Below are positions 1-64,000 of a stretch of DNA of 64,000 nucleotides, one piece after another. The stretch covers positions 4,227-68,226 of the forward strand of contig JBBSGK010000004.1 in NCBI GenBank assembly GCA_038254115.1, written 5' to 3'. Positions within the stretch are counted from its first letter, which is position 1. The number at the start of each line of letters is the position of its first letter. A program made the position numbers and the translations under genes. Source of the stretch: Candidatus Levyibacteriota bacterium (GTDB lineage: Bacteria; Patescibacteriota; Microgenomatia; Levybacterales; UBA12049). The notes under the pieces were generated by a model that worked only from the letters and a program-made list of their open reading frames with translations, was not told where the DNA came from and made no database searches.

Positions 1-1183
1 GATCAAATCCCTTCATGCCATATGTTCCGTTTAGACTGATGTTGTAGGCTATATTCCATGTAAAATCACTAAGTTTGGGATCTATTAAATCAAACGGTAC
101 GATAAAGAACCCTTCGTTAACAGATGGACTATTATATTGAATACGGATTTTTTTATATACATTCCCATTGCCTTCAATAATAACGCGGGACGGATGTCCC
201 TTCCATCCGACCAGCATATGTGATTCAAATGTTTGGTAAGTGGCCGAAACCGGATCAAGTGCATGATCTGCTTTTCCCTGAATAAATAAGGATTGAAATG
301 CAGGATTTTCAATAGTTACCACGGGAGCCGATTGTGCTGAAGCGGTAATGATCTGACCTGAAGCCTTATATGCAATTTCAGTTGCCCGTGAATGCTGCTC
401 TTTCCCAAACCATTGTCCGGGATCGGTAAATTTATCAACAACAAATTCATAGGATTGGGCACCGGTGCCTATCAACTGATAACTCAACGCCAAGTCGTAA
501 TCACTGCGCCAAAATTTGGCATTTAATTGTACAGATAGGGGACCTGAGTAGGTGGTTGAGAGCGTTGTCGGAGTTAGATGTTTATCTGATTGTGATTGCC
601 TGGTAAAATTGCTTGCTTCTAGAACAGTTCCGTTGTTAACTGCATTAAATCCTACTTTTGTAACGTGTTCCATATTGTCATATCGATAGTCCTGTTGAAG
701 GTAGTTATCGGGAGTATCCGATGCAATCACACGTTGACCAGGATCCAAGTCTTCAAATACCCCTTGCTCGCGCCGCAGAAATAATTGCGTTCCTTGATAG
801 GAAGAAGACGGAATTTGAGAACTTATTAAACCATTTATAATGTGTTTAATTGATTCTAGCCTAACGATTGGGGAGGATTTTTCTTCTTCAGCAAACGCCA
901 AAATTGTCCGCGCGCTATCCTCAGTAAAGTGGATAGCAGGAAGGTTATCGGAATTAATTCCGTCCAGGGAAAATGTCAGCAAGTTATACCGGTTATCAAT
1001 TAAATTTTCCATATAATTTCCGGCATTCCAGCTGAGTTGGGTTGCAGTGGAGATTGGGGTTTGTGCTTTTGTCCTGAAATCATTTTGCTTTCTGAGAAAG
1101 AGAATCGTAATTGGTACTGCTAACAAGAGGAATATTAAGAATAACAGGGTAATATATTTTTTTTGACCCAAAAACCGCCGCAT
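1..1183 (-). CDS. hypothetical secreted/membrane-anchored protein, partial (runs off the window start; N-terminus at 1183)
   Basis: Minus-strand frame reads open from the ATG (reverse complement of 1181-1183) to position 1 with no stop. The ORF track omits it because there is no stop inside the window. The N-terminus MRRFLGQKKYITLLFLIFLLLAVPITILFL looks like a signal anchor. It sits downstream of rplL where rpoB is normally found. Confidence 0.6.
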   Translation of the reverse strand, partial: MRRFLGQKKYITLLFLIFLLLAVPITILFLRKQNDFRTKAQTPISTATQLSWNAGNYMENLIDNRYNLLTFSLDGINSDNLPAIHFTEDSARTILAFAEEEKSSPIVRLESIKHIINGLISSQIPSSSYQGTQLFLRREQGVFEDLDPGQRVIASDTPDNYLQQDYRYDNMEHVTKVGFNAVNNGTVLEASNFTRQSQSDKHLTPTTLSTTYSGPLSVQLNAKFWRSDYDLALSYQLIGTGAQSYEFVVDKFTDPGQWFGKEQHSRATEIAYKASGQIITASAQSAPVVTIENPAFQSLFIQGKADHALDPVSATYQTFESHMLVGWKGHPSRVIIEGNGNVYKKIRIQYNSPSVNEGFFIVPFDLIDPKLSDFTWNIAYNISLNGTYGMKGFD

Positions 1184-1230
1184 TATCCCAGTGTAGCACA
1201 CTTAATATACTTAAAATGGTGAAGAGAATA

Positions 1231-1282
1231 CAAAAATAGTATCTAGCATAAGACTAAAAATAATCGTAATACTAGATACTAT
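1231..1282 (-). terminator. candidate rho-independent terminator after rplL
   Basis: Perfect 11-bp inverted repeat ATAGTATCTAG / CTAGATACTAT (1236-1246 and 1272-1282), followed on the minus strand by a T-run. It lies just 3' of the rplL stop. The loop is unusually large (about 25 nt). Confidence 0.35.
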
Positions 1283-1288
1283 TTATTG

Positions 1289-1681
1289 CTATTTGAGCTC
1301 TACTGTAGCTCCTGCTGTTGTGAGTTTTTCTTTTGCCTCCTCAGCTGTTTTTTTGTTAACACCGTTCATTATTTCTTTTGGAGCTGCGTCAACTAGATCT
1401 TTTGCGTCTTTAAGCCCGAGAGTTGGAACCAACTCACGAAGTGCTTTGATAACAGCAATTTTTTGCGCGCCTGATTGTGCGATCACAACATTGAAAACTG
1501 TTTGTTCCTCAGCCGGAGCGCTGTCTCCTGCCGGAGCGGCACCCGCTGCTGGAGCTGCAACTGCCATCGCTGCTGCTGATACACCGAATTTTTCTTCCAA
1601 AGCTTTTACTAAGTCAGAAAGTTCAAGAACTGACATCTCTTCAATTGATTTCATTAAATCGTCTTTATTTATTTTTGCCAT
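1289..1681 (-). CDS. rplL: 50S ribosomal protein L7/L12
   Basis: 130 aa. N-terminal dimerisation helix, Ala/Pro/Gly hinge ([17 protein letters not shown]) and a conserved C-terminal domain ...[21 protein letters not shown]... Confidence 0.95.
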
Positions 1682-1711
1682 ATATTAACACCTCCCTTCG
1701 TTATAAAATTG

Positions 1712-2260
1712 TTAAGCTTGTTTGGATTTCTCAATTGCCGATAGGGTCATTACAAATTTTTGCAGGTTCCAATTTAGTGCGCGGTGAAGTCCTGAGATTG
1801 GACCTTTCATATTGCCAAGAAGTTGGGCGCGGAGAACATCAAGAGGCGGGAGAGTTGAGATTTTGATTACGTCATCTTCTGCAACGATTTTGCCCTCAAG
1901 AATGCCGAATTTAATTAGAGGAAGCTTGAATTCTTTGATGGATTTGGTTATTGCTTTTAGTGGGCCTACAACGTCATCGTACATAAAAAGCGTTGCTGTT
2001 GGGCGACTAAATCTTTCTTTCTCAGCTTCTGTGTCAATCTTTCCTTTAAGCGCGATAAGAAGAAGTGTATTTTTGGTGTTAATGTATTCCGACTCCATAG
2101 ATTTGAGGGATTTCTTAAGTCCTTCAATCTGTTGATGGGTGAGTCCCTGATAATCAGTGAAGATGATGCCTTTGGCTTTTTCGACTTTTTGAAGGAGTTC
2201 GGCGACGATCTGCTCTTTTTTCTTGCGGTTATTACTTACTTTATTTGTTGCGTCTTGCAT
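1712..2260 (-). CDS. rplJ: 50S ribosomal protein L10
   Basis: 182 aa, immediately upstream of rplL in the same orientation. The L10-like N-terminus is ...IVAELLQKVEKAKGIIFTDYQGLTHQQIEGLKKSL... Confidence 0.93.
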   Translation of the reverse strand: MQDATNKVSNNRKKKEQIVAELLQKVEKAKGIIFTDYQGLTHQQIEGLKKSLKSMESEYINTKNTLLLIALKGKIDTEAEKERFSRPTATLFMYDDVVGPLKAITKSIKEFKLPLIKFGILEGKIVAEDDVIKISTLPPLDVLRAQLLGNMKGPISGLHRALNWNLQKFVMTLSAIEKSKQA

Positions 2261-2426
2261 ATATTCCTCCGTAGGATTTATTCCGAATTTTTCGAAACCT
2301 ACTTCTTAGGACTATTAAATTATAGCAGGGGAGGGGAGGATTGTAAATAGCCATTAAAACTGATAACGAATAAGAACTACTGATAAGAGTTTATCCAAAC
2401 AGGTATAAGTTATTGGTAAGAAGACA

Positions 2427-5318
2427 TTATGGTGCAACTTCTCTTGAGATTGTTTCATCCCGCATCAGAAAAGTTGGGGCATTAAGTATAAAATCAAGTC
2501 TCGGACTGATTGTGAGAGATGGGGTATTTGAGTTAGCGCCGCAAAGACTGCGGTTATTTATTAGCTTTCCATTCCCACCATTACCGGCAGCATTCATGAT
2601 AATTGATCCTTCTACATTTAACATTTTATCAGGAGCCGGGCAATTGTTTTTTCCCTCAAGAACAAAATTCTTATCAGTACTGTAAAATCCTTGTAATTGG
2701 CCTGCGGGTTTGGGCAAAGAGTTGCTTGCGGCGCCTACCGATTTATCGATAACGATGTTCCCGCTTGATGAAAATAGAGCAGTCGAGCCGTTTGGAATTG
2801 TAATGTCGCCTTTAACCGTTAACTTTCCATTGATTAGGAATATATAATTTTGGGATACGGTTGTAGGATTAAAGCTTGTAATAGTTACATCGCTATTGGG
2901 CGGGGCAACATAAATTCCATGGGATAAGTTGCTTGGAAGAGCGCAGTTGGAAATGCCACCGCTGCAAACTGATGCAAGATCAATTGTGGTTAATTGTGCC
3001 CCGGATATCTTGTCGGTCAAACTCCCATAACTTGTATGCAAGCGGCCGGTAGATGAGAAGAATTCAGGATACGATGATCCTCCTACGACCCAATTTTTAC
3101 CGGATGACTGACCCGGGGAAAAATCCGGATTTCCATCTCCTGAAAAAATGACTCCAGGGGTTGATCCGATAGCGCTGTCACTCTCTGAGGCAGATGCGCC
3201 TGAGGGAACATTGTCCACAAATCCGCTATCAATCCGAAGGTCAAGATTATAGCCCTGTATCCAAGCAGTGGAGTTATTGAGGGCAAAATTGAGATTTATT
3301 ATATTTCCTGATGCATCACAACTGCCTCCGGTTGTTGGATTGGGAATAGGATTAACGCATCCCGAGCCGGCAGTTACAGAGAATGCTGCTGGTCCGTAAG
3401 GATATACATGGTAATTAGGCGGAACAGTATTGTACGTTATTGTGTAGGTCCCGGAAGGAACATTTGTAAAGGAATAACTGCCATCCGCGTTATTGGCTAC
3501 TGTTATTCCAGCGCTTGGAGAGATACTTATATTTGGTGGTGTTGCAGTATAGTTTAATTCGCCACGGTTACTCTGATTGTCTCCATTTGTATCAATAAAA
3601 ACCTTTCCGGAGATGCTGAAGAAAGCCGTATTTACAGTAGCTGTATTTACAGTAAATGACAGATTGTCGGTACTAGCATTGCAATTTGCGTCACCCGAAT
3701 AGTCTGCTGTAATTGTATGGGTTCCGGTAGTTAAGGATGAGGTAGAGATGTTTGCTGTTTGCGCGGCAAGAGCTACGGGATTACCCATTGATATGCCCCC
3801 GTCATTGAATTGAATTGTGCCTGTCGGAACACAGGCACCGCTTCCTGCAACTGAAGCTGAAAAAGTAACTGATGTTCCTGAATTAGATGGGCTTACCGGG
3901 GAAGAGGTAAGAGTGGTAGTGGTTGCTGCTAATGAACCTGTTGTAGGTGTTGCGGTTGGAGGAGTAGTTGGAACCGTGGTTGGGGTAGGTGTTGCGGTTG
4001 GAGGAGTAGTTGGAACCGTGGTTGGGGTAGGTGTTGGTGGTTGTATTTGTGGAACTGAGCAGCCTGCTCCTCCGCGTCCTCCGGCACCGCCTGTGTTACC
4101 TGAGGGCGGTTGGCCGGCTTGTCCTGCATGTAATCCGTTACAGCCAGAACCTCCAGCTCCTCCGACACGGCCAGGTCCAACTTTATCATTGTAAATATCG
4201 CCATAACCCCCGGCTCCATAACCGGCAATTGGTCCGGCGGGCGAGGCAGTCCCAGTGGCACCGGTGCCTCCTTGACCTCCATCTCCTCCCTTGCCTCCGT
4301 CGCCACCGGCTGTAGTTCCAAGTCCATTTCCGCCATTGCCACCTAACCCTCCTATACCTCCCTTACCATTGAAGCTCTCAGCAATACTAAACGCTCCGTA
4401 TCCTGCAATTGGACCTGTAAATTTTGCGTCTCCATGGGCATTGTTTCCTCCTCTTCCTCCGTTGCCTCCATTTCCACCATTTCCTCCAGATTGGATCCCG
4501 TTTGAGTCACCTCCATTGCCTCCATCGCCTCCAAAGCCCCCCTCTCCATTATATAAAATTCCAAAACTACCTGCCCCATATCCGACTCCTCCAGGGGATG
4601 AGGCAGTTCCGTGGGCTCCCGTGCCTCCTTGACCTCCATCTCCTCCCTTGCCGCCATTCCGTCCTAATTTTCCATTATTTCCATTCCCTCCCCATCCTCC
4701 GGCACCGTTATATACTTGAGCAAAACTTGAAGCACCATAACCGACAGGTGTTACGGATTTAGCATCGCCCGAAGCATTATCCCCACCACGTCCACCAACT
4801 CCTCCATCTCCACCTGCGCTAATTGCGGTTGCATTTCCTCCCTTGCCTCCATTTCCACCCTTACCGTTGTATACCTGAGTCGAGAAAGCTGAACTGCTAC
4901 TTTTGGCATTACCGGAAGCATAATTACCTCCAGTTCCTCCGCTTCCTCCTGGCCCGGCAACACCATTGCTTGTTATATTATCGCCTCCATTTCCGCCTTT
5001 TCCTCCGAGGCCGTTATATACAGTTGTGAGGGTTGTGGCATCACTTTTAGCATTGGCGACTCCGCCTCCTCCTCCGCCCCCACCGGCGCCGAGTGCTTGG
5101 TTGAGAGTTAATAATCCACTTCCACCATTTCCTCCATTTGCTGCCCCTCCTGCTCCCCCTCCTAAGCCTTGAGAATTATTGCAACCTTTTTGTCCTGGTG
5201 CGCCGGAAGCGCCACCTGTACCACAGCCAACTTGGGCAGATAAGGTGGGTACGAGTATAAGAAAAGTGAAGATAAACAGCGTGAGAATAGAGTTATTGAG
5301 GAATGGTTTTCTTGCCAT
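2427..5318 (-). CDS. glycine-rich repeat cell-surface protein (signal peptide, Gly-rich repeats, Pro/Thr linker, Ig-like/Cna-B-like domains, C-terminal domain)
   Basis: 963 aa. The signal peptide is MARKPFLNNSILTLFIFTFLILVPTLSAQ. It is followed by about 390 aa of roughly 40-aa repeats of the form YNGxGGxGGxGG...DAKS. Then comes a PTPTTVPTTPPTAT x2 linker, then beta-sandwich-like segments such as GKVFIDTNGDNQ...SGTYTITY. The gene lies between rplA and rplJ. Confidence 0.85.
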   Translation of the reverse strand: MARKPFLNNSILTLFIFTFLILVPTLSAQVGCGTGGASGAPGQKGCNNSQGLGGGAGGAANGGNGGSGLLTLNQALGAGGGGGGGGVANAKSDATTLTTVYNGLGGKGGNGGDNITSNGVAGPGGSGGTGGNYASGNAKSSSSAFSTQVYNGKGGNGGKGGNATAISAGGDGGVGGRGGDNASGDAKSVTPVGYGASSFAQVYNGAGGWGGNGNNGKLGRNGGKGGDGGQGGTGAHGTASSPGGVGYGAGSFGILYNGEGGFGGDGGNGGDSNGIQSGGNGGNGGNGGRGGNNAHGDAKFTGPIAGYGAFSIAESFNGKGGIGGLGGNGGNGLGTTAGGDGGKGGDGGQGGTGATGTASPAGPIAGYGAGGYGDIYNDKVGPGRVGGAGGSGCNGLHAGQAGQPPSGNTGGAGGRGGAGCSVPQIQPPTPTPTTVPTTPPTATPTPTTVPTTPPTATPTTGSLAATTTTLTSSPVSPSNSGTSVTFSASVAGSGACVPTGTIQFNDGGISMGNPVALAAQTANISTSSLTTGTHTITADYSGDANCNASTDNLSFTVNTATVNTAFFSISGKVFIDTNGDNQSNRGELNYTATPPNISISPSAGITVANNADGSYSFTNVPSGTYTITYNTVPPNYHVYPYGPAAFSVTAGSGCVNPIPNPTTGGSCDASGNIINLNFALNNSTAWIQGYNLDLRIDSGFVDNVPSGASASESDSAIGSTPGVIFSGDGNPDFSPGQSSGKNWVVGGSSYPEFFSSTGRLHTSYGSLTDKISGAQLTTIDLASVCSGGISNCALPSNLSHGIYVAPPNSDVTITSFNPTTVSQNYIFLINGKLTVKGDITIPNGSTALFSSSGNIVIDKSVGAASNSLPKPAGQLQGFYSTDKNFVLEGKNNCPAPDKMLNVEGSIIMNAAGNGGNGKLINNRSLCGANSNTPSLTISPRLDFILNAPTFLMRDETISREVAP
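3947..4040. repeat. 42-bp tandem repeat (2.3 copies) inside the Gly-rich protein gene, encoding the PT-rich linker
   Basis: GTGTTGCGGTTGGAGGAGTAGTTGGAACCGTGGTTGGGGTAG occurs at 3947-3988 and again at 3989-4030, followed by a partial third copy. Confidence 0.8.
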
Positions 5319-5497
5319 AATTTAACTATACAAAGGGGGGAACTAACTTGTCAACGAAGAGCGTAAAGGATGTTAGGGAAATAAAATTTATAATTATTTA
5401 ATAACTTCTCTTCTAAATCCTAGTGTTGGAAGGATAATGAAAAAATACAGTATAGGATTATAAAAGATGATAAAGATTGAGAATTAGAAACGAAGAA

Positions 5498-5992
5498 TTA
5501 CTTAAGGTCGGCACAAACAATATCTGTTTTAAGATCCTGCGCAGATTTATGCACCCTTACAGCTAGTGGAAATTGTTTTTTAAAATCAGCCAGCGTACCC
5601 GTTATATAGTTTGCCGTTTTTCCATTTACAACAGGGGAGAGAGAATATTTTGCATTTTCCGGTTTTTCACAGCTTCCTTCATAAACATATGCCGGATGCG
5701 AAGCCTTATCAGTCGTATTATTTAGATCAACACCTATAAATACTTTTCCATTAACCTCATTGAATGTTACAATTCCGGAGCTTCCTGAATTGTTTTTTTC
5801 CGAAAGATTAGCCTCCATACTGGCTACAATAGGTCCCTGTTTTAAATCAGGAGTAAGATTTGCGGTAGGGGGAGAGGGGTTGGATTGAACGGGCCGGTTA
5901 TTTGTATTTTTCTTGGGTAGGAAAATTATAGATGCTATCATCAGGACAACGAAAATAGAACCAAAAATAAGTATTTTTTTGTTCATGGTCAT
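5498..5992 (-). CDS. hypothetical membrane-anchored/secreted protein
   Basis: 164 aa. N-terminal TM helix IFGSIFVVLMIASIIFL, Pro-rich spacer, and a C-terminal domain with two Cys. It sits between rplA and the Gly-rich protein gene inside the ribosomal cluster. Confidence 0.6.
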   Translation of the reverse strand: MTMNKKILIFGSIFVVLMIASIIFLPKKNTNNRPVQSNPSPPTANLTPDLKQGPIVASMEANLSEKNNSGSSGIVTFNEVNGKVFIGVDLNNTTDKASHPAYVYEGSCEKPENAKYSLSPVVNGKTANYITGTLADFKKQFPLAVRVHKSAQDLKTDIVCADLK

Positions 5993-6041
5993 ATTAAATT
6001 TACCAATTGTTGCCGGAAATTGTCAAGCTGACCAATGTAGA

Positions 6042-6929
6042 TTATGCAGAAAAATTGAGTTTGATTCCGGGGGACATTGTGGATTTGAGCGTGATGTTTT
6101 TGATATTTTTTGCCTGCACTGCTTGGATAACTGCCTCGACATTGTCAACCAATTTTTTCTCTTCAAATGAAATCTTGCCGATTGATAAGTGCATGATTGG
6201 GGCTTTTGCTTCTGTCTTGAAATTGATTTGTCCGAGCTCAAATTTCTTTGCTGCCTCTTTTGGTTTGGGATGGATGGTGCCGTTTTTGGGATTTGGCATA
6301 AGGCCCCGTGGCCCGAGAACTCTTGCAACTTTTGCAAGATGGCTCATGGTATCAGGCGTTGCGATAAGGATATCAAAATCCACTTGCCCCCCGGTAATTG
6401 CTTTTACAAGTTCTTCAACGTGTTTGGGATCCGCAGCGTGATCCGCAATCTCGATTTTTGCCTTTTTTCCTGATCCATGGGGGAGTGTGAGATTTCCTGA
6501 AATTCCCCGCTCCTGCGTATTGATGTGTAGCTCAACTGTTTCATCAAGTTTGGTTCTTTTTGTAGAATTTAAAATCTTCAAAGCATCTGTCACAGAATAC
6601 TTTTTATTTTTATCTACCTGCTTGGCCATTGCCAGATAACTTTCTGAGTGAGGCCTTGCTTTTTTGGAGGCTTTGTATTTTGATGTCTTGACAGTTTTGG
6701 CCGCTTTTTTTTCAGTCTTTGTTTCCTCAGCTTTTAATTCGGACTGTTCTTCTTTCTCTTCATTTACTGATTCTTTTATTGCTGAGTTTTCAACCTGCGT
6801 TGCTTTTTCGGCTTCGCCTTGTTTTTTGGCAGCTTCTATCCTTTTGGCTTCAGCTTTTTGCTTAGCTTTTTTCTTCTGATCTTTTTCGTCTTCTTCAATT
6901 CCAATTGTTTTAACTCTTATTTTACCCAC
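6042..6929 (-). CDS. rplA: 50S ribosomal protein L1 with an N-terminal Lys/Glu-rich extension of about 85 aa
   Basis: The L1 core begins around MAKQVDKNKKYSVTDALKILN... I place the start at the GTG at 6927-6929, which sits 4 nt after a GGGAGG Shine-Dalgarno sequence. The ORF-track start at 6965 is a TTG inside a heptamer repeat and I discount it. The ATG at MAKQVDK remains a possible alternative start. Confidence 0.85.
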   Translation of the reverse strand: MGKIRVKTIGIEEDEKDQKKKAKQKAEAKRIEAAKKQGEAEKATQVENSAIKESVNEEKEEQSELKAEETKTEKKAAKTVKTSKYKASKKARPHSESYLAMAKQVDKNKKYSVTDALKILNSTKRTKLDETVELHINTQERGISGNLTLPHGSGKKAKIEIADHAADPKHVEELVKAITGGQVDFDILIATPDTMSHLAKVARVLGPRGLMPNPKNGTIHPKPKEAAKKFELGQINFKTEAKAPIMHLSIGKISFEEKKLVDNVEAVIQAVQAKNIKNITLKSTMSPGIKLNFSA

Positions 6930-6952
6930 GTTTCCTCCCTTCGGTCGGTCAA

Positions 6953-6983
6953 GTGCAAAGTGCAAAGTGCAAAGTGCAAAGTG
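6953..6983. repeat. heptanucleotide tandem repeat (GTGCAAA) x4 plus a partial copy, in the rplK-rplA intergenic region
   Basis: Directly visible as gtgcaaagtgcaaagtgcaaagtgcaaagtg. Confidence 0.9.
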
Positions 6984-7039
6984 AAGGAATTTTTGTTTTT
7001 AATTATTTTTATTAAATTTAAACTTTTCATTTTTAACTT

Positions 7040-7462
7040 TTAACTTACTTCAACCCCCATTGATCTTGCAGTTCCGGCTACAATTCTTGCTGCCATTTCT
7101 ACGTCATCTGTATTCAGGTCTTCCATTTTGTCCTTTGCGATTTGGCGGGCCTGATCCATGGTGAGTTTGCCTATTTTTTCCCGTCCAGGTTTTTGTGATC
7201 CTTTTTCCTGGCCCATTGCTTTTTTGATCAGCTCGGCAACAGGGGATTTTTTGGTGATGAAAGAGAAAGTCCTGTCTTCATAAACAGTAATCACAACAGG
7301 GATGACATTGCCTTTCTGATCAGCAGTCTTATCATTGTAGGCTTTGACAAACTCCATGATGTTAAGACCATGTGGCCCGAGAGCAGTTCCGACAGGCGGT
7401 GCTGGTGTTGCTCCTCCTGCAGGTAATGCGATTTTAATTAATGTTTTTATTTTCTTAGCCAT
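7040..7462 (-). CDS. rplK: 50S ribosomal protein L11
   Basis: 140 aa with the L11 signature [43 protein letters not shown]... Confidence 0.93.
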
Positions 7463-7474
7463 AATAGTAAGTAC

Positions 7475-7693
7475 TTAGAAATTTTTTCCTTCACTTTTCC
7501 AGATTTTTCTTGTCCCTCTTCTTGCTCCTATCCTACTAAAATAGAATCCTTCTTTTCGAGCCAAGACTAATTCACCTTGAGTAGCTGTTACTCTGAATTC
7601 TGAACGTGTAACAGGCCATTGGCCTCCTTCCAGCTTTTTTACTCTGACACGAATTGGCAAATCTTCCTCTGATTTTTCAGCGCGTAACTTCAT
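7475..7693 (-). CDS. small basic ORF between nusG and rplK (uncertain; could be a leader region)
   Basis: 72-aa Arg/Lys-rich ORF in the 305-bp nusG-rplK gap, where an L11/L1 regulatory leader is usually found. Confidence 0.2.
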   Translation of the reverse strand: MKLRAEKSEEDLPIRVRVKKLEGGQWPVTRSEFRVTATQGELVLARKEGFYFSRIGARRGTRKIWKSEGKNF

Positions 7694-7767
7694 ATTTGCA
7701 AATACATAATAAAAGAATTAACAGGTTTTAGCACAATGAGTAAGTCTAATACCAATTCTTGGCCATC

Positions 7768-8406
7768 TCATATCTTCTTCACCTGTAAAAAGTCCAGCTC
7801 AACGGGGGTTTCCCTCCCGAAGATTGAGACCAGAACTTTTACTTTTCCGCGGGTTTCGTCTATATTGTCAATTGTTCCCAGGAACTCTGCAAAAGGTCCG
7901 TCTGTGATCTTTACTGCCTCACCGACTGTAAAGGCAACTTTGTAAAGAGGTTCATCCAGGTTCATAAACTTCTGAATTGCCTCAACTTCTTTCTCCGAAA
8001 TTGGAGTCGGTTTGTTCCCGGCTCCGATAAAGCTTGTTACTCCCTGAGTGCTTCTTACCATGAACCATGATTCATCATCCAGAATCATCCTGACAAGTAC
8101 ATATCCCGGGAAGATTTTTTCCTGAATTGTTTCTTTTTTGCCCTGGCTGACCTTGATTGTGTTGCGGGTCGGGACAATGATATCAAAGATACGGTCATCA
8201 AATTTCATCGCCTCGGCTCTTTGCTTAAGAGATCTGGCGACTTTGTTTTCATGCCCAGCATAGGTATGAAGAATGTACCATTTAGCGTTATCAGGAACAG
8301 TTACAACTTTTTTCTCGTCGCCTGCAATGCCCGCTGTATCGACAGGATCTGCTGCTTTTTTTTCTTCTTTCTTTTCTTTTGGTTCGGTTGTCTGCGCTGT
8401 ATCCAT
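7768..8406 (-). CDS. nusG: transcription termination/antitermination factor NusG with a charged N-terminal extension
   Basis: NGN domain (KWYILHTYAGHENKV...) and C-terminal KOW (GEAVKITDGPFAEFLGTIDNID...KVKVLVSIFGRETPVELDFLQV). It is preceded by an approximately 35-aa Lys/Glu-rich tail. Confidence 0.9.
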   Translation of the reverse strand: MDTAQTTEPKEKKEEKKAADPVDTAGIAGDEKKVVTVPDNAKWYILHTYAGHENKVARSLKQRAEAMKFDDRIFDIIVPTRNTIKVSQGKKETIQEKIFPGYVLVRMILDDESWFMVRSTQGVTSFIGAGNKPTPISEKEVEAIQKFMNLDEPLYKVAFTVGEAVKITDGPFAEFLGTIDNIDETRGKVKVLVSIFGRETPVELDFLQVKKI

Positions 8407-8408
8407 AA

Positions 8409-8603
8409 TTATCTTAATATCAATCCCATCAATTTTGTAAACGCCAAATCAAGAGCACCTATATATAGTCCGACAAGTACGCTGATTGTTATGACAACCA
8501 AAGTAAGTCTGATGACTTCATCTCTTGTCGGCCATATGACTTGTCTTAATTCGACATAAGTTTCTTGTAAAAATTTAACAGGAGTAGTCATTATATCAGA
8601 CAT
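8409..8603 (-). CDS. secE: preprotein translocase subunit SecE
   Basis: C-terminal ...KFLQETYVELRQVIWPTRDEVIRLTLVVITISVLVGLYIGALDLAFTKLMGLIL matches the SecE TM helix. I trimmed the start to the internal ATG (MSDIMTTPVKF...). The longer ORF to 8699 overlaps a plus-strand promoter. Confidence 0.8.
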   Translation of the reverse strand: MSDIMTTPVKFLQETYVELRQVIWPTRDEVIRLTLVVITISVLVGLYIGALDLAFTKLMGLILR

Positions 8604-8668
8604 CCGCCTAAAACAGCGGATATGCATTGCAATTGTACCAAAATTGCGGGATGGTGTAAAGAAGCATG

Positions 8669-8696
8669 TTGACAAATAAAAAGTTTGTACTACAAT
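8669..8696 (+). promoter_or_regulatory. sigma-70-like promoter (TTGACA, 16-nt spacer, TACAAT) driving small plus-strand ORFs
   Basis: TTGACA at 8669-8674, 16-nt spacer, TACAAT at 8691-8696. It diverges from secE. Confidence 0.4.
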
Positions 8697-8701
8697 CACA
8701 A

Positions 8702-8902
8702 ATGGAGGAAAGCACGCGTATGTTTGAACGAAGATCCAGAGATGAATCTACAGTATTGCCCGAAGTTGTTGAACCACTTAGAAGATTTTTAATTAGGGAA
8801 GGTCGGCAGTATGTGGATCCTGCAAAATTAAAGAAACCCAACCGCCCAAATCCTAGAACCAGACGCAGTAGGCGGAGAAGAGCTGCCGATAAAGGTAATT
8901 AA
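8702..8902 (+). CDS. small Arg-rich basic protein, hypothetical
   Basis: The ATG lies a few nt after the predicted transcription start (MEESTRMFERRSRDESTVLPEVVEPLRRFLIREGRQYVDPAKLKKPNRPNPRTRRSRRRRAADKGN). An alternative start is the ATG at 8720, 11 nt after a GGAGG. Confidence 0.35.
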   Translation: MEESTRMFERRSRDESTVLPEVVEPLRRFLIREGRQYVDPAKLKKPNRPNPRTRRSRRRRAADKGN

Positions 8903-8977
8903 AACTTTATTAAATCAATCAGTTATTTCAAATATTGAATAAAAAGAGTTATATTTTACTGAAAATATATTAAATAT

Positions 8978-9199
8978 ATGGAGCGTATATTAAGAGAAGG
9001 TCATGTTAAGGGAGATGTTATAAGAGTCCGTAGCGCTGGTAATAGAGTTAAGGGAACGGTTGATATGGGTGAAACAGGGCACATAGAAGTTTTATCATCA
9101 GATCAGGCCAAATGGCAATATGATGAGGACGTGGCAAAAAGACGTTCACGGCAGGGAAACGCTCGGCAACAAGGTAGGGGAAGAAGGGGTGGGTCCTAA
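8978..9199 (+). CDS. small Arg-rich basic protein, hypothetical
   Basis: 73-aa ORF with an Arg/Gly-rich C-terminus (RRSRQGNARQQGRGRRGGS). No recognisable family. Confidence 0.35.
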   Translation: MERILREGHVKGDVIRVRSAGNRVKGTVDMGETGHIEVLSSDQAKWQYDEDVAKRRSRQGNARQQGRGRRGGS

Positions 9200-9253
9200 T
9201 TCTTATTTCTCTATCTTTGCAAAAGGAGCAAGAAACATTATAATATCCACATA

Positions 9254-10135
9254 ATGCGTAAAAAGATCCGTAAAGCTGTTATTCCCGCTGCCGGGTTTGG
9301 TACCCGGTTTTTGCCTCAAACAAAGGCCATGCCCAAGGAAATGCTCCCGATTGTCGATAAGCCTGTGATCCAATACGTTGCCGAGGAAGCTGTAGCATCA
9401 GGGATAAAGGATATTATTATAGTGACAGGATCACTGAAGAGGGCGATCGAAGATCACTTTGATGCACCCAATTCAGATCTTATCAAAAATCTGGAAGTAG
9501 CGGGTAAGGACAAACTTCTCGCCCAGACAAGAGCTATCTCTGAGATGGCCAATTTTATATACATCCGCCAAAAAGGCATGTATGGCAACGGGACACCTGT
9601 TCTATCTGCGGAACCAGCGATTGAAGATGAATTCTTCGCAGTACTCTGGGGAGATGAGTTTATTTATAGTAATCCGCCAAGGCTTTCCCAGATGCTTGCA
9701 GTGCACGAGCAGTATGGCGGCGCTGTTATATCAGGTGTGCGGATTGAGAATAAAGAAGACCTAAGGCGCTATGGAATTGCGGAGGTGGAAGAAGTCAAGG
9801 GAAATGTTTTTAAGATAAAGAAGATAATCGAGAAGCCTCATCCCGATAAAGCTCCATCCAATCTTGCAACCCACGGCGCATACATTCTACCGCCTGAAAT
9901 CTTCGGAATCCTGAGAGATCAAAAGCCGGGGACAGGTGGAGAAATTTATTTACCGGAAGCTATAGATCAGCTCATCAAAACAGGCTATCCCGTATACGCA
10001 TGTGAGATAGAAAACGGCAAATATTTTGATACCGGGAATAAGCTTGAGTACATGAAGACAGTAGTCGAGTTTGCACTAAATCATGAAGATATAAGTGAAG
10101 ATTTCCGCACATTCCTCAAAGAGCTGAAGATTTAG
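9254..10135 (+). CDS. galU: UTP-glucose-1-phosphate uridylyltransferase
   Basis: N-terminal KAVIPAAGFGTRFLPQTKAMPKEMLPIVDKPVIQYVAEEAVASGI is the classic GalU nucleotide-binding signature. Confidence 0.9.
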   Translation: MRKKIRKAVIPAAGFGTRFLPQTKAMPKEMLPIVDKPVIQYVAEEAVASGIKDIIIVTGSLKRAIEDHFDAPNSDLIKNLEVAGKDKLLAQTRAISEMANFIYIRQKGMYGNGTPVLSAEPAIEDEFFAVLWGDEFIYSNPPRLSQMLAVHEQYGGAVISGVRIENKEDLRRYGIAEVEEVKGNVFKIKKIIEKPHPDKAPSNLATHGAYILPPEIFGILRDQKPGTGGEIYLPEAIDQLIKTGYPVYACEIENGKYFDTGNKLEYMKTVVEFALNHEDISEDFRTFLKELKI

Positions 10136-10503
10136 GCTTGATCTATTTTTCTAATTCTAACTTTACCATGGTTGGTTAAAGTCCAGGATCTTATACTAAC
10201 AAGGCTTGGTCCATCGGGATCAATTGATGCAATATGGGTTCGTGCATAGCCCCATTTAGTTAGGGTTGACAATGTCTCAAATACACGAGGTTTAAAAGTA
10301 GGGGTAGAATGTGTATCTACAAGTTCGTCAAAGTGGTGTGAAGCAGAGTCTCCTGCCTGACGGTTTAATAACCGCAAACAATCAGCTTCAAACGGACTTA
10401 ATATTTTGGGTACTCTCCGCCTTTTTCCATTCTGCCACTCGTTAATCATCTGGCGTTTTTCTTGTCCTTCCGATTTTTCTCTTTCTACCATAGCGAGCCG
10501 CAT
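10132..10503 (-). CDS. hypothetical protein (Arg-rich)
   Basis: 123-aa ORF, convergent with and overlapping the galU stop. No confident family. Confidence 0.5.
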   Translation of the reverse strand: MRLAMVEREKSEGQEKRQMINEWQNGKRRRVPKILSPFEADCLRLLNRQAGDSASHHFDELVDTHSTPTFKPRVFETLSTLTKWGYARTHIASIDPDGPSLVSIRSWTLTNHGKVRIRKIDQA

Positions 10504-10530
10504 TATAGCATTTATTAATCACATTGGCAT

Positions 10531-10927
10531 TTTTATTTGCACTTTTTGCAGAAAAAGTGCCCAAAACTGCCGCCGGGTCTAGCTCCAGCTTTTTGAAATC
10601 TCACTCGTTCCCTAAAAGAGCCAGTCTTCGCTGCGCTTGCTTTTCCTCTTTTCCTGCCTGCCGGCAGACGTTCACTCATTCATTTCTCATGCAGTCGCTC
10701 GAATCGGCGGATACTATTTAGGCCTACCGTAATTCGGCAATTCGAGCATGCGTTAAAGAAATATGACTAATGAGCGTTAAGAAAACTGAAAAGTGAAGTG
10801 AAACTGAACGTAGTTTTTAGCGAAGAGGAAATATTTCTAGCACGCGCAGACCTGCCGACGCTTTTCGTTCTTTGTGCGCACAAAGAATAATAGAAAAGAA
10901 ATATTGCTGCAAAAAGTGCAATAAAAA
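10531..10927. mobile_element. MITE-like non-coding element of about 397 bp with 21-bp terminal inverted repeats
   Basis: The left end TTTTATTTGCACTTTTTGCAG (10531-10551) and the reverse complement of the right end CTGCAAAAAGTGCAATAAAAA (10907-10927) match at 19 of 21 positions. The interior carries no consistent ORF. A roughly 150-bp internal segment (10566-10716) recurs at 30866-31010. Confidence 0.5.
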
Positions 10928-10977
10928 ACATTATATTTACACAAAGAACAGATGAGAGAATTTGCTATACTAGTTAA

Positions 10978-11628
10978 ATGCCCAGGAAGTATTTGTTGAT
11001 TTTATCAGGAACTATATTATTTTTCATCTTTATCCTTTTCTCATATCTGGTGCACAAGAATCATTTTACTGCAACAGACTTTAATACAACTGTACGTATC
11101 CAAGACCGGATGCCGAGAAGGTTTGATAATATTTTTTCAACATTCAGTGATATCGGAAAAGTTGAAGTGATGTCTATCATTTTGTTAATAGTTTTGATCA
11201 TCTCAAGAAAAATTATCCGAGGTTTGATTGCTGTTGGATTGTACGTCGGATTTCATCTGATTGAGATTTACGGGAAGTTTTTTGTTTCTCATCCGCCGCC
11301 GCCGCAATTTATGCTCAGGACCAAACATATTATTGATTTTCCCCAGTTTCATGTGCGACTTGAAAATTCTTATCCGTCGGGACATGCGGGGAGGACACTT
11401 TTCCTATCAACGATTTTGATAATATTAATATATAACAGCAAAAAATTTTCTAAGGCGCTAAAAATAGGCTTGATCGGTTTAATAGTTTGTTTTGATATCA
11501 CTATGCTGGTTTCGCGCGTGTATCTGGGAGAGCACTGGACATCTGACGTGATAGGAGGAGCGGTACTGGGAGCAGGTTTGGGATTGGTAAGCGGGGGAGC
11601 GCTTACAAAAGCTTGGTTAGAAAGATGA
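10978..11628 (+). CDS. PAP2-family phosphatase (phosphatidic acid / undecaprenyl-PP phosphatase-like)
   Basis: PAP2 motifs PSGH (SYPSGHAGRTLF) and SRxxxxxHxxxD (SRVYLGEHWTSDVIGG); polytopic membrane protein. Confidence 0.8.
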   Translation: MPRKYLLILSGTILFFIFILFSYLVHKNHFTATDFNTTVRIQDRMPRRFDNIFSTFSDIGKVEVMSIILLIVLIISRKIIRGLIAVGLYVGFHLIEIYGKFFVSHPPPPQFMLRTKHIIDFPQFHVRLENSYPSGHAGRTLFLSTILIILIYNSKKFSKALKIGLIGLIVCFDITMLVSRVYLGEHWTSDVIGGAVLGAGLGLVSGGALTKAWLER

Positions 11629-12390
11629 TTTGTTGTTATAATTTTGCGCGCTGGAATCATTATCAGAATTAATGGAATCTCCACCACTAAACAGTGGTGA
11701 ATAATTGGCAAGGAGAAGTAGGACACCTGTAACTATCAGCAGTATTTTAATAGTTTTATTCTTCATAGCCATATAAAAACTAGGATAGGTGTCTGAGAGA
11801 TAGAAGCTATAAATATTTTGAGCCAAGTCTATTCTTATTGAATCACGGTTGAACTCATAAAGGCTTTCAGGATACTTACCTGTAAAGAGGATTGCAAACC
11901 AAGAAATAACCACAGCCACATAGGATCCATTTTGAATAACGCTTTGGAATATTAAATAGGGAATAAGCAAAATAATTCTAATTAGAAAACCAATTAGAGG
12001 AAAGGCCAACAAACGGCTGGGAGCAGTAGGTTTGTCAATTTTCAATGTAAAGATTCCATTATCATCCAGTCCAAATCCCGGATATTTGTCCGTCAACCCG
12101 TAAACATATAGATTTATTTTTGTGGTAAATTTCATATATTTTAGGTTAAAGTCATATGCTGAGTCCCAATATTTTCCGGTAAACAAGATAACAAACGGAG
12201 TCCCAATCATGTATATGGAAGCTACGAGAGAATAGGCAAAATTCACAAATGCAACCGGAATCAAAAGAATTATTTTTATAAGTATTCCTATGAAGGGAAA
12301 AGCAAGAAGTCGGCTGGGGTTTTCATTATTTTTTATAATCAGCTGGGGATATATATTTTGCTTTACGTTTTTCTTTTCGGCCATATCCAC
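11617..12390 (-). CDS. membrane protein with an internal tandem duplication (DUF4389-like)
   Basis: Two homologous halves, each with PSRLLAFP..IG.LI.IILLIP...LFTGKY....Y.FN. Confidence 0.55.
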   Translation of the reverse strand: MDMAEKKNVKQNIYPQLIIKNNENPSRLLAFPFIGILIKIILLIPVAFVNFAYSLVASIYMIGTPFVILFTGKYWDSAYDFNLKYMKFTTKINLYVYGLTDKYPGFGLDDNGIFTLKIDKPTAPSRLLAFPLIGFLIRIILLIPYLIFQSVIQNGSYVAVVISWFAILFTGKYPESLYEFNRDSIRIDLAQNIYSFYLSDTYPSFYMAMKNKTIKILLIVTGVLLLLANYSPLFSGGDSINSDNDSSAQNYNNKSSF

Positions 12391-12447
12391 AGACTAATCA
12401 AGTGGAGCGTACTTGTCAAGCAGGAATAAATATGCTAATCTAGTATT

Positions 12448-12681
12448 ATGAATCTGCAGGACACTTTCTACATTTTGGGAATAGTATTTATGTCGTTCAG
12501 CATTGTGATACTTATCGCGATTGCTATTCTGATTTTTTATCTCAAAAAAAGAGTTGAGGAAATTCATAAATTTGTTGATAATAAAATTGAGGAGATTTCA
12601 ACAGTTACAAATCCAATTAAGAATGCAGTAGGTTTTGCCAGCTCTTTTTTCTCAAGTAAATCCAAAAAGACAAAGAACTAA
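12448..12681 (+). CDS. small single-pass membrane protein, hypothetical
   Basis: 77 aa with one TM helix (ILGIVFMSFSIVILIAIAILIFYL). Confidence 0.4.
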   Translation: MNLQDTFYILGIVFMSFSIVILIAIAILIFYLKKRVEEIHKFVDNKIEEISTVTNPIKNAVGFASSFFSSKSKKTKN

Positions 12682-12689
12682 TAAAGAAT

Positions 12690-13256
12690 TTGACCAAGCT
12701 ATTTATTCCAATTCTTCTCGGAACTGTACGCCCCAAGCGTGAATCCATAAAAGCCGCAAATTTGATTGAGAAAGTAGGAAAGACGATTAAGGAGATAGAA
12801 GTTTCATTAGTCGATCCGAAGGATTACAATTTTCCCTACGATGGCAATGATCCTGAGAACAAAGACCCGCGCTATTCAAAGCTGACAAAAAAAGCTGATG
12901 GATTTTTTATAGTGACACCGGAATATAATCACAGCTTTCCCGGAACTTTGAAAAGAATGCTCGACTCAGAGCTCAAAAATTACATCCATAAGCCTGTTGC
13001 ATTTGCCGGTGTTTCCAATGGAATTTTTGGGGGAGCCCGGGCTATTGAATCGCTCACCCATACAGTACGTGAGATGGGGCTTGTTCCTACTTTTTCAGAT
13101 GTCTATTTTCCGCAAATTCAGAATCTATTTGATGAAAAAGGAGAGATAATTGATAAGGGATATGTGAAAAGAATTGAGAGGGGATTTGCCGAGCTGATCT
13201 GGATGAGCAAAGCGTTGAAGTGGGGACGGGAGAATCTGGAAAGTATTTATCACTAA
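12690..13256 (+). CDS. NADPH-dependent FMN reductase (flavodoxin-like fold)
   Basis: ...FFIVTPEYNHSFPGTLKRMLD... is the NADPH-dependent FMN reductase signature. The 3' end (ELIWMSKALKWGRENLESIYH*) is repeated twice downstream. Confidence 0.8.
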   Translation: MTKLFIPILLGTVRPKRESIKAANLIEKVGKTIKEIEVSLVDPKDYNFPYDGNDPENKDPRYSKLTKKADGFFIVTPEYNHSFPGTLKRMLDSELKNYIHKPVAFAGVSNGIFGGARAIESLTHTVREMGLVPTFSDVYFPQIQNLFDEKGEIIDKGYVKRIERGFAELIWMSKALKWGRENLESIYH

Positions 13257-13921
13257 GAAGTTGCAAATTCAGGCATTGGTATATCCGCAAAGCGTGGTAC
13301 AAGTTCAGGATTAAGTTCCGGATCCCGGACAGCTCTATTTATAAGTATCAAAGATTCTGCAACATTTCTTTGCAACTCTTCAATTTGATACCATGGGCTT
13401 TCTTCATCCCCAAGTGTGAATCCAGCACCATTTAGCCCTAGGTCTTGCAGCGATTCACGATCCAAGACTTTACCGTACTGGTGGTCAGAATGGTAATTTA
13501 TTTCATGTAGTGGTGTCTCATCAGGTTTAAAGCTGTAATTAATTGTTATAGTACGCATGTCATCCCACTTCGCATCGTCATAACTAACATTCCTGCTTGG
13601 CCTCCCATAAATTTCGGCAACTATCCTGCCGCTTCCATATAATGGTAAAGTAGCTGCTCCAAGATTAACTGGTGTTGAGAAAGCTCTTTTGTTATCTTCA
13701 TTGCCAATGACTTTTAAAAGATCGATTCCTCCTTCGACTAATGATTGTTGTCTTTCAAGAGCAGCAATTTGAAACCGTCTATCAGCAGGATCAATCTCGC
13801 CGTTTTTGACTTTATGATGAGTTTCTGCTCGTTTGAGATGCACTCTCTTTTCTATCATTTGAGCCCTGAGTCTTTCGGGATTCATAAGTATATAGTATAT
13901 CACATAAATGCAATATAGCAA
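13253..13921 (-). CDS. hypothetical protein (cassette gene 1; Arg-rich)
   Basis: 222-aa ORF, convergent with the FMN reductase, stop overlapping its stop. No family recognised. Confidence 0.55.
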   Translation of the reverse strand: MLYCIYVIYYILMNPERLRAQMIEKRVHLKRAETHHKVKNGEIDPADRRFQIAALERQQSLVEGGIDLLKVIGNEDNKRAFSTPVNLGAATLPLYGSGRIVAEIYGRPSRNVSYDDAKWDDMRTITINYSFKPDETPLHEINYHSDHQYGKVLDRESLQDLGLNGAGFTLGDEESPWYQIEELQRNVAESLILINRAVRDPELNPELVPRFADIPMPEFATS

Positions 13922-13976
13922 TAGACAAATTGCGTTAAGCCAAATATTATTTAGTCTTATAGATTTTTTTAATTAT

Positions 13977-14072
13977 TTTGCCAGGCGAATCGAAAAAGTT
14001 TACACCGAGCTGATCTCGTTGGCAAAGAGTCTGAAATGGGGACGGGAGAATTTGAAAAGTATTTATCACTGA
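13977..14072 (+). pseudogene. degenerate duplicate of the FMN-reductase 3' terminus (fragment B)
   Basis: In-frame fragment RIEKVYTELISLAKSLKWGRENLKSIYH* versus genuine RIERGFAELIWMSKALKWGRENLESIYH*. Roughly 80% nt identity with 13165-13256. No upstream remainder of the gene. Confidence 0.7.
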
Positions 14073-14872
14073 GCATCGGGATCTTGCGGATTCTCTTCAT
14101 CAGAAATTGGATTAAGCATCTCCCGGAGCTTGCGTCTTGCTCTCATCAGTTTTAATCTGACTCCGTCTTCGCTAGTACCGAGAACATCTGCGATCTCTTG
14201 TATTGAAAAAAGTCCACTTTCAACAAGATTGACTACAATACGAGGGTCAAATATGACATGTTCAGTATGGTTTGGTGAATCCGAATCCGCATTATTTTTT
14301 TGTTTTTTATTATAATATTGTTTGGCTACTTCTTCTCCTAAAGCATTTACTCTGGTTTTTAATGTATCTAATTCCGGAATCTCCTCTAAGCTACTGCATA
14401 CCACGTTTAAAGCTTCAATGATATCACTTTTTAGATTACCCCTCCTGGGCAAATGGGGCAAAAGGGTATATCCAGCACTCACTAATAAATCAACGCGGTC
14501 ATGAGGACTTATGGAATCATCTTCAGTTTTAAGTGCTTTCAAATACATCTTTGCTAAAATACTGGGCGCTACTTTTTTTTGATTCAATGGTATCATTTCA
14601 AGTAATTTTAAAGCTCCTCTTCTTTGGCGGATAATCCACGGATTTTCAGTTTGCCCACTTATACCAGAAAGCAACTCTCTAGTTAGATTCGCAGTTTGCC
14701 CGTTTGACCTCTCAGAATAATGATCCAATTCTGTCCTGATACCGCTCATTAGGAGCTTGCGTTTCGGATCGCGTTCATTCAATAAAAGTGATAATAGGCT
14801 ATCTTTTTCTAGGATTCCTGCGACTAAAATACGATGGGGCTGCATTCTTAATTCTTTTCTCTCGTATTGCAT
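14066..14872 (-). CDS. hypothetical protein with a C-terminal sigma-70 region-4-like HTH (cassette gene 2)
   Basis: 268 aa. The C-terminus LFSIQEIADVLGTSEDGVRLKLMRARRKLREML resembles sigma-factor region 4.2. Its stop overlaps the fragment B stop. Confidence 0.55.
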   Translation of the reverse strand: MQYERKELRMQPHRILVAGILEKDSLLSLLLNERDPKRKLLMSGIRTELDHYSERSNGQTANLTRELLSGISGQTENPWIIRQRRGALKLLEMIPLNQKKVAPSILAKMYLKALKTEDDSISPHDRVDLLVSAGYTLLPHLPRRGNLKSDIIEALNVVCSSLEEIPELDTLKTRVNALGEEVAKQYYNKKQKNNADSDSPNHTEHVIFDPRIVVNLVESGLFSIQEIADVLGTSEDGVRLKLMRARRKLREMLNPISDEENPQDPDAQ

Positions 14873-14903
14873 AGGTAGTGCATTGTAAGAAATAAGAACT
14901 ATA

Positions 14904-14954
14904 ATGTCAAACGGATCGGAGGGAAGGGAGAATTTGAAAAGTATTTATCATTGA
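14904..14954 (+). pseudogene. second, shorter degenerate duplicate of the FMN-reductase 3' terminus (fragment C)
   Basis: MSNGSEGRENLKSIYH*. It matches fragment B at 27 of 28 nt over GGGAGAATTTGAAAAGTATTTATCA. Confidence 0.6.
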
Positions 14955-14958
14955 CTCA

Positions 14959-15621
14959 TCAATTATCATAAACCCTTACTGCAATATCCGGATTTCCGTA
15001 GACTAACGCAGCATCACAAGATCGGAACCAAATATCCAATTGTGTACCGTAACCGTATGTATCATCAATTATAAATCTGTGACCTGCCATCGGACCGGAT
15101 AGGACATCTACATGTGCCCTTTGTGGTTCATCGTTCATGGCAATATCTCCTTCTTTTGCCAATCCCACACCTGAGTTTGTGTCACAATATGCAGTTGATT
15201 TTACAGTACGATCGTGAAAGGTAGAGGATGGATTAGGACTAGAGGCCAACGGATAGGAATCTGTTGTGCTAGCTGAGGTAGGTTCAGTGAAGGTCGGCTC
15301 GGTTTTAGTCGCCGTTTCTTTTGGGGGTGGTGCGGTTATTTCGGGTGAAGCTGTTGGGGGAGGAGCTACAAAAATGGTACTTGTAGATGTATCAGGATTT
15401 ACAAAAATTGTTGTTGAAGTTGGAATTGTACGGGAGGTTGGTTCTACCGCACGCAGGCCTGATGTCACAATAGTTGCACGGTTGTCTACGTGTCTTGCAG
15501 CTGCAACACCTGCGGCTGATTCGGTTAGTGAAACAAATAACATGGCTGAGCGGAATGTTTTTGATCTAAAAAGCCTATTTATCCTATCGGAACGAGCTCC
15601 TTGTTCATGACTTATTCTCAT
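14959..15621 (-). CDS. hypothetical secreted/anchored protein with a Pro/Thr/Ala-rich linker (cassette gene 3)
   Basis: 220 aa. N-terminal hydrophobic segment AMLFVSLTESAAGVAAA, PT-rich stalk, and an approximately 90-aa C-terminal domain. Confidence 0.5.
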   Translation of the reverse strand: MRISHEQGARSDRINRLFRSKTFRSAMLFVSLTESAAGVAAARHVDNRATIVTSGLRAVEPTSRTIPTSTTIFVNPDTSTSTIFVAPPPTASPEITAPPPKETATKTEPTFTEPTSASTTDSYPLASSPNPSSTFHDRTVKSTAYCDTNSGVGLAKEGDIAMNDEPQRAHVDVLSGPMAGHRFIIDDTYGYGTQLDIWFRSCDAALVYGNPDIAVRVYDN

Positions 15622-15675
15622 TTTATTAAGCTCAAAATAACATCTGGGAGCTTATATGTCAAATTATTAAGGCTA

Positions 15676-16380
15676 TTAGCGGATGTCGCTTAGATCCTGG
15701 GGTTTTTTGAATGCGAATTGGTTTATGTAGCCCGGAAGGTATGAAAGCATGCCTTTTAAAAAGCCATTTTTTACGCGTCTGCCATCAACTATAACGGGGA
15801 AACGGATAAATTTTATTTTCCCAAGCTTGTTAACACGGTTGGCAAGGTCAATGTCCTCATTGCTCAATAGGGCGGGATTGAACTCTCCTGCTTTTTTGTA
15901 ATCATCTGATCGTATGGCGAAGTTGAATCCTGTCAGCCAAAAGTGCCCGGCAAAAAGACGGTAGGCTACCATCGCGGTTGGTTGAATAATGTCGAAACAT
16001 ATATTGGTCCACCTAGAACAATCCTCAATTCTTCCAGTACCTGTAACTGCTACTATATTTTTGTCGGATAGAGGAGCTGTCAATTTCTCAATCCAATCTC
16101 GTGGCGCAATACTGTCTCCATCAAGAGATAGAATTATCTCGCCCTTTGCTTTCCGGAATCCTGCAAATCGTGCTGAACCGCGTCCTTTCACAGGCTCTTT
16201 AATTACTTTTAGATCGAGTTTATCTTTATACTTATTTGCAGTTTCAAAAGTTCTATCAGCCGAGCCATTGTCCACGACAATTACCTCATAAGGTTTATCA
16301 GTAGTTTGGTCGATGAGGGATTCAATACATCTGCCTATTGTTTTCTCTTCATTGTAGGCGGGGATAACTATAGATATCAT
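15676..16380 (-). CDS. family 2 glycosyltransferase
   Basis: MISIVIPAYNEEKTIGRCIESL...VIVVDNGSADRT is the GT2 N-terminal signature, with a DGD motif. Confidence 0.85.
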   Translation of the reverse strand: MISIVIPAYNEEKTIGRCIESLIDQTTDKPYEVIVVDNGSADRTFETANKYKDKLDLKVIKEPVKGRGSARFAGFRKAKGEIILSLDGDSIAPRDWIEKLTAPLSDKNIVAVTGTGRIEDCSRWTNICFDIIQPTAMVAYRLFAGHFWLTGFNFAIRSDDYKKAGEFNPALLSNEDIDLANRVNKLGKIKFIRFPVIVDGRRVKNGFLKGMLSYLPGYINQFAFKKPQDLSDIR

Positions 16381-16444
16381 ATTTTATAAATTCCAAGTTC
16401 TAATTACCAATATCTAATAAATTGACAAATTTTACAAGTGCAAA

Positions 16445-17680
16445 TTAAACCATGCTATCTACTTTAGCCAGAGTACGTGTATGTCCATTTTGGTCCCTCC
16501 TTCTTGCAGATTCAGAGGCTGTATGGGGTTTTATCCCTTCTATTTTCATTTTTTGGGCTACAACCCGACGAGAAATACTATATTTAAGTGCGATATCAGA
16601 TGGGGAAAGTCCATCTTCCCGGAGAAGAACAATTAGTTCCTCTCCAGATAATGCCGCAAAAGTCTCAAACTTTTTTTCTTCTCGGGCCGTAGACTTAGGT
16701 TGGCCATCTTGTGTTTGGGAGTCTGGATTAAAATAGCTATTTAATCTATTTATTGCGTTTTCTACAGTTTGCCGCGCTAATTCTCTAGAAATTTCAAGCA
16801 CAGCTCCAACTTCCACATTCGACCTAGGATAACCCCGGTCAAATCCATAAGATAGCACGACGGCTCGGCGTTCTCTTTCCGGAAGAAGATCTAATATTTC
16901 ACCTATCTCTTTAATTTCAGTACTGCTTAATCCCGCAACATCAGGACGTGGAGCTGTTGTCTCTGCGACCCGATCACCAATCGTCGGTGAATCAGAGTCG
17001 CTACTGACATGATCCTCAAGAGCCCGTTCTTGTTGAAAAATTTTGGCTATGTTTGTTACTTCATCTGGTGTTCTTTTCAATTTTGCTGCGAGCTCATCTG
17101 TAGTTGGTTCGCGCCCATTATCAATTAAAAATGCTGTGCTTACATTTTTGATTGCTCTATGTTCCTCGTGTCTATGGGTGGGAATCCGAATGTTCCTACC
17201 CGTGTCCCGTATACCTTTTATAACTGCTTGTCTGATCCACGAAGTTGCATAAGTTGAAAATTTAAAACCTTTTCTGGCATCAAATTTGTCAACTGCATGC
17301 ATAAGACCAAAAGTCCCTTCTTGTATAAGATCCATAATCGGCAATCCATTACCTGTATATCTTTTTGCTATATTTACAACCAATTTTAAGTTGGACCCGA
17401 CAAACATTTCTTTTGCTTTTCTTCCTGCTTCAACTTGAACCTCTGCTTTTCGTTTTTCATCGTCTGATAATCCACCCCTCCGTTTTAATGCAACTTCTGC
17501 TTTTCTACCCCTTGCAATATCACCAGCCAGTTGGACTTCATCAGCCCTGGTAAGTAAAGGATACTTGCGAATATCGTTTAGATATATTGTAAATGAATCA
17601 GCGTTTTCTCTCCCACGACTTGTAGCTCTCCCTCTGCCGGGCATTACATCTCTTTCTGTATGTTGCTCATTTCTTGGCAT
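16445..17680 (-). CDS. rpoD: RNA polymerase sigma-70 factor (RpoD-like) with an approximately 95-aa C-terminal extension carrying an extra HTH
   Basis: Regions 1.2, 2, 3 and 4 are recognisable: YLNDIRKYPLLTRADEV, MFVGSNLKLVVNIAKRY, LIQEGTFGLMHAVDKFD, IRQAVIKGIRDTGRNIRIP, LPERERRAVVLSYGF. A tail follows region 4, containing LSGEELIVLLREDGLSPSDIALKYSISRRVVAQKM. Confidence 0.88.
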   Translation of the reverse strand: MPRNEQHTERDVMPGRGRATSRGRENADSFTIYLNDIRKYPLLTRADEVQLAGDIARGRKAEVALKRRGGLSDDEKRKAEVQVEAGRKAKEMFVGSNLKLVVNIAKRYTGNGLPIMDLIQEGTFGLMHAVDKFDARKGFKFSTYATSWIRQAVIKGIRDTGRNIRIPTHRHEEHRAIKNVSTAFLIDNGREPTTDELAAKLKRTPDEVTNIAKIFQQERALEDHVSSDSDSPTIGDRVAETTAPRPDVAGLSSTEIKEIGEILDLLPERERRAVVLSYGFDRGYPRSNVEVGAVLEISRELARQTVENAINRLNSYFNPDSQTQDGQPKSTAREEKKFETFAALSGEELIVLLREDGLSPSDIALKYSISRRVVAQKMKIEGIKPHTASESARRRDQNGHTRTLAKVDSMV

Positions 17681-17788
17681 AAAATATTATAGTACGCATT
17701 ATACAGGTAATTAAAGCAAAATTCCATCCTCTTATAGGTTTAGGAAAATTTATTATTGGGCTGTACGGAAATAAAAGCTGGTTTTAAC

Positions 17789-19387
17789 TTATTCCCATCT
17801 CATCGTTGCGGGGGGTTTGGAAGTGATGTCATAAACAACTCTTGAAACATCAGGGACCTCATTTACAATTCTTGATGATATTTGCGCGAGCACATCATAG
17901 GGGATACGGCTCCAATCAGCCGTCATAACATCCTCAGAATCATACGAGCGCACAGCTAGGACTTCTGCATAAACACGGGCGTCTCCTTTGACCGCGGTTG
18001 AAAAGCTTCCTGTCATTACTGCAAAGCATTCAAATACTTTGCTGTATTGGTCTGCTTTTTTCATCTCTTCAACCACTATTTGATCTGCTTTCATGACTTG
18101 TGCAAGCCTTTTTTCTGTGACCTCACCCATTATATTTACCGCATGTCCGGGACCGGGCCAAGGCTGCTGCATTACTATTTCCTCAGGAAGTCCTGAGAGG
18201 CGCCCGATTTCGCGTACTTCATCTTTATAATAAGTCCGGTTGGGTTCGATAAGTTTTAATTTCAAACTCTGAGGAAGTCCTCCGACATTGTGATGGGATT
18301 TGATGTGGGATGCATGCTTAGACCCTTTGGATTCTATAACATCTGAGTAAATTGTTCCCTGCCCGAGGAACTCTGCATCCTTATGCTTTTCTGCAATTTC
18401 CTGGAAGATATCTATATAAAGACTTCCGATTATTTTTCTCTTTTGTTCCGGATCTGTTATTCCTTTTAGCTTGTTTAGGAAACGTGTACGTGCATCAACG
18501 ATCACCAAATTTGCATGTATCAAATCTTTAAAAATGTAACTGACAAGCTGATCTGTGCCGACTCTCATAAGACCTGATTCGACATAGACCGGGATAAGAT
18601 TTGGGCCGATTGCTTTTCCTATCAGAAAAGCTGCAACAGTTGAGTCGACACCTCCTGAAACAGCAGCGATGACTTTACTTGTCCCAACTGTCTTTTTAAT
18701 GTCCGCTATTATTTTTTGCGGATCAAGAGAGAGGGGAACAAGATCCTCTTTACAGATCTTTGCAAAGTTTCTCAAAATTTCCAAACCATAATCTGTGTGC
18801 TGCGCTTCAGGATGAAACTGCACGCCATATAGATTTTTATCTGTGTTTTGGACAGCTGAAAATTCAACTGTTTTGGTGACAGCGAGATTTTCAAAACCCG
18901 GGGGAAGTTTTGTTACAGTGTCGCCATGTGAAACAATAACACTTGAAGTTTGGGGAAATCCATTAAGGATGCTTAATTCTTGATTATTAAGTCTTAATTC
19001 TAACTTTTCAGGTCCGTATTCTTTGGTCGTCTCCTCCACCTTTGCGCCCAATACCTGAGCCATTAATTGCCAGCCGTAACAAATGCCAAGAATTGGTGTT
19101 CCTTGCTCAAAAATCTCTTTTGAAATTGTTGGCGCGCCTTTTTCATAAACAGATGAAGGTCCGCCGGAAAGGATAATTCCCTTGATAGTATCACGGGTAC
19201 CACGTGTAGCACGAGTACCACGAGCTTTTTTCGTTTCTTTCCCGTGATACCCGTGGTACTTTTGATACTCGTGATACTTTTGGAGTGTTTCCTCGGGGTT
19301 TACGTATTCTATTTGGACTCCTATTTGCCGGAGGCGTCTCCCTATGAGGTGAGCAGTTTGTGAGCCAAAGTCAACGATGAGGATCAT
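17789..19387 (-). CDS. guaA: GMP synthase (glutamine-hydrolysing) with an approximately 35-aa low-complexity insert in the amidotransferase domain
   Basis: N-terminal GATase (IVDFGSQ...ILSGGPSS...GICYGWQ), ATP-pyrophosphatase SGGVDS motif, and a C-terminal dimerisation domain. The extra segment YHEYQKYHGYHGKETKKARGTRATRGTRDTIKG is not in canonical GuaA. Confidence 0.93.
   Translation of the reverse strand: MILIVDFGSQTAHLIGRRLRQIGVQIEYVNPEETLQKYHEYQKYHGYHGKETKKARGTRATRGTRDTIKGIILSGGPSSVYEKGAPTISKEIFEQGTPILGICYGWQLMAQVLGAKVEETTKEYGPEKLELRLNNQELSILNGFPQTSSVIVSHGDTVTKLPPGFENLAVTKTVEFSAVQNTDKNLYGVQFHPEAQHTDYGLEILRNFAKICKEDLVPLSLDPQKIIADIKKTVGTSKVIAAVSGGVDSTVAAFLIGKAIGPNLIPVYVESGLMRVGTDQLVSYIFKDLIHANLVIVDARTRFLNKLKGITDPEQKRKIIGSLYIDIFQEIAEKHKDAEFLGQGTIYSDVIESKGSKHASHIKSHHNVGGLPQSLKLKLIEPNRTYYKDEVREIGRLSGLPEEIVMQQPWPGPGHAVNIMGEVTEKRLAQVMKADQIVVEEMKKADQYSKVFECFAVMTGSFSTAVKGDARVYAEVLAVRSYDSEDVMTADWSRIPYDVLAQISSRIVNEVPDVSRVVYDITSKPPATMRWE
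19186..19292. repeat. array of 7 octamer repeats GTAYCACG in both orientations (palindromic), in frame inside guaA
   Basis: Forward copies gtatcacg, ggtaccacg, tgtagcacg, agtaccacg, then inverted copies cgtgatac, ccgtggtac, tcgtgatac. It corresponds exactly to the extra 35 aa in GuaA. Confidence 0.6.
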
Positions 19388-19748
19388 TTGTAGTTATTAT
19401 ACAATTTTATCGCACGGATTGGTAGACTTGGGGCATATCGCTTTTTGAAAGAACCACCTGGAAAAGTAGAAGGGAATTAGATTTGAACGCTCCTGCAAAA
19501 ATTAAAAGATAGTATTTCCATATTCTGTAAAACTTCCCGTCGTATTTTTGAGGACATTTTTTGACTGTCTTTTCGGCCTGATCCATAAGTTAAGGGTATT
19601 ATACTGCTAATTGTGAGGATGGCAAGGGTAGAATTGCTTGAGTTAAATTAAAACTAATCTCATAGCAAACTATTTACTAACTCTCTAAATTTATTTCGAG
19701 GCTTGAAAAATAATAAACGATAGTATATAATTCCCTATAATAATTATT

Positions 19749-20750
19749 ATGAGAACTGAACAGGAAGTAAGAAGAGGTTTGGGACAATATAAGAGAGGTC
19801 TAATAAGGGCAACCTGGGATAATCCTACTACTTTTGATCCTGAAGATGTGCGGCGTCATCTTAGAGCAAAAGGAGTACATAGCACATCACCAATTGTTGT
19901 AATTCCTTATGATATAGAGAGCTTGGATAGAGCCGCTGCAGTAGCTGACTCGTCTGAGTGGCAGGACCCGTTTGTTGTCGGTAAAATAAAGAGTGCTAAA
20001 AGCAAAAGGAAAAAGTTGGATAAAGGCGCCTCAATATATGATATCGGATTTCCCACTGTTTTTTATACAGAGTTGCTCGATTTAGCAGTTGTTATAGACG
20101 ATAGTAAAACAAACGAAGAGTTATTTGGAGAAATTTATTCTAGAGGTGCGTTAATTGAATCATTTGCTCATGAACTTACTCACAGCGCGTTTGCGCCTTT
20201 AACCGTTGTGAGTTTTTCTCCTAAAAACGATTCAGACAAAGTACGGGTAAAATCAACCCATGGTATTGGTCAAGCTAGCGAAACAGTAACTCTAAGTCCA
20301 GGAGCTGGTACTGAAAACCTATATAAACCCGTCTGGATTGATGAAGCGCATGCTGTTAAGTTGGCATCAGAAGTGAGAGGCAACATGGTTCCGGAGTCAG
20401 TTCAGCAAAAGCCATGCGTGATGGAGGAGGAAGAATTTGGTATTGATGAGATAGAAATACCCCCCCCATACCTCATCTTTTCTGAGAGTTATCCGGATGA
20501 ACCGGGGGATGTAGGGGGAAGCGTTGCCGGGGTGGGATTGGATACTCTGGAGACCAAGCGACCTGGATTAATACGTGACATTAATAATCTTACGACAGGC
20601 GGATCTATAGTGGATTTTCACAATAGATTAAAGCATAGTGTTGGGAAAGTTCTTTACAAGGCTATTACAACACGTCAGCCATATAAATCATGGGGAAATG
20701 TTCTTGATCAAATCCTTGATCTTTCTCCATCTCCATCATCAAAGCGCTAA
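19749..20750 (+). CDS. hypothetical protein with an HExxH motif (possible metallopeptidase-like)
   Basis: 333 aa, Arg-rich, containing IESFAHELTHSAF. No confident family. Confidence 0.5.
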   Translation: MRTEQEVRRGLGQYKRGLIRATWDNPTTFDPEDVRRHLRAKGVHSTSPIVVIPYDIESLDRAAAVADSSEWQDPFVVGKIKSAKSKRKKLDKGASIYDIGFPTVFYTELLDLAVVIDDSKTNEELFGEIYSRGALIESFAHELTHSAFAPLTVVSFSPKNDSDKVRVKSTHGIGQASETVTLSPGAGTENLYKPVWIDEAHAVKLASEVRGNMVPESVQQKPCVMEEEEFGIDEIEIPPPYLIFSESYPDEPGDVGGSVAGVGLDTLETKRPGLIRDINNLTTGGSIVDFHNRLKHSVGKVLYKAITTRQPYKSWGNVLDQILDLSPSPSSKR

Positions 20751-21015
20751 ATTTATAGAGCGCAAGGGGAAAGTTGCATAGCCAACTTTATTCTTAACCT
20801 CTAAGATGTCTATATACTTGCAATTAAAGGCTAAAGTGCTATAATATAGGATAATTTTGTATTTAAGCTATAATTAATAAATATGCAGAAAATTTCAAGA
20901 CATGTAAACAATATATTCGCGCTGCGTCACAATTCTCTATACATGAATTCAATTTATATAATGCTGAGTACATTGATGGTGTCTGCAAGAGGATTTTTTA
21001 TTAGCTTTGTTATGA

Positions 21016-21594
21016 GTGATAAGAAAAAATAATATGTATTTAAAACTAATAAATTTTTACATTTCATCCAAATATTTTATTGCACGCGTGAGGTCGATCG
21101 TGTTGGGTTTTAAACCGGAAAACTTCAAAAAGCATATTTACGTTATGCCGCATGTCCTGTTTGAAAACTACCGTCAAATGGATATCGGCTCGTATGTATT
21201 CATAAACCATCACACTGTTTTTTCGACCCCTCACGGCATGAAGATCGGGGACTATGTGATGATAGGGCCATATTGTTTGTTCGCAACAGTACATCACGAA
21301 TTTGATGACTACAAGAGCCCTATGATTTTTCAAAAGCCGCGAATAAGACCAATTGAGATAAGGAAAGATGTGTGGATCGGGGCAAAAGTAACCGTTTTGG
21401 GGGGGGTAACCATTGGTCGGGGAGCAATAGTCGCAGCAGGGGCAGTCGTCACAAAAGATGTTGAGCCTTATTCAATTGTCGGGGGAGTGCCTGCAAAATT
21501 GATAAGATATAGGTTTGATAAAGCAAAAATCCGTAAGGCTTCAATGATTAACTTCAAAAACCTCAAACATCAAAAGACAGATTTATGGGGATAG
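21016..21594 (+). CDS. hexapeptide-repeat (LbH) acetyltransferase, sugar O-acetyltransferase-like
   Basis: The C-terminus VWIGAKVTVLGGVTIGRGAIVAAGAVVTKDVEPYSIVGGVPAKLIRYRF is the left-handed beta-helix acyltransferase signature. The true start may be the internal M (MPHVLFENY...). Confidence 0.8.
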   Translation: MIRKNNMYLKLINFYISSKYFIARVRSIVLGFKPENFKKHIYVMPHVLFENYRQMDIGSYVFINHHTVFSTPHGMKIGDYVMIGPYCLFATVHHEFDDYKSPMIFQKPRIRPIEIRKDVWIGAKVTVLGGVTIGRGAIVAAGAVVTKDVEPYSIVGGVPAKLIRYRFDKAKIRKASMINFKNLKHQKTDLWG

Positions 21595-21607
21595 TTTGGA
21601 GACTTTG

Positions 21608-22723
21608 TTATTTTCTCCAGCCATGTATATTTCCAAAAGCGACTAACACCTTTTCTGTTTCTTCTTTCCCCTCATCAAAGCGAAGATCTATTGGAAAAGC
21701 CTGATCATCGGGTCCGCGTAAATTTTCAAACGATTCTAATATATGGTGCATGCCTCTTGCTTCATGTCTACGTAGCCCATTCATATTATCTGGTGTGGTT
21801 TCAAGTGCTCTATAAAAATCGTTTTGCAAATCGGGAACTTCAAGCCAATTTTCATTGTCTCCCACTGCAAATCCTACCCCCTCAAATAACTGAGAATAAT
21901 CATATGCCTCCTTTGATTTTGCAAGACTTGAAAGTCGCAGAGCTCCTGGAGTACTCAACGCTCTGAGTTCGTGTGCCCCTAAGCTATGCGCAACATACAT
22001 TGCTAAAAAAGCAAGGCATCTTTGTGGTGAAATTTTAAATTTTTTTCTAAATTCAGAGTAACCTTTTATTTTATCCACATCTTTTTTAACAGCAGAACCC
22101 GTCCTTATTATTCTTGTTGCAAGTGATCCAGCTGAGTCCTCTGTCTCGGTATCTATTCCTGTTCTCCATAGTTCCCCAGAAGTTTTGTTGAATGGCTGCC
22201 CCCAATCTATGCCTATGGCAAAATCAAGTGAAAAAGTTCCAGCACCAGATCCTCCTTTACAAGAAAGAAAAAATTTTGTATCTGCAATAGGAGCTTTAAA
22301 TATAGTTGCTCTTTCTTTGTCTTTACTTGCAAAGAAATCTTGTCCGACAAGGCTTATCAAGTATCTTGCATTGTGTGAGGCTCGTGAGAATGCAATAACT
22401 GGATCTTCCTCTTCAGAGATATAATTAAATGATCTGGATTTAAAAAAATCAGGTAAATCTGTAACTTCGTGAAGATCATCTAGTAACTTTAGAGCCGGCT
22501 CGCCCAAAGGAGAAGTATGTAGATTCCAGCGCCTAGCATAATTATAGACTCCGAATATGAGATTTGGAGAGATACCCTTTCGTTCACCATATATATTTAA
22601 CCCATCAAATAAACGCATTCCGCGATTTCGCCTTGTCCTGGAATTTTCCAATATAAATCCTTCCGGGGTTAATTCTGGAGGAGTAATATCTTGTGAGCGA
22701 TCTATTTCGTGCACAGTACTCAT
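21608..22723 (-). CDS. hypothetical protein
   Basis: 371-aa ORF with coding-like composition and no recognisable motif. Confidence 0.55.
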   Translation of the reverse strand: MSTVHEIDRSQDITPPELTPEGFILENSRTRRNRGMRLFDGLNIYGERKGISPNLIFGVYNYARRWNLHTSPLGEPALKLLDDLHEVTDLPDFFKSRSFNYISEEEDPVIAFSRASHNARYLISLVGQDFFASKDKERATIFKAPIADTKFFLSCKGGSGAGTFSLDFAIGIDWGQPFNKTSGELWRTGIDTETEDSAGSLATRIIRTGSAVKKDVDKIKGYSEFRKKFKISPQRCLAFLAMYVAHSLGAHELRALSTPGALRLSSLAKSKEAYDYSQLFEGVGFAVGDNENWLEVPDLQNDFYRALETTPDNMNGLRRHEARGMHHILESFENLRGPDDQAFPIDLRFDEGKEETEKVLVAFGNIHGWRK

Positions 22724-22833
22724 TGTAAGAGTATATCATAATAGGACACTAAGAGCAACCTATAGTAGGTATATAATTATTGATAAGTATTGCATAATAT
22801 AAAGAAAGAATAGTAAATAAAAAGGAGTTTTTC

Positions 22834-24468
22834 CTATTTTACAAGCAATGATTGGGTGGAGATTGTTGGTTGATATGTATAGTTTGATTTTGTAACACTG
22901 GATATTTTTGTAGTGTATGTTCCAAGTTCTTTTGAGCGGAGAGAAAATGATACTTTTCCAAGTGAATCTGTAGTTGCGGAAAATGAAGTAATTTTTCCTG
23001 AGGGAGTTGTTATAGTTGCTTTTACTGCCGCACTTGAAATCGGGACATTCGAGTCTTTGTTAACAGCAGTTATAACTGATATTATCTTTCGCTGGCCGAA
23101 GAGTTGTGAAGCATAAGACATCGTGATATCGGAAACAGTCATCGTAAGAGAAGGTGCTGAAGTTGGTACTGCTGTTGTGGGTGTTGGTGTTGGAATAACA
23201 GGAGCCTGAGTAGGAGTGGGAGTATTAATAGAGAGAGGAGATACTGCTTTGTAGGCGTTAATCCGGCCGTATGTCCAGTTGGTTCCTGTTCCTGTAATCT
23301 GTTCAGCTGTTTTTTCGATTTGTTCACGTACACAGATATTTGTTGAGCAAATTCCTTTGGACCAGATTAGGGCTGCAACTCCTGCTGTAAGTGGAGATGC
23401 CATAGAGGTTCCTGACATGGAAGCGTATGAATTGCCTTTGTAAGTTGAGTAAATTGATGACCCAGGTGCTGCCACATCTACCCAGGGACCATAATTGGAA
23501 TAACTTGTTATTGTATCATTTGCGTCTGTTGCGGCTACAGCAATTACATGTATATACGCTCCGGGGTATGATTCTGCAGTGCTTGATGAGTTTCCTGCCG
23601 CTGCGATTACTACACTCCCTTTGCTCCAGGCATAGTCGACAGCATCTTGAAGAGTTTGGGATGATTGTGTTCCCCCAAGACTCATATTTATGACTTGTGC
23701 TCCCTGATCGGCTGCCCATATAATACCGTTCGCGATCCAAGAGTGGTAACCTGACCCATCATCAGCGAGCACTTTTCCATTTAAAAGTACGGAATTGTAA
23801 CCGGCTCCTGCTACACCAGACCCGTTATTGGTCGAAGAAGCTGCAATTCCTGCAACATGAGTTCCATGGCCATTTAGATCTGTAGCATTTGCTGTTGTTG
23901 TGAAATTTGTACTATTTATGACTTTTCCCGCTAAGTCGGAGTGTGATTCTTCAATCCCGGTATCCAGTATCGCAATTTTAACCGATGATGATCCTGTTGT
24001 CAGGTCCCAGGCACTTTCGCTGCCGCTTTTTGCTGCGTCAATTTTGAATAGTCCCCATTGTTGGGATAAAGACTGATCATTGGTTATTCCTAAAACATGT
24101 GCTTTAAAATTGGGCTCAGCGTATTCAACGAGGGAATTATTACTATATTCTGCTACTGCTTGTTCAATATTTCCCGTTTCTATTTTAATTACCTCAGAAT
24201 TTAATTTATTGATCCTTTGTCTTAACTGTGCTCTACGTGTCTTTCGCAAAGATTCTTTGTCTTTTTCATTTACATTTTTTTTATACTTCACAATAATTTC
24301 ACCGGGAGCTGTATTGCCTGTCGCTGTTCCCTTTACGTCAACTTGGGAAGGTTTATTTAATAAGCTAAAAATACCGATTACTAGAAGTGCGATACCTACT
24401 GCGATAGAGATAAAGGGGGTTTTATTGCTTTTTTTAATTCTTTTCCGGCGGACAGACTTTTTCTTCAT
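22834..24468 (-). CDS. subtilisin-like serine protease (S8) with an N-terminal anchor, PT-rich linker and C-terminal beta-sandwich domain
   Basis: Catalytic triad contexts ILDTGIEESHSDL (Asp), HGTHVAGIAAS (His), MSGTSMASPLTAGVAAL (Ser); TPTPTQAPVIPTPTPT linker. Confidence 0.9.
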   Translation of the reverse strand: MKKKSVRRKRIKKSNKTPFISIAVGIALLVIGIFSLLNKPSQVDVKGTATGNTAPGEIIVKYKKNVNEKDKESLRKTRRAQLRQRINKLNSEVIKIETGNIEQAVAEYSNNSLVEYAEPNFKAHVLGITNDQSLSQQWGLFKIDAAKSGSESAWDLTTGSSSVKIAILDTGIEESHSDLAGKVINSTNFTTTANATDLNGHGTHVAGIAASSTNNGSGVAGAGYNSVLLNGKVLADDGSGYHSWIANGIIWAADQGAQVINMSLGGTQSSQTLQDAVDYAWSKGSVVIAAAGNSSSTAESYPGAYIHVIAVAATDANDTITSYSNYGPWVDVAAPGSSIYSTYKGNSYASMSGTSMASPLTAGVAALIWSKGICSTNICVREQIEKTAEQITGTGTNWTYGRINAYKAVSPLSINTPTPTQAPVIPTPTPTTAVPTSAPSLTMTVSDITMSYASQLFGQRKIISVITAVNKDSNVPISSAAVKATITTPSGKITSFSATTDSLGKVSFSLRSKELGTYTTKISSVTKSNYTYQPTISTQSLLVK

Positions 24469-24557
24469 CTATAAAAATATTAAACTATCAAAAGTATTGA
24501 TGTCAAGTTTAGCTTCATTTAACAGTATTATCCACAGAGGTTATTGCTAAGAAGGTT

Positions 24558-24962
24558 TTACTTCGATTTTTTAAAACTTGGTTTGTCGGGTGGGGCGAGC
24601 ATTATATTGATTAAAGTAACTAACTCCTGAATATCAAATGGTTTGTATAGTACCTCAATTTTATGTTTTTTGAGCCAGTTCGTCTTGTCTTCGCCAAGTG
24701 TTGACGCGGTCGCTATAACCACAGGCATTTCTTTTGTCTGTGGGTCAAGCCTGAGAAGATCAAGCATACTCCATCCTCGTTGCGGGCTATCCATGCGGAT
24801 ATCTAAAATAATTAAGTCGGGTGCTTCTTTTTTCAGGCGGTGATAAGCTTTTTCCCCTTCGTGGATAACAAAGACATCATAATCTCCAATCTCCTGTAGG
24901 AGCATATTCATCGCGTCGATAAAATCTACATCGTCATTTACAATTGCAATTCTTCTCTTCAT
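24558..24962 (-). CDS. stand-alone response-regulator receiver (REC) domain protein
   Basis: 134 aa. Phospho-acceptor context DLIILDIRMD and conserved T/K positions (VVIATAS ... YKPF). No output domain. Confidence 0.85.
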   Translation of the reverse strand: MKRRIAIVNDDVDFIDAMNMLLQEIGDYDVFVIHEGEKAYHRLKKEAPDLIILDIRMDSPQRGWSMLDLLRLDPQTKEMPVVIATASTLGEDKTNWLKKHKIEVLYKPFDIQELVTLINIMLAPPDKPSFKKSK

Positions 24963-25020
24963 TGAAGAATTATTCTAAACAAAAAGTACTTATTTAGCAA
25001 TGAGGACTTATTGTCTGCTA

Positions 25021-25764
25021 TTACTGCTTTGTGATGGAGGCGATAATGCTGTCCAGCTCAGACAGTGTAGTTGCATCTGCCGGGCTTGGGGATTTGGCAC
25101 TGATTGCCCCGTATTTAGTAGGGGAACCATACGATGTCCCGGTTGGATTTTTCTGACAAATAGTATATTCTCCGCCTGTATTCCAGCTTCTTCTGTATTG
25201 TCCTTCTTTTCCTGCTATGTCTGTAAAATCTGTGAATGTTTGGGACATTTCAGCCGGTGGATCGCCTTTGTAAGTACAAGTTCCGCCGCCAAATGCTGCT
25301 TGCAGAATATTAATTGTGTATCCGTTTTTACTGATAATCAGTTTGTCCGAAACATTTGTTGTCTCGTGCTTATCAGTCCAATCGGCCGGAATCTCAACCA
25401 TGTAGGGTTTAAAGCTTGTGCTTCCATCAGTGAGCCCTGCCTTTACGGTTTTTTTGGAACCTATTGTAGGGGATACTTCTTGTTTCATAGCTTGCGTAGG
25501 CTGCTCAATAATTGCCTTGGTGGGAGCTGGAGTCGGGGTAACAGTATCTGAACTTTTCTTGGAACTTCCGAGATAATATCCTCCAAAAAGCAACAGGGCA
25601 ATTGCAGCGATGCCAATCATGACCTTCCCAAATACCGGAAAAGGCTTTTTGTTTTGTGGAGCCGGTGGATTATTTACAACAGTAGTCTCTGATTCCGGAG
25701 CAGTTGGGGGAACAGGTTTTGTCTCTTCAGATGCAGGTATCGTATCTTCTTGTTGCGCGTCCAT
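25021..25764 (-). CDS. hypothetical membrane-anchored protein (Pro-rich cytoplasmic N-terminus, one TM helix, extracytoplasmic domain)
   Basis: 247 aa. TM helix VMIGIAAIALLLFGGYYL. Confidence 0.55.
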   Translation of the reverse strand: MDAQQEDTIPASEETKPVPPTAPESETTVVNNPPAPQNKKPFPVFGKVMIGIAAIALLLFGGYYLGSSKKSSDTVTPTPAPTKAIIEQPTQAMKQEVSPTIGSKKTVKAGLTDGSTSFKPYMVEIPADWTDKHETTNVSDKLIISKNGYTINILQAAFGGGTCTYKGDPPAEMSQTFTDFTDIAGKEGQYRRSWNTGGEYTICQKNPTGTSYGSPTKYGAISAKSPSPADATTLSELDSIIASITKQ

Positions 25765-25998
25765 ATATCAAGTATCGCAGAGAATAAATTAAATTACAAT
25801 ATATCAGGCACTTTTATATCTTTCTTGCGATTACATATAAATAATGTTTGCAAAAAATTCAAAATATTTTATATAATCATCGATATAGTAATGATATGGA
25901 GGAAGCTAAATTTAAGTCATTTTGAGCAGGTTTTGATTCTTCGTTCGTATTATCAATAATTTTTTGCATGATATGGTATAAAGAGTAGTGACATATCT

Positions 25999-26757
25999 AT
26001 GAAAATTATTTATATCATTTTTGCCGCAGTAATTGTCTTACTTGTAGTTATTCTTCTAGTTGAAGTTTTGATGGTCATAAGTATCAAGCAGCCTACGTTT
26101 AAAAATCCTGACCGCGCAGCTCAAGTTTTGGGTACTACCGGTGAGAAGCTGACATATGTCGTGTTGGGAGACAGCACAGGAGCTGGCCGGGGAGCGGATT
26201 ATAAGAGGGGGGTAGCAATTCAAACAGCAAAGTATTTGGCAAAAAAAAGAAAGGTAAAATTTGTAAATTTATCTGTATCCGGCGGGACAACTAGAGATGT
26301 TCTGATCGAGCAAATTCCTCATGTGAGTGTATATAAACCGGATTTGGTTCTTTTGGCTGTTGGATCAAATGATGTTACGCATTTAACGCTTGGAAAATCA
26401 CTTGAGAAAGATCTGAACCTTATAATAGAAGATTTAATAAAAACCAATTGTAATGTAAAGATTGTTGTAACAGGGGCTGCGGAGATGGGTGCGATTCCAC
26501 TTTTTCCCCAGCCTTTGCAATATATTGCAGGATTGAGAACACAGCAGTTAAATAAAATTTTTGGTAGAGTGGCAGAAGAAAAAAATATAACCTTCGCGCA
26601 AATTGCCTATGAAACAGGACCGTTATTTAAAAAATATAAAAGTCTTTTCGCTTCAGATGGTTTTCATCCAAACGAAAGTGGTTACGCAACATGGCTTCCT
26701 GTTCTAAATAAATCAATAGATGGCGCCTTGCAAACTCAGCCAAGCCACTGTAATTAA
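25999..26757 (+). CDS. SGNH/GDSL-family hydrolase
   Basis: Block I VVLGDSTGAGRGA, block III GSNDV, block V DGFHPNESGYATW. It has an N-terminal TM anchor. Confidence 0.8.
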   Translation: MKIIYIIFAAVIVLLVVILLVEVLMVISIKQPTFKNPDRAAQVLGTTGEKLTYVVLGDSTGAGRGADYKRGVAIQTAKYLAKKRKVKFVNLSVSGGTTRDVLIEQIPHVSVYKPDLVLLAVGSNDVTHLTLGKSLEKDLNLIIEDLIKTNCNVKIVVTGAAEMGAIPLFPQPLQYIAGLRTQQLNKIFGRVAEEKNITFAQIAYETGPLFKKYKSLFASDGFHPNESGYATWLPVLNKSIDGALQTQPSHCN

Positions 26758-26891
26758 TGTAAATTACAGAAATATGTCTACGCGCTTTCATATATTTTGG
26801 TACACATTATAATAGTATAGCCCCTCCGAAGCTAAAATTAACCTATAGTGTAATTTAATTATATTTTTCTTATTAATGTTATAATTTCAGC

Positions 26892-27464
26892 ATGTTACAG
26901 ATTTTGGGAATAGGGTCGGGAGTTATATGTTTTTTCGGTTACGTTCCGTATCTAAGGGATATTTTTCGGGGGACTACTAAGCCTGAGCGTGCTTCATGGT
27001 TTATATGGCTGGTACTTGGGATTATTGGATTTTTTTCCCAAAGAGCCGAAGGCGCGACTTGGTCACTCTGGCTATCCGGAGTAAATAATATCGGGATACT
27101 TGTTATTGTTATTTTATCAATTAAATATGGGGTTGGAGGTATGCGCAAGAGAGATGTACTGGCATTGGCTGCCGCGGCAGTGGGACTATATCTCTGGTAT
27201 TTAACGCGTCATGCTTACATCGCACTATACATAACTCTTTTTATAGATGCTTTGGGCTACATCCTGATCTACATGAAGTCATATTCTGATCCGGGAAGCG
27301 AAACACTAATCGCCTGGGTGATTTATTCCTTGGCGGGTCTTGCCGCAGCGTTGTCAATCGGCACATTCAATCCCGTTTTGCTTTCATACCCTGTGTACGT
27401 CTTCGTGGTCAATATGATAGTTGTATTGATTCTTCTTTCAAGAAAACAAAAAATCACCAAATAA
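26892..27464 (+). CDS. polytopic membrane protein, hypothetical
   Basis: 190 aa with about five predicted TM helices. Confidence 0.5.
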   Translation: MLQILGIGSGVICFFGYVPYLRDIFRGTTKPERASWFIWLVLGIIGFFSQRAEGATWSLWLSGVNNIGILVIVILSIKYGVGGMRKRDVLALAAAAVGLYLWYLTRHAYIALYITLFIDALGYILIYMKSYSDPGSETLIAWVIYSLAGLAAALSIGTFNPVLLSYPVYVFVVNMIVVLILLSRKQKITK

Positions 27465-27507
27465 CTTTAGCCTTGATTTATTAAGCTATCCTGCTATAAT
27501 TTCGTTT

Positions 27508-28023
27508 ATGGTAGGTTACGAAGCAAGCTCACATTATATTCCGAGAAAAAACAGAGAATTTAAACCTTCGGATACAGATCCTGCGGCAAGAAGACATTTT
27601 AGAGATCTTCATAAAGCAGCAAATGTATGCGGTGAGAAAAGAGTTACTGTTCCTGCGTATACACCCGAGCGCGCCCTTGTTATAAGAAATTTAGTATCAG
27701 ATTATCCGGATGAGACCCCTATAGCAGTGCTTTATCCACGTTCACAAAAAAGAATGGCCAAAAATAGACTACCTTCTAATCAATGGGAAGAATTTATTGA
27801 TCGACTAGACATATATGTCAAAGGACGCATTGCTTCAGTTTTGAGAAGAGCAGGAACATCCTTTGGCACACTTGGTGCTCTTAGAAAGGCTATAGAAAAA
27901 GGAACGCTTCGCGAGCCACAAAGGTTGGTGTCATCAACAGGGAAAATGAATCCTGCGTTAAGTGAAAGGCAAGCTGGATTTCTTGCACAGGCTTTTGGTC
28001 GTCCTCCCGAAGCTTCACATTAG
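27508..28023 (+). CDS. hypothetical protein (Arg-rich)
   Basis: 171-aa ORF with no recognised family. Confidence 0.45.
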   Translation: MVGYEASSHYIPRKNREFKPSDTDPAARRHFRDLHKAANVCGEKRVTVPAYTPERALVIRNLVSDYPDETPIAVLYPRSQKRMAKNRLPSNQWEEFIDRLDIYVKGRIASVLRRAGTSFGTLGALRKAIEKGTLREPQRLVSSTGKMNPALSERQAGFLAQAFGRPPEASH

Positions 28024-28026
28024 CAA

Positions 28027-29211
28027 TTAATTTTTTGAAATCTTATATTGCGATAAAGAGAAGATGATGAATGCCAGGAAGGCCATCCCGCTTCCGAAGA
28101 GGAAAGTTGCAGATGGACTTATCATCGACCAGATTAGCCCCCCGGCAAATGATGCGATAAAAGTGCCGATTGCTGTGATTGTGTAGTAAGCTCCGAAATA
28201 AGTTCCTGACTCCGAACTTTCTATAAATTCTGAAATGTATGCTTTGGAAACACCATCTGTTGCCGCTATATATATTCCATAAATTGGGAATAAAATCCAT
28301 AAGAAGTTGGCTGTTTTGATCAAGCCGAAAAATAAATAAACTATGGCAAAAATTATAAGTCCTCCTGAGAAGACTTTTTTGGCGCCGATTTTATCAGACA
28401 ACTTTCCAAGCGGTGTTGCAAATACGGTTTGCGAGATATTGTATAGAACGTATGCAAGAACTACCAGAGTTGTTGTGAGTCCCAGATCTTTGGCCCGCAG
28501 GAGTAGGAATGCGTCTGAGCTATTACCTGCCGCAAAAAGAAAACTGACAACAAGGAAAAGCTTGAGCCTTGTATCAATCAGGCTCCATTTGAGATTTTTG
28601 AAGTGGAATTTACGCTCAGTTTTAGTCTTTTTAGTTTCTTTCACAAAGAAAAATAACAAAGCAACTGCTATTACGGCCGGGATAAAAGCGATGAAAAAAG
28701 TAAGGCGTATGTTTTCTTTTAGCAATGCTAGCAGTCCGAGTGCTAGCAATGGACCGATTACAGCGCCAAGACTATCAAATGCGCGGTGAAAGCCAAAAAT
28801 AAATCCTTTGTTGTGCTTTTGTGTATTATCAAGCAGCAGACTATCTCTTGCTGCAGTCCTCATTCCTTTTCCGAGCCTGTCAATGAAGCGGGCAAATAGG
28901 ACTAGAGGCCAGGTATAAGCGAGTCCTGTCAAGAGTTTGGAAATTGCTCCAAAAGAATACCCTCCGATAACAAAAGGTTTTCTTTTCTGCATATAGTCGG
29001 AGTAGGCTCCAAAGAGAAATTTGGTAATCGCAGCAGTTGCCTCAGCAGTTCCTTCAATTAGACCGATGACAGGTATTGGTGTATGTAAAACAGATGTCAG
29101 AAAGATCGGGACGATGGGGTAAATCATCTCAGAGGATAGATCATTGAAAAAACTCACAAGTCCTAAGAATAGAACCGGTCGGGGAATTTTTTTGAGGTTT
29201 GGAAAATTCAT
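28027..29211 (-). CDS. MFS transporter
   Basis: 394 aa, 12 TM-like segments, with an MFS-type loop motif (DRLGKGMRTAARDSLL). Confidence 0.85.
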   Translation of the reverse strand: MNFPNLKKIPRPVLFLGLVSFFNDLSSEMIYPIVPIFLTSVLHTPIPVIGLIEGTAEATAAITKFLFGAYSDYMQKRKPFVIGGYSFGAISKLLTGLAYTWPLVLFARFIDRLGKGMRTAARDSLLLDNTQKHNKGFIFGFHRAFDSLGAVIGPLLALGLLALLKENIRLTFFIAFIPAVIAVALLFFFVKETKKTKTERKFHFKNLKWSLIDTRLKLFLVVSFLFAAGNSSDAFLLLRAKDLGLTTTLVVLAYVLYNISQTVFATPLGKLSDKIGAKKVFSGGLIIFAIVYLFFGLIKTANFLWILFPIYGIYIAATDGVSKAYISEFIESSESGTYFGAYYTITAIGTFIASFAGGLIWSMISPSATFLFGSGMAFLAFIIFSLSQYKISKN

Positions 29212-29251
29212 TTGGTTAAGTAATTATATCAAAAAATATTTTACAAATTAA

Positions 29252-30760
29252 CTATCCCAAACTTTTCCTGAGGATTGCAGCTTGAGTGATTAGGTCGGTA
29301 AGTGATCCGTCATCTGATTCCAATTTATCATAGATCTGATCTGTCAAGGTTTTGTGCTTGATTTCATCTTTTGTGACAGGTCCAAGTTTGATTCCAAGAG
29401 TTGTCTCAATTGCTCTTATGTCGTCCAATATTGGTTTCCAACCAGTGGACTTCTTACTCAATTTATTTAGATTATCAATGTTTAGATACCGTCCTGCCTG
29501 GTCCAGATCTTCTGAAATGTATTTGTAATATTTCTTGACGATATCAAGTTGTCCCATTTTTTTTGCGTTTTCCAGGCCGCGGCCTGTTCCTATCAGCTCA
29601 GGAGGAACGCCGATAGAATACAAAGCTGCGGTAAAACCGATCGCGCGTGGGAGTTTCACCTTTCCAACTCCACGCGAATATCCGAAAAGCCCGATGTGCT
29701 GGACCCGTTCACGCCGTCTTGGCAAAAATGCAGCTACCTTATTGATTAGTGGTGCAATTTTTTCAATTGTTTCGCGGTAGTTTTTCTCAAAACAAGGAAT
29801 CAAGCTTTGCAAAATATCTTCATCCTTTCCGGAAATTATCTCGGCCGTTTGCGTCGGAAGGGTGTCTTCAAGATATTTTATGGCTTTGATGACATCTTTT
29901 TTGTCAAAATCATACCTGAAAGCGCTTTGAATGGTAGTAGTGCGGATTCCTTTATATTCATCAGCAAATTTTTCAATGTTTGTCGGATCGATTCCCCCGC
30001 GGAAGGGAAGTACTGCTGCGCCGATTATCGGATAAAAAGGAATCCCAAGCTTTTCAGCTAATTTTCTGTATCTGGACAGGGCAATTTTAATTGCAAAGAC
30101 AGTCGGAACCATACCGAAATTAAGAGCAGGATCGGATCTAGCAACATAAGGGCGGATGTATGATGGTTTCTTCTTGAACTTATTTTCATAAAGACTTATG
30201 TATTTTTCAATTATTTTGTCAGAATTAATTATCGTTTCAACATCCTCAAATAGCGGGATAATCTTGGGATTGGTCAAAATATTTTCCAGACGGTACAGCG
30301 GATGAGTGAGCGAGTGGATCTGCTGATAGGCGACATGAATCTCAAAAATATCCTCAGCATTGGTGGTCATGGGAAGAATTACTTCAAATATCGGGGGAGT
30401 GGGGAGTCCAAAATGCTTGGCGACGCTTGCTGCGCTAGCTACGTTCATAAACGCGCGTCCTATTCTGAATTCTGTTTCGACTTTGGGATTGGGAAGTCTG
30501 AATGTCAAAAATGTTTCCTGCCCGAGAGGATTTTTTTGGAAAAATTCAAAATGCTCTCCAAACAATCTTTCAAGTACTGATTCATCAACCAATTTTCCTT
30601 CCCAGTCCCATTTGTATTCACGGATTCCAAGCTCTGAATATGCTAGAAATGTTTCGTGGGATTCAAAATTGGTCCTGATAAATTCACGGTCATGCCAAAA
30701 AGGCATGCTTGCGTGATCAGGGTGTTGAGTGGCCATAGTGGCTGAGATTTTTCTTTTCAT
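29252..30760 (-). CDS. archaeal-type phosphoenolpyruvate carboxylase (atPEPC)
   Basis: About 500 aa. The N-terminus ...TMATQHPDHASMPF...YKWDWEGKLVDE matches the conserved atPEPC start (TQHPD). Its size is typical of atPEPC, not the roughly 900-aa bacterial Ppc. Confidence 0.75.
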   Translation of the reverse strand: MKRKISATMATQHPDHASMPFWHDREFIRTNFESHETFLAYSELGIREYKWDWEGKLVDESVLERLFGEHFEFFQKNPLGQETFLTFRLPNPKVETEFRIGRAFMNVASAASVAKHFGLPTPPIFEVILPMTTNAEDIFEIHVAYQQIHSLTHPLYRLENILTNPKIIPLFEDVETIINSDKIIEKYISLYENKFKKKPSYIRPYVARSDPALNFGMVPTVFAIKIALSRYRKLAEKLGIPFYPIIGAAVLPFRGGIDPTNIEKFADEYKGIRTTTIQSAFRYDFDKKDVIKAIKYLEDTLPTQTAEIISGKDEDILQSLIPCFEKNYRETIEKIAPLINKVAAFLPRRRERVQHIGLFGYSRGVGKVKLPRAIGFTAALYSIGVPPELIGTGRGLENAKKMGQLDIVKKYYKYISEDLDQAGRYLNIDNLNKLSKKSTGWKPILDDIRAIETTLGIKLGPVTKDEIKHKTLTDQIYDKLESDDGSLTDLITQAAILRKSLG

Positions 30761-30865
30761 GGATAAGATGGATTATAGCAGATTTATTGTGTACTTTTGG
30801 CAGCAAATGTATGCAAAACTGTTTTTTTATATGTTCTTTGTGTGGACAAAGAACCAAAGCCACCG

Positions 30866-31010
30866 CCAAGTCTAGCTCCAGCTTTCGGAATAGCACTCGC
30901 TCATTAAAAGAGTCAGTCTTCGCTACGCTTGCTTTTCCTCTTTTTCTGCCTGGCGGCAGACATTTTTTCGCTTATTTCTCATGCAGTCGCTCGAATCGGC
31001 GGATAATGGT
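30866..31010. repeat. second, partial copy (about 85% identity over about 150 bp) of the MITE-like element interior
   Basis: GTCTAGCTCCAGCTTT...CAGTCTTCGCT(A/G)CGCTTGCTTTTCCTCTTTT...CTGCCTG(G/C)CGGCAGAC...TTTCTCATGCAGTCGCTCGAATCGGCGGATA is shared with 10566-10716. Both copies are in the same orientation. Overlapping ORFs differ in frame and content, so the segment is non-coding. Confidence 0.6.
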
Positions 31011-31155
31011 TTAATTCTTTGGAAATGTGAGCGTTCAAATAAAAAAATTATTTGTATTTTGCGATTGAAACAAATATATTTAGTGAACATTCAAGCAAAG
31101 CACGTTTTGTAAATTGTGAATGAGTGGCATGTGTAACCAGCTTTATAGCATTTGC

Positions 31156-31809
31156 CTATATCTCTCTTCTTCCAGGACCTTCTATTCCTCTGAAAGCAAT
31201 TTCGGGGATCCTGCGTTCATTTTCGATTCCCAGTGTAATTGGATCGAGATCAAATACCATGGCTGATCCTGGTGGAATAGATTCTTCTATTTTTGGTTCT
31301 GGGTCCTCCGGATGTTTGAGTTTGTGCATAATTACACCAATTCCTTCTGAATGACCCATAATGCCAATCGTAAGTCCTTCATTTTTTTCATCCTGGACAA
31401 TTTCCGTAAAAGATTCCCAAATGCGTCGACTTAATTCTTCAGGTGATTCATCATCTTTATCATCTTGATTGGGTACATAAAATCCATTTTCTCCTATAGA
31501 TCCTTCAACCGGTTTTCCAACCCAACTAGGAGATGATATTGCCTGTAGACCTTTAAATGAAGTAAAGCGGGGACTTTTTTGCTCCAACATAGTTAGTAAA
31601 AGTGTGGCTGATGTTTCTGCTCTGGGAGTAGTGCTTGTGTATATAGCATCAAAAGGGGTACTCCTCAAAGAAGTTGCGAGGTTAGCTATTTCACCCTGCG
31701 CCTGAGGCGCAAGCTTTCCAGATGGACTATAAATAAGTTCCTGCCCTGACGCATTCCGTTCACGATTTACGCTGCCATGGCGCATGAGGACTACTCTTAC
31801 ATTCTTCAT
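31156..31809 (-). CDS. histidine phosphatase superfamily protein (phosphoglycerate-mutase-like)
   Basis: RHG motif (VVLMRHGSV) and a second catalytic His (IGIMGHSEG). Confidence 0.75.
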   Translation of the reverse strand: MKNVRVVLMRHGSVNRERNASGQELIYSPSGKLAPQAQGEIANLATSLRSTPFDAIYTSTTPRAETSATLLLTMLEQKSPRFTSFKGLQAISSPSWVGKPVEGSIGENGFYVPNQDDKDDESPEELSRRIWESFTEIVQDEKNEGLTIGIMGHSEGIGVIMHKLKHPEDPEPKIEESIPPGSAMVFDLDPITLGIENERRIPEIAFRGIEGPGRREI

Positions 31810-32110
31810 GATGGGTATTTTACTTTAAAATTGATGGAGATACAACTATGGGGTTTAGGCGAAAAATATTTCAGTGCCATTTGTCGAATTCTTCAAACAT
31901 CTTAAGCCTTTTCTCGGATCCGTCGTATTCTGAATTGATAAATGCAGTTACAATATTTTTAGATTTCAGGTATGAAGAAACAATTTGTATAGCATCAAAG
32001 CCCTGCAAGTCAGCGCCCAAATAAATCATGCTTGTAATATATCAAATTGTATTACCTTTTCCTTACATGTTTTATACCCGCTTCACACCCTGAGGCATTA
32101 TATTGTTGTA

Positions 32111-32413
32111 ATGAAGAAAAGTGAAAATGGAGTACTGGTTAAAAAGCAATCCAGCAATGGTCATCACAATTCAGTAACACCTGTTGTTGCCGGAATGGTG
32201 GGCGCAGCGGTCGGGGCAGGAGTCGGGATTGCCGGGGCAATCGCGATGAGAGATGAGAAAACAAAAGCTAAAATGATCGATGTGCTCCATACTGTATCGA
32301 AGAAAGCCAGTGAGTATATGGATAATATGAAAAAAGAAGCTACAATTCAACTGAAAGATAAAGCAGGGGAGGCAGTTCCGGAAATTAAAAAAATTGCAGC
32401 GGGTAACAGATAA
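32111..32413 (+). CDS. small Gly-rich membrane-associated protein (YtxH-like?)
   Basis: Start trimmed to MKKSENG... Hydrophobic Gly/Ala segment VVAGMVGAAVGAGVGIAGAIAM, then a charged helical tail. Confidence 0.4.
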   Translation: MKKSENGVLVKKQSSNGHHNSVTPVVAGMVGAAVGAGVGIAGAIAMRDEKTKAKMIDVLHTVSKKASEYMDNMKKEATIQLKDKAGEAVPEIKKIAAGNR

Positions 32414-32572
32414 TATGTCTATACTATTTTTTTCATCAATTAGTCTTATTGGATCGGTCATACTTGCTTATCTTTTGATACAACTTGGCCACGAACTATT
32501 GTAGGGATTTAAGAACCTCATTTACCTCATTGCATTTAAAACTTTTTATGTTAAATTAGATACAGTAAAATA

Positions 32573-33280
32573 ATGAAAAAAACCCACTCAACAACTGAAA
32601 AACAGGCAAGTCCATCCTTGGCAAAAATAATATTGGAATTTTTAGGCTTAGTCGTTTTATCGCTACTGCTAGGCTTGTTTCTGCAGAACAATAAAAATGC
32701 AATGCCGTTTGATAGATTTTTTTATGGACTGGCAGATAAAGTTCCTCATGGACCGTTTTTAGACAGCATAATGTCTGTCTTTGATTACAATTTCCTGCCT
32801 ATCAGCGCCCATCCCCAATTTTTTTTAATTATAATGTTGGTTGCAGTAATATATATAGGGTTAAAAAAACCTAAAGATTTTTGGTATATTGTATTAGCGC
32901 TTACAATCGGAGGTATTATAGCGAGGTTAATCATATTTATAGACACTACATTGGTTTATAGACAACGGCCTTGGCTTTTTCTTCCAAACCATGTCAGCAA
33001 TACTTTAAAGGAAGCTCTAAAAAGTTGGACCTCCTATCCCTCGGGGCACACGAGAGATACGCTTATGATTGGGTTGATTGTAAGTTATTTCATACCCAAA
33101 CTTAAATATTTTATGATTTTTCTTGCACTTCTTGTAGGATTTAGCCGGCTATATTATGGAGTTCATTTCCCGACAGACATTTTGTCAGGTTTAATTATCG
33201 GATATTTTGCTTACATAATAGTAATTAAATTAACAGAGTATATAAGAGGACGATTTTATCCTACTCATGGATCAAGATAG
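32573..33280 (+). CDS. PAP2-family phosphatase
   Basis: SYPSGHTRDTLMIG and SRLYYGVHFPTDILSGLIIG. It overlaps convergently with the next gene by 16 nt. Confidence 0.8.
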   Translation: MKKTHSTTEKQASPSLAKIILEFLGLVVLSLLLGLFLQNNKNAMPFDRFFYGLADKVPHGPFLDSIMSVFDYNFLPISAHPQFFLIIMLVAVIYIGLKKPKDFWYIVLALTIGGIIARLIIFIDTTLVYRQRPWLFLPNHVSNTLKEALKSWTSYPSGHTRDTLMIGLIVSYFIPKLKYFMIFLALLVGFSRLYYGVHFPTDILSGLIIGYFAYIIVIKLTEYIRGRFYPTHGSR

Positions 33281-34248
33281 GTGCGCTTCAAAAGAGCTGC
33301 GCTTTCAGGCTTGGGAAAACCTGTAATCACGTTAATTGCGCTTGGTACTATTTTAAATTCGACAGGAGTTTCTCCAAAAAGTCTTGCATCTGCATGCACC
33401 ATCTTTTCTACTTCGGATGTTATTTTAACTTTTTCAGCTTGATATGTTTTTATATCTTTGATTTTCTTGCCGGGGCGTTTAAATAAAAGCCTTAGAATAT
33501 GAAGAGTTAAGCCAAACATATTCATATTAAAAAGGGTCACAGTTAATTTATGATCATTGAGTTTGGCATCCGGAGCAAGCTCAAGCGCAAGCCCTCCTAG
33601 TGGCCCGTTGGATACAGTTACCATAGTTGCTTTTGTTTCGATTGCGCTATTGTCGAGATAAACCTGCGCTCTATGCCCATAATATGAAAAAAGAGCTTTA
33701 ATAATTCTAAAACCGCTTAGATATTCCTTCCTATCAAAAAATCCTGAAAAGTTATAATGCATTTCCGCGTCAATTCCAAGTCCTGCCTGTTCCAGAAAAT
33801 AATAAGGCTTTTCCATTTTTTCACCATTCAATTTTGTAATACTTCCCAAATCAATTTTTCTAACACGTTTTATTTTTATCAATTGTACAGCTTTTTCAAT
33901 TTCCAGTGGAATTGAGAGCATGCGGGAAACATTCATGACAGTTCCGAGCGGGAGTATAGCAACTGTTACATCTGTGCCCACAAGGCCGTTAATTACTTCA
34001 CCTACAGTTCCGTCACCTCCTGCTGCAATTATAAGATCATAGCCTTCTTTTACGCTGTTTCGCGCTAGAACTGTTGCATGTCTTGCATAACGTGTTGGGA
34101 AGTAGTCAACAGGGATCTGGTATTGCTTGAGCATATTCTTAATATCTTCAAGAGTCATTTTTGAATACAGAGGATTTTTATTGCGTTTTTCTCCTGAATG
34201 CGGATTGTAAATTAGTTTGGCTTTTTTGATTCCTTCGTTTTTTTTCAT
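33265..34248 (-). CDS. lipid kinase, DAGK_cat family (DgkB/YegS-like)
   Basis: LIIAAGGDGTVGEVINGL...VAILPLGTVMNVSRMLSIP is the diacylglycerol-kinase catalytic-domain signature. Confidence 0.85.
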   Translation of the reverse strand: MKKNEGIKKAKLIYNPHSGEKRNKNPLYSKMTLEDIKNMLKQYQIPVDYFPTRYARHATVLARNSVKEGYDLIIAAGGDGTVGEVINGLVGTDVTVAILPLGTVMNVSRMLSIPLEIEKAVQLIKIKRVRKIDLGSITKLNGEKMEKPYYFLEQAGLGIDAEMHYNFSGFFDRKEYLSGFRIIKALFSYYGHRAQVYLDNSAIETKATMVTVSNGPLGGLALELAPDAKLNDHKLTVTLFNMNMFGLTLHILRLLFKRPGKKIKDIKTYQAEKVKITSEVEKMVHADARLFGETPVEFKIVPSAINVITGFPKPESAALLKRTYLDP

Positions 34249-34249
34249 A

Positions 34250-35221
34250 TTATTTTTTCACGATAGGTTTTTTATTAAAAATCAGAGTTTTTGAATAGAA
34301 CAAAAGCAAAAATACAGCCCCGAAAAGTATATAAAAAACAAGAGTAATGAAGCGGAAAATCAAAATTGAGGCAAAAGCTTTTTCAAATGCGACGTTCATA
34401 AGAACGAAAACCCCTGCAATCCCACCTTCGGCAAGTCCTACGCCTCCCGGGACGATGCCTGAAATAGCCCCGATGATAATACTCATCGCGTAAATATATA
34501 TGCTTTGCGCAAAGGTTAGTGGCAGGGAATAGGCGCTAACAATAATATATATCATAAGACCTCCTACAACGTTTGAAAATAAACCTATGCCGATATTGAG
34601 CAGAAATGTACCACCCGGTTTGTGATCGCTTCCTTCATGAAGCATGTTTTTTCTGACTCCTTTCTGGGTTGCTTTAAGAGTCATAGCAGGTTTTTTAAGT
34701 TTTTTAACTTTTCCGATCTTACCGAACAATTTGAAAAGTATTTTTTTATTCCAAATCAAATAAATGGTGAGTAGCATTAGTACAAGCGCAATCAAAGCTA
34801 CATTTAATAGAATTCCGTAAACTAAGCTTCCTATAATCGCAATTATTGCCGAGGAGAAAAATACAATCAAAGCCTGCATTACGACTGGTCCTGATGTTTC
34901 TTTGGTATCAACTCCGGTTTCTTCTTTTAAGATTACGGTTCTGAAAGCTTCCCCGCCTGGGATTGATGAGGTAGCTTGTCCTGCAATATAGACTTTGCAT
35001 ATCTGCCAAAAACTTACTTTGATATCATTTTTCCGCAGAAGCAGGAAAAACCGCCATGATTTAAGTAAAGATATTAATGTTGCTAACAGGCATAAATAAA
35101 TAAGCCGTTCTTTTGGAAAACGACTGATTTCTTTAGACAAAACATTTAGATTAACAGCATGGCTCAATGCAAATAGTACGAGAACACCAATGATGATGAA
35201 AATTATAAAACGGTATTTCAT
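34250..35221 (-). CDS. flippase-like membrane protein (UPF0104 / lysyl-PG-synthase TM-domain-like)
   Basis: 323 aa, about eight TM segments, with the central motif ...YIAGQATSSIPGGEAFRTV. Confidence 0.65.
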   Translation of the reverse strand: MKYRFIIFIIIGVLVLFALSHAVNLNVLSKEISRFPKERLIYLCLLATLISLLKSWRFFLLLRKNDIKVSFWQICKVYIAGQATSSIPGGEAFRTVILKEETGVDTKETSGPVVMQALIVFFSSAIIAIIGSLVYGILLNVALIALVLMLLTIYLIWNKKILFKLFGKIGKVKKLKKPAMTLKATQKGVRKNMLHEGSDHKPGGTFLLNIGIGLFSNVVGGLMIYIIVSAYSLPLTFAQSIYIYAMSIIIGAISGIVPGGVGLAEGGIAGVFVLMNVAFEKAFASILIFRFITLVFYILFGAVFLLLFYSKTLIFNKKPIVKK

Positions 35222-35222
35222 A

Positions 35223-35987
35223 TTATGAAGGTTTTACTTTGGGCTGCCATTTGTTGAATAGGAATATTACAATTGAAAGCCAGATAAAACCAACCAGATA
35301 TGCTCCCATTACATCTGAAAACCAGTGGGCTCCCAAATAAATTCTGGATGTACCGATTAGCGAAACTAAAAATGTTAATATCACAAGAAGAATTATGCGG
35401 AATTTATTGCTTGCAGGTAAAGTAAAGGTAAGATAGAGTAAAAATCCAAAAAATCCAACAAAAAACAATACATGACCTGAAGGAAAGCTATCAGGCTTAA
35501 GATAGCGTGCCACCTGGTGTATGAGCTTGGGATTTGGTCTTAACCTGTGAACAAAATGCTTCATAGTGACTGAAATAATTGTTGCTCCGGCTGTTGAAAA
35601 AATAACCATCATACCTTCTTTTTTACGTTTCTTCAGGAATAAGATTCCGGATGTAATAAGCAGCAGGACAGGGCTTATTCCGGGATTTCCAAGCCATGTT
35701 AAAAAATTCATAAGCATGTCAAACCATGAAGCATTGAACTCCTGCACCTCCTGGGTAATTGTTAAGTCTATTGCAAAATACGGTTTTTGTTTGGCAAAAA
35801 AAGTAAGAACTGCAACCGCACCCATAACAGATGCAAGGATAATATATGATGCAATTCTCCGTGCGTTATAGACGCGTTGGGAAACGACCGGTATGTTATC
35901 AACAGGTTTTGTTACTTTTTTAAGTGATTCAACTTTTTCTTCGATTGCTTTTTTTACAACCGGTAATTTTTTCTTTGGTTTTGCCAT
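35223..35987 (-). CDS. PAP2-family phosphatase
   Basis: SFPSGHVLFFVGF and SRIYLGAHWFSDVMGAYLVG. Confidence 0.8.
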   Translation of the reverse strand: MAKPKKKLPVVKKAIEEKVESLKKVTKPVDNIPVVSQRVYNARRIASYIILASVMGAVAVLTFFAKQKPYFAIDLTITQEVQEFNASWFDMLMNFLTWLGNPGISPVLLLITSGILFLKKRKKEGMMVIFSTAGATIISVTMKHFVHRLRPNPKLIHQVARYLKPDSFPSGHVLFFVGFFGFLLYLTFTLPASNKFRIILLVILTFLVSLIGTSRIYLGAHWFSDVMGAYLVGFIWLSIVIFLFNKWQPKVKPS

Positions 35988-36005
35988 ATAATTTATACGA
36001 TTCTG

Positions 36006-36926
36006 CTATTTTACCATAATCGTCAAGGATTTGGGAAAAATTTCGACTTTCAATTTTTCGACCGGATCGAAAAGGTCACCATCGCATTGAAAAGCTTTTT
36101 TACCTCTTAATGAAACTACGGAAATCTCTTTGCCTGAAAGCAATTTATAGTGCGGGCTTTTGTTGATATTTCCTCTTAAAATATTGATTGCTAAATCAAT
36201 CCAGTGCAGAATTCCTGATGCCTGCATAATACCGATTCTGAGTATTCCATTATCAGCTCTCGCTCCCGGAACTGCTTCAATACCTGATTCAATGCGTCCC
36301 ATGTTTGCGATCATGACACTTTTTGCTTTATAAGTTTTAGGTGGTTTTTTATCAATTGAAACTTTATAATATCCTGATGGGGAGCCAAGGCTTTTAAATC
36401 CTCCTATTATATATGCGAAAAATCCGAGTTTGTTTTTTACTTTACGGTCAGTGTTCTGCATCAATTCTGCGTCAAGTCCTATTCCTGCGATGATTGAGAA
36501 AAATATTCCGTTTGCGCGCCCGATATCTATTTTCTGAGGCTTACCCAATAGTGCAACAGGAATTGCTTTTTTATAATCTGTTGGAATTTTAAGATTCTTG
36601 GCAAACAAATTTCCGGTACCTAGGGGGACTACTCCGATAACGGCCTTTTGTTTGCTTACAGCCTGCAGAATCTCCATTATTGTTCCGTCACCGCCGCAAG
36701 CAATTATATGTCTAGTGCCATTTGCTAGCGCTTTTTTTGCGATAGTGCCGCCATTTATTTTGCGCGACGTTTCATATGCTTTTCCATGCCATCCAAGTTC
36801 TTTTGCAATCTCTAAGATTTTATCTTTCCTTTTCTGACCATCCCCAACCCCGCTTACGGGATTGATGATAAATACAGCATTTTTTGGGCCGTTTTTAGTA
36901 TTAATTTTTATTTTTGTATCAGTCAT
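36006..36926 (-). CDS. lipid kinase, DAGK_cat family (DgkB/YegS-like), second copy
   Basis: IIACGGDGTIMEILQAV...IGVVPLGTGNLFAKNLKIP. Confidence 0.85.
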   Translation of the reverse strand: MTDTKIKINTKNGPKNAVFIINPVSGVGDGQKRKDKILEIAKELGWHGKAYETSRKINGGTIAKKALANGTRHIIACGGDGTIMEILQAVSKQKAVIGVVPLGTGNLFAKNLKIPTDYKKAIPVALLGKPQKIDIGRANGIFFSIIAGIGLDAELMQNTDRKVKNKLGFFAYIIGGFKSLGSPSGYYKVSIDKKPPKTYKAKSVMIANMGRIESGIEAVPGARADNGILRIGIMQASGILHWIDLAINILRGNINKSPHYKLLSGKEISVVSLRGKKAFQCDGDLFDPVEKLKVEIFPKSLTIMVK

Positions 36927-37001
36927 AATTTAAGCAGAATGATACATTGTATCATTTAAATTGCAATTAATGTGTGAGATTATCGATTTGATGCAAATAA
37001 T

Positions 37002-37928
37002 ATGTATTGTTATAATGTGAATGTGCAATTCAGTTTTGTCCCCAAAGGTCCCTTTAATTTACTAAACCAGAATAAATACTTCGGCGGTTGGCCCTCCCTC
37101 AACGATGAAAACAATGCGATAGTTCAAGCATTTCCAGTTGAGGGATGGAGCGATTCCGGAGCTGTTGTAATGGAGCAATCATCTGATGGAAAAATAAGAG
37201 GAGAAGTATTGGGTACAAAAAATTCAGAAAAAGCATGGAAGCAGGCTCTTGCAAATATTTCGCTTGATGTAGATGCAAGAAGTTGGCCTGAAGTAGGGCA
37301 ACGCGATCAGGTAATAAAAAATTTACAGGTGAAATATGATTATCTCCGTCCCATACTTTTCAATTCACCATATGAAGCAGCTGTTTCATTTATCATAGGT
37401 CACCGGATCTCAATCAAACAGGGGAGGGCATTAAGGCAAAATATTTCACAGGAGTTTGGTCAGGAGATTAAAATAGGCAATAAGTCATTTTTTGCTTTCC
37501 CAAATCCGGTTGTGATGCAGCGGATTGAAAAATACCCCGGACTTAGCGGCGAAAAAATAGTACGTCTTCAGGGGGTTGCTAAGGCTGCGCTTGAGGGATT
37601 ACTGGATAGAAAATATTTGCGCAGTATTCCGGTTGAAGAGGCACTTTCAAAGATTTGTACGATAAGGGGGATTGGCAAATTTTTTGCGCAGGGAATATTA
37701 CTGCGTGGCGCAGGGCTTAGTGATTTTGTAACAGAGGATGATATTACCCCGCAAGCAATCCAACAGTTGTACAAATTGGATCATGAACCGAATCGTGCTG
37801 AAGTGTTGGAGATTGCAGATAAATGGAAACCATACCGGATGTGGGCGACTGTCCTTATGCATGTTTGGATAAGAAGTGAGGGAGAGATAGTGAGAAGAAA
37901 CACTCCATTCAGTAAAGTAAAGAAATAA
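37002..37928 (+). CDS. HhH-GPD DNA glycosylase (AlkA-like, 3-methyladenine glycosylase II)
   Basis: AlkA-type N-terminal domain followed by an HhH-GPD core (...IRGIGKFFAQGILLRGAG...). Confidence 0.7.
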   Translation: MYCYNVNVQFSFVPKGPFNLLNQNKYFGGWPSLNDENNAIVQAFPVEGWSDSGAVVMEQSSDGKIRGEVLGTKNSEKAWKQALANISLDVDARSWPEVGQRDQVIKNLQVKYDYLRPILFNSPYEAAVSFIIGHRISIKQGRALRQNISQEFGQEIKIGNKSFFAFPNPVVMQRIEKYPGLSGEKIVRLQGVAKAALEGLLDRKYLRSIPVEEALSKICTIRGIGKFFAQGILLRGAGLSDFVTEDDITPQAIQQLYKLDHEPNRAEVLEIADKWKPYRMWATVLMHVWIRSEGEIVRRNTPFSKVKK

Positions 37929-37929
37929 T

Positions 37930-38060
37930 ATGAGCGATATCCCAAATATATCTTTTCAGAAGCTGCAAGTGGCGGATATTCCCCAAATTCATAAGTGGCT
38001 TAAAGAGCCGCATGTACACGCATGGTAAGATAGGTACAAGAAAAATTCTACTGGCGGCAT
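37930..38060 (+). pseudogene. truncated duplicate of the 5' end of the downstream GNAT acetyltransferase gene
   Basis: MSDIPNISFQKLQVADIPQIHKWLKEPHVHAW* versus intact MLNSHKISFRKLEVGDIPQIHKWLKEPHVHEWYDRDKKNS. The 28-nt block ATAAGTGGCTTAAAGAGCCGCATGTACA is identical. A C-to-A nonsense change turns TGGTAC into TGGTAA. Confidence 0.7.
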
Positions 38061-38075
38061 TTATTTTGCGCTCTC

Positions 38076-38915
38076 TTACATTAAACGTGTTTGGGTTTCC
38101 TCTTGGACACGTTTTGAATCAGTTATAAGAACACCCATTAACAGGTCAACCTGATCAGGAGTTAGTTTATTATCTTGTCCCCATTCGTAACGGTCATCTC
38201 TCATTGCCAATTCACGACCCTGGTCTAATATGCCGATTCCAAGAGCATGCTTTACTTTGGCAATTTCCGATGCCAACCTTCTTCTTTCTACTACAGCATC
38301 TATTATCGTAGAGTCTATTTGGGTATTATCCTCGGGTTTTATTTTTACAGCAGAGGTGACATCTGCAAATACAGCATCGAAATTTCTTAATCCTGCTTGA
38401 GTCAGGATAACTTGATCAACCCTATCTAATCCATTTCTATAATCGCTCAAGCGTTGCAGGGAAGAATCGTTACCCCCCTCAATTGGTATTTTGGTGATTG
38501 CTGGATGATGGCGGACAAATACTGCCCAGTTTTCAAACATGTCCCGTGCTGTGTTTAAGCTTTCACTATCAACTTGTCGATTATTCAAAACATGATTTAC
38601 TGTAGTTTGTACTTTTTTGGAGACTTGTGTTATATAATCATTTGGTGGCATTTCTGTAGGTTTGGCGTCCCAATCGACGATGTTACCCAGGGTAACTTCA
38701 TGATGAAACCTCTCCATTGGATTCGTAGGTATTTCCAGCAACATAATGCCTTGTTCCAATGCGCCTCTGTCGCGTCTATCATCGTAGCCATTACTTGCGC
38801 GCAAGCGTCTTCTACTGCTAAAGACGGTAATTGCATCGCTTACTCTATATAAGTCAAGGAAGGATGCTGCGCGGGGCGCATCAGGTTTTGTCGGTTTTTC
38901 AAGTGTTCCCCACAT
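38076..38915 (-). CDS. hypothetical protein (Arg-rich; inserted between the GNAT fragment and the intact GNAT gene)
   Basis: 279-aa ORF with no family recognised. Confidence 0.55.
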   Translation of the reverse strand: MWGTLEKPTKPDAPRAASFLDLYRVSDAITVFSSRRRLRASNGYDDRRDRGALEQGIMLLEIPTNPMERFHHEVTLGNIVDWDAKPTEMPPNDYITQVSKKVQTTVNHVLNNRQVDSESLNTARDMFENWAVFVRHHPAITKIPIEGGNDSSLQRLSDYRNGLDRVDQVILTQAGLRNFDAVFADVTSAVKIKPEDNTQIDSTIIDAVVERRRLASEIAKVKHALGIGILDQGRELAMRDDRYEWGQDNKLTPDQVDLLMGVLITDSKRVQEETQTRLM

Positions 38916-38963
38916 AATGCGTGATTATATACCAGCAGCCTCATTTTGTAAATCTAACGTCAT

Positions 38964-39524
38964 ATGGAGTGCTACAATATGCATATGCTTAATTCTCACA
39001 AGATATCATTCCGGAAGCTGGAAGTTGGGGATATTCCACAAATCCATAAGTGGCTTAAAGAGCCGCATGTACATGAATGGTACGATAGGGACAAAAAAAA
39101 TTCGCTTGAAGAAGTTACCGCGGAGTATACCAAATACATAACAGGGGAAGACAAAATGGATGGATACTTGGTGTGTATTGAAAATAAAGCAATAGGGTAT
39201 ATCCAGAAATACAGGATCTGGGACTGGCCTGAGTTTGCAAAAGCTTTAGGCTATGATAAGTCCACAGTAGCGATTGATATATTTATAGGAGATAAGAAGT
39301 TTATAGGAAAGGGTTTGGGATGTTGTTTTATTAAAAAGTTTCTAAAGGAAATAGTTTTCAAGGAAGAGGGGATAAGGACATGTCTTATTGATCCCGAGCC
39401 GGAAAATAAGCGTGCAATAAAGTCTTACGAAAAAGCAGGATTCCGATATGTCAAAACCCTAGATATCCCACCAGACCCGGGGCTTACTTATTTGATGGAG
39501 ATAAGGAAAGAAGACGCCAAATAG
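38964..39524 (+). CDS. GNAT-family N-acetyltransferase (aminoglycoside-acetyltransferase-like)
   Basis: GNAT core ...IGDKKFIGKGLGCCFIKKFLKEIVF...NKRAIKSYEKAGFRYV. The likely true start is the ATG at 38985 (MLNSHK...), just after a TACAAT box at 38971-38976, which implies a leaderless mRNA. Confidence 0.85.
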   Translation: MECYNMHMLNSHKISFRKLEVGDIPQIHKWLKEPHVHEWYDRDKKNSLEEVTAEYTKYITGEDKMDGYLVCIENKAIGYIQKYRIWDWPEFAKALGYDKSTVAIDIFIGDKKFIGKGLGCCFIKKFLKEIVFKEEGIRTCLIDPEPENKRAIKSYEKAGFRYVKTLDIPPDPGLTYLMEIRKEDAK

Positions 39525-39603
39525 TAATTTAATTTGAATTCTTACCAAACTGTGATGGTATTCAGATGTGGTCCTTAAGATACTTGCCTACGCTTAATGA
39601 GCT

Positions 39604-40065
39604 ATGGAAACCGTATTAATGAGTAAATCAAGTTTTGCGCAGCAAAGAATGGGCCCTGCCCAAAAAGAGTTAGTGGTAATTGAGGCCAAAAAAAAGGCAA
39701 TAGTCCGTGGAGCCGGCATTTTTTGGCTTTTCTCAACTGTCTTTATTTTTTTACGGTTTTTTCTGGAAGCGATCGGTTCTGATCCTCAGTCTTTTTTTGT
39801 CTCGTTAATTTATGTGATAAGCAGTATTTTCCTTTTTCCTTTTTTCGGAATTTTTCCACACCTCAGAAGTGTTTTGCAGCCTGGTGAGCCGACCTTTGAC
39901 CCAATGGCATTAACAGCAATATTTTGCTATACAATTTTGGTGCTGCTCACTATTGGAGTTGCTCCGCTTACAGCCAGGATATTTAAGACAAGAAAGCATG
40001 TGAAAGAGACGGTTGATAATGATCAAATCATAGACCCAACGGTCGCTGAAAAGATAATAAAATAA
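39604..40065 (+). CDS. hypothetical membrane protein
   Basis: 153 aa with three to four TM helices. Confidence 0.5.
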   Translation: METVLMSKSSFAQQRMGPAQKELVVIEAKKKAIVRGAGIFWLFSTVFIFLRFFLEAIGSDPQSFFVSLIYVISSIFLFPFFGIFPHLRSVLQPGEPTFDPMALTAIFCYTILVLLTIGVAPLTARIFKTRKHVKETVDNDQIIDPTVAEKIIK

Positions 40066-40067
40066 TT

Positions 40068-40139
40068 GCAGGGACGCCCAGACTCGAACTGGGAAAAGCA
40101 GTTTTGGAGACTGCTGTGATAACCATTTCACCACGTCCC
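40068..40139 (-). tRNA. tRNA-Trp (anticodon CCA)
   Basis: Reverse complement AGGGACGTGGTGAAATGGTTATCACAGCAGTCTCCAAAACTGCTTTTCCCAGTTCGAGTCTGGGCGTCCCTG. The anticodon loop CTCCAAA and T-arm AGTTCGAGTCT match E. coli tRNA-Trp. The 7-bp acceptor stem pairs. Confidence 0.9.
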
Positions 40140-40291
40140 TAATTGGCCACAAGTGCATTATGGCATGTAGATTATACTAAAAAGCTTACAGGTTAGCTAC
40201 ATCTTCACCTCAGCTTTGACAAACTCTTCGTTGACAATAACAAATCTTGAGATACAATGTAGGTTGATATAGAAAGGAAAACAACAGAAGT

Positions 40292-41431
40292 ATGGCTGAA
40301 AGGATAAGAAAGGGAATGGAAAGGGTAAGGGGTTCGGAAGAATCACCCAAAAAAGAAAAGCCAACAGGAATTGGAACAGGTATTTACCGGCCAAGAAAAT
40401 TACTAACTACTTTTGAGCTTGGAAGACGAAGGATAATTCTTCCACATAGAGGCGAAGAACAACGAGATGATCGAAGGATGCCTAGGATACTTACAGCTGC
40501 TGATATAGAACGAAAAATTGGCGTTGAACAAAGACGCATAGCTGGTACAACTGAAACAGTCGCGTATATGGGTTACAAAGCTGGGGAGGAGGCGCTTGGG
40601 GAAGACCATAAGGTAGATCTGATCATAACATCTACGACTCACCCCACTTCTGAACATGTTTCGAAAGAGATCGCTAAATCGCTAAAGTTGCCGGAAGATA
40701 CCCCGGCAATTGATGTCCATGCGGCATGCTCGGGATCAGCGCTGGCTTTTGCTTATTTACATGAACATAGAGAGGAAATGCTAGGAAAGAGGATACTTGT
40801 TGTAGCATCTGAAAAAATTACTGATACTCTTGTTGATCTGAGGAATGGGGGAGCGGAACTTGATCCTTCGCTCGGACAAACCATTTTTAGTGACGGCGCT
40901 GCAGCAATCGCTTTTACTTTTGGAAAGGACATTAAAACCCATTTTGCGGGCAATGAATCTCTTCCTGATGCAAGAGGAAGAACAGATTTGATAAAAATGT
41001 CTGTTGGAGACAGCTCTTTTGTGGAGCCTTGCATTACTTATCCTGTTGCTCCTTCACCCAGTACTCCTGAATATCCAAAAGGTTTCTTCACACAGGAAGG
41101 CGGGGCGGTTTATGAAGGAGTTCAATCCGCTATACCCGACATAATACGAGATGCAGTAAAGGCATCCACGTGTAGGCCTGAAGAAATAGATCTTGTAGTC
41201 GCGCATTCCGGAAGTAAAAAAATGGTAGAGGCATTAAAGAGAAGATTAGGTGAGTATAAATTGCATGCATTATACAAAGAAGGTAACGTGTCTTCAGTAT
41301 CTATGCTTTATGCTTTGATAGATGCAATAGACGAAGGATTAATTGGGAAGGGAAGTAAAGTGGTCTTATCAGGATTTGGGGCCGGAAGTCCTGATCTTTT
41401 TTCCTCAACTGTTGTAGCAGAGCTTGGGTAA
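40292..41431 (+). CDS. 3-oxoacyl-ACP synthase III (FabH / KAS III)-like condensing enzyme
   Basis: Active-site Cys context VHAACSGSALAF, His/Asn region VVAHSGSKKM, C-terminal GFGAGS. It has a basic N-terminal extension, and the start could be one of the internal Met codons. Confidence 0.75.
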   Translation: MAERIRKGMERVRGSEESPKKEKPTGIGTGIYRPRKLLTTFELGRRRIILPHRGEEQRDDRRMPRILTAADIERKIGVEQRRIAGTTETVAYMGYKAGEEALGEDHKVDLIITSTTHPTSEHVSKEIAKSLKLPEDTPAIDVHAACSGSALAFAYLHEHREEMLGKRILVVASEKITDTLVDLRNGGAELDPSLGQTIFSDGAAAIAFTFGKDIKTHFAGNESLPDARGRTDLIKMSVGDSSFVEPCITYPVAPSPSTPEYPKGFFTQEGGAVYEGVQSAIPDIIRDAVKASTCRPEEIDLVVAHSGSKKMVEALKRRLGEYKLHALYKEGNVSSVSMLYALIDAIDEGLIGKGSKVVLSGFGAGSPDLFSSTVVAELG

Positions 41432-41661
41432 TTTACTAAGATATAAATATGAATCCTCTTTCTATTTTATTGTGGTGTTTGAGTAGACTTGTATGCCTGA
41501 AGCCAGTTATTTGAAATTTCTTTTTGCGCATCAGGAAGACTTATAAATTATAGGAAATTCTATGCTACCAACATATATCTATTGACAATTTATTGTTTAT
41601 AGTTTATACTACGAGACATGAGTCATTTTTCAGAACTAGGGCGTAAAGACATTTAGCAGCA

Positions 41662-42150
41662 ATGGGCGGCAACCCAGAGCCTGTTGCGCCTGTCGATATG
41701 TTAAGCATGCCAAAAAAGGATTTTAGAGCTAACCTACTTGTAACCAGAAGTTTGGAAAGATTTGTAATAAAGGCTTATGAAAGAAGCAATAAATTGTCTG
41801 TTGAGGATGAAAATAGTTATGACTGGGATTTATTGGATAGTAGAATTAGGGAAGTTGATGAAGCAGTAATGAAAGCAGTTGAAGAAAATAAAGTGGGAGA
41901 TGTTATTGTACACTTAGGATACTCTAATTTAAAACAGGATCAAGAAATGTTTGGATTATTAAGTCTTTACTCTGGACAATTTTTAGCAGATGGTCCTAAG
42001 GAAGAGGATGGTTACCGCGTATTTAAAAAATCAACTATTCACGGCTTGTATTTAGAGAGTTTTTCACCCGTAGAGGGCTCTCCTAGAATCAGGCTATTAG
42101 GCGCGAATAAATTACCCCCAAAAGTAAAAGCCGAATTTGGCATAAAATAA
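41662..42150 (+). CDS. hypothetical protein
   Basis: 162-aa ORF with no family recognised. Confidence 0.45.
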   Translation: MGGNPEPVAPVDMLSMPKKDFRANLLVTRSLERFVIKAYERSNKLSVEDENSYDWDLLDSRIREVDEAVMKAVEENKVGDVIVHLGYSNLKQDQEMFGLLSLYSGQFLADGPKEEDGYRVFKKSTIHGLYLESFSPVEGSPRIRLLGANKLPPKVKAEFGIK

Positions 42151-42481
42151 TATTTGTACCAAGCACTCATATCTACAACATTTTTTGAAGAAACTGTATC
42201 TACTTTTACTTGTATACTCCCTGGAATAAATCGGGTTTATGGCGCTCAGGAGGACATTATTTCAACTTTTCTGATTCTTTGTGATCTGTTACCTTTTTAC
42301 AAAATTTGCACCATTTTTTCAAAACAAGCTTTTCAGGTGTTTCCATCTTATTTTTTTGGCTGATGTAATTGCGGCTTTTACAAATAGAACAAACCAAGCC
42401 TATTTTTATTCTGTGTTCTCCCTTTTTGGCCATAATCTAGCTATTATACAATATTTGGAATCAAACTGCCACTACAATTGA

Positions 42482-42553
42482 GCCGAAGATGGGAATCGGA
42501 CCCATGATCTAGTCATTACCAATGACTTGCTCTACCACTGAGCCACTTCGGCA
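42482..42553 (-). tRNA. tRNA-Thr (anticodon GGT)
   Basis: Reverse complement GCCGAAGTGGCTCAGTGGTAGAGCAAGTCATTGGTAATGACTAGATCATGGGTCCGATTCCCATCTTCGGCT. Cloverleaf with anticodon loop TTGGTAA. Confidence 0.85.
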
Positions 42554-42600
42554 TTCGTTTCATCATGTGTGAACAAGCTTATTCTGATGAGTCAGTTTGT

Positions 42601-42684
42601 GCCAGCTGAGGGACTCGAACCCCCGTAGGCCTTACGGCCGCCTCGTCTACAGCGAGGTGCAATTGCCGCTATGCGAAGCTGGCA
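42601..42684 (-). tRNA. tRNA-Tyr (anticodon GTA), long variable arm
   Basis: Reverse complement GCCAGCTTCGCATAGCGGCAATTGCACCTCGCTGTAGACGAGGCGGCCGTAAGGCCTACGGGGGTTCGAGTCCCTCAGCTGGCA. Anticodon loop CTGTAGA. 84 nt. Confidence 0.85.
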
Positions 42685-42686
42685 GA

Positions 42687-42750
42687 TTAGTCGTTAGCTG
42701 TTAGTCATTAGTCGTTGGCTAAAGACAAAAGACCAAAGACCAAAAGCTAA
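42687..42750. repeat. heptamer tandem repeats in the tRNA spacer: (TAGTCRT)x4 followed by (AAAGACC)x3
   Basis: ttagtcgttagctgttagtcattagtcgttggctaaagacaaaagaccaaagaccaaaagc lies between tRNA-Tyr and tRNA-Thr(TGT). Confidence 0.6.
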
Positions 42751-42754
42751 TTTG

Positions 42755-42826
42755 AGCCGAGACGGGGATTCGGACCCCGGACCTGCTGTTTACAAAACAG
42801 CTGCTCTACCGCTGAGCTATCTCGGC
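42755..42826 (-). tRNA. tRNA-Thr (anticodon TGT)
   Basis: Reverse complement GCCGAGATAGCTCAGCGGTAGAGCAGCTGTTTTGTAAACAGCAGGTCCGGGGTCCGAATCCCCGTCTCGGCT. Anticodon loop TTTGTAA. Confidence 0.85.
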
Positions 42827-43025
42827 AAAAAGATTATATGATTTTACCAAACGGGGGAAGCTTGGGCAAGCAGCAAAGAGTTAAGATTTATCAGTATTGT
42901 TCCAGGGGATGCAGATTTTTTCAACAGCCGATCTCTCTTGTAGTTGTCCGCCGACAAATATTAAGAAATGCATACGTGCATTATAATACTTTATGTTTGG
43001 GGGTGAAATTGGAGTTTAAAAAAGT

Positions 43026-43340
43026 TTATCTAGGTTCTCTTCTAGGTGAAGACCTGCGTGGTTGCAATTTTCGAGTAACTAGTGGAAACACTTCTTTAGA
43101 AGCTCTTCTCCTGCCAGGCATTCCAACCGCTCCTCTTAACTCATCAATGGTAGCGGGAGTACCTTCTTGAGTTTTCAGGGCTTGATCAAATTCTTGAGCA
43201 GTTACTATTAGGGTGAGTACACCTCTATCTATGCGGAATGGTGGTTCTATTGGATCCAGACCCATTGCTATTCTCTGGTATTTAGTAGCATTTTCTTGAT
43301 CTGAGCGTGACGGCTCTCTTTCTCCACCTTTTGTAACCAT
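43026..43340 (-). CDS. hypothetical small protein (Arg-rich C-terminus)
   Basis: 104-aa ORF with no family recognised. Confidence 0.35.
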   Translation of the reverse strand: MVTKGGEREPSRSDQENATKYQRIAMGLDPIEPPFRIDRGVLTLIVTAQEFDQALKTQEGTPATIDELRGAVGMPGRRRASKEVFPLVTRKLQPRRSSPRREPR

Positions 43341-43374
43341 AATAGTATAGCTAACTAATTTGGATAAATTCTTG

Positions 43375-43544
43375 CTCTATGATATGGGTTTGGCTGGTAT
43401 TTTCCCGAGCTAAAACTAATTAGGAAGGTTATCCCGTGCACCACGGTGCAAAGGACTTGCCTCATCTCCCACTTGCGCAGGATACCCCAGGATTTGTGAA
43501 CTTGTTGAGAAAAATTATCCAACCAAATATCCAATATCAAAGAG
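43375..43544. ncRNA. candidate structured RNA or small palindromic element (ends form an approximately 20-bp imperfect helix)
   Basis: 5' TTGCTCTATGATATGGGTTTGG pairs with 3' CCAAATATCCAATATCAAAGAGCAA (7 + 6 + 2 + 5 bp). A further helix TGG...TTTTC / GAAAA...CCA and an internal GCACC-ACG-GTGC hairpin are present. The 170-bp ORF-free region lies between hypothetical ORFs. Strand and identity are unknown. Confidence 0.2.
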
Positions 43545-43941
43545 CAAGGATAGTATATGGTGGGTGATGTGAAAAGTCAAGGAGAGTTTATGTTATTTTA
43601 ACGTCTACGTCTTTGCTGAAGTCTATCCATTAGGGAAGGAAGCTGAGGATCTTCCGGTGCGCCATTAGCCCGCTCGCTGCGAGTTATCCGTCTAAGTTTA
43701 TGAACAGCGTAGACTGCGCCAAGCGGTACTGTCAGAGTTGCAAATTCAAGGACTTTTAGAGGAGTGATATTTGCCAATTGTTCTTTTCCCATTAATTATG
43801 ATTATATTTCTTTTTTTGAAAAAGTCAACAACACCAGTTCGTACAGGAAGGACCAAACAGGATAAAGCGTTCTCTGTCCTCCTGAGGCCAACAGCCGAAG
43901 GATCTAGATTATTTGTTCCGCTCAGAATGACAAAAGGCTTA

Positions 43942-45228
43942 CTACATCATGCAGGTGAAGTTGGGGTGATTTTTGTCTGCTTTGAAAAATCCGCCCCATT
44001 CGGTGACTGTGAAGCCCCGCCTTTTAAATCCAGGAAGGTGGGGAGGAGTAACATTTACAGGTTTATCAAGCGCTTTGAAATATAGCGCAACACGGAGCGT
44101 GCTGTCAGGTACCGGCTGAATACTAAGAGGCGCCAGACTATCAATATCCCGCTCCGGCATTACTCCGACAAAATAATATGGGGAGGCGGGGAGCGCCTTG
44201 AGCCAATATTTTGTAAATTGTAACTGTTCTCTTTCATTCAGTCCGAGTTTGGGGAGAATATCATGGAAAAGTTGAGACAAATCTTGGTGTTTTGTCACAT
44301 ATCCACTTTGCGGGATATTTAATAGCTTATCTGGGATAGCAGCCTCCCAGTACAGATAAGGATAAGATGCGCTGTTGTATGAAATTTCACCATCTGGAGA
44401 GGCACTCACGTCCCATCCGCCCATGGGATACAGTGGAATTGTCTGGGTGAATTTGCCAACAGGCTTTACTTCTACATGAATATCTGATTTTTGAGTAGGG
44501 TATAAGTTGATCGCCGGTTTGCACCATGCTGAGAACCAGCGGTTGTTGGGGGTTTCTACATTGAAAGTTTCAAGCTGCAGATTTTTTTTACCGTTGGCCG
44601 GGGGAGTATTGATAATACTCTGCTTGGAAGTATCATCGGGTTTGGGACACATTGTCGAGACCACATTTGGAACAGCCCCATCACTTAAGCGGAAATATAC
44701 ATCAAAAGGGAGGGATTCAGTTGCTTTATTTGCTTTACATGTAGTTGCGCCATTGCGGCAAACATAAATGATCTCGTCATCGGGAACACAAAAATACCCG
44801 CCAAAGTAAGGTTCACCCGGAGGTTTTTCGGGCCCTCCTGCTATGAAATCCATACCGTTCTGACAACCAGGCAGAAGCGGGCCCAACGGATGGGATTTTA
44901 CGTAATCATTGCGGTCACTTATATTTATAAATATTCTATCGCCTGCAGGACTGTACTGTTCCGTTGGTTCTGTGTGAACTGGCTCTTTCTGATAAATGTT
45001 GGATTTTAAAAGTCCGTATGTTTGTCCGTTGTATGTAAGTTGTTTTTGGTTATTTGGGTGGCAGTCGGCTCCCGATCCACTGTCACAGCATGCATATGCG
45101 GCGCTTGATGATGAAGGCGTTTCGTTTTTTGGGGTAATTCCGCCAACTAAGCCATTTGTAAACGCAATTATAATTGCGAGAATGAGAACGATAAATAAAG
45201 CTCCGGCACTTCCTCCTTTTTCTTTCAT
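43942..45228 (-). CDS. hypothetical secreted Cys-rich protein
   Basis: 428 aa. Signal/anchor ALFIVLILAIIIAF; many Cys in the N-terminal third. Confidence 0.6.
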   Translation of the reverse strand: MKEKGGSAGALFIVLILAIIIAFTNGLVGGITPKNETPSSSSAAYACCDSGSGADCHPNNQKQLTYNGQTYGLLKSNIYQKEPVHTEPTEQYSPAGDRIFINISDRNDYVKSHPLGPLLPGCQNGMDFIAGGPEKPPGEPYFGGYFCVPDDEIIYVCRNGATTCKANKATESLPFDVYFRLSDGAVPNVVSTMCPKPDDTSKQSIINTPPANGKKNLQLETFNVETPNNRWFSAWCKPAINLYPTQKSDIHVEVKPVGKFTQTIPLYPMGGWDVSASPDGEISYNSASYPYLYWEAAIPDKLLNIPQSGYVTKHQDLSQLFHDILPKLGLNEREQLQFTKYWLKALPASPYYFVGVMPERDIDSLAPLSIQPVPDSTLRVALYFKALDKPVNVTPPHLPGFKRRGFTVTEWGGFFKADKNHPNFTCMM

Positions 45229-45277
45229 GTGAGTGTACTACTATTCTGCCAACTTCAAATTTGGTTGTCAAGAATAA

Positions 45278-45928
45278 TCAAAAACCAAGAAGCCTCAGTG
45301 AAAAGTTAATGAGGTTTGTAACTATACCCATGAGAGAGAAAGGACCCAAAGGAAAAAATAGAAGAAAAATCAATAAAAACATCCCCATCCTCTGTCCGAA
45401 GGCAAGAAATGTTGCCGCCTCACGTCTTGGCAAAATCATGGCAAATATTTTTGATCCATCAAGAGGCGGGATAGGAATGAGATTAAATACAGCAAGAATT
45501 AGATTGAGAAAAACTATCTCATGAAGAATGTAACCAATAATTCCAAGTGATTTAATCTCATTGAATCCCGCGTGTGGGAATGCCAAATGTATAACAATGG
45601 TTCCGATAATAACCAATATTAAGTTGGTAAAGGGACCTGCAACTGAAACAAGCGCCAAATCTTTTATGCCGTCACGGAGATTGAAAGGATCAACGGGAAC
45701 AGGTTTGGCACCTCCAAATATAACAGGAGATTGGGCTAGGATAAGTATGAGAGGGAGCGCTATACTCATATAAGGATCTATATGAGGCCGCGGATTTAAT
45801 GTGAGGCGACCTGTGAGTTTGGCTGTTGGATCACCGAGCTGGTAAGCCACGTATCCGTGGGCAATCTCGTGAAGGATAGAGGAGTAAACAAGAATAAATA
45901 TACTTATGATCGGGAAAAGTAATTCCAT
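45278..45928 (-). CDS. site-2-protease-like membrane metalloprotease (peptidase M50 family)
   Basis: HExxH motif (SSILHEIAHGYVAY) in a TM helix, and the NLIPIPPLDGSKI motif typical of M50. I trimmed the start to the ATG at 45926-45928 (MELLFPIISIF...), because the longer ORF overlaps rpmB. Confidence 0.75.
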   Translation of the reverse strand: MELLFPIISIFILVYSSILHEIAHGYVAYQLGDPTAKLTGRLTLNPRPHIDPYMSIALPLILILAQSPVIFGGAKPVPVDPFNLRDGIKDLALVSVAGPFTNLILVIIGTIVIHLAFPHAGFNEIKSLGIIGYILHEIVFLNLILAVFNLIPIPPLDGSKIFAMILPRREAATFLAFGQRMGMFLLIFLLFFPLGPFSLMGIVTNLINFSLRLLGF

Positions 45929-45967
45929 ACGTTGAGAATTTAACGATAATATGATATCATAACCCAT

Positions 45968-46204
45968 ATGGCAATGAAATGTACCAGTTGTAAAAAAGGA
46001 ATAATGTACGGACACAATGTGTCTCATTCTAAGAGGCGAACAGGACGCAAATTCAAACCCAATCTCCACGCGACAAGAGTCGGTGTCAATGGTATGAGTG
46101 TCAAGATGAAACTTTGTACCAAGTGCTTGAGGACAATTAAGAAAGTTAAAACTCCAGTAAAGGTTGCTCTTTCCCCTGAAATCCAAGCCGTAGCATCCTT
46201 CTAA
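45968..46204 (+). CDS. rpmB: 50S ribosomal protein L28
   Basis: 78 aa. CTSCKKGIMYGHNVSHSKRRTGRKFKPNLHATRV matches the L28 core (...[20 protein letters not shown]..R.). Confidence 0.85.
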   Translation: MAMKCTSCKKGIMYGHNVSHSKRRTGRKFKPNLHATRVGVNGMSVKMKLCTKCLRTIKKVKTPVKVALSPEIQAVASF

Positions 46205-46242
46205 GGATTGATTTTTCCTATATCAAATGGTATCATCCACGT

Positions 46243-46818
46243 ATGGTAATTGAACGAGTTGATGCACGAGAGCATCCATCAGAAAATGGTCAAGAAATAA
46301 GGGTAGAATTGGATCAAGATCAAGCTACAAGTGTGCAAGAGGCACTTGAACTGTTAAAGGAATCTGAATCTTTTGACGCCCTCGCTCTGTTGGATGCTCA
46401 AGAGAATATGGTGCATGTATTGTCAGGGATAGGCATAGATTCATTGAGGGTATCAGCTGGAAATCAACTAGTTGTAAGGCCAGGACACAAATTGACAGCT
46501 CCTTCTGAAACCACAAAAAATCGGCATTTAACAATAAAACCCATTGTCGAGTTAATAATCACTAGTGATACTCCATCTCCAGTTTCAGGAAAGACCTCTC
46601 CGGTGAAAGTTTATGTTGCAGAATATGATCAATTTCCGCAAAACCATCCATATTTGGCAGGTGCATTTAGAGTCGCACTAAAGGGGGCAGCTGGTTTGGG
46701 TAAACTAACGGGTAAAGTCACTAATAGAATTGGAACCAGTCCACAAGAAGCATTAGACAAAGCACGGGAGGCATTTATAACCGTTAAAACTAAAGCAAGA
46801 AGAAAGTCAGGCTCTTAA
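46243..46818 (+). CDS. hypothetical protein
   Basis: 191-aa ORF with no family recognised. Confidence 0.45.
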   Translation: MVIERVDAREHPSENGQEIRVELDQDQATSVQEALELLKESESFDALALLDAQENMVHVLSGIGIDSLRVSAGNQLVVRPGHKLTAPSETTKNRHLTIKPIVELIITSDTPSPVSGKTSPVKVYVAEYDQFPQNHPYLAGAFRVALKGAAGLGKLTGKVTNRIGTSPQEALDKAREAFITVKTKARRKSGS

Positions 46819-47097
46819 GATCACGGTGCCCCGCGTGAGTAATAATTTCCGAGATTAAATTTTGACATGCCATGATATAATTCGTCTTGCGATGTCAAAA
46901 GAATGTCCTGCTAGAATAGATAGAAAAACTAGTCCTGGAGCAAGTTCTGCAAGGGTTGTCTGTGCAACAGATTGTCTACTCAACAACAAGTTAATAAGAA
47001 TCCAGAACTCTGGAGAAAATCTTACTGTACCGCCAGAACGCATTAGATGTCCTAAATATAAAGTGTTTAAAGATATTAAAATAGACTAGAAATAAGT

Positions 47098-47931
47098 TTA
47101 CGACTTGAAGATATTTATTATTTCTTTAATCTCAGGATAGCCGTTGAGAAAGTCTTTAACACTCATCGGTTTGCCGCCTTCGACTTGTATTTTTTTCTCC
47201 GGTAATAACTTTATTCTTAATTCTTTATTCTTAATTTTTACTATTGTCCAGACAGCCGGCCAGGGATAATAAGCCCTTATCATGCGGTCAAGTTTATCTT
47301 TACTTGGCAAGTTTTCTATATCTATCTGTCCATCAGATTTGCTCAAGTGTTTTGTGAATGTCGCTTCATGGTGATTTTGTTCACTCCATGACAATTCATC
47401 TTTAACATAACTCTTCAATATCTTTTCAATTAGTTTTGCGCCTAAAGCGAATAATTTGGTATGAAGAGTGTCCGTGGTGTCACTATCTAGAATATTCATT
47501 TTTTCCTGTGCGAGAATAGGCCCATGGTCTACATCTTTGTCCAGAACTATGAGGGTTGTTCCTGTTTCTTTCTCGCCATTTATAATTGCTGTCTGGACGG
47601 GAGTCGGGCCCCGGTACGATGGTAGAAGTGAAGGATGGATGTTCACAATTCCTTTTGGAAAAATGGATAAAAGACTTTGAGGTACGATACGGCCAAAATA
47701 ACCTAGCACAGCAACTTCTGCATTCATATCTTTTAATTTTGAGAGAAGATCTTCAGAATTTAAATCTTTCACAGAAATAAATGAGATATTGTTTTTTATA
47801 GCGTAGTGGGGGACTTCGTCAATTTTATTTGCTTCTGTGGTTACAATAAGCGAGAGGTCAAAATTTTCATTGAGCATTTTTATCACAGGGATTACATGTT
47901 TGGAGGAACCAAAAAATACTGTTTTTATCAT
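47098..47931 (-). CDS. fmt: methionyl-tRNA formyltransferase
   Basis: N-terminal formyltransferase domain VFFGSS...IVNIHPSLLPSYRGPTPVQTAIINGEKETGTTL, plus a C-terminal domain. Confidence 0.9.
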   Translation of the reverse strand: MIKTVFFGSSKHVIPVIKMLNENFDLSLIVTTEANKIDEVPHYAIKNNISFISVKDLNSEDLLSKLKDMNAEVAVLGYFGRIVPQSLLSIFPKGIVNIHPSLLPSYRGPTPVQTAIINGEKETGTTLIVLDKDVDHGPILAQEKMNILDSDTTDTLHTKLFALGAKLIEKILKSYVKDELSWSEQNHHEATFTKHLSKSDGQIDIENLPSKDKLDRMIRAYYPWPAVWTIVKIKNKELRIKLLPEKKIQVEGGKPMSVKDFLNGYPEIKEIINIFKS

Positions 47932-47937
47932 ACCTGT

Positions 47938-48525
47938 CTATATCTCCATCTCCTCAAATTCCGTTTCGCCTTTCTCATTTTTTACTGATTTGTAAAGCTC
48001 CGATTTTTGCTCAAGCACTCTTTTGGGAAAGAGAATTCCCTGAAGATGATCGTATTCATGCTGGATAATTACGCTCATAAATCCATCAAATGTCTTCTTG
48101 TGATCAACTCCTTTTTCATCCTGATAGGACAAAACAACCTCATCATGCCTTTTGACAACTCCCCATATATCTTTTAATGAGAGGCAGCCCTCAAGCTGTA
48201 CTCCTTTTTTAATTCCGGATTTTTTCTTTGCTTTTGTTGTTTTGCTGCTTTGTTTAACAGCAGTTTTTTTATTGGGTTTTTCGATAAACTTTTCAACAAC
48301 AGGATTTATAAATATCTTAATTTCGGCATCGGGATTTTCTTTCACAATGAAAATCTGGAGTCCTTTTCCTATTTGCGGCGCTGCAAGACCGACTCCTTCA
48401 GGATCACTTGCTGCAAGAAGCGCTACCTCCATCTCTTTGAGAAGCTTGTGGATGTATTTATCAATCTTGGCAACCGGTAGAGCAGGATTTGCCAAAACTT
48501 CCTGCGGCGCTTGAACAATTTTCAT
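47938..48525 (-). CDS. def: peptide deformylase
   Basis: Motifs GVGLAAPQIG, EGCLS and HEYDHLQG. It lies immediately upstream of fmt. There is a Lys-rich insert. Confidence 0.9.
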   Translation of the reverse strand: MKIVQAPQEVLANPALPVAKIDKYIHKLLKEMEVALLAASDPEGVGLAAPQIGKGLQIFIVKENPDAEIKIFINPVVEKFIEKPNKKTAVKQSSKTTKAKKKSGIKKGVQLEGCLSLKDIWGVVKRHDEVVLSYQDEKGVDHKKTFDGFMSVIIQHEYDHLQGILFPKRVLEQKSELYKSVKNEKGETEFEEMEI

Positions 48526-48799
48526 ATCAACGCTGTAAATTATATCATATTGACACTATAGAATTTATCCTTCATTATTAATTTATGGGAGCAGATAATA
48601 ATGAACGGGTGCTGATGGACAGGCAGGAGTAGAAAGAATACAGCCTGAAAGTCCTACCTCTACATCAGCTGGCGATAAAGTAGGTCGTCCACAAGCTTCA
48701 AGAGGTGAGTCTGGTAGAGCACGTTCTCCTATTAATTTTGGAAATGCACTTCTGGGTGAGGATTCTATTGATGAATCTCGCAGGAGACCAGAGGGAGAA

Positions 48800-49438
48800 T
48801 TGGAATTGTCTGATGTACCCAGAGGACCGCAAGCTGTTGTTTCAAGACCTGATATCAGTGAAAAAGATTGGGAAGCGGCTAATGCCACTCACCGTATCTT
48901 AACTAAGGAAGAAAGAGAAGTGGATAGACCAGGGGAGGGCCAATTAGACAGGTTTGCGCGGATTTCTAGTGAGGCACAGACCTATTCGGATGTAAATTAT
49001 CGGGTTCAGGAAGCAATTGATATTAATCAAGCCCGTGATACTGCCGAAAGATTTGGGCTTGAGCCTTCTTTGGCTGATGATGATTTGGTTTTCAGAAGAG
49101 ATTTGAAAATCGCCGTACAAATTCTTGATGAGCTTGGTTTGGACGGTAAGCAAGTCTATAGTAATGAGGACCAGCGTCGGGCTCTGCAGCAGCTAATAGC
49201 AAGCGAAGTTAGAGTTGGAGGCCATGAAGGACGCGTTATGAGAGCTAAAGCCGCAGTGGAGCTCGCGCAGCAGAAGTTAGATAATGAACAGGCTTTACTT
49301 GAGCGAGAATTACAAGCAAATGCTTCTAGCGAAGAGGAGTTAGTTAGATTGGCTGGTAGAAATGAATCTGACTCTGCATCATCTCCTAGTGCCAATTCAC
49401 CAGTAAAAGATAATCCTAATTCGGAGCCTGATGTTTGA
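48800..49438 (+). CDS. hypothetical protein (Arg/Glu-rich, coiled-coil-like C-terminus)
   Basis: 212 aa with a TTG start as called. The upstream frame is open to 48605 but lacks ATG or GTG. Confidence 0.45.
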   Translation: MELSDVPRGPQAVVSRPDISEKDWEAANATHRILTKEEREVDRPGEGQLDRFARISSEAQTYSDVNYRVQEAIDINQARDTAERFGLEPSLADDDLVFRRDLKIAVQILDELGLDGKQVYSNEDQRRALQQLIASEVRVGGHEGRVMRAKAAVELAQQKLDNEQALLERELQANASSEEELVRLAGRNESDSASSPSANSPVKDNPNSEPDV

Positions 49439-49441
49439 AAG

Positions 49442-51745
49442 TTATTTTCCCCAGATCTTTAAACTATCTTGTACTTGTTTGTCCTGTAGGTCGATGTTTT
49501 TCAGAATATATTGATATGTATTTATTGCTTTTTGATTATCTCCCACTTCGTGGTAAAAAAGGCCCAGGGCAAAGTATGCATCGCGATAGTCAGGCTTGAG
49601 TTTTATGGTATGCTCCAGGATCTCAATTCCTTTTTTGGGGCCCATTGTTTGTCCTGCAAGTACTCCATAGTTGTAGGATATTTTGGCATCATTTGGCGCA
49701 AGCTCCCGGGCCTTTATGATGGAGCTTAGAGCTTTGCCATAATAATTTTTTTCATTGTCCTTCCCACTCTGCGCAAGTGTATAGAAAAGTCTTACGCGGT
49801 TTTTCCAGTAGACAATATTGTTGGGATGAGTATTTATGACATTGTCACTTATTGTGATTGCATCCCGCGATAACTGAGCTGCTCCTGATGCGTCTTTTTG
49901 AAGATATAAAGCAGATGCCAGGGTGCCCAGATTTATGGATAGTTCATCTTTATAAACAGGCTCATTTGGCTCTGCATTGACCGCGTTTTGGAGAGGGGTA
50001 ATTGCTTCCTGATAACTACCTACTTTATCCAGACTTGAACCATTTGCGTAATTCAGATCAGCGCTCCAGTAGCTAAAAAGGTTCTGAAGGAAGAGAGAAG
50101 AAGTAAGAAGTAAGGCTACTAGCAGAATCCATTGGATGATCGAGGTTTTAGATGGGACAGAAGGCTCATCGGAGACAGAGGGAAAGCTTAATACTTTTTG
50201 GGGATTGAGTATTCCGGATAGTATGAATATGAATGCAGGAATTAGGAAAAAGTAGAGATTGATTATTACAACCGAGAATCCGAAGAAGTTGGAAACCAAG
50301 ATTGAAACCCACCCCGCGAATAGAGCAGTAATCAGAATACTCGGAATACTCAGAGAACCAGTTGATCTGACCTTCAGATTTTCAGATGATCTGAGCGGAC
50401 TGTCATTCTGAGTTTTCAGAGTTTTCTGAAAAACTTGAAAAATAAATAATCCAATGATTGCTAGATAGCTTCCCAGACCAAATGCTCCCGTTGTCGCCAG
50501 ATAATTTAGGTATTCATTGTGGGCCTTGTTGTACAGATAATCCCATTCCGAAGTGACATTGTGTTCCACTGGCCGGTATCTGTAATAGGCAAAAGCAAAT
50601 GTCTCAACACCTGTCCCGATAATCGGATTTGCCTTCCATGCATCTATTGCCCCGCGCCAAACCAAAAGACGGATTTTGCCGGAATCAGTTCCTCCGAGTT
50701 CTCCGGCAGCTGGTAATTCGTGGGTTGAAGTTGGATTTGATGATTTTATTTTGTTCAATTCAGGCAAAGTGAATTTTGAAAGTTGTGAAATAGGAACGCC
50801 CGAAAAGAAATTGAAAACTATAAATATCAGATTGAATAGCAGAAAGTATTTTAGGAAATTTTCTTTGAGATATTTTTTGAAAAATAGTATTGCCCAGAAG
50901 ATAATATTTGCAATCCAAAAACCTATAAAACCGCCTCGTGTATCGGTGTAGGTGAGGCAGGCATAAAATAAAGAAGTAAGAAGTAGGAAGTAAGAAGCAA
51001 GGAAAAAATTTCCTGAACCATAATTCTTGATTCTTGATTCTTGATTCTCATGGGATGATTCTGATTTAGATTTTAGATTTCTTAGAAAGTAGGAAATTGA
51101 AAGAGGTATTAAAACTGACATGTATGCAGCAAGCCAAGCCGGCTGACCAAGAGTTGAGAAGATACGGATTGTGGGTTTGAATGCATCAGTCCAGCATGAT
51201 GTATCAAAACTTCCCCTGAAAATATAACAAGTAGGGTCCCAACCAAAATGGGATGGAAATCCCCAAAGAGCAACAATCAAGCCTGAAAATAAGCTAACTT
51301 TTAAGACTTTAAGTACGTGTTTGGTTTCCAGATTGGAGACAAAGGCGTAGTATAGAAATATATAAGAGATGATAGATAACAGGCCGCCGTTAAATCTTGA
51401 GTAATAACCCCAGAGCGAGACATGCGGATCAAGGGAAAAAATTGTTGAGATTATTTGAGAAGCGAGGAAAAGAATTAGCGGAATATCAAGAGGTGTACGT
51501 TGGATGAAGATTCTTTTTTGAAGAATCATTTTTGCTATCCAGGAAGCGCCGATTATGGTTGTTATTCCAAAAGTAAGCCACATTTTTGGAAATTCAAAAA
51601 GTTCTGAAGGGGATCCGCTAAAAACAATGGGGACTAGGAGGAAGAGGGCGTAGAAGGAGAATTCGATAATGCGGTTGCAAAAATTTATAATTTTCATTAG
51701 CGGGATGATGTACGGCAGATAAAACTTCATTTTCCATGGTATCAT
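49442..51745 (-). CDS. O-antigen-ligase-like polytopic membrane protein with C-terminal TPR repeats
   Basis: 767 aa, at least 12 TM helices with a Wzy_C-like core, then TPR-like repeats (...AINTYQYILKNID...). It contains in-frame heptamer-repeat inserts. Confidence 0.75.
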   Translation of the reverse strand: MIPWKMKFYLPYIIPLMKIINFCNRIIEFSFYALFLLVPIVFSGSPSELFEFPKMWLTFGITTIIGASWIAKMILQKRIFIQRTPLDIPLILFLASQIISTIFSLDPHVSLWGYYSRFNGGLLSIISYIFLYYAFVSNLETKHVLKVLKVSLFSGLIVALWGFPSHFGWDPTCYIFRGSFDTSCWTDAFKPTIRIFSTLGQPAWLAAYMSVLIPLSISYFLRNLKSKSESSHENQESRIKNYGSGNFFLASYFLLLTSLFYACLTYTDTRGGFIGFWIANIIFWAILFFKKYLKENFLKYFLLFNLIFIVFNFFSGVPISQLSKFTLPELNKIKSSNPTSTHELPAAGELGGTDSGKIRLLVWRGAIDAWKANPIIGTGVETFAFAYYRYRPVEHNVTSEWDYLYNKAHNEYLNYLATTGAFGLGSYLAIIGLFIFQVFQKTLKTQNDSPLRSSENLKVRSTGSLSIPSILITALFAGWVSILVSNFFGFSVVIINLYFFLIPAFIFILSGILNPQKVLSFPSVSDEPSVPSKTSIIQWILLVALLLTSSLFLQNLFSYWSADLNYANGSSLDKVGSYQEAITPLQNAVNAEPNEPVYKDELSINLGTLASALYLQKDASGAAQLSRDAITISDNVINTHPNNIVYWKNRVRLFYTLAQSGKDNEKNYYGKALSSIIKARELAPNDAKISYNYGVLAGQTMGPKKGIEILEHTIKLKPDYRDAYFALGLFYHEVGDNQKAINTYQYILKNIDLQDKQVQDSLKIWGK
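50971..51049. repeat. roughly 80-bp imperfect palindromic repeat element: (GAAGTAA)n, spacer, (TTCTTGA)n, in frame in the ligase-like gene
   Basis: aagaagtaagaagtaggaagtaagaagcaagg...aaaaaatttcc...ttcttgattcttgattcttgattctc. A second copy is at 55201-55267, and a half-copy (gaagaagtaagaagtaagg) at 50096-50114. Confidence 0.6.
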
Positions 51746-51746
51746 A

Positions 51747-52901
51747 TTGGAAAAACGTGGGCAAGCTGATAGAATAGGTTTAATTATGAATCTCTTGAAT
51801 AGTTTCTACGGTCTTTTTTCTCACGATATCGGTATAGATCTCGGCACTGCAAATACTCTTGTTTTTGTCCGGGATAAAGGGATTGTGATCCGTGAACCGT
51901 CAGTTGTCGCGAGGCAAAAAAAGAGCAAACAAATCATCGCGATTGGAAGTGAGGCCAAGAAAATGCTTGGCAAGACACCTGCTTCTATAGTTACGGTACG
52001 TCCGCTTCATGGGGGAACGATTGCGGATTTTGACGCGACTGTTTCGATGATCGCTTACTACATCAAGCAAGTCCATGAGATGGGGGGAAAATTGACCGGG
52101 ATTTTTGCCCGTCCCAAAGTGGTGATTGGGATTCCATCTGCAGTAACCGAGGTTCAAAGACGTGCTGTCTGGGAAGCAGCTCTCTCAGCAGGAGCCCGGG
52201 AAGCGTATCTTATTGAAGAGCCGATGGCCGCGGCAATTGGTGAGAATATATCAATTTTTCAGTCAAAGGGCATAATGGTAGTCGATATAGGCGGCGGGAC
52301 TACAGAAATCGCGGTTATCTCGCTTGGTGGAATAGTAGTCGGCCGGTCAATGAAACTCGCCGGAGACGAGATGGATCAGGCGATCCTGCATTATGTGCGG
52401 CTTCGCCATGGAATGCTTCTTGGGGAGAGTACAGCTGAGGATATAAAAATAAAAATAGGAAGCGCTGCCCAGAAAAGCGCAAAAGCGCAAAAGCGAAGAA
52501 GCGAAGAAGGGGAAGAAGAGAAGGAAGAGATTAGCCGTACGGCGAAGGTTATGATTGTGAGGGGACGGGATATTGAGACTGGTCTTCCAAAAAGCCAGAA
52601 GATAACTGAGCCTGAAATACGTGAGGCATTATCTCCGATAATCAATCAAATAATTCAAGCCGTTGCCGATGTTTTGGAGGAAACGCCGCCTGAGCTATTG
52701 CCTGATATTCTCGAGCAGGGAATTCTTCTCACAGGTGGGGGCGCCAATTTGGAAGGCTTTGATCAGTTGATGGTTGAACGGGTGCATCTGCCTGTTTTTG
52801 TTTCATCTGATCCGATGACCTCTGTTGTCCGCGGAACGGGAAAAGTTGTGCAGGATGAAAAACTCCTCGAGCGGGTGAAGGTAATTGGGGGATTGAGGTA
52901 G
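51747..52901 (+). CDS. mreB: rod-shape-determining protein MreB (with an approximately 35-aa charged insert)
   Basis: Actin-fold motifs DLGTANT, VIGIPSAVTEVQRRA and DIGGGTTE. The insert QKSAKAQKRRSEEGEEEKEE is encoded by the heptamer repeat (AAAGCGC)n(GAAGCGA)n at 52474-52512. Confidence 0.93.
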   Translation: MEKRGQADRIGLIMNLLNSFYGLFSHDIGIDLGTANTLVFVRDKGIVIREPSVVARQKKSKQIIAIGSEAKKMLGKTPASIVTVRPLHGGTIADFDATVSMIAYYIKQVHEMGGKLTGIFARPKVVIGIPSAVTEVQRRAVWEAALSAGAREAYLIEEPMAAAIGENISIFQSKGIMVVDIGGGTTEIAVISLGGIVVGRSMKLAGDEMDQAILHYVRLRHGMLLGESTAEDIKIKIGSAAQKSAKAQKRRSEEGEEEKEEISRTAKVMIVRGRDIETGLPKSQKITEPEIREALSPIINQIIQAVADVLEETPPELLPDILEQGILLTGGGANLEGFDQLMVERVHLPVFVSSDPMTSVVRGTGKVVQDEKLLERVKVIGGLR

Positions 52902-52921
52902 GAATAAAATTGTTATCCTGC

Positions 52922-53476
52922 TCATGCAGCCGGATTGAGCGCTATCCTACCGGTACGCAGTCCAAAGAAAAAATCTTCCGCTTTTGCCCGTTCATTTTCT
53001 GTGAGTCTGGCCAGGCTTTCGGCAGTTGAAGCATCAATTCTCGCACCGGTCATCATGATAGGAAGAGCTTCCATTTCGTCTACACTCAATTCACGTGAGC
53101 CTAGAGGAATATGGAATGTTGTTCCGTCTTCTTCTGCAACAACATAAGACTTTCTTTCCATGGATGAAGGTCCAATCCCATCTTTACCAGGAATAGGAGT
53201 AAAGGTTGACTTGACAGTTTGAGGACCATCCTCAAACATTACACCGGAACGTGTTAAACCAACTCCTGCTGTATTTGATTTGGCGTTGGGATCCACATAA
53301 TTGAGGCGATATCCACCATCTGATCCTCTGACTTTTATTCCTTCTTTCGCAGACTTTAAATCTCCTAACCCACCATAAAATAAGCTGATGGCCATTCTTC
53401 TTGCATCATCCTTTCTGCTTTGGTCTGGACTTAGTGGTCTTTCTGGTGAGCTTGCCATAATAAGTGGATGATACAT
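52922..53476 (-). CDS. hypothetical protein inserted between mreB and mreC
   Basis: Start trimmed to the ATG at 53474-53476 (MYHPLIMASSPER...). The longer ORF to 53782 overlaps a plus-strand promoter and ORF. Confidence 0.5.
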   Translation of the reverse strand: MYHPLIMASSPERPLSPDQSRKDDARRMAISLFYGGLGDLKSAKEGIKVRGSDGGYRLNYVDPNAKSNTAGVGLTRSGVMFEDGPQTVKSTFTPIPGKDGIGPSSMERKSYVVAEEDGTTFHIPLGSRELSVDEMEALPIMMTGARIDASTAESLARLTENERAKAEDFFFGLRTGRIALNPAA

Positions 53477-53500
53477 TTTTAATAACAGATTGTCAAGACT

Positions 53501-53531
53501 AGCGGTGAAGGTAATTGGGGGATTGAGGTAG
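53501..53531 (+). repeat. duplicate of the last 31 nt of mreB (29 of 31 identical), distal to the inserted gene
   Basis: AGCGGTGAAGGTAATTGGGGGATTGAGGTAG versus the mreB 3' end GCGGGTGAAGGTAATTGGGGGATTGAGGTAG at 52871-52901. Confidence 0.7.
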
Positions 53532-53534
53532 AGA

Positions 53535-53562
53535 TTGCAAATAAACAAAATTGTGGTAGAAT
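53535..53562 (+). promoter_or_regulatory. sigma-70-like promoter (TTGCAA, 16-nt spacer containing TG, TAGAAT)
   Basis: TTGCAA at 53535-53540, then TGgTAGAAT with TAGAAT at 53557-53562, followed 8 nt later by the ATG at 53571. Confidence 0.35.
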
Positions 53563-53570
53563 GCATTTCT

Positions 53571-53882
53571 ATGGGATTAGAAACACAAGATAGATTGGCA
53601 AGAGAAAGAGTACTTGCTACGCTTACATCAATGTCAAATGATGCATATCCATCAAACACACGGCATATAGCTGAAAGAATGGTTCGAGGCAAACCTACAA
53701 CGGGTGATCTGGTAACTGTTTTTCTTGCGTTGGGTCCACTTGAGGAGGAAGGAAAAGTAGAATCTGTTGTAGTTAGACACACAAATCCGGCACATATTGC
53801 TTATCGATTAACCAGAGAATCAGAGCCAAGACGTAGGCGAAAACGAAATAGAAAATGGCCAATAGAGGAAGTTAGAAGATAA
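53571..53882 (+). CDS. small winged-helix-like protein (PadR-like?) with an Arg-rich tail, hypothetical
   Basis: MGLETQDRLARERVLATLTS...TTGDLVTVFLALGPLEEEGKVESVV resembles the PadR wing (LYPALHRLEEEGLI). The C-terminus is RRRRKRNRK. Confidence 0.35.
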   Translation: MGLETQDRLARERVLATLTSMSNDAYPSNTRHIAERMVRGKPTTGDLVTVFLALGPLEEEGKVESVVVRHTNPAHIAYRLTRESEPRRRRKRNRKWPIEEVRR

Positions 53883-54049
53883 TCATCTAAAATTAAACCA
53901 AAATAATACTAGTTATTGACTAGCGGAAGAGTAATCTGTCAGGATTTGTTAAAATTCCTATTGTTCGAGCGTAGCTGACTTTCATTCGCTAAAGCCTCGG
54001 GGGGATATGCAGTTTTGAATTTACAATCAGGGAAGTATATAATACCTTT

Positions 54050-54805
54050 ATGCAGAAGAGGAAGAGTTTTTTCCCCACGTTTTTAATCTTTTTTATACTT
54101 TCTATATTTATTTTTCTCTTATCCCGCTTAGGATTTCTCAACGGATTGACAGGATTTTTGGAGAGGGCAACAGTACCTCTGCAACGTGTAATATTTGGAG
54201 CAACACATTCCGATAAATGGGGAGAGTCTGCAAAATTGAAGGATGAAAATAGTAAATTGGCCTCACAAATTGTAAAGCAATCAGAATTGAAGCGTGAAAA
54301 TCAGGCACTCCGTGATCAATTCCAGACTTCAAATCCGGCGCCCAGAATACTTTTACCGGCAAAAATTATAGGTAACAATGATGGCAGTCTAACAATTGAT
54401 AAGGGACGCGCGGACACTCTAAAAAAAGGTGATGTAGTAGTTATAAAAGACAATCTAATCGGCAAGGTGGAGAAAATTTCAGAACACCTCGCAACTGTAA
54501 GCCTTCTAACTTCAAACATAATCTTTACTGCAAAAACGGCCAAAACAGGATCAGTCGGAATACTGAAAGGCCAATCAAATGGCATGATACTTGATAATGT
54601 TCTGCTCAATGATCATCTTGAGAAAGACGATTTGGTCATAACAAAGGGGGATGAAGATTTATATGGAAGTGGATTTCCGCCTGATCTGGTTGTCGGGAAA
54701 ATTGTTTCGGTAAATAAAAAAGCAAGCAATCTTTTCCAAAGCGCTGAAGTTAGGAGCTTAATTGATTTTTCCAAACTCGAAACAGTATTCATAATTACGA
54801 AATAA
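54050..54805 (+). CDS. mreC: rod-shape-determining protein MreC
   Basis: N-terminal TM helix, coiled coil (ENSKLASQIVKQSELKRENQALRDQF), then beta-rich domains. It lies downstream of mreB. Confidence 0.85.
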   Translation: MQKRKSFFPTFLIFFILSIFIFLLSRLGFLNGLTGFLERATVPLQRVIFGATHSDKWGESAKLKDENSKLASQIVKQSELKRENQALRDQFQTSNPAPRILLPAKIIGNNDGSLTIDKGRADTLKKGDVVVIKDNLIGKVEKISEHLATVSLLTSNIIFTAKTAKTGSVGILKGQSNGMILDNVLLNDHLEKDDLVITKGDEDLYGSGFPPDLVVGKIVSVNKKASNLFQSAEVRSLIDFSKLETVFIITK

Positions 54806-54811
54806 CTTTAA

Positions 54812-55222
54812 ATGGAGATATTATTTTTCATTCTACTTATAATTTCTATTTTCGTGGAATCAACTTTTATAAACTTGCCCCTAGTATTCATTCTTCTGGT
54901 TGTGTTTTGTATCCTCAAAAAAAGCGGCTACGTATTTTTGAGCGCTTTTTTAGCAGGAATTTTACTGGATCTTACAGCAGTCCGGTTTCCGGGAACATCC
55001 AGTATTTTTTTCCTCCTCGTTCTTTTAATGATCATGCTATATCAACGCAAATATGAAATTAATTCTTATCCTTTTATACTTGTCAGCTCGTTTGTTGGAA
55101 CGTATATGTATTTGATTATTTTTAATAAGCATGCTAATTTATTACAGCCATTTTTATGTACCATTTTAGCATTGGTGCTATACTCAGTTCTGCAAATACG
55201 GGAAGTAAGAAGCAATAATTAA
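54812..55222 (+). CDS. mreD: rod-shape-determining protein MreD-like membrane protein
   Basis: 136 aa, four to five TM helices, positioned between mreC and mrdA. Confidence 0.6.
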   Translation: MEILFFILLIISIFVESTFINLPLVFILLVVFCILKKSGYVFLSAFLAGILLDLTAVRFPGTSSIFFLLVLLMIMLYQRKYEINSYPFILVSSFVGTYMYLIIFNKHANLLQPFLCTILALVLYSVLQIREVRSNN

Positions 55223-55284
55223 GAGTTAAGGTCTTGTGGTAAATTTTTCCTTGATTCTTGATTCGTTATTATTAATTCATATCT

Positions 55285-57078
55285 ATGAAAACAGGATACG
55301 CCTTTGGTGAGCATATAAAAACAGAGAAGATCAAAAAAAGAAGATATTCGTCAGGTCCGTCGGATTTTAACTCGCGCGAATTTTTTCTTCCCCTTGCACT
55401 TTTTGGAGCAGCCGTTCTTCTGATATCCAAACTATTTTATCTGCAAGTGGTTAAGGGTTCTGATTTCCGGGCGCTTTCTGATTCCAACCGAATAAGGACT
55501 CAAATTATTCATGCTCCGCGGGGTGCTATATTTGACCGGAACGGTGTCCCGCTTGTAATAAATAATCCGGGATTCAGGCAGGTAAATAAAGACAAATCAA
55601 CAATCTTGACTCGGGATCAGGCGCTGCCTCTTATTGCAAAAGGGGATAAAAATCTCGAGGTAGACTCTCTCAGGAATTATGTCTTAAAAGACAGTCTGAG
55701 CCATGTTATCGGATACATCGGCCAGGTCTCCAAGCCCGAGCTCGATTCAGGGGAGTTTAATGATTACCGTGGTACTGATTGGATAGGTAAAAGCGGAATT
55801 GAGAGGCAATATGAACACATATTGAGGGGCACAGACGGTAAGCAACTGGTTGAAGTCAATGCAATGGGTAATAAAGTGCGTCCACTTGGCACGACCGATC
55901 CAATTTCAGGGCAGGATATCACACTGACGATTGATTCGAAGCTTCAGCAAGTTGTATTTGACGCGACAAAAGATGTAAAAAAGGGCGCTGTTATCGTCTC
56001 CAGCCCGACAGGTGAAATTCTGGCAATGGTTTCGCGTCCTTCTTATGACCCCAATCTTTTTACCCTGGATAAAACTTATAAAGTTGCAACGGATGCAGCG
56101 CATCAAAATGTAAGTGAGATACTTCTGGATTCACAAAATCAGCCGCTTTTGAACAGGGCAATTGCAGGTACATATCCTCCCGGCTCAACATACAAAATAG
56201 TGACAGCCGCCGCCGGACTTAATGAAAATATTATTGATGAGAATTACAAGATACGCGACAGCGGTGTAATAAAAGTCGGGGAGTTTTCTTTTGCGAATTG
56301 GTACTATACGGGTTATGGCAGGACAGAGCCGGGTGAGCTAAATGTAGTCCGTGCACTGGCTCGGTCCAATGACATTTTTTTCTACAAACTTGCTGAAAAA
56401 GTAAGTCCTGACAAGCTATCTGAAATGGCAGTAAAATTTGGTTTGGGAAATAAATCGGGCATTGACTTGGGAGGAGAAGCAAAAGGTTTGGTTCCTACTG
56501 AAAAATGGAAAAAAACTGTAATTGGGGAGGGATGGTACTTGGGAGACACTTATCATTATGGAATAGGACAGGGATTTTTATTGACAACACCTCTTCAAGT
56601 TAATGAATGGACAGAGGTAGTTGCAAATGGCGGGAGTCTGTACGAGCCACATTTGCTGAAAGCTCAAAGTGAAAAGCGCAAAAGCGCAAATATTTTGAAT
56701 GATAAGACGATTTCTTTGATCAGGCAGGGAATGATTGAAAGCTGCTCAACGGGAGGTGTTGCGTGGCCATTATTCAAGTTTAAAGTTCAAAATCCAAAGT
56801 TAAAAGTTGATGGCAAAAATATTTTGGAAGTAAAAGAAGCCAGTGAATCAGCAAAATCTGAAAGCTTGAGAGAGATTGCGGTGGCGTGCAAGACTGGAAC
56901 CGCCCAGCATGGAGGGGAGACGACCCTGCCTCATGCATGGATTACCCTCTTTGCTCCTGCATACAATCCCCAAGTTGTAGTAACTGTTTTGAATGAGGAG
57001 AGTGGGGAAGGCTCAAATGAGGCAGCCCCAATAGCTAAAAAGATATTGGAAGCCTATTTTACAGAAACACCTCAATAA
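55285..57078 (+). CDS. mrdA: penicillin-binding protein 2 (peptidoglycan D,D-transpeptidase)
   Basis: N-terminal anchor, dimerisation domain, and transpeptidase motifs SxxK (PGSTYKIV), SxN (ARSNDIFFY) and KTG (ACKTGTAQ). It contains (AAAGCGC)x2 at 56672-56689. Confidence 0.9.
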   Translation: MKTGYAFGEHIKTEKIKKRRYSSGPSDFNSREFFLPLALFGAAVLLISKLFYLQVVKGSDFRALSDSNRIRTQIIHAPRGAIFDRNGVPLVINNPGFRQVNKDKSTILTRDQALPLIAKGDKNLEVDSLRNYVLKDSLSHVIGYIGQVSKPELDSGEFNDYRGTDWIGKSGIERQYEHILRGTDGKQLVEVNAMGNKVRPLGTTDPISGQDITLTIDSKLQQVVFDATKDVKKGAVIVSSPTGEILAMVSRPSYDPNLFTLDKTYKVATDAAHQNVSEILLDSQNQPLLNRAIAGTYPPGSTYKIVTAAAGLNENIIDENYKIRDSGVIKVGEFSFANWYYTGYGRTEPGELNVVRALARSNDIFFYKLAEKVSPDKLSEMAVKFGLGNKSGIDLGGEAKGLVPTEKWKKTVIGEGWYLGDTYHYGIGQGFLLTTPLQVNEWTEVVANGGSLYEPHLLKAQSEKRKSANILNDKTISLIRQGMIESCSTGGVAWPLFKFKVQNPKLKVDGKNILEVKEASESAKSESLREIAVACKTGTAQHGGETTLPHAWITLFAPAYNPQVVVTVLNEESGEGSNEAAPIAKKILEAYFTETPQ

Positions 57079-57098
57079 AATCTTGCACTTGAATTTTC

Positions 57099-57674
57099 TT
57101 GCCCCCCCTGATAGAATATAGGACTATGAGATTTGAAAAGCAAGATAGAAGACCACATGTAGCAAGGGATGGTCAACGCGGCAGAAGCGAGGAGGGCTCG
57201 GAGCTTCCGGCCGGCCCAAGAAAAAGTTTTTTTGATGCTGTTAACCAAAAGGGTTCTGATATGCGTGATTTAGCCTGCCGAGGGTTACTATATCAGTCAA
57301 CAACTGGCGAGATAACTGTGGGAAGTAATCCCCAAAATGGGCCAAAAGTTACAATAACGGTTGATATTAAGGCAAATCGTGATATGGTGGTTCATAGACG
57401 CATATATCATGATTCCAGCGGCAAGCATCTAAAAAGACATGATGAATTGGAACTTACATCTTCAGACAGGGATCCAGCAACAAGAACTTTCACAAGAATT
57501 AGAATTGAGAGTGAGGATCACATAAGCGGAAAAAAGTCTTTCACCATTGATAATGAGGGACCAGATCAAGTAGTAGACCAAAGCGGTGTAGATTTTGCAA
57601 CAAAAATTCTTAAAGATGCATCCGGTGATTTAAAGCGCTTAATGAGACCTGAGGCATCTGATGAGTTCGCGTAA
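57099..57674 (+). CDS. hypothetical protein (Arg-rich) inserted after mrdA
   Basis: 191-aa ORF, bracketed by the mrdA 3' end and its duplicate. Confidence 0.5.
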   Translation: MPPLIEYRTMRFEKQDRRPHVARDGQRGRSEEGSELPAGPRKSFFDAVNQKGSDMRDLACRGLLYQSTTGEITVGSNPQNGPKVTITVDIKANRDMVVHRRIYHDSSGKHLKRHDELELTSSDRDPATRTFTRIRIESEDHISGKKSFTIDNEGPDQVVDQSGVDFATKILKDASGDLKRLMRPEASDEFA

Positions 57675-57687
57675 CTCTCCCCAAAAA

Positions 57688-57733
57688 GCCAAAAAAATCT
57701 TGGAAGCGTATTTTACAGATCGAAAATAATTGA
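57688..57733 (+). pseudogene. degenerate duplicate of the mrdA 3' terminus
   Basis: GCCAAAAAAATCTTGGAAGCGTATTTTACAGATCGAAAATAATTGA encodes KKILEAYFTDRK*, versus genuine GCTAAAAAGATATTGGAAGCCTATTTTACAGAAACACCTCAATAA (AKKILEAYFTETPQ*) at 57034-57078. Confidence 0.65.
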
Positions 57734-57779
57734 TTCTTCAAATACTTGATTTTTATTAATCTTATGTTATTATTTTGCT

Positions 57780-58115
57780 ATGATTGATAGGGACCAGGTC
57801 CGAGCAAGGTATAGGAGATTAAAGCCTTTTGTAAGCAGTTTAGAGAGCGTACCAAAAGCAGAGCAATTGTGGAGAAACAAAGACCGAGGCGTAATATTCT
57901 CATTATTAAAATATGCAACTTTAGAAGACGCAGTATTAGGTGATTACACTGGGGCAGAACTAAATTTACGTGGGAGATTAAGAGCAAGAACAAAAGTTGT
58001 TGATGATTTTGTCAGAGCTTTTGGTAAGCCAACTAGAGAAAAATTGACTAAAGTGCTGGGAGTACCTAAAAAGGTAATATGGGAAGATCCAAGAATTAAT
58101 AGATCCTCACAATAA
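57780..58115 (+). CDS. hypothetical protein (Arg-rich)
   Basis: 111-aa ORF. Confidence 0.4.
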   Translation: MIDRDQVRARYRRLKPFVSSLESVPKAEQLWRNKDRGVIFSLLKYATLEDAVLGDYTGAELNLRGRLRARTKVVDDFVRAFGKPTREKLTKVLGVPKKVIWEDPRINRSSQ

Positions 58116-58138
58116 GACTGGATTCTGCATAAAGATTA

Positions 58139-58765
58139 TTGTATAATACCGCCATGGTATTAGCAGAAGTAGAAACAGAAGGCAAAGAACAAGATGGGTA
58201 TTTCAGAGTCCGCAGGTTTGTCGCCCGGGTGTCGGATCTGCATGAGCTTCAGGAACAAAGACTTGAAGGTATGAAGATGGAGCGAGGGGTCGGATCGCTT
58301 GATGGCCAGATCGCTATAGTTGAGGAGGATTTGCGTGACAGAGCTGAGCAGACTGAGGTGCAGGATTGGGCAGCCAGAAAGAAGGAGCAGTACGATGCCG
58401 AGTTTACTGGACTTGTGCGCCAAAAAGGGCGACGGGGACAAAGCCTCTCAGCATTAGATGAAGAGATTGAAGCTCTAAGAGGAAGTAAAGAGGTCTTAGC
58501 TCTACGTTGGTACTTAGAAAGTAGGCAGGGAGGGTCGAGAAAGAGGGGCCAAAAATCTCCATCAGCAAATGCGCAGAAACGAGTTGCTGCACTTGGTAGG
58601 GCTATTAAAGATGGAAATTATAGAACACCACAGGGGCATTTTGCAGTAGGGCGAGCAGCAACAGATATTGGAATAGGGCCAAATACTGCCAAAAGAGATT
58701 TTATGAGACTGCCAGCAGATCAAAGAGGGGGACTGACCCTTAGAACAGCCGCTCCTAGAAAATAA
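58139..58765 (+). CDS. hypothetical protein (Arg-rich)
   Basis: 208-aa ORF. Confidence 0.45.
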   Translation: MYNTAMVLAEVETEGKEQDGYFRVRRFVARVSDLHELQEQRLEGMKMERGVGSLDGQIAIVEEDLRDRAEQTEVQDWAARKKEQYDAEFTGLVRQKGRRGQSLSALDEEIEALRGSKEVLALRWYLESRQGGSRKRGQKSPSANAQKRVAALGRAIKDGNYRTPQGHFAVGRAATDIGIGPNTAKRDFMRLPADQRGGLTLRTAAPRK

Positions 58766-58789
58766 CCTCATTATGCTACTATAAATAGT

Positions 58790-59914
58790 ATGCAAGAAAG
58801 ATCATATTGGCTTGGGTTTTCTTCTTTTTCGGGGATTGGGCCCAAGAAGTGTGAAGCTTTATTAAATGAATTCGGCACTGCTGAGGATGCATGGAAAGCG
58901 GATTTTAAAAATCTGGAGAAAGTATTGGGGAAAGCGCTTACCCCAAAGTTTGCAGATTTCCGTGACAGTTTCTCGATAGCAGACTATGAAAAACAACTCC
59001 TAAGGAAAAAGGTGGGATATTTGATTCTTACGGATAAAGATTACCCGTTCTTGTTAAAACAAATCAAGAAACCTCCATTTGTACTTTATTATAAGGGTAA
59101 TATTGAGATCTTGAAACAAGACGTGCCTACCGGTAGGCAGGTTCAGGATGACTATAAATCTATTGCGATTGTCGGGACGCGGCGGATTACTGAGTATGGA
59201 AAACAAGTGACTACCAGTCTTACAATGGACTTGGTAAACAATGGTTTTGTAGTTGTTTCAGGGCTTGCTCTGGGAGTTGACGCTGCAGCCCACAAGGCAA
59301 CTATCTTGAATAAAGGCAAGACAATAGCGGTACTTGGGTGCGGAGTTGATTGCTGTTATCCCAGGGAGAACCAGCAGATTTATGATAACATTCTTGAGAG
59401 TGGGGGAGCGATTGTGTCTGAATATTCTCTTGGTGAGCCCCCCTCAAAAGGATCTTTTCCATCAAGAAATCGAATTATCTCAGGTTTGTCATGCGGCGTA
59501 ATTGTAACAGAAGGATCTGCAGATAGCGGGGCGTTGTATACGGCAGATGATGCATTTGCCAATGGACGGCCCGTATTCGCAGTTCCAGGGCCCATCACAT
59601 CGAGCCTCTCAAAAGGCCCTCATGGATTGATAGGAAAAGGGGCAAAGCTTATAAGCGGGGCTGGGGAAATCATAGAGGAATTAGGTTTCAGAGGAGACAG
59701 AAGAGACAAAGGGGAGAGAGGGGCGAAGAGTTTTAAGGGAGATACAAAAGATGAACAGAGAATTATCGATCTCCTGCAGAATGAAAGCCTGCATTTTGAT
59801 GAGATTGTAAAACGAAGCAAGATCAGGTCTTCAAAACTGGGCGGAATTCTTTCAATGATGGAGATGAAAGGAATTGTAAAAAGTCAGGAAGCTGGCTTTT
59901 TCTGTTTGATTTAG
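58790..59914 (+). CDS. dprA: DNA-processing protein A (Smf/DprA)
   Basis: Rossmann-like DprA core IAIVGTRRITEYGKQ...VVSGLALGVDAAAHKA...IAVLGCGVD..YP, plus a C-terminal winged-helix-like domain. Confidence 0.85.
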   Translation: MQERSYWLGFSSFSGIGPKKCEALLNEFGTAEDAWKADFKNLEKVLGKALTPKFADFRDSFSIADYEKQLLRKKVGYLILTDKDYPFLLKQIKKPPFVLYYKGNIEILKQDVPTGRQVQDDYKSIAIVGTRRITEYGKQVTTSLTMDLVNNGFVVVSGLALGVDAAAHKATILNKGKTIAVLGCGVDCCYPRENQQIYDNILESGGAIVSEYSLGEPPSKGSFPSRNRIISGLSCGVIVTEGSADSGALYTADDAFANGRPVFAVPGPITSSLSKGPHGLIGKGAKLISGAGEIIEELGFRGDRRDKGERGAKSFKGDTKDEQRIIDLLQNESLHFDEIVKRSKIRSSKLGGILSMMEMKGIVKSQEAGFFCLI

Positions 59915-59924
59915 TCAAGTTTTC

Positions 59925-61760
59925 TTGACAAGGTCCCGAATTTCTAATACGCTGATATTAGCTATCAAACATCCTGCCCGTAAACACAAAGTTAAGAAAA
60001 AAAGTATGATACAAAAAATAAAATCCTTCATAAGTAGGATTAACCCCCGCAGTCCAATTGTAATTACCATTATATTCTCAGCTATTTTATTATTTTTAAT
60101 TGTTGTAGCAATTGCGAACCGCAGCGCTCAGGAGAATCAGCTAACAAGCAACTCATTATTGACCCCGACCCCAACTTCTAAATTCGTTCCCAAAAGTGAA
60201 TATATTAAGGGTCAAATAAATGTAAAATTCAAAGACGGTTTGACTGACGCTGTTATAAATGGGAGGTTACTCAAATATAATGCCCAGATCAAATCCACAA
60301 TTTCAGGAATCAACGTGAAGGTCATTGCTGTACCCGTAGGACAGGAAGCTGCAGTGCGTGTTGCCCTTGTAAAAGAGGGAATAGTCAAATACGCAGAGCT
60401 GGATCACATAGCTCACGGGACATTTGTGCCAAATGATGCCAACTTCCCAAATCAGTATGGGCTAAATAATAAAGGTCAAAGTATAAAAGGACATAAAGGA
60501 AAGGCCAATGCCGATATACACATAGAAGAAGCTTGGGATGTTACAAAAGGGAGCGGCATGAATATCGTAATTCTGGATACAGGAATTGATTTAAATCATC
60601 CTGAATTTTCCGACAAAGTCGTTTTGCAAAAAATATTTATAACAAATTCAATTGATGATGGATATGGACATGGAACACATACGGCCGGAATTTTGGCTGC
60701 TAATACTAATAATAATCAAGGAATTGCCGGAGCATGTCCTGACTGCAAGCTAATTGTTGGGAAAGTACTTGATGATACGGCCAGTGGACCATATTCTGTA
60801 ATTTCGCAGGGAATTACCTGGGCAGCCGACAATAATGCAAAAGTGATAAGCATGAGCCTTGGAGGATATGATGATGACAGCACCTTAAGAGATGCTGTGA
60901 ATTATGCGTGGGGTAAGGGATCTGTTTTGATAGCCGCTGCAGGAAACGATAGCACTGCCACTAAGTTTTATCCGGCAGCTGATTCGAACGTTATATCTGT
61001 TGCCGCAACTGATAATAATGACGTTAAAGCAAGTTTCTCAAATTATGGAGATTGGGTTATGATTGCCGCACCGGGGAAAGATATTTTTTCGACATTTCCA
61101 ACGCATGCTTATAATATTCAGAGATCAATTAGTACTGCTTTGAATTACGATTACCTCTCGGGAACATCCATGGCAACGCCTATGGTATCAGGAGTTGCCG
61201 CTCTTATCTGGACAACACCTTATGGAACATCAAACCAAGCAGTTGTGGATAGGCTTTTTAGTACTGTTGATCCGATAACCGGAACAGGCACCTATTGGCA
61301 GAAGGGCAGACTAAATGCAGTCGCAGCTGTTGGGGCTGCTGTTGCAATCCCAACGCCAACTTTAACTCCAAATCCAACTGTCAGCCCGACAGATTTTCCG
61401 AATCCATCTCCATCTGATACGCCAACCGTTACAGTAAATCCTCCTACTTCTACTCCAGAGCCCAGTCAGCCCGTACCTACCTTTGTCTGCGGAGGGTCTC
61501 CTTTCAGTATCTGTACTTCTCCTACTGTTACGCAAGGCCCTGTTATTACAAAAATTCCTAAGAATCCTAATTTGACAGGAGTCCCAACTCCCAACGGACC
61601 CTGCTTGAATCCTAGGGATCCTGGTTTTGTTCAAAAGATACATACCTGGGTCTCGGATGTACGTAAGACCATTCAGGATTTCGTTAACTCTATATTGGGC
61701 AATCCAACAGCTCCGCGTCCTGCTCCTCCCAAGATCGTCCCACCTTGCATTCAGCATTAG
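59925..61760 (+). CDS. subtilisin-like serine protease (S8), second paralog, with a Pro/Thr-rich C-terminal region
   Basis: ILDTGIDLNHPEF, HGTHTAGILAANTNN and LSGTSMATPMVSGVAAL. The C-terminal 130 aa is P/T-rich and low-complexity. Confidence 0.9.
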   Translation: MTRSRISNTLILAIKHPARKHKVKKKSMIQKIKSFISRINPRSPIVITIIFSAILLFLIVVAIANRSAQENQLTSNSLLTPTPTSKFVPKSEYIKGQINVKFKDGLTDAVINGRLLKYNAQIKSTISGINVKVIAVPVGQEAAVRVALVKEGIVKYAELDHIAHGTFVPNDANFPNQYGLNNKGQSIKGHKGKANADIHIEEAWDVTKGSGMNIVILDTGIDLNHPEFSDKVVLQKIFITNSIDDGYGHGTHTAGILAANTNNNQGIAGACPDCKLIVGKVLDDTASGPYSVISQGITWAADNNAKVISMSLGGYDDDSTLRDAVNYAWGKGSVLIAAAGNDSTATKFYPAADSNVISVAATDNNDVKASFSNYGDWVMIAAPGKDIFSTFPTHAYNIQRSISTALNYDYLSGTSMATPMVSGVAALIWTTPYGTSNQAVVDRLFSTVDPITGTGTYWQKGRLNAVAAVGAAVAIPTPTLTPNPTVSPTDFPNPSPSDTPTVTVNPPTSTPEPSQPVPTFVCGGSPFSICTSPTVTQGPVITKIPKNPNLTGVPTPNGPCLNPRDPGFVQKIHTWVSDVRKTIQDFVNSILGNPTAPRPAPPKIVPPCIQH

Positions 61761-61803
61761 AAATGCATAGGCTTGACAACTACTGTATAATCTAGATTAC
61801 GTT

Positions 61804-63876
61804 ATGAAACATTTAGTCATCGTAGAATCACCGACAAAAGCCCGTACTATTACTAAATTTTTAGGAAGTGATTACGACATCAAATTCTCAATGGGGCATG
61901 TCATGGATTTGCCTAAGAGCCGATTGAGCATTGATGTCGAAAATAATTTTACACCTCTATATGAAGTGATAGGGGACAAAAAAAAATTAATAGCTGAGCT
62001 TAAGAGTCTCGCCAAAAACGCAGATACTATCATTCTGGCAACTGATCCTGACCGCGAAGGAGAGGCGATAGCCGCGCATATAAAGGATGTACTTAGCACA
62101 AATTTAAAACTTAAAACTCAGGATTTAAAAAAATTTCAGAGGATTGCTTTCCATGAAATAACGGAAAGCGCGATCAAAGAGGCTTTGCTTCACCCCCGAG
62201 ATATTGACACAAATTTGGTTAATGCGCAGACAGCAAGGCGCGTTCTTGACCGTTTGGTTGGATATGAGCTGTCACCGCTCCTTTGGAAAAAAGTAAGACG
62301 CGGTTTGTCAGCAGGACGTGTCCAGAGCGTTGCTTTGCGTTTGATTGTACAAAGAGAGCGTGAGATTGAGAGATTTGCAAAAAGTAATTACTGGACAATT
62401 CATGCACTATTTGCAAATAAAATCGGGGAAGCTGAATTTGAACTTCTTGAAATAAATAATCAAAGAATTGAATCAAAGGAAAAATTTACTCTTTATGATG
62501 GGGAATATAATGTAAGTAAAACAACTCTCGATTCAGAAAAAAAAGCGCAGGAAATTCTTAACGATCTGAAAGGCAAAGAATTTGTGGTCTCAGACGTTGC
62601 ACAAAAACAAGCCAAAAGAACACCAAGTCCTGTATTCACAACCTCTACTCTTCAGCAGGATGCTTCACGCAGATTTGGTTTCTCAGGAAAACGGACAATG
62701 AGTCTTGCCCAAAAACTTTATGAAGAGGGATTTATAACTTATCACAGGACTGACTCTATCGCTGTGTCCAAACAGGCGATAATAAAAATGCGGGAATTTA
62801 TAGAAAAGGAATATGGACGTAAATATCTTCCTGATTCACCGCGTATTTTTTCTGGAAAACAAAAGAACGCTCAAGAAGCGCATGAAGGAATCAGGCCGAC
62901 TCAAGCTGGTAGAAAGCAACAGGAAGTAACAGGCCAGATGGGTGTTGATTATGGTAAGCTTTATGACTTGATTTGGAGAAGAGCTCTGGCATCTCAGATG
63001 GCGGATGCCATAATTGAGTCGACTTCTGTTCTGGTTGATGCAAAAAACGGTTCATCCAATGTTTACCGCTTTAAAGCAGCAGGGTCTGTTCTCGTTTTTG
63101 ATGGATTTTTGAGACTAAATCCACAGGCTCTTAAGGATAACCAGTTACCAAAGTTTTCGGCTAATGAGATTCTTGTTGAGAAAAACATAAGGTCCGATGC
63201 TCATGAAACAGCGCCTCCTCCCAGATACAATGAGGCCTCAATCATCGCAACTCTTGAGGAAAAAGGAATCGGCAGGCCATCCACATATGCTGCTATTATC
63301 TCAACTCTAGTTGACCGCGCCTATGTTGAACGGGTTGAGCGGAAATTTGTCCCAACACCGATTGGAATGTCGGTAAATGATTTCTTGGTTGCCAATTTCG
63401 GAGATATTGATGATATTCCATTTACGGCCTCGATGGAGGAGACACTGGATGACGTAGCCAATGGTAAAAAAGATTGGGTTGCGATGATGAAGGATTTTTA
63501 TATTCCTTTTGAAAAAGACATAAAAGACGCTGAAGGATCTGAAAGAGTTGCTATTGCAACTGAGGCAACCGATGAAAAGTGCCCTGAGTGCTCATCAACA
63601 CTTGTCATAAGACATGGTAAATTTGGAAAGTTTCTCTCCTGCAGCACTTTTCCTGACTGTAAATTCACAAAAGCTTTTGTTGAGGAGACTGACTCGCTTT
63701 GCCCCAAAGACGCGGGCAAGATAGTTGTCCGCAAAACACGAAAAGGCCGCAAATTCTATGGCTGCGCCAATTATCCCAAATGCGACTTCGCAGCATGGAA
63801 GCTTGAGGATATAAATAAAAGCGCAGAAGAGAAAGAGCGAAAAAGTGCAAAAAAATCCACTGAGAAAAAGAAATAA
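61804..63876 (+). CDS. topA: DNA topoisomerase I
   Basis: TOPRIM N-terminus (MKHLVIVESPTKARTI...DPDREGEAIA), catalytic Tyr region (YITYHRTDS), and C-terminal zinc-ribbon repeats (CPECSS...CSTFPDC, CPKDAG...CANYPKC). Confidence 0.93.
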   Translation: MKHLVIVESPTKARTITKFLGSDYDIKFSMGHVMDLPKSRLSIDVENNFTPLYEVIGDKKKLIAELKSLAKNADTIILATDPDREGEAIAAHIKDVLSTNLKLKTQDLKKFQRIAFHEITESAIKEALLHPRDIDTNLVNAQTARRVLDRLVGYELSPLLWKKVRRGLSAGRVQSVALRLIVQREREIERFAKSNYWTIHALFANKIGEAEFELLEINNQRIESKEKFTLYDGEYNVSKTTLDSEKKAQEILNDLKGKEFVVSDVAQKQAKRTPSPVFTTSTLQQDASRRFGFSGKRTMSLAQKLYEEGFITYHRTDSIAVSKQAIIKMREFIEKEYGRKYLPDSPRIFSGKQKNAQEAHEGIRPTQAGRKQQEVTGQMGVDYGKLYDLIWRRALASQMADAIIESTSVLVDAKNGSSNVYRFKAAGSVLVFDGFLRLNPQALKDNQLPKFSANEILVEKNIRSDAHETAPPPRYNEASIIATLEEKGIGRPSTYAAIISTLVDRAYVERVERKFVPTPIGMSVNDFLVANFGDIDDIPFTASMEETLDDVANGKKDWVAMMKDFYIPFEKDIKDAEGSERVAIATEATDEKCPECSSTLVIRHGKFGKFLSCSTFPDCKFTKAFVEETDSLCPKDAGKIVVRKTRKGRKFYGCANYPKCDFAAWKLEDINKSAEEKERKSAKKSTEKKK

Positions 63877-64000
63877 TTTTATTTAGTGAATTTGAAGGTG
63901 GAGAGCATGAGGTCAATCTCATTTGTGGGACATGGGCCGCCTATTAAAGTATCAATTACATAATGGTAGTCATTTTTCGTAATAGTATAGAATTCCGATA

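Follow-up and report, generated by a model that had tools for sequence, protein, structure and literature searches.

A conserved set of two PAP2 phosphatases, a DAGK_cat kinase and an MprF-like membrane protein: a candidate trans-bilayer lipid-phosphate cycle in a CPR bacterium

In a Candidatus Levyibacteriota genome, we identified a compact lipid locus whose conserved unit, as delimited by sequence comparison, is four genes encoding a canonical PAP2 phosphatase (PAP2-b), a flippase- or scramblase-like membrane protein (FLIP), a soluble lipid kinase (DAGK-2) and a second PAP2 enzyme (PAP2-c). We tentatively propose that the locus encodes a self-contained trans-bilayer lipid-phosphate cycle, the chemistry of which would most likely involve diacylglycerol (DAG), phosphatidic acid (PA) and PGP. 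The parts come from ordinary families, but the gene set itself has not been described previously.

Gene content and layout of the locus

The whole stretch of DNA that was analyzed, hereafter the window, is 64 kb long; the relatives of its TopA assign it to the Patescibacteria. Two soluble DAGK_cat/YegS_C lipid kinases, two PAP2 enzymes and one MprF-TM (PF03706/PplT) membrane protein are encoded within positions 32573-36926. Four of these genes form a minus-strand run, which begins with DAGK-1 (36006..36926), a soluble DAGK_cat and YegS_C kinase of 306 aa that is an accessory member of the module. The run continues with PAP2-b (35223..35987), a six-TM lipid phosphatase of 254 aa with canonical motifs; FLIP (34250..35221), a stand-alone MprF-TM/PplT (UPF0104) protein of 323 aa that is core in most loci; and DAGK-2 (33265..34248), a DgkB-fold kinase of 327 aa and the most conserved of the core members. 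PAP2-c (32573..33280, plus strand), a six-TM enzyme of 235 aa without the C1 lysine, converges on DAGK-2. The ORF coordinates of the first-pass annotation were all reproduced, and its domain calls were borne out by Pfam and NCBIfam. Its spacing of the minus-strand genes (overlapping or 2 nt apart) needs correction: the gaps are 18, 1 and 1 nt, and the sole overlap at the locus is the convergent 3' overlap of 16 nt between DAGK-2 and PAP2-c. Similarly, the PAP2 genes that it counted as third and fourth are the second and third, as the HMM scan of all window ORFs yielded three PAP2, two DAGK_cat and one PF03706 protein.

Between DAGK-1 and a divergent HhH-GPD glycosylase-like gene lies an intergenic region of 75 nt (36927..37001), presumed to be the promoter region of the run. 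It contains one sigma-70-like match (36966-36939, minus strand), and promoter-like matches in it are no more frequent than expected from shuffled sequence. Three other genes of the window had been mentioned along with the locus, and none of them is conserved with the module: a histidine phosphatase (31156..31809, minus strand; His_Phos_1, Pfam 2.4e-11, RHG motif present), which lies outside the module and gave no tblastn matches among related loci, the distant PAP2-domain gene (10978-11628, plus strand) and a gene with KAS-III domains (40292-41431, plus strand), the latter two not accompanying the module in related loci.

Conservation of the gene set and fusions in other bacteria

All four core genes are present in the window and in loci L002, L003, L004, L005, L086, L094 and L107; L109 carries FLIP, PAP2-c and DAGK-2, and L006, L091 and L097 carry PAP2-c, DAGK-2 and PAP2-b. 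The core genes recur in two differing orders, with PAP2-c located between FLIP and DAGK-2 on the kinase's strand in L005, L094 and L109, and the flanks are unrelated between loci. The set was found around DAGK-2 orthologues of 45-84% identity, and the genes stay linked even where DAGK-2 has diverged to 45% identity and FLIP to 32%, despite gene-order rearrangement and complete flank turnover. Comparative synteny thus showed that the clustering noted in the first-pass annotation goes beyond chance, because the set recurs in independent contigs, with different flanks and in two gene orders. The gene that most constantly adjoins DAGK-2 is PAP2-c. Over the full length, DAGK-2 shares 46% identity or more with over 120 clusters. 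Some DAGK-2 loci have no PAP2 or FLIP nearby, namely, L090, L096 and L100, where several kb of flank are available on both sides; none was seen in L099 and L101, where one side only is available.

The two kinases had been listed together as members of one operon. Two DAGK_cat genes are indeed present, but they are only 25% identical, and DAGK-2 alone belongs to the conserved core; DAGK-1 is an old paralogue of DAGK-2 and accessory to the module. L001, L003 and L086 are the only loci in which its orthologue adjoins the module; that of L107 is found 8 kb from the module, as part of a fusion with a HAD hydrolase.

In seven of the ten long matches tested, PAP2, DAGK_cat and YegS_C domains are combined in a single polypeptide. 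Such fusions (PRK12361 'hypothetical protein'; Allostreptomyces WP_179814214.1, on a 5.4-Mb contig; Acidimicrobiia MBT8215379.1) have the same domain set as the module, and our literature and database searches found no function for them. In two of the proteins (P0286 and P0405), the domain order of canonical PAP2, lysine-less PAP2 and kinase parallels PAP2-b, PAP2-c and DAGK-2, and a fusion of this composition occurs in an Acidimicrobiia MAG; in two-PAP2 fusions, the canonical PAP2 comes first and the lysine-less one stands beside the kinase, the same pairing as in the module. In the window, by contrast, the parts are encoded by separate genes, with a scramblase-like gene in addition, and its core kinase, DAGK-2, falls in another clade than the fusion kinases that were found with DAGK-1. 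As gene neighbours, PAP2 and kinase are also coupled in Ktedonobacteria, Chloroflexales (Chloroflexota) and cyanobacteria. This coupling is therefore widespread and not specific to scavengers. Judging by taxonomy and genome size, other bacteria that have it would be expected to possess full lipid biosynthesis, so the coupling is not in itself an adaptation to scavenging, and the link to a scavenging lifestyle drawn earlier loses its specificity.

Encoded proteins and the proposed cycle

Both kinases match DAGK_cat and YegS_C in Pfam (1.5e-28 and 2.8e-11 for DAGK-1; 1.4e-29 and 1.3e-14 for DAGK-2), have intact catalytic residues and are predicted to be free of membrane segments. DAGK-1 has GGDGT at residue 78 and no hydrophobic segment; its highest NCBIfam scores are 161 bits with PRK00861 and 136 bits with PRK12361, the latter over the C-terminal kinase half, and neither reaches the cutoff. 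DAGK-2 reaches 124.4 bits with TIGR00147 (cutoff 118.65), and its AF2 model (pLDDT 87.6) has DgkB 2qvl/2qv7 as the best Foldseek matches (about 1e-25), the leading structural matches being DgkB, BmrU, YegS and SphK1. Its D287 (catalytic Asp) and D232 (Mg-site Asp) are invariant and align with D271 and D216 of DgkB, in the numbering of the DgkB structure paper, and its C-terminal tail TGFP...KRTYLDP is confined to the DAGK-2 clade. None of the module proteins reached the equivalog cutoffs of the NCBIfam models for DgkB, YegS, PgpB, YbjG, SepP or GpgF. The earlier term 'DgkB-like' is thus apt only at the level of fold and family: in a rough tree, where a DgkB and a YegS clade had been suggested as the alternatives for the two paralogues, both stood apart from S. 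aureus DgkB with the Bacillales and from E. coli YegS.

PAP2-b (Pfam PAP2 6e-20) contains the motifs KHFVHRLRP, PSGH and SRIYLGAHWFSD; among its 14 orthologues, 13 have the canonical Lys and 12 have all three motifs intact. The closest solved structure is that of B. subtilis PgpB/YodM (5jki, E 2.3e-14). In PAP2-c (Pfam PAP2 2.8e-18, with weak matches to PAP2_3 and PAP2_C under their cutoffs), the motifs are TTLVYRQRP, PSGH and SRLYYGVHFPTD. The C1 Lys is missing in all orthologues (15/15), RP, PSGH and SRX5HX3D are retained, and Aquifex LpxE (6ebu, E 9.8e-9) is the closest solved structure. Short K/R-rich loops lie opposite the C1-C3 motifs in both proteins, and PAP2-b has 23 K+R on the non-motif side versus 9 on the motif side. 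A manual positive-inside reading combined with homology, rather than a dedicated predictor, places both predicted active sites on the outer face.

FLIP matches LPG_synthase_TM (PF03706) at 2.5e-30, with 106 bits against a cutoff of 33.4, and scores 70.8 bits with TIGR00374, for which the cutoff is 43.2; it contains no synthase domain. Foldseek comparison of its AF2 model (pLDDT 77, pTM 0.78) with the PDB gave six matches with E <= 1e-3, all to MprF (TMq 0.57-0.64), and the next had E > 0.1; that the model matches MprF TM domains alone argues for a scramblase role. Stand-alone PF03706 proteins are found within the glycerolipid operons clsB-ybhN, gpgSDF and hexSDF. In P. aeruginosa, the TM domain of MprF scrambles lipids promiscuously and without energy input, and its specificity is proposed to derive from the attached enzyme (PMC11980842). 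We infer that passive scrambling is the most likely activity of FLIP.

How could these proteins work together? With substrates and direction of flux inferred, PAP2-b (canonical, PgpB/YodM-like) and PAP2-c (lysine-less, LpxE-like), as separately conserved subtypes with catalytic motifs outside, would dephosphorylate phosphatidate-type lipids in the outer leaflet to DAG, which would return to the inner leaflet and be converted to PA by DAGK-2 in an ATP-dependent step. This PA would feed CDP-DAG-dependent head-group synthesis, and DAGK-1 would be a second, older kinase accompanying DAGK-2 in the lineage of the window. FLIP would shift charged intermediates (PA, PGP) across leaflets, its cargo and direction in effect being determined by the neighbouring enzymes, and the outward-facing PAP2-b would complete PG synthesis from the PGP so moved.

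The conserved linkage, the PAP2-kinase fusions and the opposite-face topology support a lipid-phosphate cycle and suit the earlier general idea of a kinase/phosphatase cycle coupled to translocation; the intact catalytic residues of the kinases and PAP2-b count for it as well. DAGK_cat-family enzymes of known specificity act on glycerolipids and sphingolipids, which favours DAG/PA chemistry. The proposed cycle is also consistent with the lack of complete lipid pathways in 675 CPR genomes (PMC7242380) and with the retention in Saccharibacteria of CdsA, PgsA and Cls, by which membrane lipids could be interconverted 'if provided' with PA (PMC6031116). Several points weigh against this chemistry. 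DAG flips spontaneously, so the need for a scramblase in a DAG/PA cycle is not obvious, and a pure kinase-in/phosphatase-out cycle on a single lipid would be futile unless an external supply or acceptor exists. The equivalog cutoffs that were not reached, the DAGK-2 loci without PAP2 or FLIP nearby and the absence of cdsA and pgsA from the window also count against it; with the exception of the KAS-III-like ORF, none of the scanned ORFs of the 64-kb window was a fab, pls, cdsA or pgsA gene.

Alternative readings and comparison with known systems

A serious rival, though in our view a somewhat less likely one, is an undecaprenyl-PP/undecaprenyl-P/undecaprenol cycle, in which the carrier would be recycled via the free alcohol. 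PAP2-b might convert undecaprenyl-PP to undecaprenyl-P outside, and the lysine-less PAP2-c might take the latter to undecaprenol, which could cross the bilayer and be re-phosphorylated inside by DAGK-2, with FLIP assisting undecaprenyl-P flipping. Bacteria would thereby have an equivalent of the dolichol cycle proposed for eukaryotes. It would account for the co-conserved PAP2 subtypes (two sequential dephosphorylations) and for the lysine-less PAP2 always being the kinase's neighbour or fusion partner (the PAP2 product being the kinase substrate), and it fits the occurrence in cell-wall-making bacteria with full lipid synthesis. MreB, MreC and PBP2 are encoded in the window, indicating that the organism uses the lipid II cycle. 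The best NCBIfam matches of all three window PAP2s are the undecaprenyl-diphosphatases SepP and YbjG, although these matches are far under cutoff and family-level only. However, to our knowledge, no DAGK_cat-family kinase uses polyprenols, the experimental links of PF03706 proteins have so far been to glycerolipids, and the known flippases for C55-P belong to the DedA and DUF368 families. Free undecaprenol of unknown source is present in monoderm bacteria, and a C55-P phosphatase activity has been detected but never assigned to any protein, which favours the polyprenyl cycle, but the known undecaprenol kinases are DgkA-type membrane enzymes (PMC5723303).

An outward phosphoryl relay or surface-lipid modification system, conceivable by analogy with MprF, GpgSDF and HexSDF, appears improbable. 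The kinase would make a more charged lipid (PGP from PG, DGPP from PA), FLIP would expose it outside, and the lysine-less PAP2-c might be an LpxT-like phosphotransferase or trimming enzyme, so that the outer-leaflet lipid composition would be set or an envelope acceptor would be phosphorylated where ATP is absent. In the known operons, the PF03706 protein, stand-alone or fused, is proposed to carry outward the lipid that a cytoplasmic enzyme has modified; YegS reportedly phosphorylates PG in vitro; and PAP2-c has lost the phosphate-binding Lys in all orthologues and weakly matches PAP2_3 and PAP2_C, families that include phosphotransferase-type members. LpxT is a PAP2 enzyme that moves phosphate from C55-PP onto lipid A in the periplasm (PMC2229476). 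Against the relay, no acceptor-related gene is conserved beside the module in the compared loci, the PAP2_3 and PAP2_C matches are under cutoffs, and the motifs retained by PAP2-c leave plain hydrolysis likely. Finally, that unrelated housekeeping envelope genes (a phosphatase for UPP or PGP, a kinase for DAG and a scramblase of general function) stand together by chance and form no functional unit is highly improbable: every family has ordinary stand-alone housekeeping roles, short gaps alone are weak evidence in gene-dense CPR genomes and the DAGK-2 orthologues of L090, L096 and L100 stand alone, but the linkage outlasts divergence, reordering and flank turnover, and the same parts are fused in other phyla with the same canonical/lysine-less PAP2 pairing.

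The preferred cycle of DAG, PA and PGP can be set beside known systems. Firmicutes DgkB recycling, which converts LtaS-derived DAG to PA, relies on a soluble DAGK_cat/YegS_C kinase that shares its fold and its catalytic and Mg-site Asp residues with the module kinases, and both systems would pair an extracytoplasmic lipid reaction with intracellular ATP-dependent re-phosphorylation. In contrast to DgkB, both module kinases fall outside the DgkB/Bacillales clade of the rough tree and under the DgkB equivalog cutoffs, DAGK-2 bears a clade-specific C-terminal tail, and the window yielded no LtaS-like (sulfatase) gene; we know of no dgkB that is linked to a PF03706 gene and a pair of PAP2 genes. 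PgpB/YodM, BcrC/YbjG, LpxE and LpxT, which act on PGP, C55-PP, PA or lipid A 1-phosphate, have the six-TM PAP2 layout with outer-face C1-C3 motifs that is predicted for the module PAP2s. The latter score far under every equivalog cutoff and form two subtypes co-conserved with a kinase, and LpxE keeps the C1 lysine that PAP2-c orthologues uniformly lack. FLIP shares its family and predicted fold with the MprF flippase domain, E. coli YbhN (clsB operon), P. aeruginosa GpgF and C. difficile HexF, as well as a setting comparable to that of the known systems, which are encoded beside lipid head-group enzymes. Unlike MprF, it has no aminoacyl-PG synthase domain, and it is accompanied by PAP2 enzymes and a lipid kinase, partners whose combination goes unmentioned in the PplT survey; with the GpgF equivalog, it scores 46 bits where 320 are needed.

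In eukaryotic cycles (LPP ecto-phosphatases with SphK, DGK or AGK; dolichyl-PP phosphatase with dolichol kinase), dephosphorylation occurs outside and re-phosphorylation inside: a PAP2-family phosphatase works on the exoplasmic or lumenal side, and a lipid kinase on the cytoplasmic side takes up the alcohol so formed, as proposed for the module. SphK1 and AGK have the fold of DAGK-2. The genes of these cycles, however, are not linked in eukaryotes, dolichol kinase is CTP-dependent and of another family, and we know of no dedicated scramblase in these schemes.

If the proposed cycle is correct, the module would be the point of entry and recycling of the diacylglycerol backbone in a CPR bacterium without a known de novo route to PA. 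The module may thus bear on how CPR bacteria handle lipids beyond their own synthesis.

Gene layout and conserved linkage

The locus contains four genes on the minus strand, namely, the soluble lipid kinase gene DAGK-1 (36006-36926), the PAP2 gene PAP2-b (35223-35987), the stand-alone membrane protein gene FLIP (34250-35221) and a second soluble lipid kinase gene, DAGK-2 (33265-34248), separated by gaps of 18, 1 and 1 nt. A second PAP2 gene, PAP2-c (32573-33280), lies on the plus strand and converges on DAGK-2, so that the 3' ends of the two genes overlap by 16 nt (33265-33280). The ORF listing reproduced all of the genes at the coordinates of the first-pass annotation, and its domain assignments were confirmed: DAGK_cat and YegS_C in both kinases (Pfam and NCBIfam), PAP2 in PAP2-b and PAP2-c (Pfam), and PF03706 LPG_synthase_TM together with the TIGR00374 'flippase-like domain' in FLIP. 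Its count of four PAP2 genes was one too many, as profile HMMs run over all ORFs of the window recovered exactly three genes for PAP2, two for DAGK_cat and one for PF03706. Promoter and terminator scans of the locus returned no more matches than the shuffled expectation and so add no support to the operon call.

A central question is whether these genes are inherited as a unit. Loci were compared by tblastn and module HMMs over all fetched loci, the groups being DAGK-2-clade loci with usable flanks; this survey is a sample and not a census. A set of four genes recurs beyond the window: PAP2-b, FLIP, DAGK-2 and PAP2-c, hereafter the module, were found together in eight loci (the window, L002, L003, L004, L005/L105, L086, L094 and L107), in two gene orders. 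In the first order, that of the window, PAP2-b, FLIP and DAGK-2 are accompanied by a convergent PAP2-c, and the overlap of 15-16 nt between DAGK-2 (product ending in ...YLDP) and PAP2-c was seen, by ORF calls, in every locus of this arrangement (15 or 16 nt in L003, L004, L085, L086 and L107). In the second, FLIP, PAP2-c, DAGK-2 and PAP2-b follow each other on a single strand, with overlapping gene boundaries in some loci. The genes flanking the module vary between loci. Partial sets were also present: FLIP, PAP2-c and DAGK-2 in L109, and PAP2-c, DAGK-2 and PAP2-b without FLIP in L006, L091 and L097. DAGK-2 stood alone in L090, L096 and L100, each with several kilobases of flank on both sides, and no PAP2 or FLIP gene was seen beside it in the one-sided flanks of L099 and L101. 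Even where identity has fallen to 45-52% for DAGK-2 and to 32-40% for FLIP, the linkage has outlasted rearrangement, which argues for a functional unit. Contigs traced from the identical FLIP protein or from FLIP homologues showed the same gene arrangement. A profile search of genome contigs with the FLIP alignment gave no match; with the DAGK-2 alignment, the matches listed were mostly distant kinases; and a metagenome scan with the C-terminal half yielded only 20 loci.

Four other genes of the window were considered as module members and dropped as unconserved in the related loci: a His_Phos_1 histidine phosphatase gene (31156-31809; Pfam), the third PAP2 gene (10978-11628, plus), a KAS-III-like gene (40292-41431, plus) and a GDSL/SGNH lipase gene (25999-26757, plus). 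No counterparts of the first three were found in the related loci. The third PAP2 protein, unlinked to the module, has a C1 motif of the form KX6PP, in which Arg is replaced by Pro, and intact PSGH and SRX5HX3D motifs. The protein with KAS-III-like domains has an arginine-rich N-terminal extension of ~70 aa, and it seems to retain the Cys, His and Asn residues of the triad; it scores 115 bits with FabH models, far below the cutoff of 249, and no ACP or other fab gene lies nearby. The lipase, also unlinked to the module, gives a weak TesA/lysophospholipase L1 match and may be relevant to lipid scavenging. In two distant relatives, DUF4430 and DUF6580 genes lie near the module (L105/L106, 1060-5826; L109, 4035-6498), along with a prenyltransferase/squalene-cyclase-like protein in L109 and GT2 and PMT_2 (GT-C) glycosyltransferases, which use polyprenyl-phosphate-linked sugars, in L105/L106.

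The window as a whole has a G+C content of ~40% and carries NusG, L11, L1, L10, sigma-70, GuaA, MreB, MreC, PBP2, DprA and TopA, two subtilases, an archaeal-type phosphoenolpyruvate carboxylase (29252-30760, minus; TIGR02751, 510 bits) beside an MFS transporter at 28027-29211, and many ORFs without a family match. The closest named relatives of TopA come from MAGs labelled Saccharimonadales, 'Patescibacteria group' and Levyibacteriota, with a few bearing implausible labels such as Xanthomonadales or Limnocylindrales; the relatives are located on contigs of 0.6-1.6 Mb. On the strength of these TopA relatives, we take the window to belong to Patescibacteria (CPR). In the scanned ORFs of the window, we found no cdsA, pgsA, pls or fab gene, the KAS-III-like ORF aside, and no sulfatase/LtaS domain. 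A gene flanked by 1712-2260 and 6042-6965 (2427-5318, minus) separates the ribosomal protein genes for L1 and L10; its 963-aa product carries a bacterial Ig-like domain (Big_3_5). The L1 ORF as listed has a TTG start and ~130 extra N-terminal residues, and its start may therefore be mis-set. A 279-aa protein (38076-38915, minus) has a chorismate mutase (CM_2) domain on record and is far above the typical CM_2 length.

Phosphatases, kinases and membrane protein

PAP2-b and PAP2-c share 27% identity and belong to two distinct orthologous groups. In PAP2-b, the KX6RP, PSGH and SRX5HX3D motifs are all intact; of 14 orthologues, 13 retain the C1 lysine and 12 the full set of motifs, and the closest solved structure is B. 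subtilis PgpB/YodM. PAP2-c passes the Pfam PAP2 cutoff (66.4 against 27.2 bits), and its C1 lysine is absent in all 15 orthologues, the position being occupied by T, S, N, Q or W. RP, PSGH and the C3 His and Asp (RX5HX3D) are present in all 15, and the C3 Ser in 10. Judged from its sequence, PAP2-c is an enzyme of the PAP2 fold whose C1 motif is atypical; its closest solved structure is Aquifex LpxE, in which the C1 lysine is present. Neither protein reached the SepP, YbjG or PgpB equivalog cutoffs (250, 229 and 261): the SepP model gave 49.7 bits for PAP2-c and 42.4 bits for PAP2-b, and the YbjG and PgpB models gave 22-33 bits. Transmembrane boundaries were set by hand, as automatic hydropathy calls overlapped and were unusable. 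With these boundaries, Lys and Arg residues number 23 on the non-motif side and 9 on the motif side of PAP2-b, and 13 and 9, respectively, in PAP2-c. The K/R-rich short loops opposite the motif loops lead us to predict that both active sites face outward, the orientation of PgpB-type enzymes.

Both kinases pass the Pfam cutoffs for DAGK_cat and YegS_C (23.6 and 27 bits), with 99.4 and 43.8 bits for DAGK-1 and 102.7 and 54.7 bits for DAGK-2, and both carry the GGDGT nucleotide loop (residues 78 and 77, respectively). They share 25% identity. The TIGR00147 model (YegS/Rv2252/BmrU; cutoff 118.65 bits) gave 124.4 bits for DAGK-2 and 108.2 bits for DAGK-1. No hydrophobic segment was found in either kinase; they are therefore presumably cytoplasmic. 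The conserved residues D287 and D232 of DAGK-2, invariant in 44 clade sequences, align with D271 and D216 of DgkB, which we take, with the numbering of the DgkB structure paper, to be the catalytic base Asp and the Mg-site Asp. DAGK-1 retains the 'CDGD' and 'ADNG' motifs.

Are these proteins DgkB-like, as the first-pass annotation called them? In fold, and probably in chemistry, the sequence and structure comparisons say that they are. In the PDB, S. aureus DgkB (2qv7) and an Enterococcus DAGK_cat protein are better matches than YegS for both kinases, and Foldseek placed DgkB (2qvl/2qv7, ~1e-25) at the top for the DAGK-2 AF2 model (pLDDT 87.6), followed by BmrU-like proteins, YegS and sphingosine kinase 1. 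As a statement of orthology the label is not supported, since no equivalog cutoff was reached (116-128 bits against 385 and 342 for the DgkB models PRK13337 and PRK13055, and 58-100 bits against 387 and 284 for the YegS models TIGR03702 and PRK13054), and since, in a rough NJ tree built without bootstrap or other support values, both paralogues fell outside the clade of S. aureus DgkB and Bacillales and were distant from E. coli YegS. In the same tree, the DAGK-2 clade was monophyletic and DAGK-1 formed a separate clade; the sister group of DAGK-2 consisted of kinases from Ktedonobacteria, Chloroflexales and one cyanobacterium, which also have PAP2 neighbours. The DAGK-2 clade is tight (more than 120 clusters at no less than 46% identity over the full length) and has a specific conserved C-terminal tail, TGFP...KRTYLDP. 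Relatives of DAGK-2 include a Levybacteria MAG and a contig named 'Hain-H41-01um', by its name presumably from a Hainich groundwater 0.1-um filter fraction; two genomes of the clade bear the label 'uncultured Gammaproteobacteria'. DAGK-1 adjoins the module only in the closest relatives, and we regard it as an accessory paralogue. Its L107 orthologue (49% identity) lies 8 kb from the module and is fused to a HAD-IA hydrolase (L107:94-1659). A C-terminal HAD-IA (phosphoglycolate-phosphatase-like) domain was also observed in the orthologues P0254 and P0256; such fusions combine kinase and phosphatase within one soluble protein.

FLIP matches PF03706 over residues 9-301 of 323 (106.4 bits, cutoff 33.4) and TIGR00374 (70.8 bits, cutoff 43.2). 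Its PDB matches at E <= 1e-3 were six MprF entries only (E 1e-5 to 7e-4), with none further below 0.1. The protein stops after the TM domain, the aminoacyl-PG synthase domain being absent, and the MprF model NF033480 gave 34.6 bits against a cutoff of 600. Together with the AF2 model (pLDDT 77, pTM 0.78), these matches suggest a scramblase-type protein with a putative role in lipid translocation. Domains of this type, named 'PplT' in the literature, are widespread as stand-alone proteins and are encoded with clsB in E. coli; the stand-alone GpgF and HexF lie in glycolipid and PG-modification operons, their flippase role being still unproven. The TM domain of P. aeruginosa MprF is a passive, promiscuous scramblase, for which a cargo preference derived from the associated enzyme has been proposed (PMC11980842). 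The papers on PplT, GpgF/HexF and P. aeruginosa MprF make no mention of PAP2 or DAGK partners. An apparent FLIP-DAGK-2 fusion (P0014; L087:1-480) was rejected as Rosetta-stone evidence: the join results from one missing A in a homopolymer, and the 1.35-kb contig contains a second frameshift upstream of it, so that the probable cause is an error of assembly or, failing that, a pseudogene.

Phosphatase-kinase coupling outside Patescibacteria

When DAGK-1 was searched against 1.8 billion representative proteins, many of the matches were 500-600 aa long and had a C-terminal kinase. Ten of the long matches were tested, of which seven were PAP2-DAGK_cat-YegS_C fusions and one was a DAGK-HAD fusion. 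In two proteins, P0286 (824 aa) and P0405 (820 aa; Acidimicrobiia MAG, MBT8215379.1), two PAP2 domains precede DAGK_cat-YegS_C in a single polypeptide; the first has KX6RP, and the second, adjacent to the kinase, is without the lysine. By these motifs, the pairing is the same as that of PAP2-b and PAP2-c, i.e., the core of the window minus the scramblase. The lysine is likewise missing from several fusions with a single PAP2 domain; one of these, from Allostreptomyces, is encoded on a 5.4-Mb contig. Unfused neighbours were found in a Chloroflexales MAG (the kinase directly between a PAP2-c-like and a PAP2-b-like gene), in Ktedonobacteria (the kinase, then a PAP2-b-like gene) and in Cyanobacteria (the kinase and a convergent lysine-less PAP2).

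These fusions and neighbours in several phyla indicate that the coupling is widespread and not peculiar to lipid scavengers. The first-pass annotation had presented the locus as suited to an organism that scavenges or remodels lipids, a framing that is not supported, given the same coupling in Chloroflexales, Ktedonobacteria, Cyanobacteria, Allostreptomyces and an Acidimicrobiia MAG. Retention in reduced genomes and the high conservation of DAGK-2 suggest that the coupling is important in CPR.

Candidate lipid cycles and their meaning

Phosphatases predicted to face outward, soluble ATP-dependent lipid kinase(s) and a scramblase-type protein are co-inherited, and elsewhere phosphatase and kinase are fused. 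What, then, could such a unit do? On the outer leaflet, hydrolysis of a lipid phosphate would yield a lipid alcohol, and this alcohol would be re-phosphorylated on the inner leaflet. The cycle of kinase, phosphatase and translocation proposed in the first-pass annotation is plausible as a class of mechanism, and that interpretation as a whole is supported in part.

We tentatively favour a glycerolipid cycle, in which DAGK-2 would turn DAG into PA, PAP2-b would turn PGP into PG outside and FLIP would move the charged species. One reason is that CPR bacteria are without known de novo routes to PA yet keep the downstream enzymes (PMC6031116, PMC7242380). The others are that the known substrates of the kinase family are glycerolipids and sphingolipids and that PF03706 proteins are linked to glycerophospholipids. 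A cycle of polyprenyl lipids is possible, if somewhat unlikely; against it, we know of no DAGK_cat kinase that uses polyprenols. It explains better the need for two PAP2 subtypes, the tie of the lysine-less PAP2 to the kinase and the presence of the unit in wall-building bacteria with presumably full lipid synthesis, and it would fill two gaps, the unassigned C55-P phosphatase and the source of undecaprenol (PMC5723303). An outward phosphoryl relay or lipid modification, by analogy with MprF, GpgSDF and LpxT, is improbable, and no conserved acceptor gene accompanies the module. Chance co-location is highly improbable in view of the synteny and the fusions.

Beyond the favoured glycerolipid cycle, a more speculative and rather unlikely proposal is that the window holds the unfused, scramblase-equipped form of a widespread, uncharacterised unit of canonical PAP2, lysine-less PAP2 and DAGK_cat kinase, occurring in Patescibacteria, Chloroflexota, Cyanobacteria and Actinobacteria, that would recycle lipid (pyro)phosphate via the free alcohol across the membrane, most interestingly from undecaprenyl-PP to undecaprenyl-P, undecaprenol and back to undecaprenyl-P. 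If this undecaprenol cycle were true, the C55-P phosphatase would be assigned, the kinases would form a new polyprenol kinase family and a PplT protein would be a carrier-lipid flippase.

The components are all members of known families, and the locus offers no categorically new element. Literature searches on CPR with diacylglycerol kinase or PAP2 and on PAP2-DAGK fusions found no description of the module, which leaves its novelty unproven. As far as these searches reach, four features are new: the combination of the four genes, conserved in Patescibacteria; the fixed presence of two PAP2 subtypes, one of them lysine-less; a DAGK-2 clade that stands apart and has a C-terminal tail; and the parallel to two-PAP2-kinase fusions in an Acidimicrobiia MAG.

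A survey of 675 CPR/Patescibacteria genomes found none with a complete lipid pathway and left the origin of their lipids as an open question (PMC7242380). As no kinase is mentioned in its main text, entry into phosphatidic acid by way of a kinase was left out of consideration. The conserved kinase/PAP2/scramblase module supplies concrete, expressible genes for questions of lipid salvage or recycling and a natural setting for probing the role of stand-alone PplT/MprF-TM proteins. In several phyla, lysine-less PAP2 and DAGK_cat recur together, whether as adjacent genes or fused, which suggests an envelope-lipid cycle that is so far uncharacterised and not confined to CPR; if its substrate is polyprenyl and not glyceryl, the module would fill gaps in the carrier-lipid cycle of monoderms, namely, the source of undecaprenol and the C55-P phosphatase.

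Follow-up and report, generated by a model that had tools for sequence, protein, structure and literature searches.

The window analysed here is a stretch of 64,000 nucleotides from a Candidatus Levyibacteriota bacterium. In the region examined, a gene for an AlkA-like DNA glycosylase is followed by a short piece of a GNAT acetyltransferase gene, a gene on the opposite strand and an intact GNAT gene. The features of this region are:

37002 to 37928, plus strand: AlkA-like DNA glycosylase gene, 308 aa (open reading frame), the resident neighbour upstream of GNAT
37930 to 38048, plus strand: displaced and pseudogenised 5' end of GNAT, continuous with AlkA in the same way as in relatives (alignment)
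37990 to 38018, plus strand: 29-nt block identical to 39045-39073 (sequence and alignment), a candidate crossover region
38049 to 38075, no strand: novel junction, where the GNAT homology ends and meets the 3' flank (27 nt) of the chorismate-mutase-domain gene (alignments)
38076 to 38915, minus strand: inserted cargo gene, 279 aa, 8.9% Arg (open reading frame and Pfam CM_2)
38916 to 38984, no strand: divergent intergenic region that arrived with the insert, unrelated to the sequence upstream of GNAT in relatives
38985 to 39524, plus strand: intact GNAT acetyltransferase gene, 179 aa (open reading frame and Pfam Acetyltransf_8)

The AlkA-like protein matched NCBIfam models for DNA-3-methyladenine glycosylase 2 weakly and below cut-off, and its homologs carry the JGI name DNA-3-methyladenine glycosylase II. 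The intact GNAT gene lies downstream of the insert, as a preliminary description of this DNA had stated, and has alternative starts at 38964 and 38979. Its product matched Pfam Acetyltransf_8 (PF13523; E=2.7e-25, 89.1 bits against a cut-off of 27, profile positions 5-144 of 145). NCBIfam AAC(6') models also matched, all below their cut-offs, and GNAT was therefore assigned to no specific aminoglycoside acetyltransferase.

The Arg-rich 840-bp gene between fragment and intact GNAT was likewise where the preliminary description had put it, on the strand given, but its product was not simply hypothetical. Residues 199-272 matched Pfam CM_2 (PF01817; E=4.2e-12, 46.5 bits against a cut-off of 27), and the NCBIfam chorismate mutase (equivalog) models that matched were all below cut-off. 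The cargo protein has a type II (AroQ) chorismate mutase domain, located C-terminally at residues ~155-275 behind an uncharacterised N-terminal domain. Its AlphaFold model was all alpha with a pLDDT of 83, and a Foldseek comparison of the model with the PDB returned no meaningful fold match and no hint of a mobility enzyme. Only two full-length homologs were found among 1.84 billion representatives. The few homologs that the cargo gene has in related genomes share its chromosomal neighbourhood; in two relatives that are more distant they lie in the same tRNA-Trp/L33 neighbourhood, and in the contigs L082 and L084 they lie in other contexts and have no flanking repeats. The cargo gene has a near-consensus promoter (TTTACA-17-TATAAT, 38952 to 38924, minus strand). 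For GNAT, an extended -10 element may be present at 38970-38978 (TGCTACAAT, read by eye).

A repeat search and blastn revealed a direct repeat of 104 nt, 87% identical, between 37945-38048 and 39000-39103, with a spacing of 1055 nt; the second copy corresponds to the first 119 nt of intact GNAT. The 90 matches in 104 positions compare with a maximum of 48 in 104 across 30 shuffles of the 3 kb downstream, so that the truncated GNAT 5' end proposed in the preliminary description, and the significance of its alignment with the intact gene, are both upheld, although the identical block proved to be 29 nt rather than 28 nt long. The ATG of the fragment at 37930 overlaps the stop region of AlkA (TAATATG), and the open reading frame from 37930 to 38028 translates as MSDIPNISFQKLQVADIPQIHKWLKEPHVHAW followed by a stop, 32 codons left over from the start of GNAT. 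The nonsense change first reported, TGGTAC to TGGTAA, was also found, the in-frame TAA of the fragment at 38026-38028 standing where intact GNAT has TAC. The earlier estimate of some 32 copied codons holds for the open reading frame only, as homology to intact GNAT continues beyond the TAA to ~38048 (~codon 41); past this codon, only the intact copy retains homology to relatives. The 32-codon open reading frame and the other gene-end fragments described below are remnants rather than genes, and should be annotated as such.

Initially, no empty site was evident: AlkA did not adjoin GNAT in any of 80 GNAT loci from species-representative genomes or in three contexts of AlkA homologs. The arrangement, which the preliminary description had proposed looking for, was found in two related metagenome contigs. 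In L113, an AlkA-like gene (76% amino acid identity) is followed after 13 nt by an uninterrupted GNAT homolog (71%), and L112 has the same junction, again with GNAT uninterrupted. The window GNAT therefore contains an insertion of ~1055 nt, which consists of the minus-strand chorismate-mutase-domain gene, its promoter and a replacement for GNAT codons 1-41. L113 is colinear with the window across AlkA and the fragment and then with intact GNAT from ~codon 15 on. The sequence upstream of the fragment matches the AlkA 3' end of the relatives at 26 of 38 and 29 of 39 positions, compared to 13 of 38 and 15 of 39 upstream of the intact copy, and only the former is homologous. This colinearity and upstream homology place the 279-aa gene inside a former single AlkA-GNAT unit, with a copy of the GNAT 5' end on either side of it.

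To this extent the fragment is GNAT-derived, as first described, but it was not copied in place. Over 34 codons the fragment and intact GNAT differ by 8 synonymous and 6 non-synonymous changes (Sd and Nd). When four repeat pairs were pooled, pS was 0.44, pN 0.084 and pN/pS 0.19, with a synonymous excess of P=3e-6, values obtained from short alignable stretches that were picked by similarity and are biased towards conserved sequence. All fragments retain the reading frame and the position of the stop codon, and the tail of the PBP2 fragment resembles genuine PBP2 tails of relatives. The differences being mostly synonymous, the fragment derives from a diverged working allele and not from a duplication on the spot that later decayed; judging by this codon pattern, the displaced end is evidently the 5' end of a different functional GNAT allele.

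The preliminary description had likened the layout to that at an FMN-reductase locus elsewhere in the window. The likeness was borne out, that locus having three copies of the gene 3' end and two single genes, and the parallel extends further, to the 3' ends of the genes for MreB and PBP2. These scars, and the nearby dprA gene, are:

12690 to 14954, plus strand: FMN-reductase case (repeat search and open reading frames)
12690 to 13256, plus strand: FMN-reductase gene
13253 to 13921, minus strand: first single inserted gene at this locus
13980 to 14072, plus strand: first FMN-reductase 3'-end fragment
14066 to 14872, minus strand: second single inserted gene at this locus
14921 to 14954, plus strand: second FMN-reductase 3'-end fragment
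52874 to 53531, plus strand: mreB case, the last 28 nt (52874-52901) repeated with 100% identity at 53504-53531
52922 to 53476, minus strand: single gene between the mreB repeats
57026 to 57729, plus strand: PBP2 case, the 3' end (57026-57078) repeated in diverged form at 57680-57729 (KKILEAYFTDRK and a stop)
57099 to 57674, plus strand: single gene between the PBP2 repeats
58790 to 59914, plus strand: dprA, for the DNA-processing protein of natural transformation (Pfam DNA_processg_A, E=9.9e-72), outside the scar and given for context

Five events at four genes thus occur within 64 kb: one at the GNAT 5' end, two at the FMN-reductase 3' end and one each at the mreB and PBP2 3' ends. The repeats range from 28 to ~125 nt in four unrelated target sequences, and in the PBP2 copies and FMN-reductase copies 1-2 uninterrupted identity reaches only 11-16 nt. 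The copies of the gene ends are packed tightly against their own neighbours (the convergent stops at the FMN-reductase locus overlap, and the mreB copy is 4 nt from the next open reading frame), which puts the novel joint of every unit at its opposite side. All five novel joints fall within ~33 nt of a functional boundary, promoter or stop, of the imported gene. The five inserted proteins have no detectable relatedness among them and carry CM_2 or sigma-70 region 4 domains or match nothing. There are no duplicated tRNA ends in the window, where an Rfam scan found nothing beyond four tRNAs.

Related contigs revealed both empty and occupied versions of these sites. The mreB-mreC junction was uninterrupted in eight related contigs and PBP2 directly abuts dprA in one (L087); in other relatives both junctions carry unrelated genes, mostly without duplications. 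The frequent lack of a duplication at hotspot insertions is more in keeping with a by-product of illegitimate joining than with an att duplication, which would be obligatory. The relatives had no duplicates of the PBP2 tail and none of the mreB tail except in L095, where an unrelated inserted gene ends with a reused MreB tail. Comparable scars were observed at other targets: the L33 3' end is duplicated in L084, nested duplications occur at tRNA-Trp in L107, one target there being intergenic sequence, and in L004 and L006 single-gene units, among them one with a GNAT homolog, lie between copies of the tRNA-His 3' end that are 18-23 nt long and 100% identical.

Searches for mobile elements were made across the locus and these arrays. 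No integrase or transposase was found in ~25 window proteins, inserts included, or in 10 proteins beside the arrays of L004, L006 and L107. The five inserted proteins and their neighbours had no recombinase, transposase, nuclease, phage or defence match in Pfam, PHROGs, PADLOC or NCBIfam, and neither the cargo gene nor the other inserts matched viral contigs, phage records or plasmid records. No terminal inverted repeats were found, the only inverted repeats being internal and weak. No attC-like imperfect hairpin was found, the unit boundaries being the coding end of the adjacent gene without inverted-repeat structure.

Several known classes of element were rejected on these grounds. A transposon or IS has neither a transposase domain nor terminal inverted repeats in its favour, and the repeats are long and diverged. 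For an integron cassette, there was no attC site and no IntI integrase. A diversity-generating retroelement is at odds with the 14 mismatches between the GNAT copies, which involve all bases and are not confined to adenine (A at 2 of 14 sites in the fragment and 4 of 14 in the intact copy); there was also no RT domain in the tested proteins. A site-specific integrative element would need an integrase, of which there was none in or beside the units, and no single att site was reused among the four unrelated targets. Membership proper in the Rhs/CDI/T6SS systems was rejected as well, the targets being GNAT, FMN reductase, MreB and PBP2, with no immunity cargo and no PADLOC matches.

We consider it probable, with moderate confidence, that the GNAT fragment is the resident 5' end, which was displaced when a diverged relative's DNA recombined into the gene by way of a single homologous anchor and a single illegitimate join. 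In the resident state, GNAT would have directly followed the AlkA-like gene, and in the donor the chorismate-mutase-domain gene would have lain immediately upstream of the donor GNAT allele, divergently transcribed. The donor would have paired with resident GNAT by homology, with the 29-nt identical block as a candidate crossover point, and its far, non-homologous end, just past the cargo stop codon, would have been joined illegitimately within resident GNAT at codon 41. The product would be AlkA, the dead codons 1-41 of the old GNAT, the cargo gene, the donor promoter region and the donor GNAT start fused to the remaining GNAT; the TAC to TAA change in the old start would be later than, or coincident with, the displacement. 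GNAT would thereby remain intact but uncoupled from AlkA, and the genome would gain one promoter-bearing gene and lose nothing. Displacement of the same kind would have affected the 3' ends of mreB and PBP2 once each and that of the FMN-reductase gene twice in series. In a compact genome a redundant gene end would be nearly the sole place where an illegitimate join destroys nothing, and if only redundant gene ends tolerate the join, this would explain why the surviving events are duplications of gene ends.

This history is well supported, the analysis having shown the insertion, the ancestral state, the allelic origin of the fragment and the recurrence at other loci; the one-anchor mechanism (homology-facilitated illegitimate recombination) and the entry of the DNA by natural transformation are inferred. 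We also count in favour of end displacement the presence of dprA, the absence of a mobility enzyme or element signature in the searches described above, and the precedent of T6SS and Rhs arrays. Against it, the joints are tidier than random illegitimate joining predicts, unless they were later trimmed or selected, which leaves room for a dedicated cassette mechanism, and the presence of cargo homologs in the same neighbourhood of two distant relatives may mean that the cargo gene moved locally and did not come from outside. In addition, homology-facilitated illegitimate recombination is rare in the laboratory (PMC5361080), and none of the collections searched contained a donor in which the cargo gene adjoins GNAT. 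A sliding-identity scan of intact GNAT for a mosaic breakpoint gave no informative signal at ~73% identity.

An unlikely alternative is Campbell-type integration, in which a circle carrying the cargo gene and GNAT codons 1-41 entered resident GNAT by a single homologous crossover and so duplicated the homology. Such circles would come from recombination between flanking repeats in a previous host, and the units would be passive cassettes moved by host recombination alone. This would account for compact units with diverged direct repeats of variable length (28 to ~125 nt), for serial arrays with the newest unit nearest the gene body, and for the identical cores of 28-29 nt at GNAT and mreB, a length near the minimum for RecA-dependent exchange. 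The 11-16 nt of uninterrupted identity at PBP2 and FMN-reductase copies 1-2 stand against it, as do the repeat-free contexts of the cargo homologs in L082 and L084 and the relatives' hotspot insertions, most of which lack duplications. Transformation delivers linear, single-stranded DNA, and the initial formation of a circle would itself require an illegitimate event.

We regard as equally unlikely that the units are integrase-less satellites, similar to cis-mobilisable elements or degraded tycheposons, that were integrated site-specifically at att sites in gene ends by an integrase acting in trans and accreted serially. The layout is that of a classic attL/attR pair, with identical cores of 29 nt (GNAT) and 28 nt (mreB) and newer units nearest the target, and the tRNA-His copies that bound the units of L004 and L006 recall the partial tRNAs of tycheposons (10.1101/2020.12.28.424599). 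This reading must contend with the lack of an integrase in the tested window proteins and beside the arrays of L004, L006 and L107, with the many unrelated targets in one genome and the intergenic target in L107, with the four-fold range of repeat lengths, and with units that are single cargo genes without an element backbone.

Somewhat more doubtful is a dedicated cassette system of the Patescibacteria that has so far gone undescribed, in which compact promoter-plus-ORF units of 0.6-1.3 kb would be inserted where conserved genes or tRNAs end, a copy of the target end marking the boundary of every unit, and no integrase, attC or transposase would act in cis. The tight boundaries of the five window units are compatible with such a system, and so are the arrays in L004, L006, L008 and L107. 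If it exists, it would be a functional analogue of the integron and the source of much of the ORFan gain in reduced genomes.

It is very unlikely that the window once held two GNAT genes, one next to AlkA and another further right in a mobile unit with the cargo gene, and that an illegitimate deletion removed everything from the 3' part of the first up to the cargo stop. Three observations would suit this reading: the two copies are functional alleles that have diverged, the distribution of GNAT homologs is patchy, with single-gene units holding them in other Patescibacteria, and the upstream neighbour of GNAT differed in every contig examined. However, it requires two acquisitions of alleles that are mutually closest known relatives (both copies share IPQIH, for which 16 of 16 other aligned homologs have L), the deletion must also have ended 22 nt from the stop codon, and the same layout at the single-copy, essential mreB and PBP2, with only the last 28-50 nt repeated, cannot be explained in this way.

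Duplication in place when the cargo was inserted, either as a long target-site duplication from a staggered cut or in tandem, followed by neutral decay of the redundant copy, is highly improbable. The nonsense mutation in the GNAT fragment and the 100% identity of the mreB repeat over 28 nt would agree with it, but neutral decay predicts ~50 non-synonymous differences in the pooled pairs, where ~16 were observed (P about 1e-8), and ~21 for GNAT alone, where 6 were observed (P about 2e-4). Together with this strong synonymous bias, the conserved reading frames and stop positions count against it, and nothing but a later allelic replacement at every intact gene end could save it. An assembly artefact that joined two strains has a negligible chance of being correct: although the contig is metagenome-assembled and both copies hold the 29-nt block, an independent Logan assembly (SRR24807095; L001, 7302 nt) is 100% identical across the whole region, which is therefore not a chimera, and the fragment extends 30 nt past the block with its own variants, so that there is no repeat at the joint to mis-join.

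End displacement invites comparison with several known systems. Accretion of cis-mobilisable elements is known from ICESt1/CIME. Like tycheposons (10.1101/2020.12.28.424599), the units here are flanked by direct repeats of the target end, new units push older ones outward and partial target copies lie scattered, and the repeated piece in L004 and L006 is the 3' end of a tRNA, as in tRNA-targeting elements. Unlike tycheposons and CIME, the units have no integrase, excisionase or replication module in or near them, each holds a single cargo gene, and the targets are diverse and include both 5' and 3' ends of protein genes. The units share with integron cassettes their compact single-gene form and their stacking in arrays, and AAC(6')-like GNAT genes are typical integron cargo. 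Unlike those cassettes, they have their own promoters, the repeats that bound them are the end of the neighbouring gene, and no attC-like hairpin or IntI was found.

Published experiments on homology-facilitated illegitimate recombination mostly report that recipient DNA is deleted at the illegitimate side; here, the join falls inside the anchor region and so gives a duplication. The events otherwise resemble that process, which is defined in the abstract of PMC3240628, in that one homologous anchor and one illegitimate join bring in foreign DNA, and dprA is in the window. The process is reported from naturally transformable bacteria (de Vries & Wackernagel 2002, Prudhomme et al. 2002 and Meier & Wackernagel 2003, as cited in PMC5361080), and sequential displacement by it was proposed for T6SS and Rhs arrays by Kirchberger et al. 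2017 (PMC5361080), where C-terminal displacement and orphan arrays are credited to Jackson et al. 2009. The likeness to Rhs, CDI and T6SS arrays is that an intact gene gains a new end and adjacent cargo while the old end, still with short homology, moves outward together with the gene that adjoined it; arrays build up as this recurs, the alleles come from other strains and not from duplication, and the proposed recombination mechanism is the same. Unlike in those arrays, the genes here are ordinary ones and not polymorphic toxins, the cargo is not an immunity gene, one displacement is of a 5' end, the displaced pieces measure only 28 to ~125 nt, and the host belongs to the Patescibacteria with their reduced genomes.

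For GNAT itself, since the insert supplied a replacement start and new upstream sequence, the gene would no longer be coupled to AlkA, and on this reading of the sequence it should probably be treated as transcriptionally uncoupled.

Most Patescibacteria (the candidate phyla radiation) have yet to be cultivated; the genomes of this group are tiny, with many ORFan genes whose origin is unknown. The scars described here are datable footprints of the addition of single genes at the junctions of conserved genes, with nothing lost and with DNA from diverged relatives. They give the order of acquisition, the newest unit adjoining the gene body, and they mark insertion hotspots: the mreB-mreC and PBP2-dprA junctions, the L33/tRNA-Trp region and the GNAT 5' boundary. 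Overall, our data suggest that gene gain here is driven by recombination anchored on one conserved sequence rather than by classical mobile elements, and the scars at three other genes of the window suggest that end displacement is a routine route of gene gain in this bacterium.

The two GNAT segments align significantly, as a gap-free direct repeat of 104 nt with 87% identity and a spacing of 1055 nt; 90 of the 104 positions match, and shuffled controls reached no more than 48. These data bear out the preliminary description of this DNA, which had proposed a repeat flanking an insert, with a copy of the GNAT 5′ end on its left. The locus is laid out as follows:

37945-38048 and 39000-39103: left and right copies of the direct repeat
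37930-38048: the fragment, a dead GNAT 5′ end
37930-38028: 32-codon ORF (MSDIPNISFQKLQVADIPQIHKWLKEPHVHAW*) at the left copy
38076-38915, minus strand: the cargo gene, 279 aa, with a C-terminal type II chorismate mutase domain (CM_2, 46.5 bits; cut-off 27)
38985-39524: intact GNAT gene (Pfam Acetyltransf_8, E=2.7e-25)

The 279-aa ORF and the Pfam match agree with the minus-strand gene and succeeding intact GNAT gene of that description, and its nonsense change is present as a TAA in the fragment where the intact gene has TAC. Similarity between the fragment and GNAT extends beyond this TAA, to ~38048. An identical block was also noted correctly, although the longest is 29 nt (37990-38018 = 39045-39073) and not 28 nt. 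The GNAT protein is similar to AAC(6')-type acetyltransferases, with NCBIfam scores under the family cut-offs. The 308-aa gene upstream, whose stop region overlaps the fragment ATG, codes for a distant AlkA/Ogg-type glycosylase (here AlkA); its NCBIfam matches are under cut-off, and its homologs are named DNA-3-methyladenine glycosylase II by JGI. The names carried by the best homologs indicate a host within the Patescibacteria (candidate phyla radiation). The structure is not an assembly artefact, as an independent Logan assembly (SRR24807095) is 100% identical to this region of the window over 7.3 kb. Positions 38049-38071, which span the novel joint and the 3′ flank of the cargo gene, match 20 of 23 positions at 36743-36765, inside the DAGK gene two genes upstream, where the sequence codes SRKINGGT. 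Though located exactly at the junction, this match is probably due to chance.

Initial searches, which covered 80 GNAT loci of species-representative genomes and three AlkA-homolog contexts, revealed no glycosylase next to GNAT. Genomes with AlkA directly adjoining GNAT, the comparison suggested at the outset, were found by examining the contigs of closer GNAT homologs. In the related metagenome contig L113 (Logan SRR22742740), the gene order is a DAGK homolog, a second, unrelated acetyltransferase, an AlkA-like gene (76% aa identity) and an uninterrupted GNAT (71%) that starts 13 nt after the AlkA stop; the same junction occurs in L112 (SRR22742741). L113 is colinear with 37022-38030 of the window (AlkA and the fragment), and then again with 39030-39535 (intact GNAT). 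In a four-way alignment, what precedes the fragment is the 3′ end of AlkA, which agrees with the relatives at 26/38 and 29/39 positions; the sequence before the intact copy is unrelated to theirs (13/38 and 15/39), and past codon 41 homology is retained by the intact copy alone. The junction in the relatives and this alignment together indicate that AlkA and GNAT were formerly one unit and that the window has an insertion of ~1055 nt inside GNAT. Its parts are the 27-nt 3′ flank of the cargo gene, the cargo gene, a 69-nt divergent promoter region (with TTTACA-17-TATAAT as the cargo gene's promoter) and replacement GNAT codons 1-41. A history of insertion into an ancestral AlkA-GNAT unit, with the resident 5′ end displaced by a diverged allele, is well supported; the initial observation is confirmed, and its interpretation supported with refinements. 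The upstream neighbour of GNAT varies among the contigs examined: of the closest GNAT homologs, those in L112 and L113 directly follow the AlkA-like gene, and those in L114, L115 and L116 each follow another small divergent gene, no two alike. The GNAT 5′ boundary is itself a variable junction.

The N-terminal half of the cargo protein is uncharacterised, and the first chorismate mutase helix (R-x-x-ID-x-VD) apparently lies ~30 residues upstream of the Pfam match, as read by eye from alignment A3. Its AlphaFold model is confident (pLDDT 83), is all helical and matched no PDB fold. We treated the gene as cargo because nothing points to a recombinase or nuclease. It is very rare: a word-indexed search returned no relative, and 1.84 billion representatives included just two homologs over the full length, at 41% and 36% identity. 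No viral, phage or plasmid relatives were found. In two more distant relatives, homologs lie a few kb from tRNA-Trp and L33, in differing immediate contexts and with no flanking repeats; these positions place the gene in the flexible gene pool of the tRNA-Trp/L33 neighbourhood.

The window contains four further events with the layout of the GNAT locus, including those at the FMN-reductase gene, whose architecture had rightly been described as the same:

13188-13256, 13980-14072 and 14921-14954: three serial copies of the FMN-reductase 3′ end, with two single minus-strand genes between them (locus 12690-14954)
52922-53476, minus strand: single ORFan between mreB and mreC (locus 52874-53531); the 28-nt mreB end (VKVIGGLR*) recurs with 100% identity at 53504-53531
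57026-57729: diverged repeat of the PBP2 tail (KKILEAYFTDRK*, plausibly a genuine PBP2 end) around one plus-strand ORFan (57099-57674)

The five inserted proteins are mutually unrelated, with Arg exceeding Lys in all, and each gene has an apparent promoter of its own, those other than the cargo gene's being read by eye. The end-copies abut their own neighbours (overlapping convergent stops at FMN-reductase, 4 nt at mreB, the AlkA stop over the fragment ATG). This tight packing indicates that the native junction is between end-copy and neighbour, and that the novel joint is at the opposite side of each cargo gene. The unit attached to the gene body is always the newest.

Several other features of these regions were observed. 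At the FMN-reductase locus, the stop codons of the inserted genes overlap those of the 3′-end copies, and the second insert (14066-14872) has a C-terminal sigma-70 region 4 helix-turn-helix. A second ORFan (53535-53882) begins 4 nt after the distal mreB repeat, and two further Arg-rich ORFans (57780-58115, 58139-58765) lie between the PBP2 repeat and dprA. Many small ORFans across the window, with no Pfam hits, have low GC3 and an R/(R+K) of 0.6-0.8, versus 0.1-0.4 for most housekeeping genes (e.g., 10132-10503, 14959-15621, 27508-28023, 48800-49438, 53535-53882, 57780-58765); this class includes all five repeat-flanked inserts. A non-coding direct repeat of 184 nt (81.5% identity; no Rfam match or sizeable ORF) has copies 20 kb apart, one at 10530-10713 and one at 30824-31005; one is just 5′ of a PEPcase_2 gene and the other beside the Arg-rich ORFan 10132-10503. 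The 963-aa ORF 2427-5318 has a perfect 42-nt tandem duplication (3943-4026) and diverged internal repeats of ~360 nt (3943-4865), which points to a repetitive surface-type protein.

The mreB/mreC and PBP2/dprA junctions are insertion hotspots. Among 23 related metagenome contigs, mreB/mreC was uninterrupted in 8 and held 1.1-5.3 kb of unrelated genes in 5 others; PBP2 adjoins dprA in L087 and is ~0.75-1.5 kb from it in six other contigs. Most of these insertions show no gene-end duplication, so duplication is an occasional by-product and not an obligatory outcome. Comparable scars were nevertheless found in relatives. In L095 (5612-6244), an inserted unrelated nucleotidyltransferase-like gene ends in a copy of the MreB tail (TIGGLK*). 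In L084 (5041-5180), the final 32 nt of the L33 gene recur with 100% identity 108 nt downstream, which leaves just 76 nt between copies; at the counterpart position the window carries a 162-aa gene. L107 (1547-3168) has two single genes nested beside tRNA-Trp, each flanked by 30-42-nt duplications of adjoining target sequence: a 335-aa DUF711 gene within a 42-nt duplication of the tRNA-Trp 3′ end and flank (93% identity), and an adjacent 145-aa gene within a 30-nt duplication (97%) of the sequence that had followed it. The single-gene units of L004 (5802-7548) and L006 (5809-8332) are delimited by three tRNA-His 3′-end copies of 18-23 nt with 100% identity, and no integrase lies within ~6 kb. 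In L006 the first unit encodes a small GIY-YIG protein, the second is a 301-aa ORFan and the third a GNAT homolog; L004 has two versions (97% identity) of an 88-nt segment that includes one of the tRNA-end copies. In L008 (618-8123) a repeat of 108-148 nt occurs six times, at 87-96% identity and intervals of 1.2-1.5 kb; its minus strand can be read as the N-terminus of a short protein (MGPxPRNTSLDLDSGIIKSIERILSAFDD...). Between copies lie groups of one to three plus-strand genes, among them a GNAT homolog, and that locus has no full-length version of the repeated gene.

Displacement of gene ends best fits all of these features. Donor DNA from a diverged relative would carry the end of a conserved gene together with the donor's own neighbour gene; it would pair homologously with the resident gene, and its non-homologous far end would be joined illegitimately. 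Only products destroying nothing would survive, and intergenic spacers of 0-20 nt would favor joins inside the now-redundant resident gene end, giving the duplication. We infer this mechanism; the window does include dprA, a gene of natural transformation. Homology-facilitated illegitimate recombination, a term defined in PMC3240628, has been proposed for T6SS effector-immunity arrays and likewise for Rhs C-terminal displacement (PMC5361080). The process proposed here is the same, but the targets are ordinary genes and, at GNAT, a 5′ end. A diversity-generating retroelement was ruled out by the mismatch spectrum between copies.

A dedicated cassette mechanism is a minority possibility, kept alive by the tidy boundaries of all five units, whose novel joints lie within ~33 nt of a promoter or stop codon, which is not obviously expected of random illegitimate joining. 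Neither the window nor the surroundings of the relatives' arrays yielded a transposase, a terminal inverted repeat or an attC-like hairpin. Campbell-type integration of circular cassettes is unlikely, and we give similarly little credence to an integrase acting in trans, as in tycheposon-like accretion (10.1101/2020.12.28.424599), since no integrase was found among about 25 window proteins and 10 proteins beside those arrays. Two GNAT genes followed by a deletion is more improbable still.

The 34 codons that can be aligned between the GNAT copies show 8 synonymous differences and 6 non-synonymous ones. Adding the window's other three alignable repeat pairs gives pS = 0.44 and pN = 0.084 (ratio 0.19), a synonymous excess with P = 3e-6. 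Duplication in place with decay is disfavoured, because local duplication with a non-functional fragment predicts, from the observed synonymous divergence, ~50 non-synonymous differences, versus ~16 observed (pooled; P about 1e-8), and for GNAT alone ~21 versus 6 (P about 2e-4). The copies thus diverged mostly within working genes and were brought together recently. The fragment is homologous to the GNAT start, as was first described, but on this codon comparison it is a displaced, diverged allele rather than a product of local duplication and decay. Of the sites that distinguish the copies and at which the two relatives agree, 9 favour the fragment, 4 the intact copy and 10 neither; this split, which is not significant, is compatible with a resident origin of the fragment. 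Both copies have IPQIH where all 16 other aligned homologs have L, which makes them each other's closest known relatives and fits alleles from related strains.

As a lone locus, the GNAT scar is of moderate interest. It is of more interest as one among many footprints, which show how reduced genomes gain single genes at the junctions of conserved genes.

Follow-up and report, generated by a model that had tools for sequence, protein, structure and literature searches.

The window analysed here is a 64,000-nucleotide stretch of a contig from a Candidatus Levyibacteriota bacterium, an ultra-small, Levybacteria-like organism. It carries two copies of an imperfect palindrome built from heptamer repeats, copy A in a gene for an O-antigen-ligase-like membrane protein and copy B at the mreD-mrdA junction (Table 1). 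In both copies (GAAGTAA)n is followed by (TTCTTGA)n in the same order, and the sequence reads as the original prediction had stated. Copy A consists of aagaagtaagaagtaggaagtaagaagcaagg, the mini-palindrome GGAAAAAATTTCC and attcttgattcttgattcttgattctc. Copy B reads GGAAGTAAGAAGCAA...AAATTTTTCC TTGATTCTTGATTC, and its decayed heptads run on to about 55279; its left heptads are GAAGTAA GAAGCAA TAATTAA GAGTTAA GG and its right heptads CCTTGAT TCTTGAT TCGTTAT TATTAAT.

Table 1. Repeat elements, related heptamer arrays and neighbouring genes in the window
Feature	Position	Strand	Remarks
(AAAGTGC)n...(AACTTTT)n	6948..7046	.	same-class element between rplK and rplA
(TTAGTCG)n...(AAAGACC)n	42687..42744	.	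heptamer array pair, tRNA-Tyr/tRNA-Thr spacer
Heptamer array in fmt	47209..47240	.	AAGAATW on coding strand, in frame
Host gene of copy A and half copy	49442..51745	-	767-aa Wzy_C (O-antigen-ligase-like) + TPR membrane protein
Half copy	50086..50114	.	decayed (GAAGTAA)n array = LLVALLLTSSLF in transmembrane helix
Copy A, whole element	50971..51049	.	left array (AAGAAGT)n, loop, right array (ATTCTTG)n
Copy A, purine-rich array	50971..51001	+	AAGAAGT x4.4
Copy A, inner mini-palindrome	51001..51013	.	GGAAAAAATTTCC, at the tip of the element
Copy A, pyrimidine-rich array	51023..51049	+	ATTCTTG x3.7
(AAAAGCGC)n/(GAAGAAGC)n array	52470..52523	+	in frame, hypervariable loop of MreB flanked by IGSA and VRGRD
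mreD	54812..55222	+	identified by place after mreC and by length
Copy B, whole element	55201..55279	+	mreD-mrdA junction; left heptads, loop, right heptads
Predicted 15-bp stem	55217..55263	+	mreD-mrdA mRNA, AAUUAAGAGUUAAGG / CCUUGAUUCUUGAUU, 17-nt loop
mreD stop codon TAA	55220..55222	+	part of copy B
mrdA (PBP2)	55285..57078	+	directly downstream of copy B
Exact 20-mer GAAAAGCGCAAAAGCGCAAA	56671..56690	+	in frame in mrdA

The repeat element was confirmed by counting. When one mismatch was allowed, GAAGTAAGAAG occurred 8 times in the window versus 1.46 expected, and none of 100 shuffles reached 8; with up to two mismatches TTGATTCTTGATTC occurred 9 times versus 1.77 expected (0/100 shuffles). 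The two arms were observed in the right order and at most 60 nt apart at 2 places, versus about 0.001 places estimated from the single-arm chance rates. The arms are 5/7 complementary, and the + strand RNA folds with z-scores of about -2 (copy A, -20.1 kcal/mol, z -2.2; copy B, -16.7 kcal/mol, z -2.1), compared with -13.8 and -3.2 kcal/mol for the respective - strands. The element is a hairpin-capable imperfect palindrome of heptamers, as had been proposed. The mismatches between arms were 30 transversions versus 14 transitions, as expected from random decay. Of the 11 coding copies, 10 fold better on the antisense than on the sense strand, a bias that could hint at strand-specific selection.

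Copy A is translated in frame in the 767-aa protein, again as predicted, and supplies its residues 233-259, read as ENQESRIKNYGSGNFFLASYFLLLTSLFY. The same protein was found in an independent assembly (P0001), where only the called start differs. On the coding strand, the pyrimidine-rich array is (AAGAATC)n and encodes ENQESRIKN, a loop with pLDDT <50 in the model, and the purine-rich array is (ACTTCTT)n and encodes the N-terminal half (SYFLLLTSLFY) of a predicted transmembrane helix. The structure model gives pLDDT <50 at residues 228-243 and places the hydrophobic arm within helix 243-267. In this model the A-rich arm corresponds to a hydrophilic, disordered loop, and its T-rich complement to the first half of a transmembrane helix.

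The frame and position of copy A are alike in the window, L001, L003, L004 and L012. A proposed check was whether the coding copy is absent from orthologues. It was not absent but common to several orthologues at 60-66% protein identity, and copy A is therefore an old resident rather than a fresh insertion. At identical residues, codon identity in orthologue comparisons was 84% in the arrays versus 44% in the rest of the gene (window versus L001, 16/17 in the arrays and 230/472 elsewhere). When translated, (GAAGTAA)n and (AAGAATT)n each give a stop in one frame, and L002, L010, L011 and L012 carry a C variant (AAT CAA) exactly at the place where T would make TAA. The half copy, with GAAGAAGTAAGAAGTAAGG at 50096-50114, lies at a second site of the same gene, where relatives hold a full element (NQELR...LLLTSYFLLL). 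The half copy noted earlier is a related, decayed remnant of a second element site in the host gene of copy A.

In agreement with the original prediction, copy B extends over the mreD stop and the following spacer. The last six codons of mreD (EVRSNN) are array sequence, and copy B occupies the 62-nt spacer between the stop and the mrdA ATG at 55285. The mreD product as a whole gave no Pfam match; its C-terminal tail is replaced by copy B, which also provides the stop codon. The predicted stem is AU-rich with the mreD stop codon in its 5' side, and no Shine-Dalgarno-like sequence was seen in the AU-rich 21 nt from the stem to the mrdA ATG. Copy B itself was found in the window only. Different heptamer hairpins are present at the mreD end of the window, L001 and L002, and no heptamer hairpin was found at the mreD-mrdA junction of L003, L004, L010 and L011. 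A nucleic-acid function, for instance that of copy B as an mRNA hairpin between cistrons, may exist but need not be assumed.

Heptamer arrays were then counted in 209 kb comprising the window and eight syntenic Levybacteria-like loci. There were 127 period-7 arrays versus 9.1 in shuffles (about 14-fold), and periods 8 and 10-12 were rare. The 127 arrays represent 68 distinct canonical units. Neighbouring arrays are preferentially inverted and mostly 5-6/7 complementary; complementarity of at least 5/7 was observed for 26 of 36 adjacent pairs versus 25% of random unit pairs. The elements are located at junctions and ends of genes, in tRNA spacers, in surface loops of the conserved proteins MreB, PBP2 and Fmt, and at loop/helix boundaries of a membrane protein. 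The (AAAGTGC)/(AACTTTT) arm pair between rplK and rplA was found again at two non-orthologous sites of locus L010, giving three unrelated loci in all. The fmt gene of L001 also holds an (AAGAATY)n array. The 20-mer GAAAAGCGCAAAAGCGCAAA of mrdA is identical to the MreB-loop copy, and at its position in PBP2 relatives have (AAAAATC)n, the units being replaced and the length conserved. The divergent L001 and L003 carry an identical (AACTTAT)4.5 array where mreC and mreD meet; coding constraint cannot act on it, because it lies outside called genes.

Outside these loci, the strict two-arm pattern was found once in the nearest relative, whose complete genome measures 1.14 Mb, and seven non-orthologous matches were obtained from all GTDB species genomes and JGI metagenomes. 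The GAAGYAA/TTCTTGA pair is also present in Peribacteria and in 60-69% GC genomes, in which the two-arm element forms an AT-rich island. As for the genome-wide copies that had been expected, the arm pair does occur at non-homologous places in other genomes and therefore behaves as a dispersed family, but the strict pattern gives only the one match in the 1.14-Mb relative genome. The loops differ between copies and between orthologues. A 21-nt GC-rich hairpin, CCTGCCTGCCGGCRAGGCAGG, lies within heptamer arrays of the window's relatives and at unrelated sites in three genomes. It is indel-polymorphic, being the sole difference between two genes that are 98.4% identical, and a search of the window allowing up to three mismatches did not find it. 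Unit-number polymorphism, which would point to ongoing slippage, was not seen among about 20 near-identical orthologues.

Taken together, the most probable explanation is that two short tandem arrays, (GAAGTAA)n and (TTCTTGA)n, flank a variable loop to form a quasi-palindrome, one among many heptamer-array hairpin families of Levybacteria-like (Patescibacteria/Microgenomates) bacteria. The arrays would arise and stay uniform through slipped-strand or transient misalignment in replication, and the second arm and the unit pair may spread to nearby sites by fold-back or ectopic templated repair, not by a transposase. In open reading frames, the survivors would be stop-free versions with a net length divisible by three. 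Since successive 7-nt units fall into each of the three frames in turn, a homogenised array would have no silent sites. Stop-free survival and the absence of silent sites would explain both the imperfect complementarity and the codon-level conservation; the perfect complement AAGAAGT contains TAA. Recurrence of the same imperfect arm pair at non-homologous sites (copies A and B; AAAGTGC/AACTTTT; Peribacteria and 60-69% GC genomes) speaks against slippage alone. The explanation is also weakened by the perfect (AACTTAT)4.5 arrays conserved outside called genes, by the constant unit number of the near-identical orthologues and by the antisense folding bias of the coding copies.

A less likely explanation, which still deserves some weight, is a non-autonomous mobile family (REP/REPIN-, MITE-, RPE- or SDR-like), whose arms and loop are moved as a unit by a trans-acting enzyme on the hairpin and inserted into junctions and, in frame, into genes. 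It would account for the recurrence of both arms, identically ordered, at two unrelated sites separated by 4.2 kb and at the second ligase-gene site, for the same imperfect pair in unrelated phyla with its AT-rich islands, and for the second arm pair shared by non-orthologous loci of two genomes. A five-copy intergenic family on AAATTTT/AAAATTG heptamers in L001 (up to 83% identical over 63 nt) and the truly indel-polymorphic 21-nt hairpin of the relatives are also in its favour. However, neither visible target duplication nor terminal inverted repeats distinct from the arrays were found, neither the termini nor the loop are conserved, and no transposase was seen among the 30 window ORFs scanned. 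The single strict copy in the complete relative genome, the orthology of copy A across deep divergence rather than a patchy distribution, and the decay-like arm mismatches argue against it as well. In the one case in which close relatives (P0011 and P0013) carry different elements, synonymous changes in the flanks belong to the same homologous-recombination tract, so that the elements were not swapped precisely.

It is rather improbable that the element is a selected cis-acting nucleic-acid element, such as an mRNA stabiliser or processing site, an initiation context for Shine-Dalgarno-less genes, or a protein-binding array. Copy B folds much more stably on the sense than on the antisense strand (-18.1 versus -4.4 kcal/mol), the pyrimidine arm lies directly upstream of ATG in copy B, L015 and L016, and Beggiatoa repeats likewise overlap upstream stops and precede Shine-Dalgarno-less starts (PMC4679880). 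The heptamer hairpins at the mreD-mrdA junction of three lineages, the identical perfect arrays at a non-coding junction of the divergent L001 and L003, and the conserved silent sites of array codons are consistent with such selection. In contrast, the mreD-mrdA junction is bare in four relatives, units at the same site vary by lineage, the mRNA strand of the coding copies folds worse, and copies A and B have modest fold z-scores. Mismatches compatible with G-U pairing (transitions) are not in excess between the arms, no terminator-like or promoter-like consensus was found in copy B, and an Rfam search returned no matching family.

A contingency locus, in which gain or loss of a single heptamer shifts the frame and switches the surface-glycan ligase-like gene on or off, is very improbable: the heptamer length is not a multiple of three and the host gene belongs to envelope biogenesis, a class with known repeat-mediated switching, but the arrays are short (3-4.5 units) with lengths conserved across orthologues, the unit number is constant among about 20 near-identical proteins, like arrays lie in mreB, mrdA and fmt, whose inactivation would presumably be harmful, and copy B is not placed to shift any frame. 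Unrelated copies produced by chance or by purely protein-driven low complexity are effectively refuted by the two-arm co-occurrence, the mostly non-coding copy B, the conserved silent sites and the period-7 enrichment, although the helix encoded by the T-rich arm is an ordinary hydrophobic one and one database match (L005) was rejected as a coincidence due to the conserved sigma-70 C-terminus RSKKLRDFLD.

Compared with known systems, the present element resembles REP/REPIN units and MITEs in being a short, dispersed, hairpin-capable imperfect palindrome found at operon junctions. The REP- or MITE-like class suggested originally was nevertheless not supported: there is no conserved GTAG/CGTC head, terminal repeat, target duplication or constant loop, no RAYT or IS partner was identified, the strict-pattern copy number is low, and the elements lie inside ORFs. 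Heptanucleotide simple-sequence repeats provide a better frame, because period 7 is about 14-fold over-represented, usually as inverted, partly complementary pairs. Rickettsia palindromic elements (RPE) are reportedly palindromic repeats that measure about 100-150 bp, share a conserved consensus within the family and do not consist of tandem heptamers; they lie in frame in coding genes and are tolerated as peripheral extra peptides. The present elements share the palindromic repeat in frame in protein-coding genes, but are 67-80 nt long with unconserved loops, and their family consensus is confined to the arrays. The small dispersed repeats (SDR) of Nostoc are said to be hairpin-capable mobile repeats of 21-27 nt embedded in tandem heptamer arrays. 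The relatives' 21-nt hairpin, present or absent between nearly identical genes, is similar, whereas copies A and B have no conserved core between the arrays.

TAACTGA heptamer direct repeats occur in marine Beggiatoaceae, some Cyanobacteria and Bacteroidetes (MacGregor 2015, PMC4679880), and a protein-binding array was proposed for those of Beggiatoaceae (PMC4679880). Like the present arrays, they are found just before Shine-Dalgarno-less starts, often over an upstream stop codon as in copy B, are sometimes translated within ORFs in a stop-free orientation, and are scattered across phyla without a known transfer mechanism. They differ in that a single unit is repeated directly, an inverted arrangement having been reported just once, and most of their in-ORF cases concern the ends of proteins rather than internal loops or helices of conserved ones (PMC4679880). 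The present element fits best among the heptanucleotide simple-repeat families, a class that is known yet unexplained and is represented by cyanobacterial STRR and the inverted GGGAATC arrays of Xanthomonas, which form 70-75 convergent inverted pairs (Rehm 2015, PMC4692102). In many bacteria an excess of heptamer repeats is observed, for which polymerase slippage has been proposed as the cause (Mrazek 2007, as summarised in PMC4679880). As far as these accounts describe them, the shared features are tandem 7-nt units, typically in 2-5 copies, and a strong genome-wide period-7 excess (Mrazek 2007 as cited in PMC4679880; PMC4692102). One unit occurs at many loci, the arrays are often close inverted pairs near gene ends and capable of forming stem-loops, their length and sequence differ between related species, and the same accounts give no established function or mode of spread. 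In contrast to STRR and Xanthomonas, many unit families are present here instead of one dominant unit (68 canonical units in 127 arrays), and the arms are merely 5-6/7 complementary. A G-quadruplex reading does not apply, because the present units are AT-rich and not G-rich. The Xanthomonas arrays are 89-93% intergenic (PMC4692102), whereas a large share of the present arrays is in frame. The element thus adds a heptanucleotide-repeat variant in a candidate-phyla (Levybacteria-like) bacterium, in frame within conserved genes.

The two heptamer hairpins, copy A in the ligase-like gene and copy B at the mreD-mrdA junction, are members of a pervasive class of period-7 arrays in the window and its relatives. 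The census covered 209 kb, made up of the window and eight syntenic loci (mreB-mreC-mreD-mrdA beside the ligase-like gene, def and fmt), and three short loci (L017-L019) were used for pairwise DNA comparison. Over the 209 kb, 127 period-7 arrays were observed versus 9.1 in shuffles. Period 8 gave 9 arrays versus 1.9, periods 10-12 gave at most 1, and at periods 6 and 9 the excess reflects the usual coding signal. Complementarity of at least 5/7 was found for 72% of the adjacent array pairs (n=36), compared with 25% for random unit pairs. The paired elements lie within long ORFs in 11 of 25 cases, and in-frame arrays are present in the ligase-like gene, mreB, mrdA and fmt. The sequence at both copies reads as the original prediction had described it. 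The left motif occurs 8 times in the window (1.46 expected) and the right motif 9 times (1.77 expected), each a count that no shuffle reached, and both arms in order were seen 2 times against about 0.001 chance co-occurrences estimated from the motif rates. AAGAAGT/AAGAATC units are located at 50086, 50971, 51023 and 55201 in the window, and in relatives at two sites of the ligase-like gene and in fmt.

Coordinates of the heptamer arrays and neighbouring genes in the window
Feature	Position	Strand	Remark
(AAAGTGC)n...(AACTTTT)n	6948-7046		between rplK and rplA
Heptamer array pair	42687-42744		between tRNA-Tyr and tRNA-Thr
Heptamer array	47209-47240		in fmt
Ligase-like gene	49442..51745	minus	767-aa Wzy_C + TPR membrane protein
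Half copy	50086-50114		in ligase-like gene (site 2)
Copy A	50971-51049		in frame in ligase-like gene (site 1)
mreB	51747..52901
mreC	54050..54805
mreD	54812..55222		short hydrophobic protein in mreD position
Copy B	55201-55279		mreD-mrdA junction
mrdA/PBP2	55285..57078

Copy A runs from (AAGAAGT)x4.4 through a loop with the mini-palindrome GGAAAAAATTTCC to (ATTCTTG)x3.7, and is translated as ENQESRIKNYGSGNFFLASYFLLLTSLFY. TRF and a custom scan returned the tandem units AAGAAGT x4.4, ATTCTTG x3.7 and CTTGATT x2.1. Because an independent assembly encodes the identical ligase-like protein, the called start excepted, the arrays are not an assembly artefact. Homologues of this protein come from Patescibacteria or Microgenomates wherever the taxon label is credible, and among complete genomes the nearest is a Candidatus Levybacteria chromosome of 1.14 Mb (L001), with an orthologue of 65-69% identity. 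The coding copy is shared with orthologues: the element is found at site 1 with the frame unchanged in the window, L001, L003, L004 and L012. At the same site L002 has another heptamer array, (AAAATGG)n, other palindromic heptamer elements occur in L010, L011 and the P0012/13/15 group of homologues, and the more distant orthologues have no such element. Site 2 holds only the half copy in the window, and a full element, NQELR...LLLTSYFLLL, in L001 (P0002), L002 (P0004), L010 (P0019) and L011 (P0003).

Copy A is old and constrained. Its T-rich arm, TTA CTT CTT ACT TCT TAC TTC TTA CTT CTT, is identical at the DNA level across genomes whose flanking silent sites are scrambled, and where residues are identical the codons agree in 84% of cases in the arrays versus 44% elsewhere. 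Perfect arrays are kept across deep divergence at silent sites and also in non-coding junction DNA. Since 7 is not divisible by 3, each unit base passes through all three codon positions from one unit to the next. An arm perfectly complementary to the coding arm would be (AAGAAGT)n, which includes TAA, and relatives with AAGAATT have a C variant exactly in the frame where the T would create TAA. Stop avoidance would thus account for the imperfection of the palindrome inside ORFs.

In the AlphaFold2 model (mean pLDDT 77.6) the hydrophilic arm and the loop fall within residues 228-243, modelled at low confidence, and the hydrophobic arm within a predicted helix (243-267), in agreement with the hydropathy scan; the half copy lies within helix 536-574. 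Because the A-rich arm gives a hydrophilic peptide and the complementary T-rich arm a hydrophobic one, a hairpin at a loop/helix boundary is easily tolerated; the model keeps its fold with copy A translated. Phase-variable contingency repeats are polymorphic in unit number between close strains. Here the array length was constant among about 20 near-identical orthologues, a comparison of full-length proteins that frameshifted alleles would escape.

Copy B starts with GGAAGTAAGAAGCAA at 55201 and contains TTGATTCTTGATTC at 55251-55264. In heptads it reads GAAGTAA GAAGCAA TAATTAA GAGTTAA GG ... CCTTGAT TCTTGAT TCGTTAT TATTAAT, decayed to about 55279, and it provides the last six codons of MreD (EVRSNN), the TAA stop and the spacer up to the mrdA start. 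When the same junction was compared in L001-L004, L010 and L011, copy B was detected in the window alone. The MreD tails of L003, L004 and L010 are GKKLKKRD-like with the mrdA start 0-18 nt beyond, and L011 has another tail, which extends over the mrdA start. The MreD tail and stop are rewritten by an (AATTTTC)n...(TTGAAAA)n hairpin in L001 and by an (AAAAGTC)n...(TTTTGAC)n hairpin in L002. The junction is thus recurrently hit, each time by a different heptamer hairpin.

The sense RNA of copy B is predicted to fold into an AU-rich stem of 15 bp (55217-55231 paired with 55249-55263), in which the stop codon and some G-U pairs lie, with a predicted folding energy of -16.7 kcal/mol (z -2.1) versus -3.2 for the antisense. 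Intrinsic terminators have a G+C-rich stem followed by a U tract; copy B was rejected as one, for 55200-55280 contains no terminator-like site and the stem is AU-rich. The scan of 49-58 kb gave no promoter or terminator consensus at copy B, with totals not above shuffles, and the Rfam scan of the whole window at gathering threshold returned four tRNAs only, leaving copies A and B unmatched. G-U mismatches between arms were also dropped as a signature of selection on RNA, as 30 transversions versus 14 transitions in 26 arm pairs is the random 2:1 ratio.

Several further repeats lie around mreB and mrdA. An exact 20-mer, GAAAAGCGCAAAAGCGCAAA, which is an octamer repeat, occurs in frame in a surface loop of MreB (52472-52491) and in PBP2 (56671-56690). 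Relatives have (AAAAATC)n at the PBP2 position with the protein length unchanged, so the unit was replaced there in the window lineage. The offset between these 20-mers (52472 to 56671) is 4199, that between copies A and B (50973 to 55202) is 4229, and a few other 10-12-mers share the offset of about 4.2 kb. The shared distance may be coincidental, or it may point to templated repair between two stretches that are regularly brought side by side. The last 28 nt of mreB including the stop (GGTGAAGGTAATTGGGGGATTGAGGTAG, 52874-52901) are exactly repeated 630 nt downstream (53504-53531), the two repeats flanking about 600 nt of ORFs without Pfam match between mreB and mreC. Such an arrangement suggests that an insertion at the 3' end of mreB produced an att-like duplication; relatives have different cargo there, for example BrnT/CopG toxin-antitoxin genes. 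In L001, mreB (8604-9802) is split into two ORFs of 144 and 255 aa and the mreC region (7287-8564) into three, which could be real frameshifts or sequencing errors.

Mobility was examined with a strict exact two-arm pattern, which misses decayed copies, in GTDB species genomes and JGI metagenomes. Among 185,579 species genomes the pattern was found in five places. One is the orthologous site of the complete Levybacteria genome, its single match there; one is in Peribacteria, two are in Acidobacteriota (GC 67-68%), and one (L005) was discarded as a coincidence, being the conserved C-terminus of a sigma-70 factor. The metagenomes gave three places (GC 43-69%), two of them directly upstream of ATG. 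The acidobacterial loci are rich in other heptamer arrays. Those of L006 and L009 include (AGGGGCT)x10, (ATCCCCT)x5.7 and (GGGATTC)x4 among other varied units, so heptamer-repeat richness extends to Acidobacteriota. We do not accept the cross-phylum matches as proof of horizontal spread, because an exact pair was sought and such genomes are full of heptamer arrays of many units.

In a 12-copy alignment of elements of 67-80 nt the arrays align and the loops differ. Neither a target duplication nor a sharp boundary was seen when the junction of the window was compared with the empty ones of L003, L004 and L010, distant relatives that make this a weak test, and no transposase gene was found among the 30 window ORFs scanned. 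Identical imperfect arm pairs recur at non-orthologous loci, and L001 contains an intergenic family of five copies, both of which count in favour of copy-and-paste. The homologues P0011 and P0013 are about 95% identical with different elements at site 1. A cassette swap between them was rejected in favour of homologous recombination, the divergent tract being about 200 nt and including flanking synonymous sites. A third homologue, P0132, equals P0011 over the first ~300 alignment columns and P0013 afterwards, which points either to natural recombination between two ~95%-identical strains or to a chimera made in assembly.

Taken jointly, it is unlikely that heptamer-armed hairpins are distinct, very small self-propagating elements that spread, are recruited as coding modules and have a nucleotide-level function of their own. 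Such elements would move by an unrecognised hairpin- or heptad-specific mechanism within and between Levybacteria, Peribacteria and Acidobacteriota, and their recruitment as coding modules would be routine in candidate-phyla bacteria. Because complementary codons have opposite hydropathy, an in-frame insertion would deliver a hydrophilic loop together with a hydrophobic helix segment, the elements would generate variation in membrane proteins and surface loops, and their own function would hold the nucleotide sequence constant. If self-propagating or functional, the hairpins would rank with the smallest known units of this kind.

We favour, with moderate confidence, a family of heptanucleotide-repeat quasi-palindromes. 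Misalignment and templated repair would generate the arrays and keep them uniform, coding constraints would filter them inside ORFs, and a role of the hairpin at gene junctions would be optional. The in-frame arrays offer a new handle, in that coding selection, stop avoidance and nucleotide-level conservation are separable when the unit bases are read in all three codon positions. The arrays inflate and diversify loops of MreB, PBP2, Fmt and membrane proteins in candidate-phyla bacteria and overwrite gene ends and stop codons, and they could mislead gene calling, alignment, and analyses of recombination and selection in these genomes.

Other repeats were observed in the window and its relatives. 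A 21-nt GC-rich hairpin (ACCTGCCTGCCGGCAGGCATG / CCTGCCTGCCGGCRAGGCAGG, peptide LPAG...) is the sole length difference between the L019 and L018 ligase orthologues, which are 98.4% identical. It is positioned inside heptamer arrays or at their centre, and its removal restores the array. Copies are at 11555-11574 in L004, 8669-8688 in L011 and 14356-14375 in L003, with one in fmt of a third genome; none was found in the window at up to 3 mismatches. This hairpin of the relatives resembles the very small mobile repeats reported from Nostoc. Two unusually long intergenic regions share a repeat of about 155 nt (10560-10715 and 30852-31008, 88% identity), which includes CCTGCCTGCCGGCAG, a sequence equal to the initial half of the GC-hairpin motif of relatives; it has no Rfam match and may represent a miniature element or a gene for a small RNA. 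Just after ORF 37002..37928, 104 nt (37945-38048) are 87% identical to the 5' part of ORF 38964..39524 (39000-39103), which looks like a partial gene duplication. Three minus-strand ORFs (13253..13921, 14066..14872 and 14959..15621) look like tandem paralogues, with a common end stretch of 34-69 nt (13189-13257, 14005-14073, 14921-14954); one has a weak sigma-70 region-4 match. The gene of a 963-aa Big_3_5 protein (2427-5318, minus) contains a perfect 42-nt tandem duplication and dense 9-nt-period repeats on the opposite strand (e.g. 3943-4036, 4256-5150), which are probably glycine-rich on the coding strand. The rplA (L1) ORF is listed at 307 aa with the Pfam L1 domain from residue 134; either translation truly starts further in, or the upstream part (6665-6965, minus) encodes a long N-terminal extension rich in lysine and glutamate. 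The heptamer hairpin between rplK and rplA overlaps the listed rplA start and the rplK stop.

Among known repeat classes, REP/REPIN sequences are imperfect palindromes of 20-40 nt with a conserved GTAG or CGTC head, high copy number, extragenic location and an associated RAYT (Y1 transposase) gene, and MITEs have terminal inverted repeats and a target-site duplication. The likeness to REP or MITE units proposed in the original prediction is only partly supported: arm pairs recur at non-orthologous loci, but the loops are not conserved and the strict pattern gives a low copy number. Unlike REP/REPIN, the window elements have no conserved head in the 12-copy alignment (GTAG occurs only as a variant unit of copy A), and the 64 kb contain two and a half copies, of which one is inside an ORF. 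Unlike MITEs, they show no target duplication at the mreD-mrdA junction, as judged weakly from distant empty-site relatives. Rickettsia palindromic elements (RPE) insert in frame into ORFs and leave the protein intact, with a family consensus of about 100-150 bp. Copy A is similarly translated with the model fold kept, its arms in the low-confidence loop and a transmembrane helix, but the window elements are 67-80 nt without a shared consensus beyond the arrays. Nostoc SDR elements, which Elhai is said to have described in 2008, reportedly have a conserved mobile core of 21-27 nt within heptamer arrays, polymorphic for presence; copies A and B have no conserved core. For candidate-phyla bacteria, a literature search found no relevant report of palindromic or tandem-repeat insertions.

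The window elements fit the class of heptanucleotide simple sequence repeats (LSSR/STRR), which have been known for years in cyanobacteria and Xanthomonas. As in that class, 7-nt units are arranged head to tail, period 7 is in excess and one unit occurs at several loci in the window. In many bacteria heptamers outnumber all other long simple repeats, and slippage of the polymerase has been put forward as their cause (Mrazek 2007, as cited in PMC4679880). The TAACTGA repeats of Beggiatoaceae extend over the stop codon of the upstream gene, lie ahead of start codons and are now and then translated (PMC4679880). The GGGAATC arrays of Xanthomonas number about 185 and vary between species; 70-75 convergent inverted pairs are among them, and 89-93% of the arrays are intergenic (PMC4692102). 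Close convergent inverted array pairs are likewise found in the window and relatives. Predominantly intergenic location, a typical rather than strict trait of LSSR/STRR, is not seen here, given the share of paired elements in long ORFs. The elements further differ from known heptamer repeats in their host lineage, many unit families, AT-rich units and frequent in-frame residence in conserved genes.
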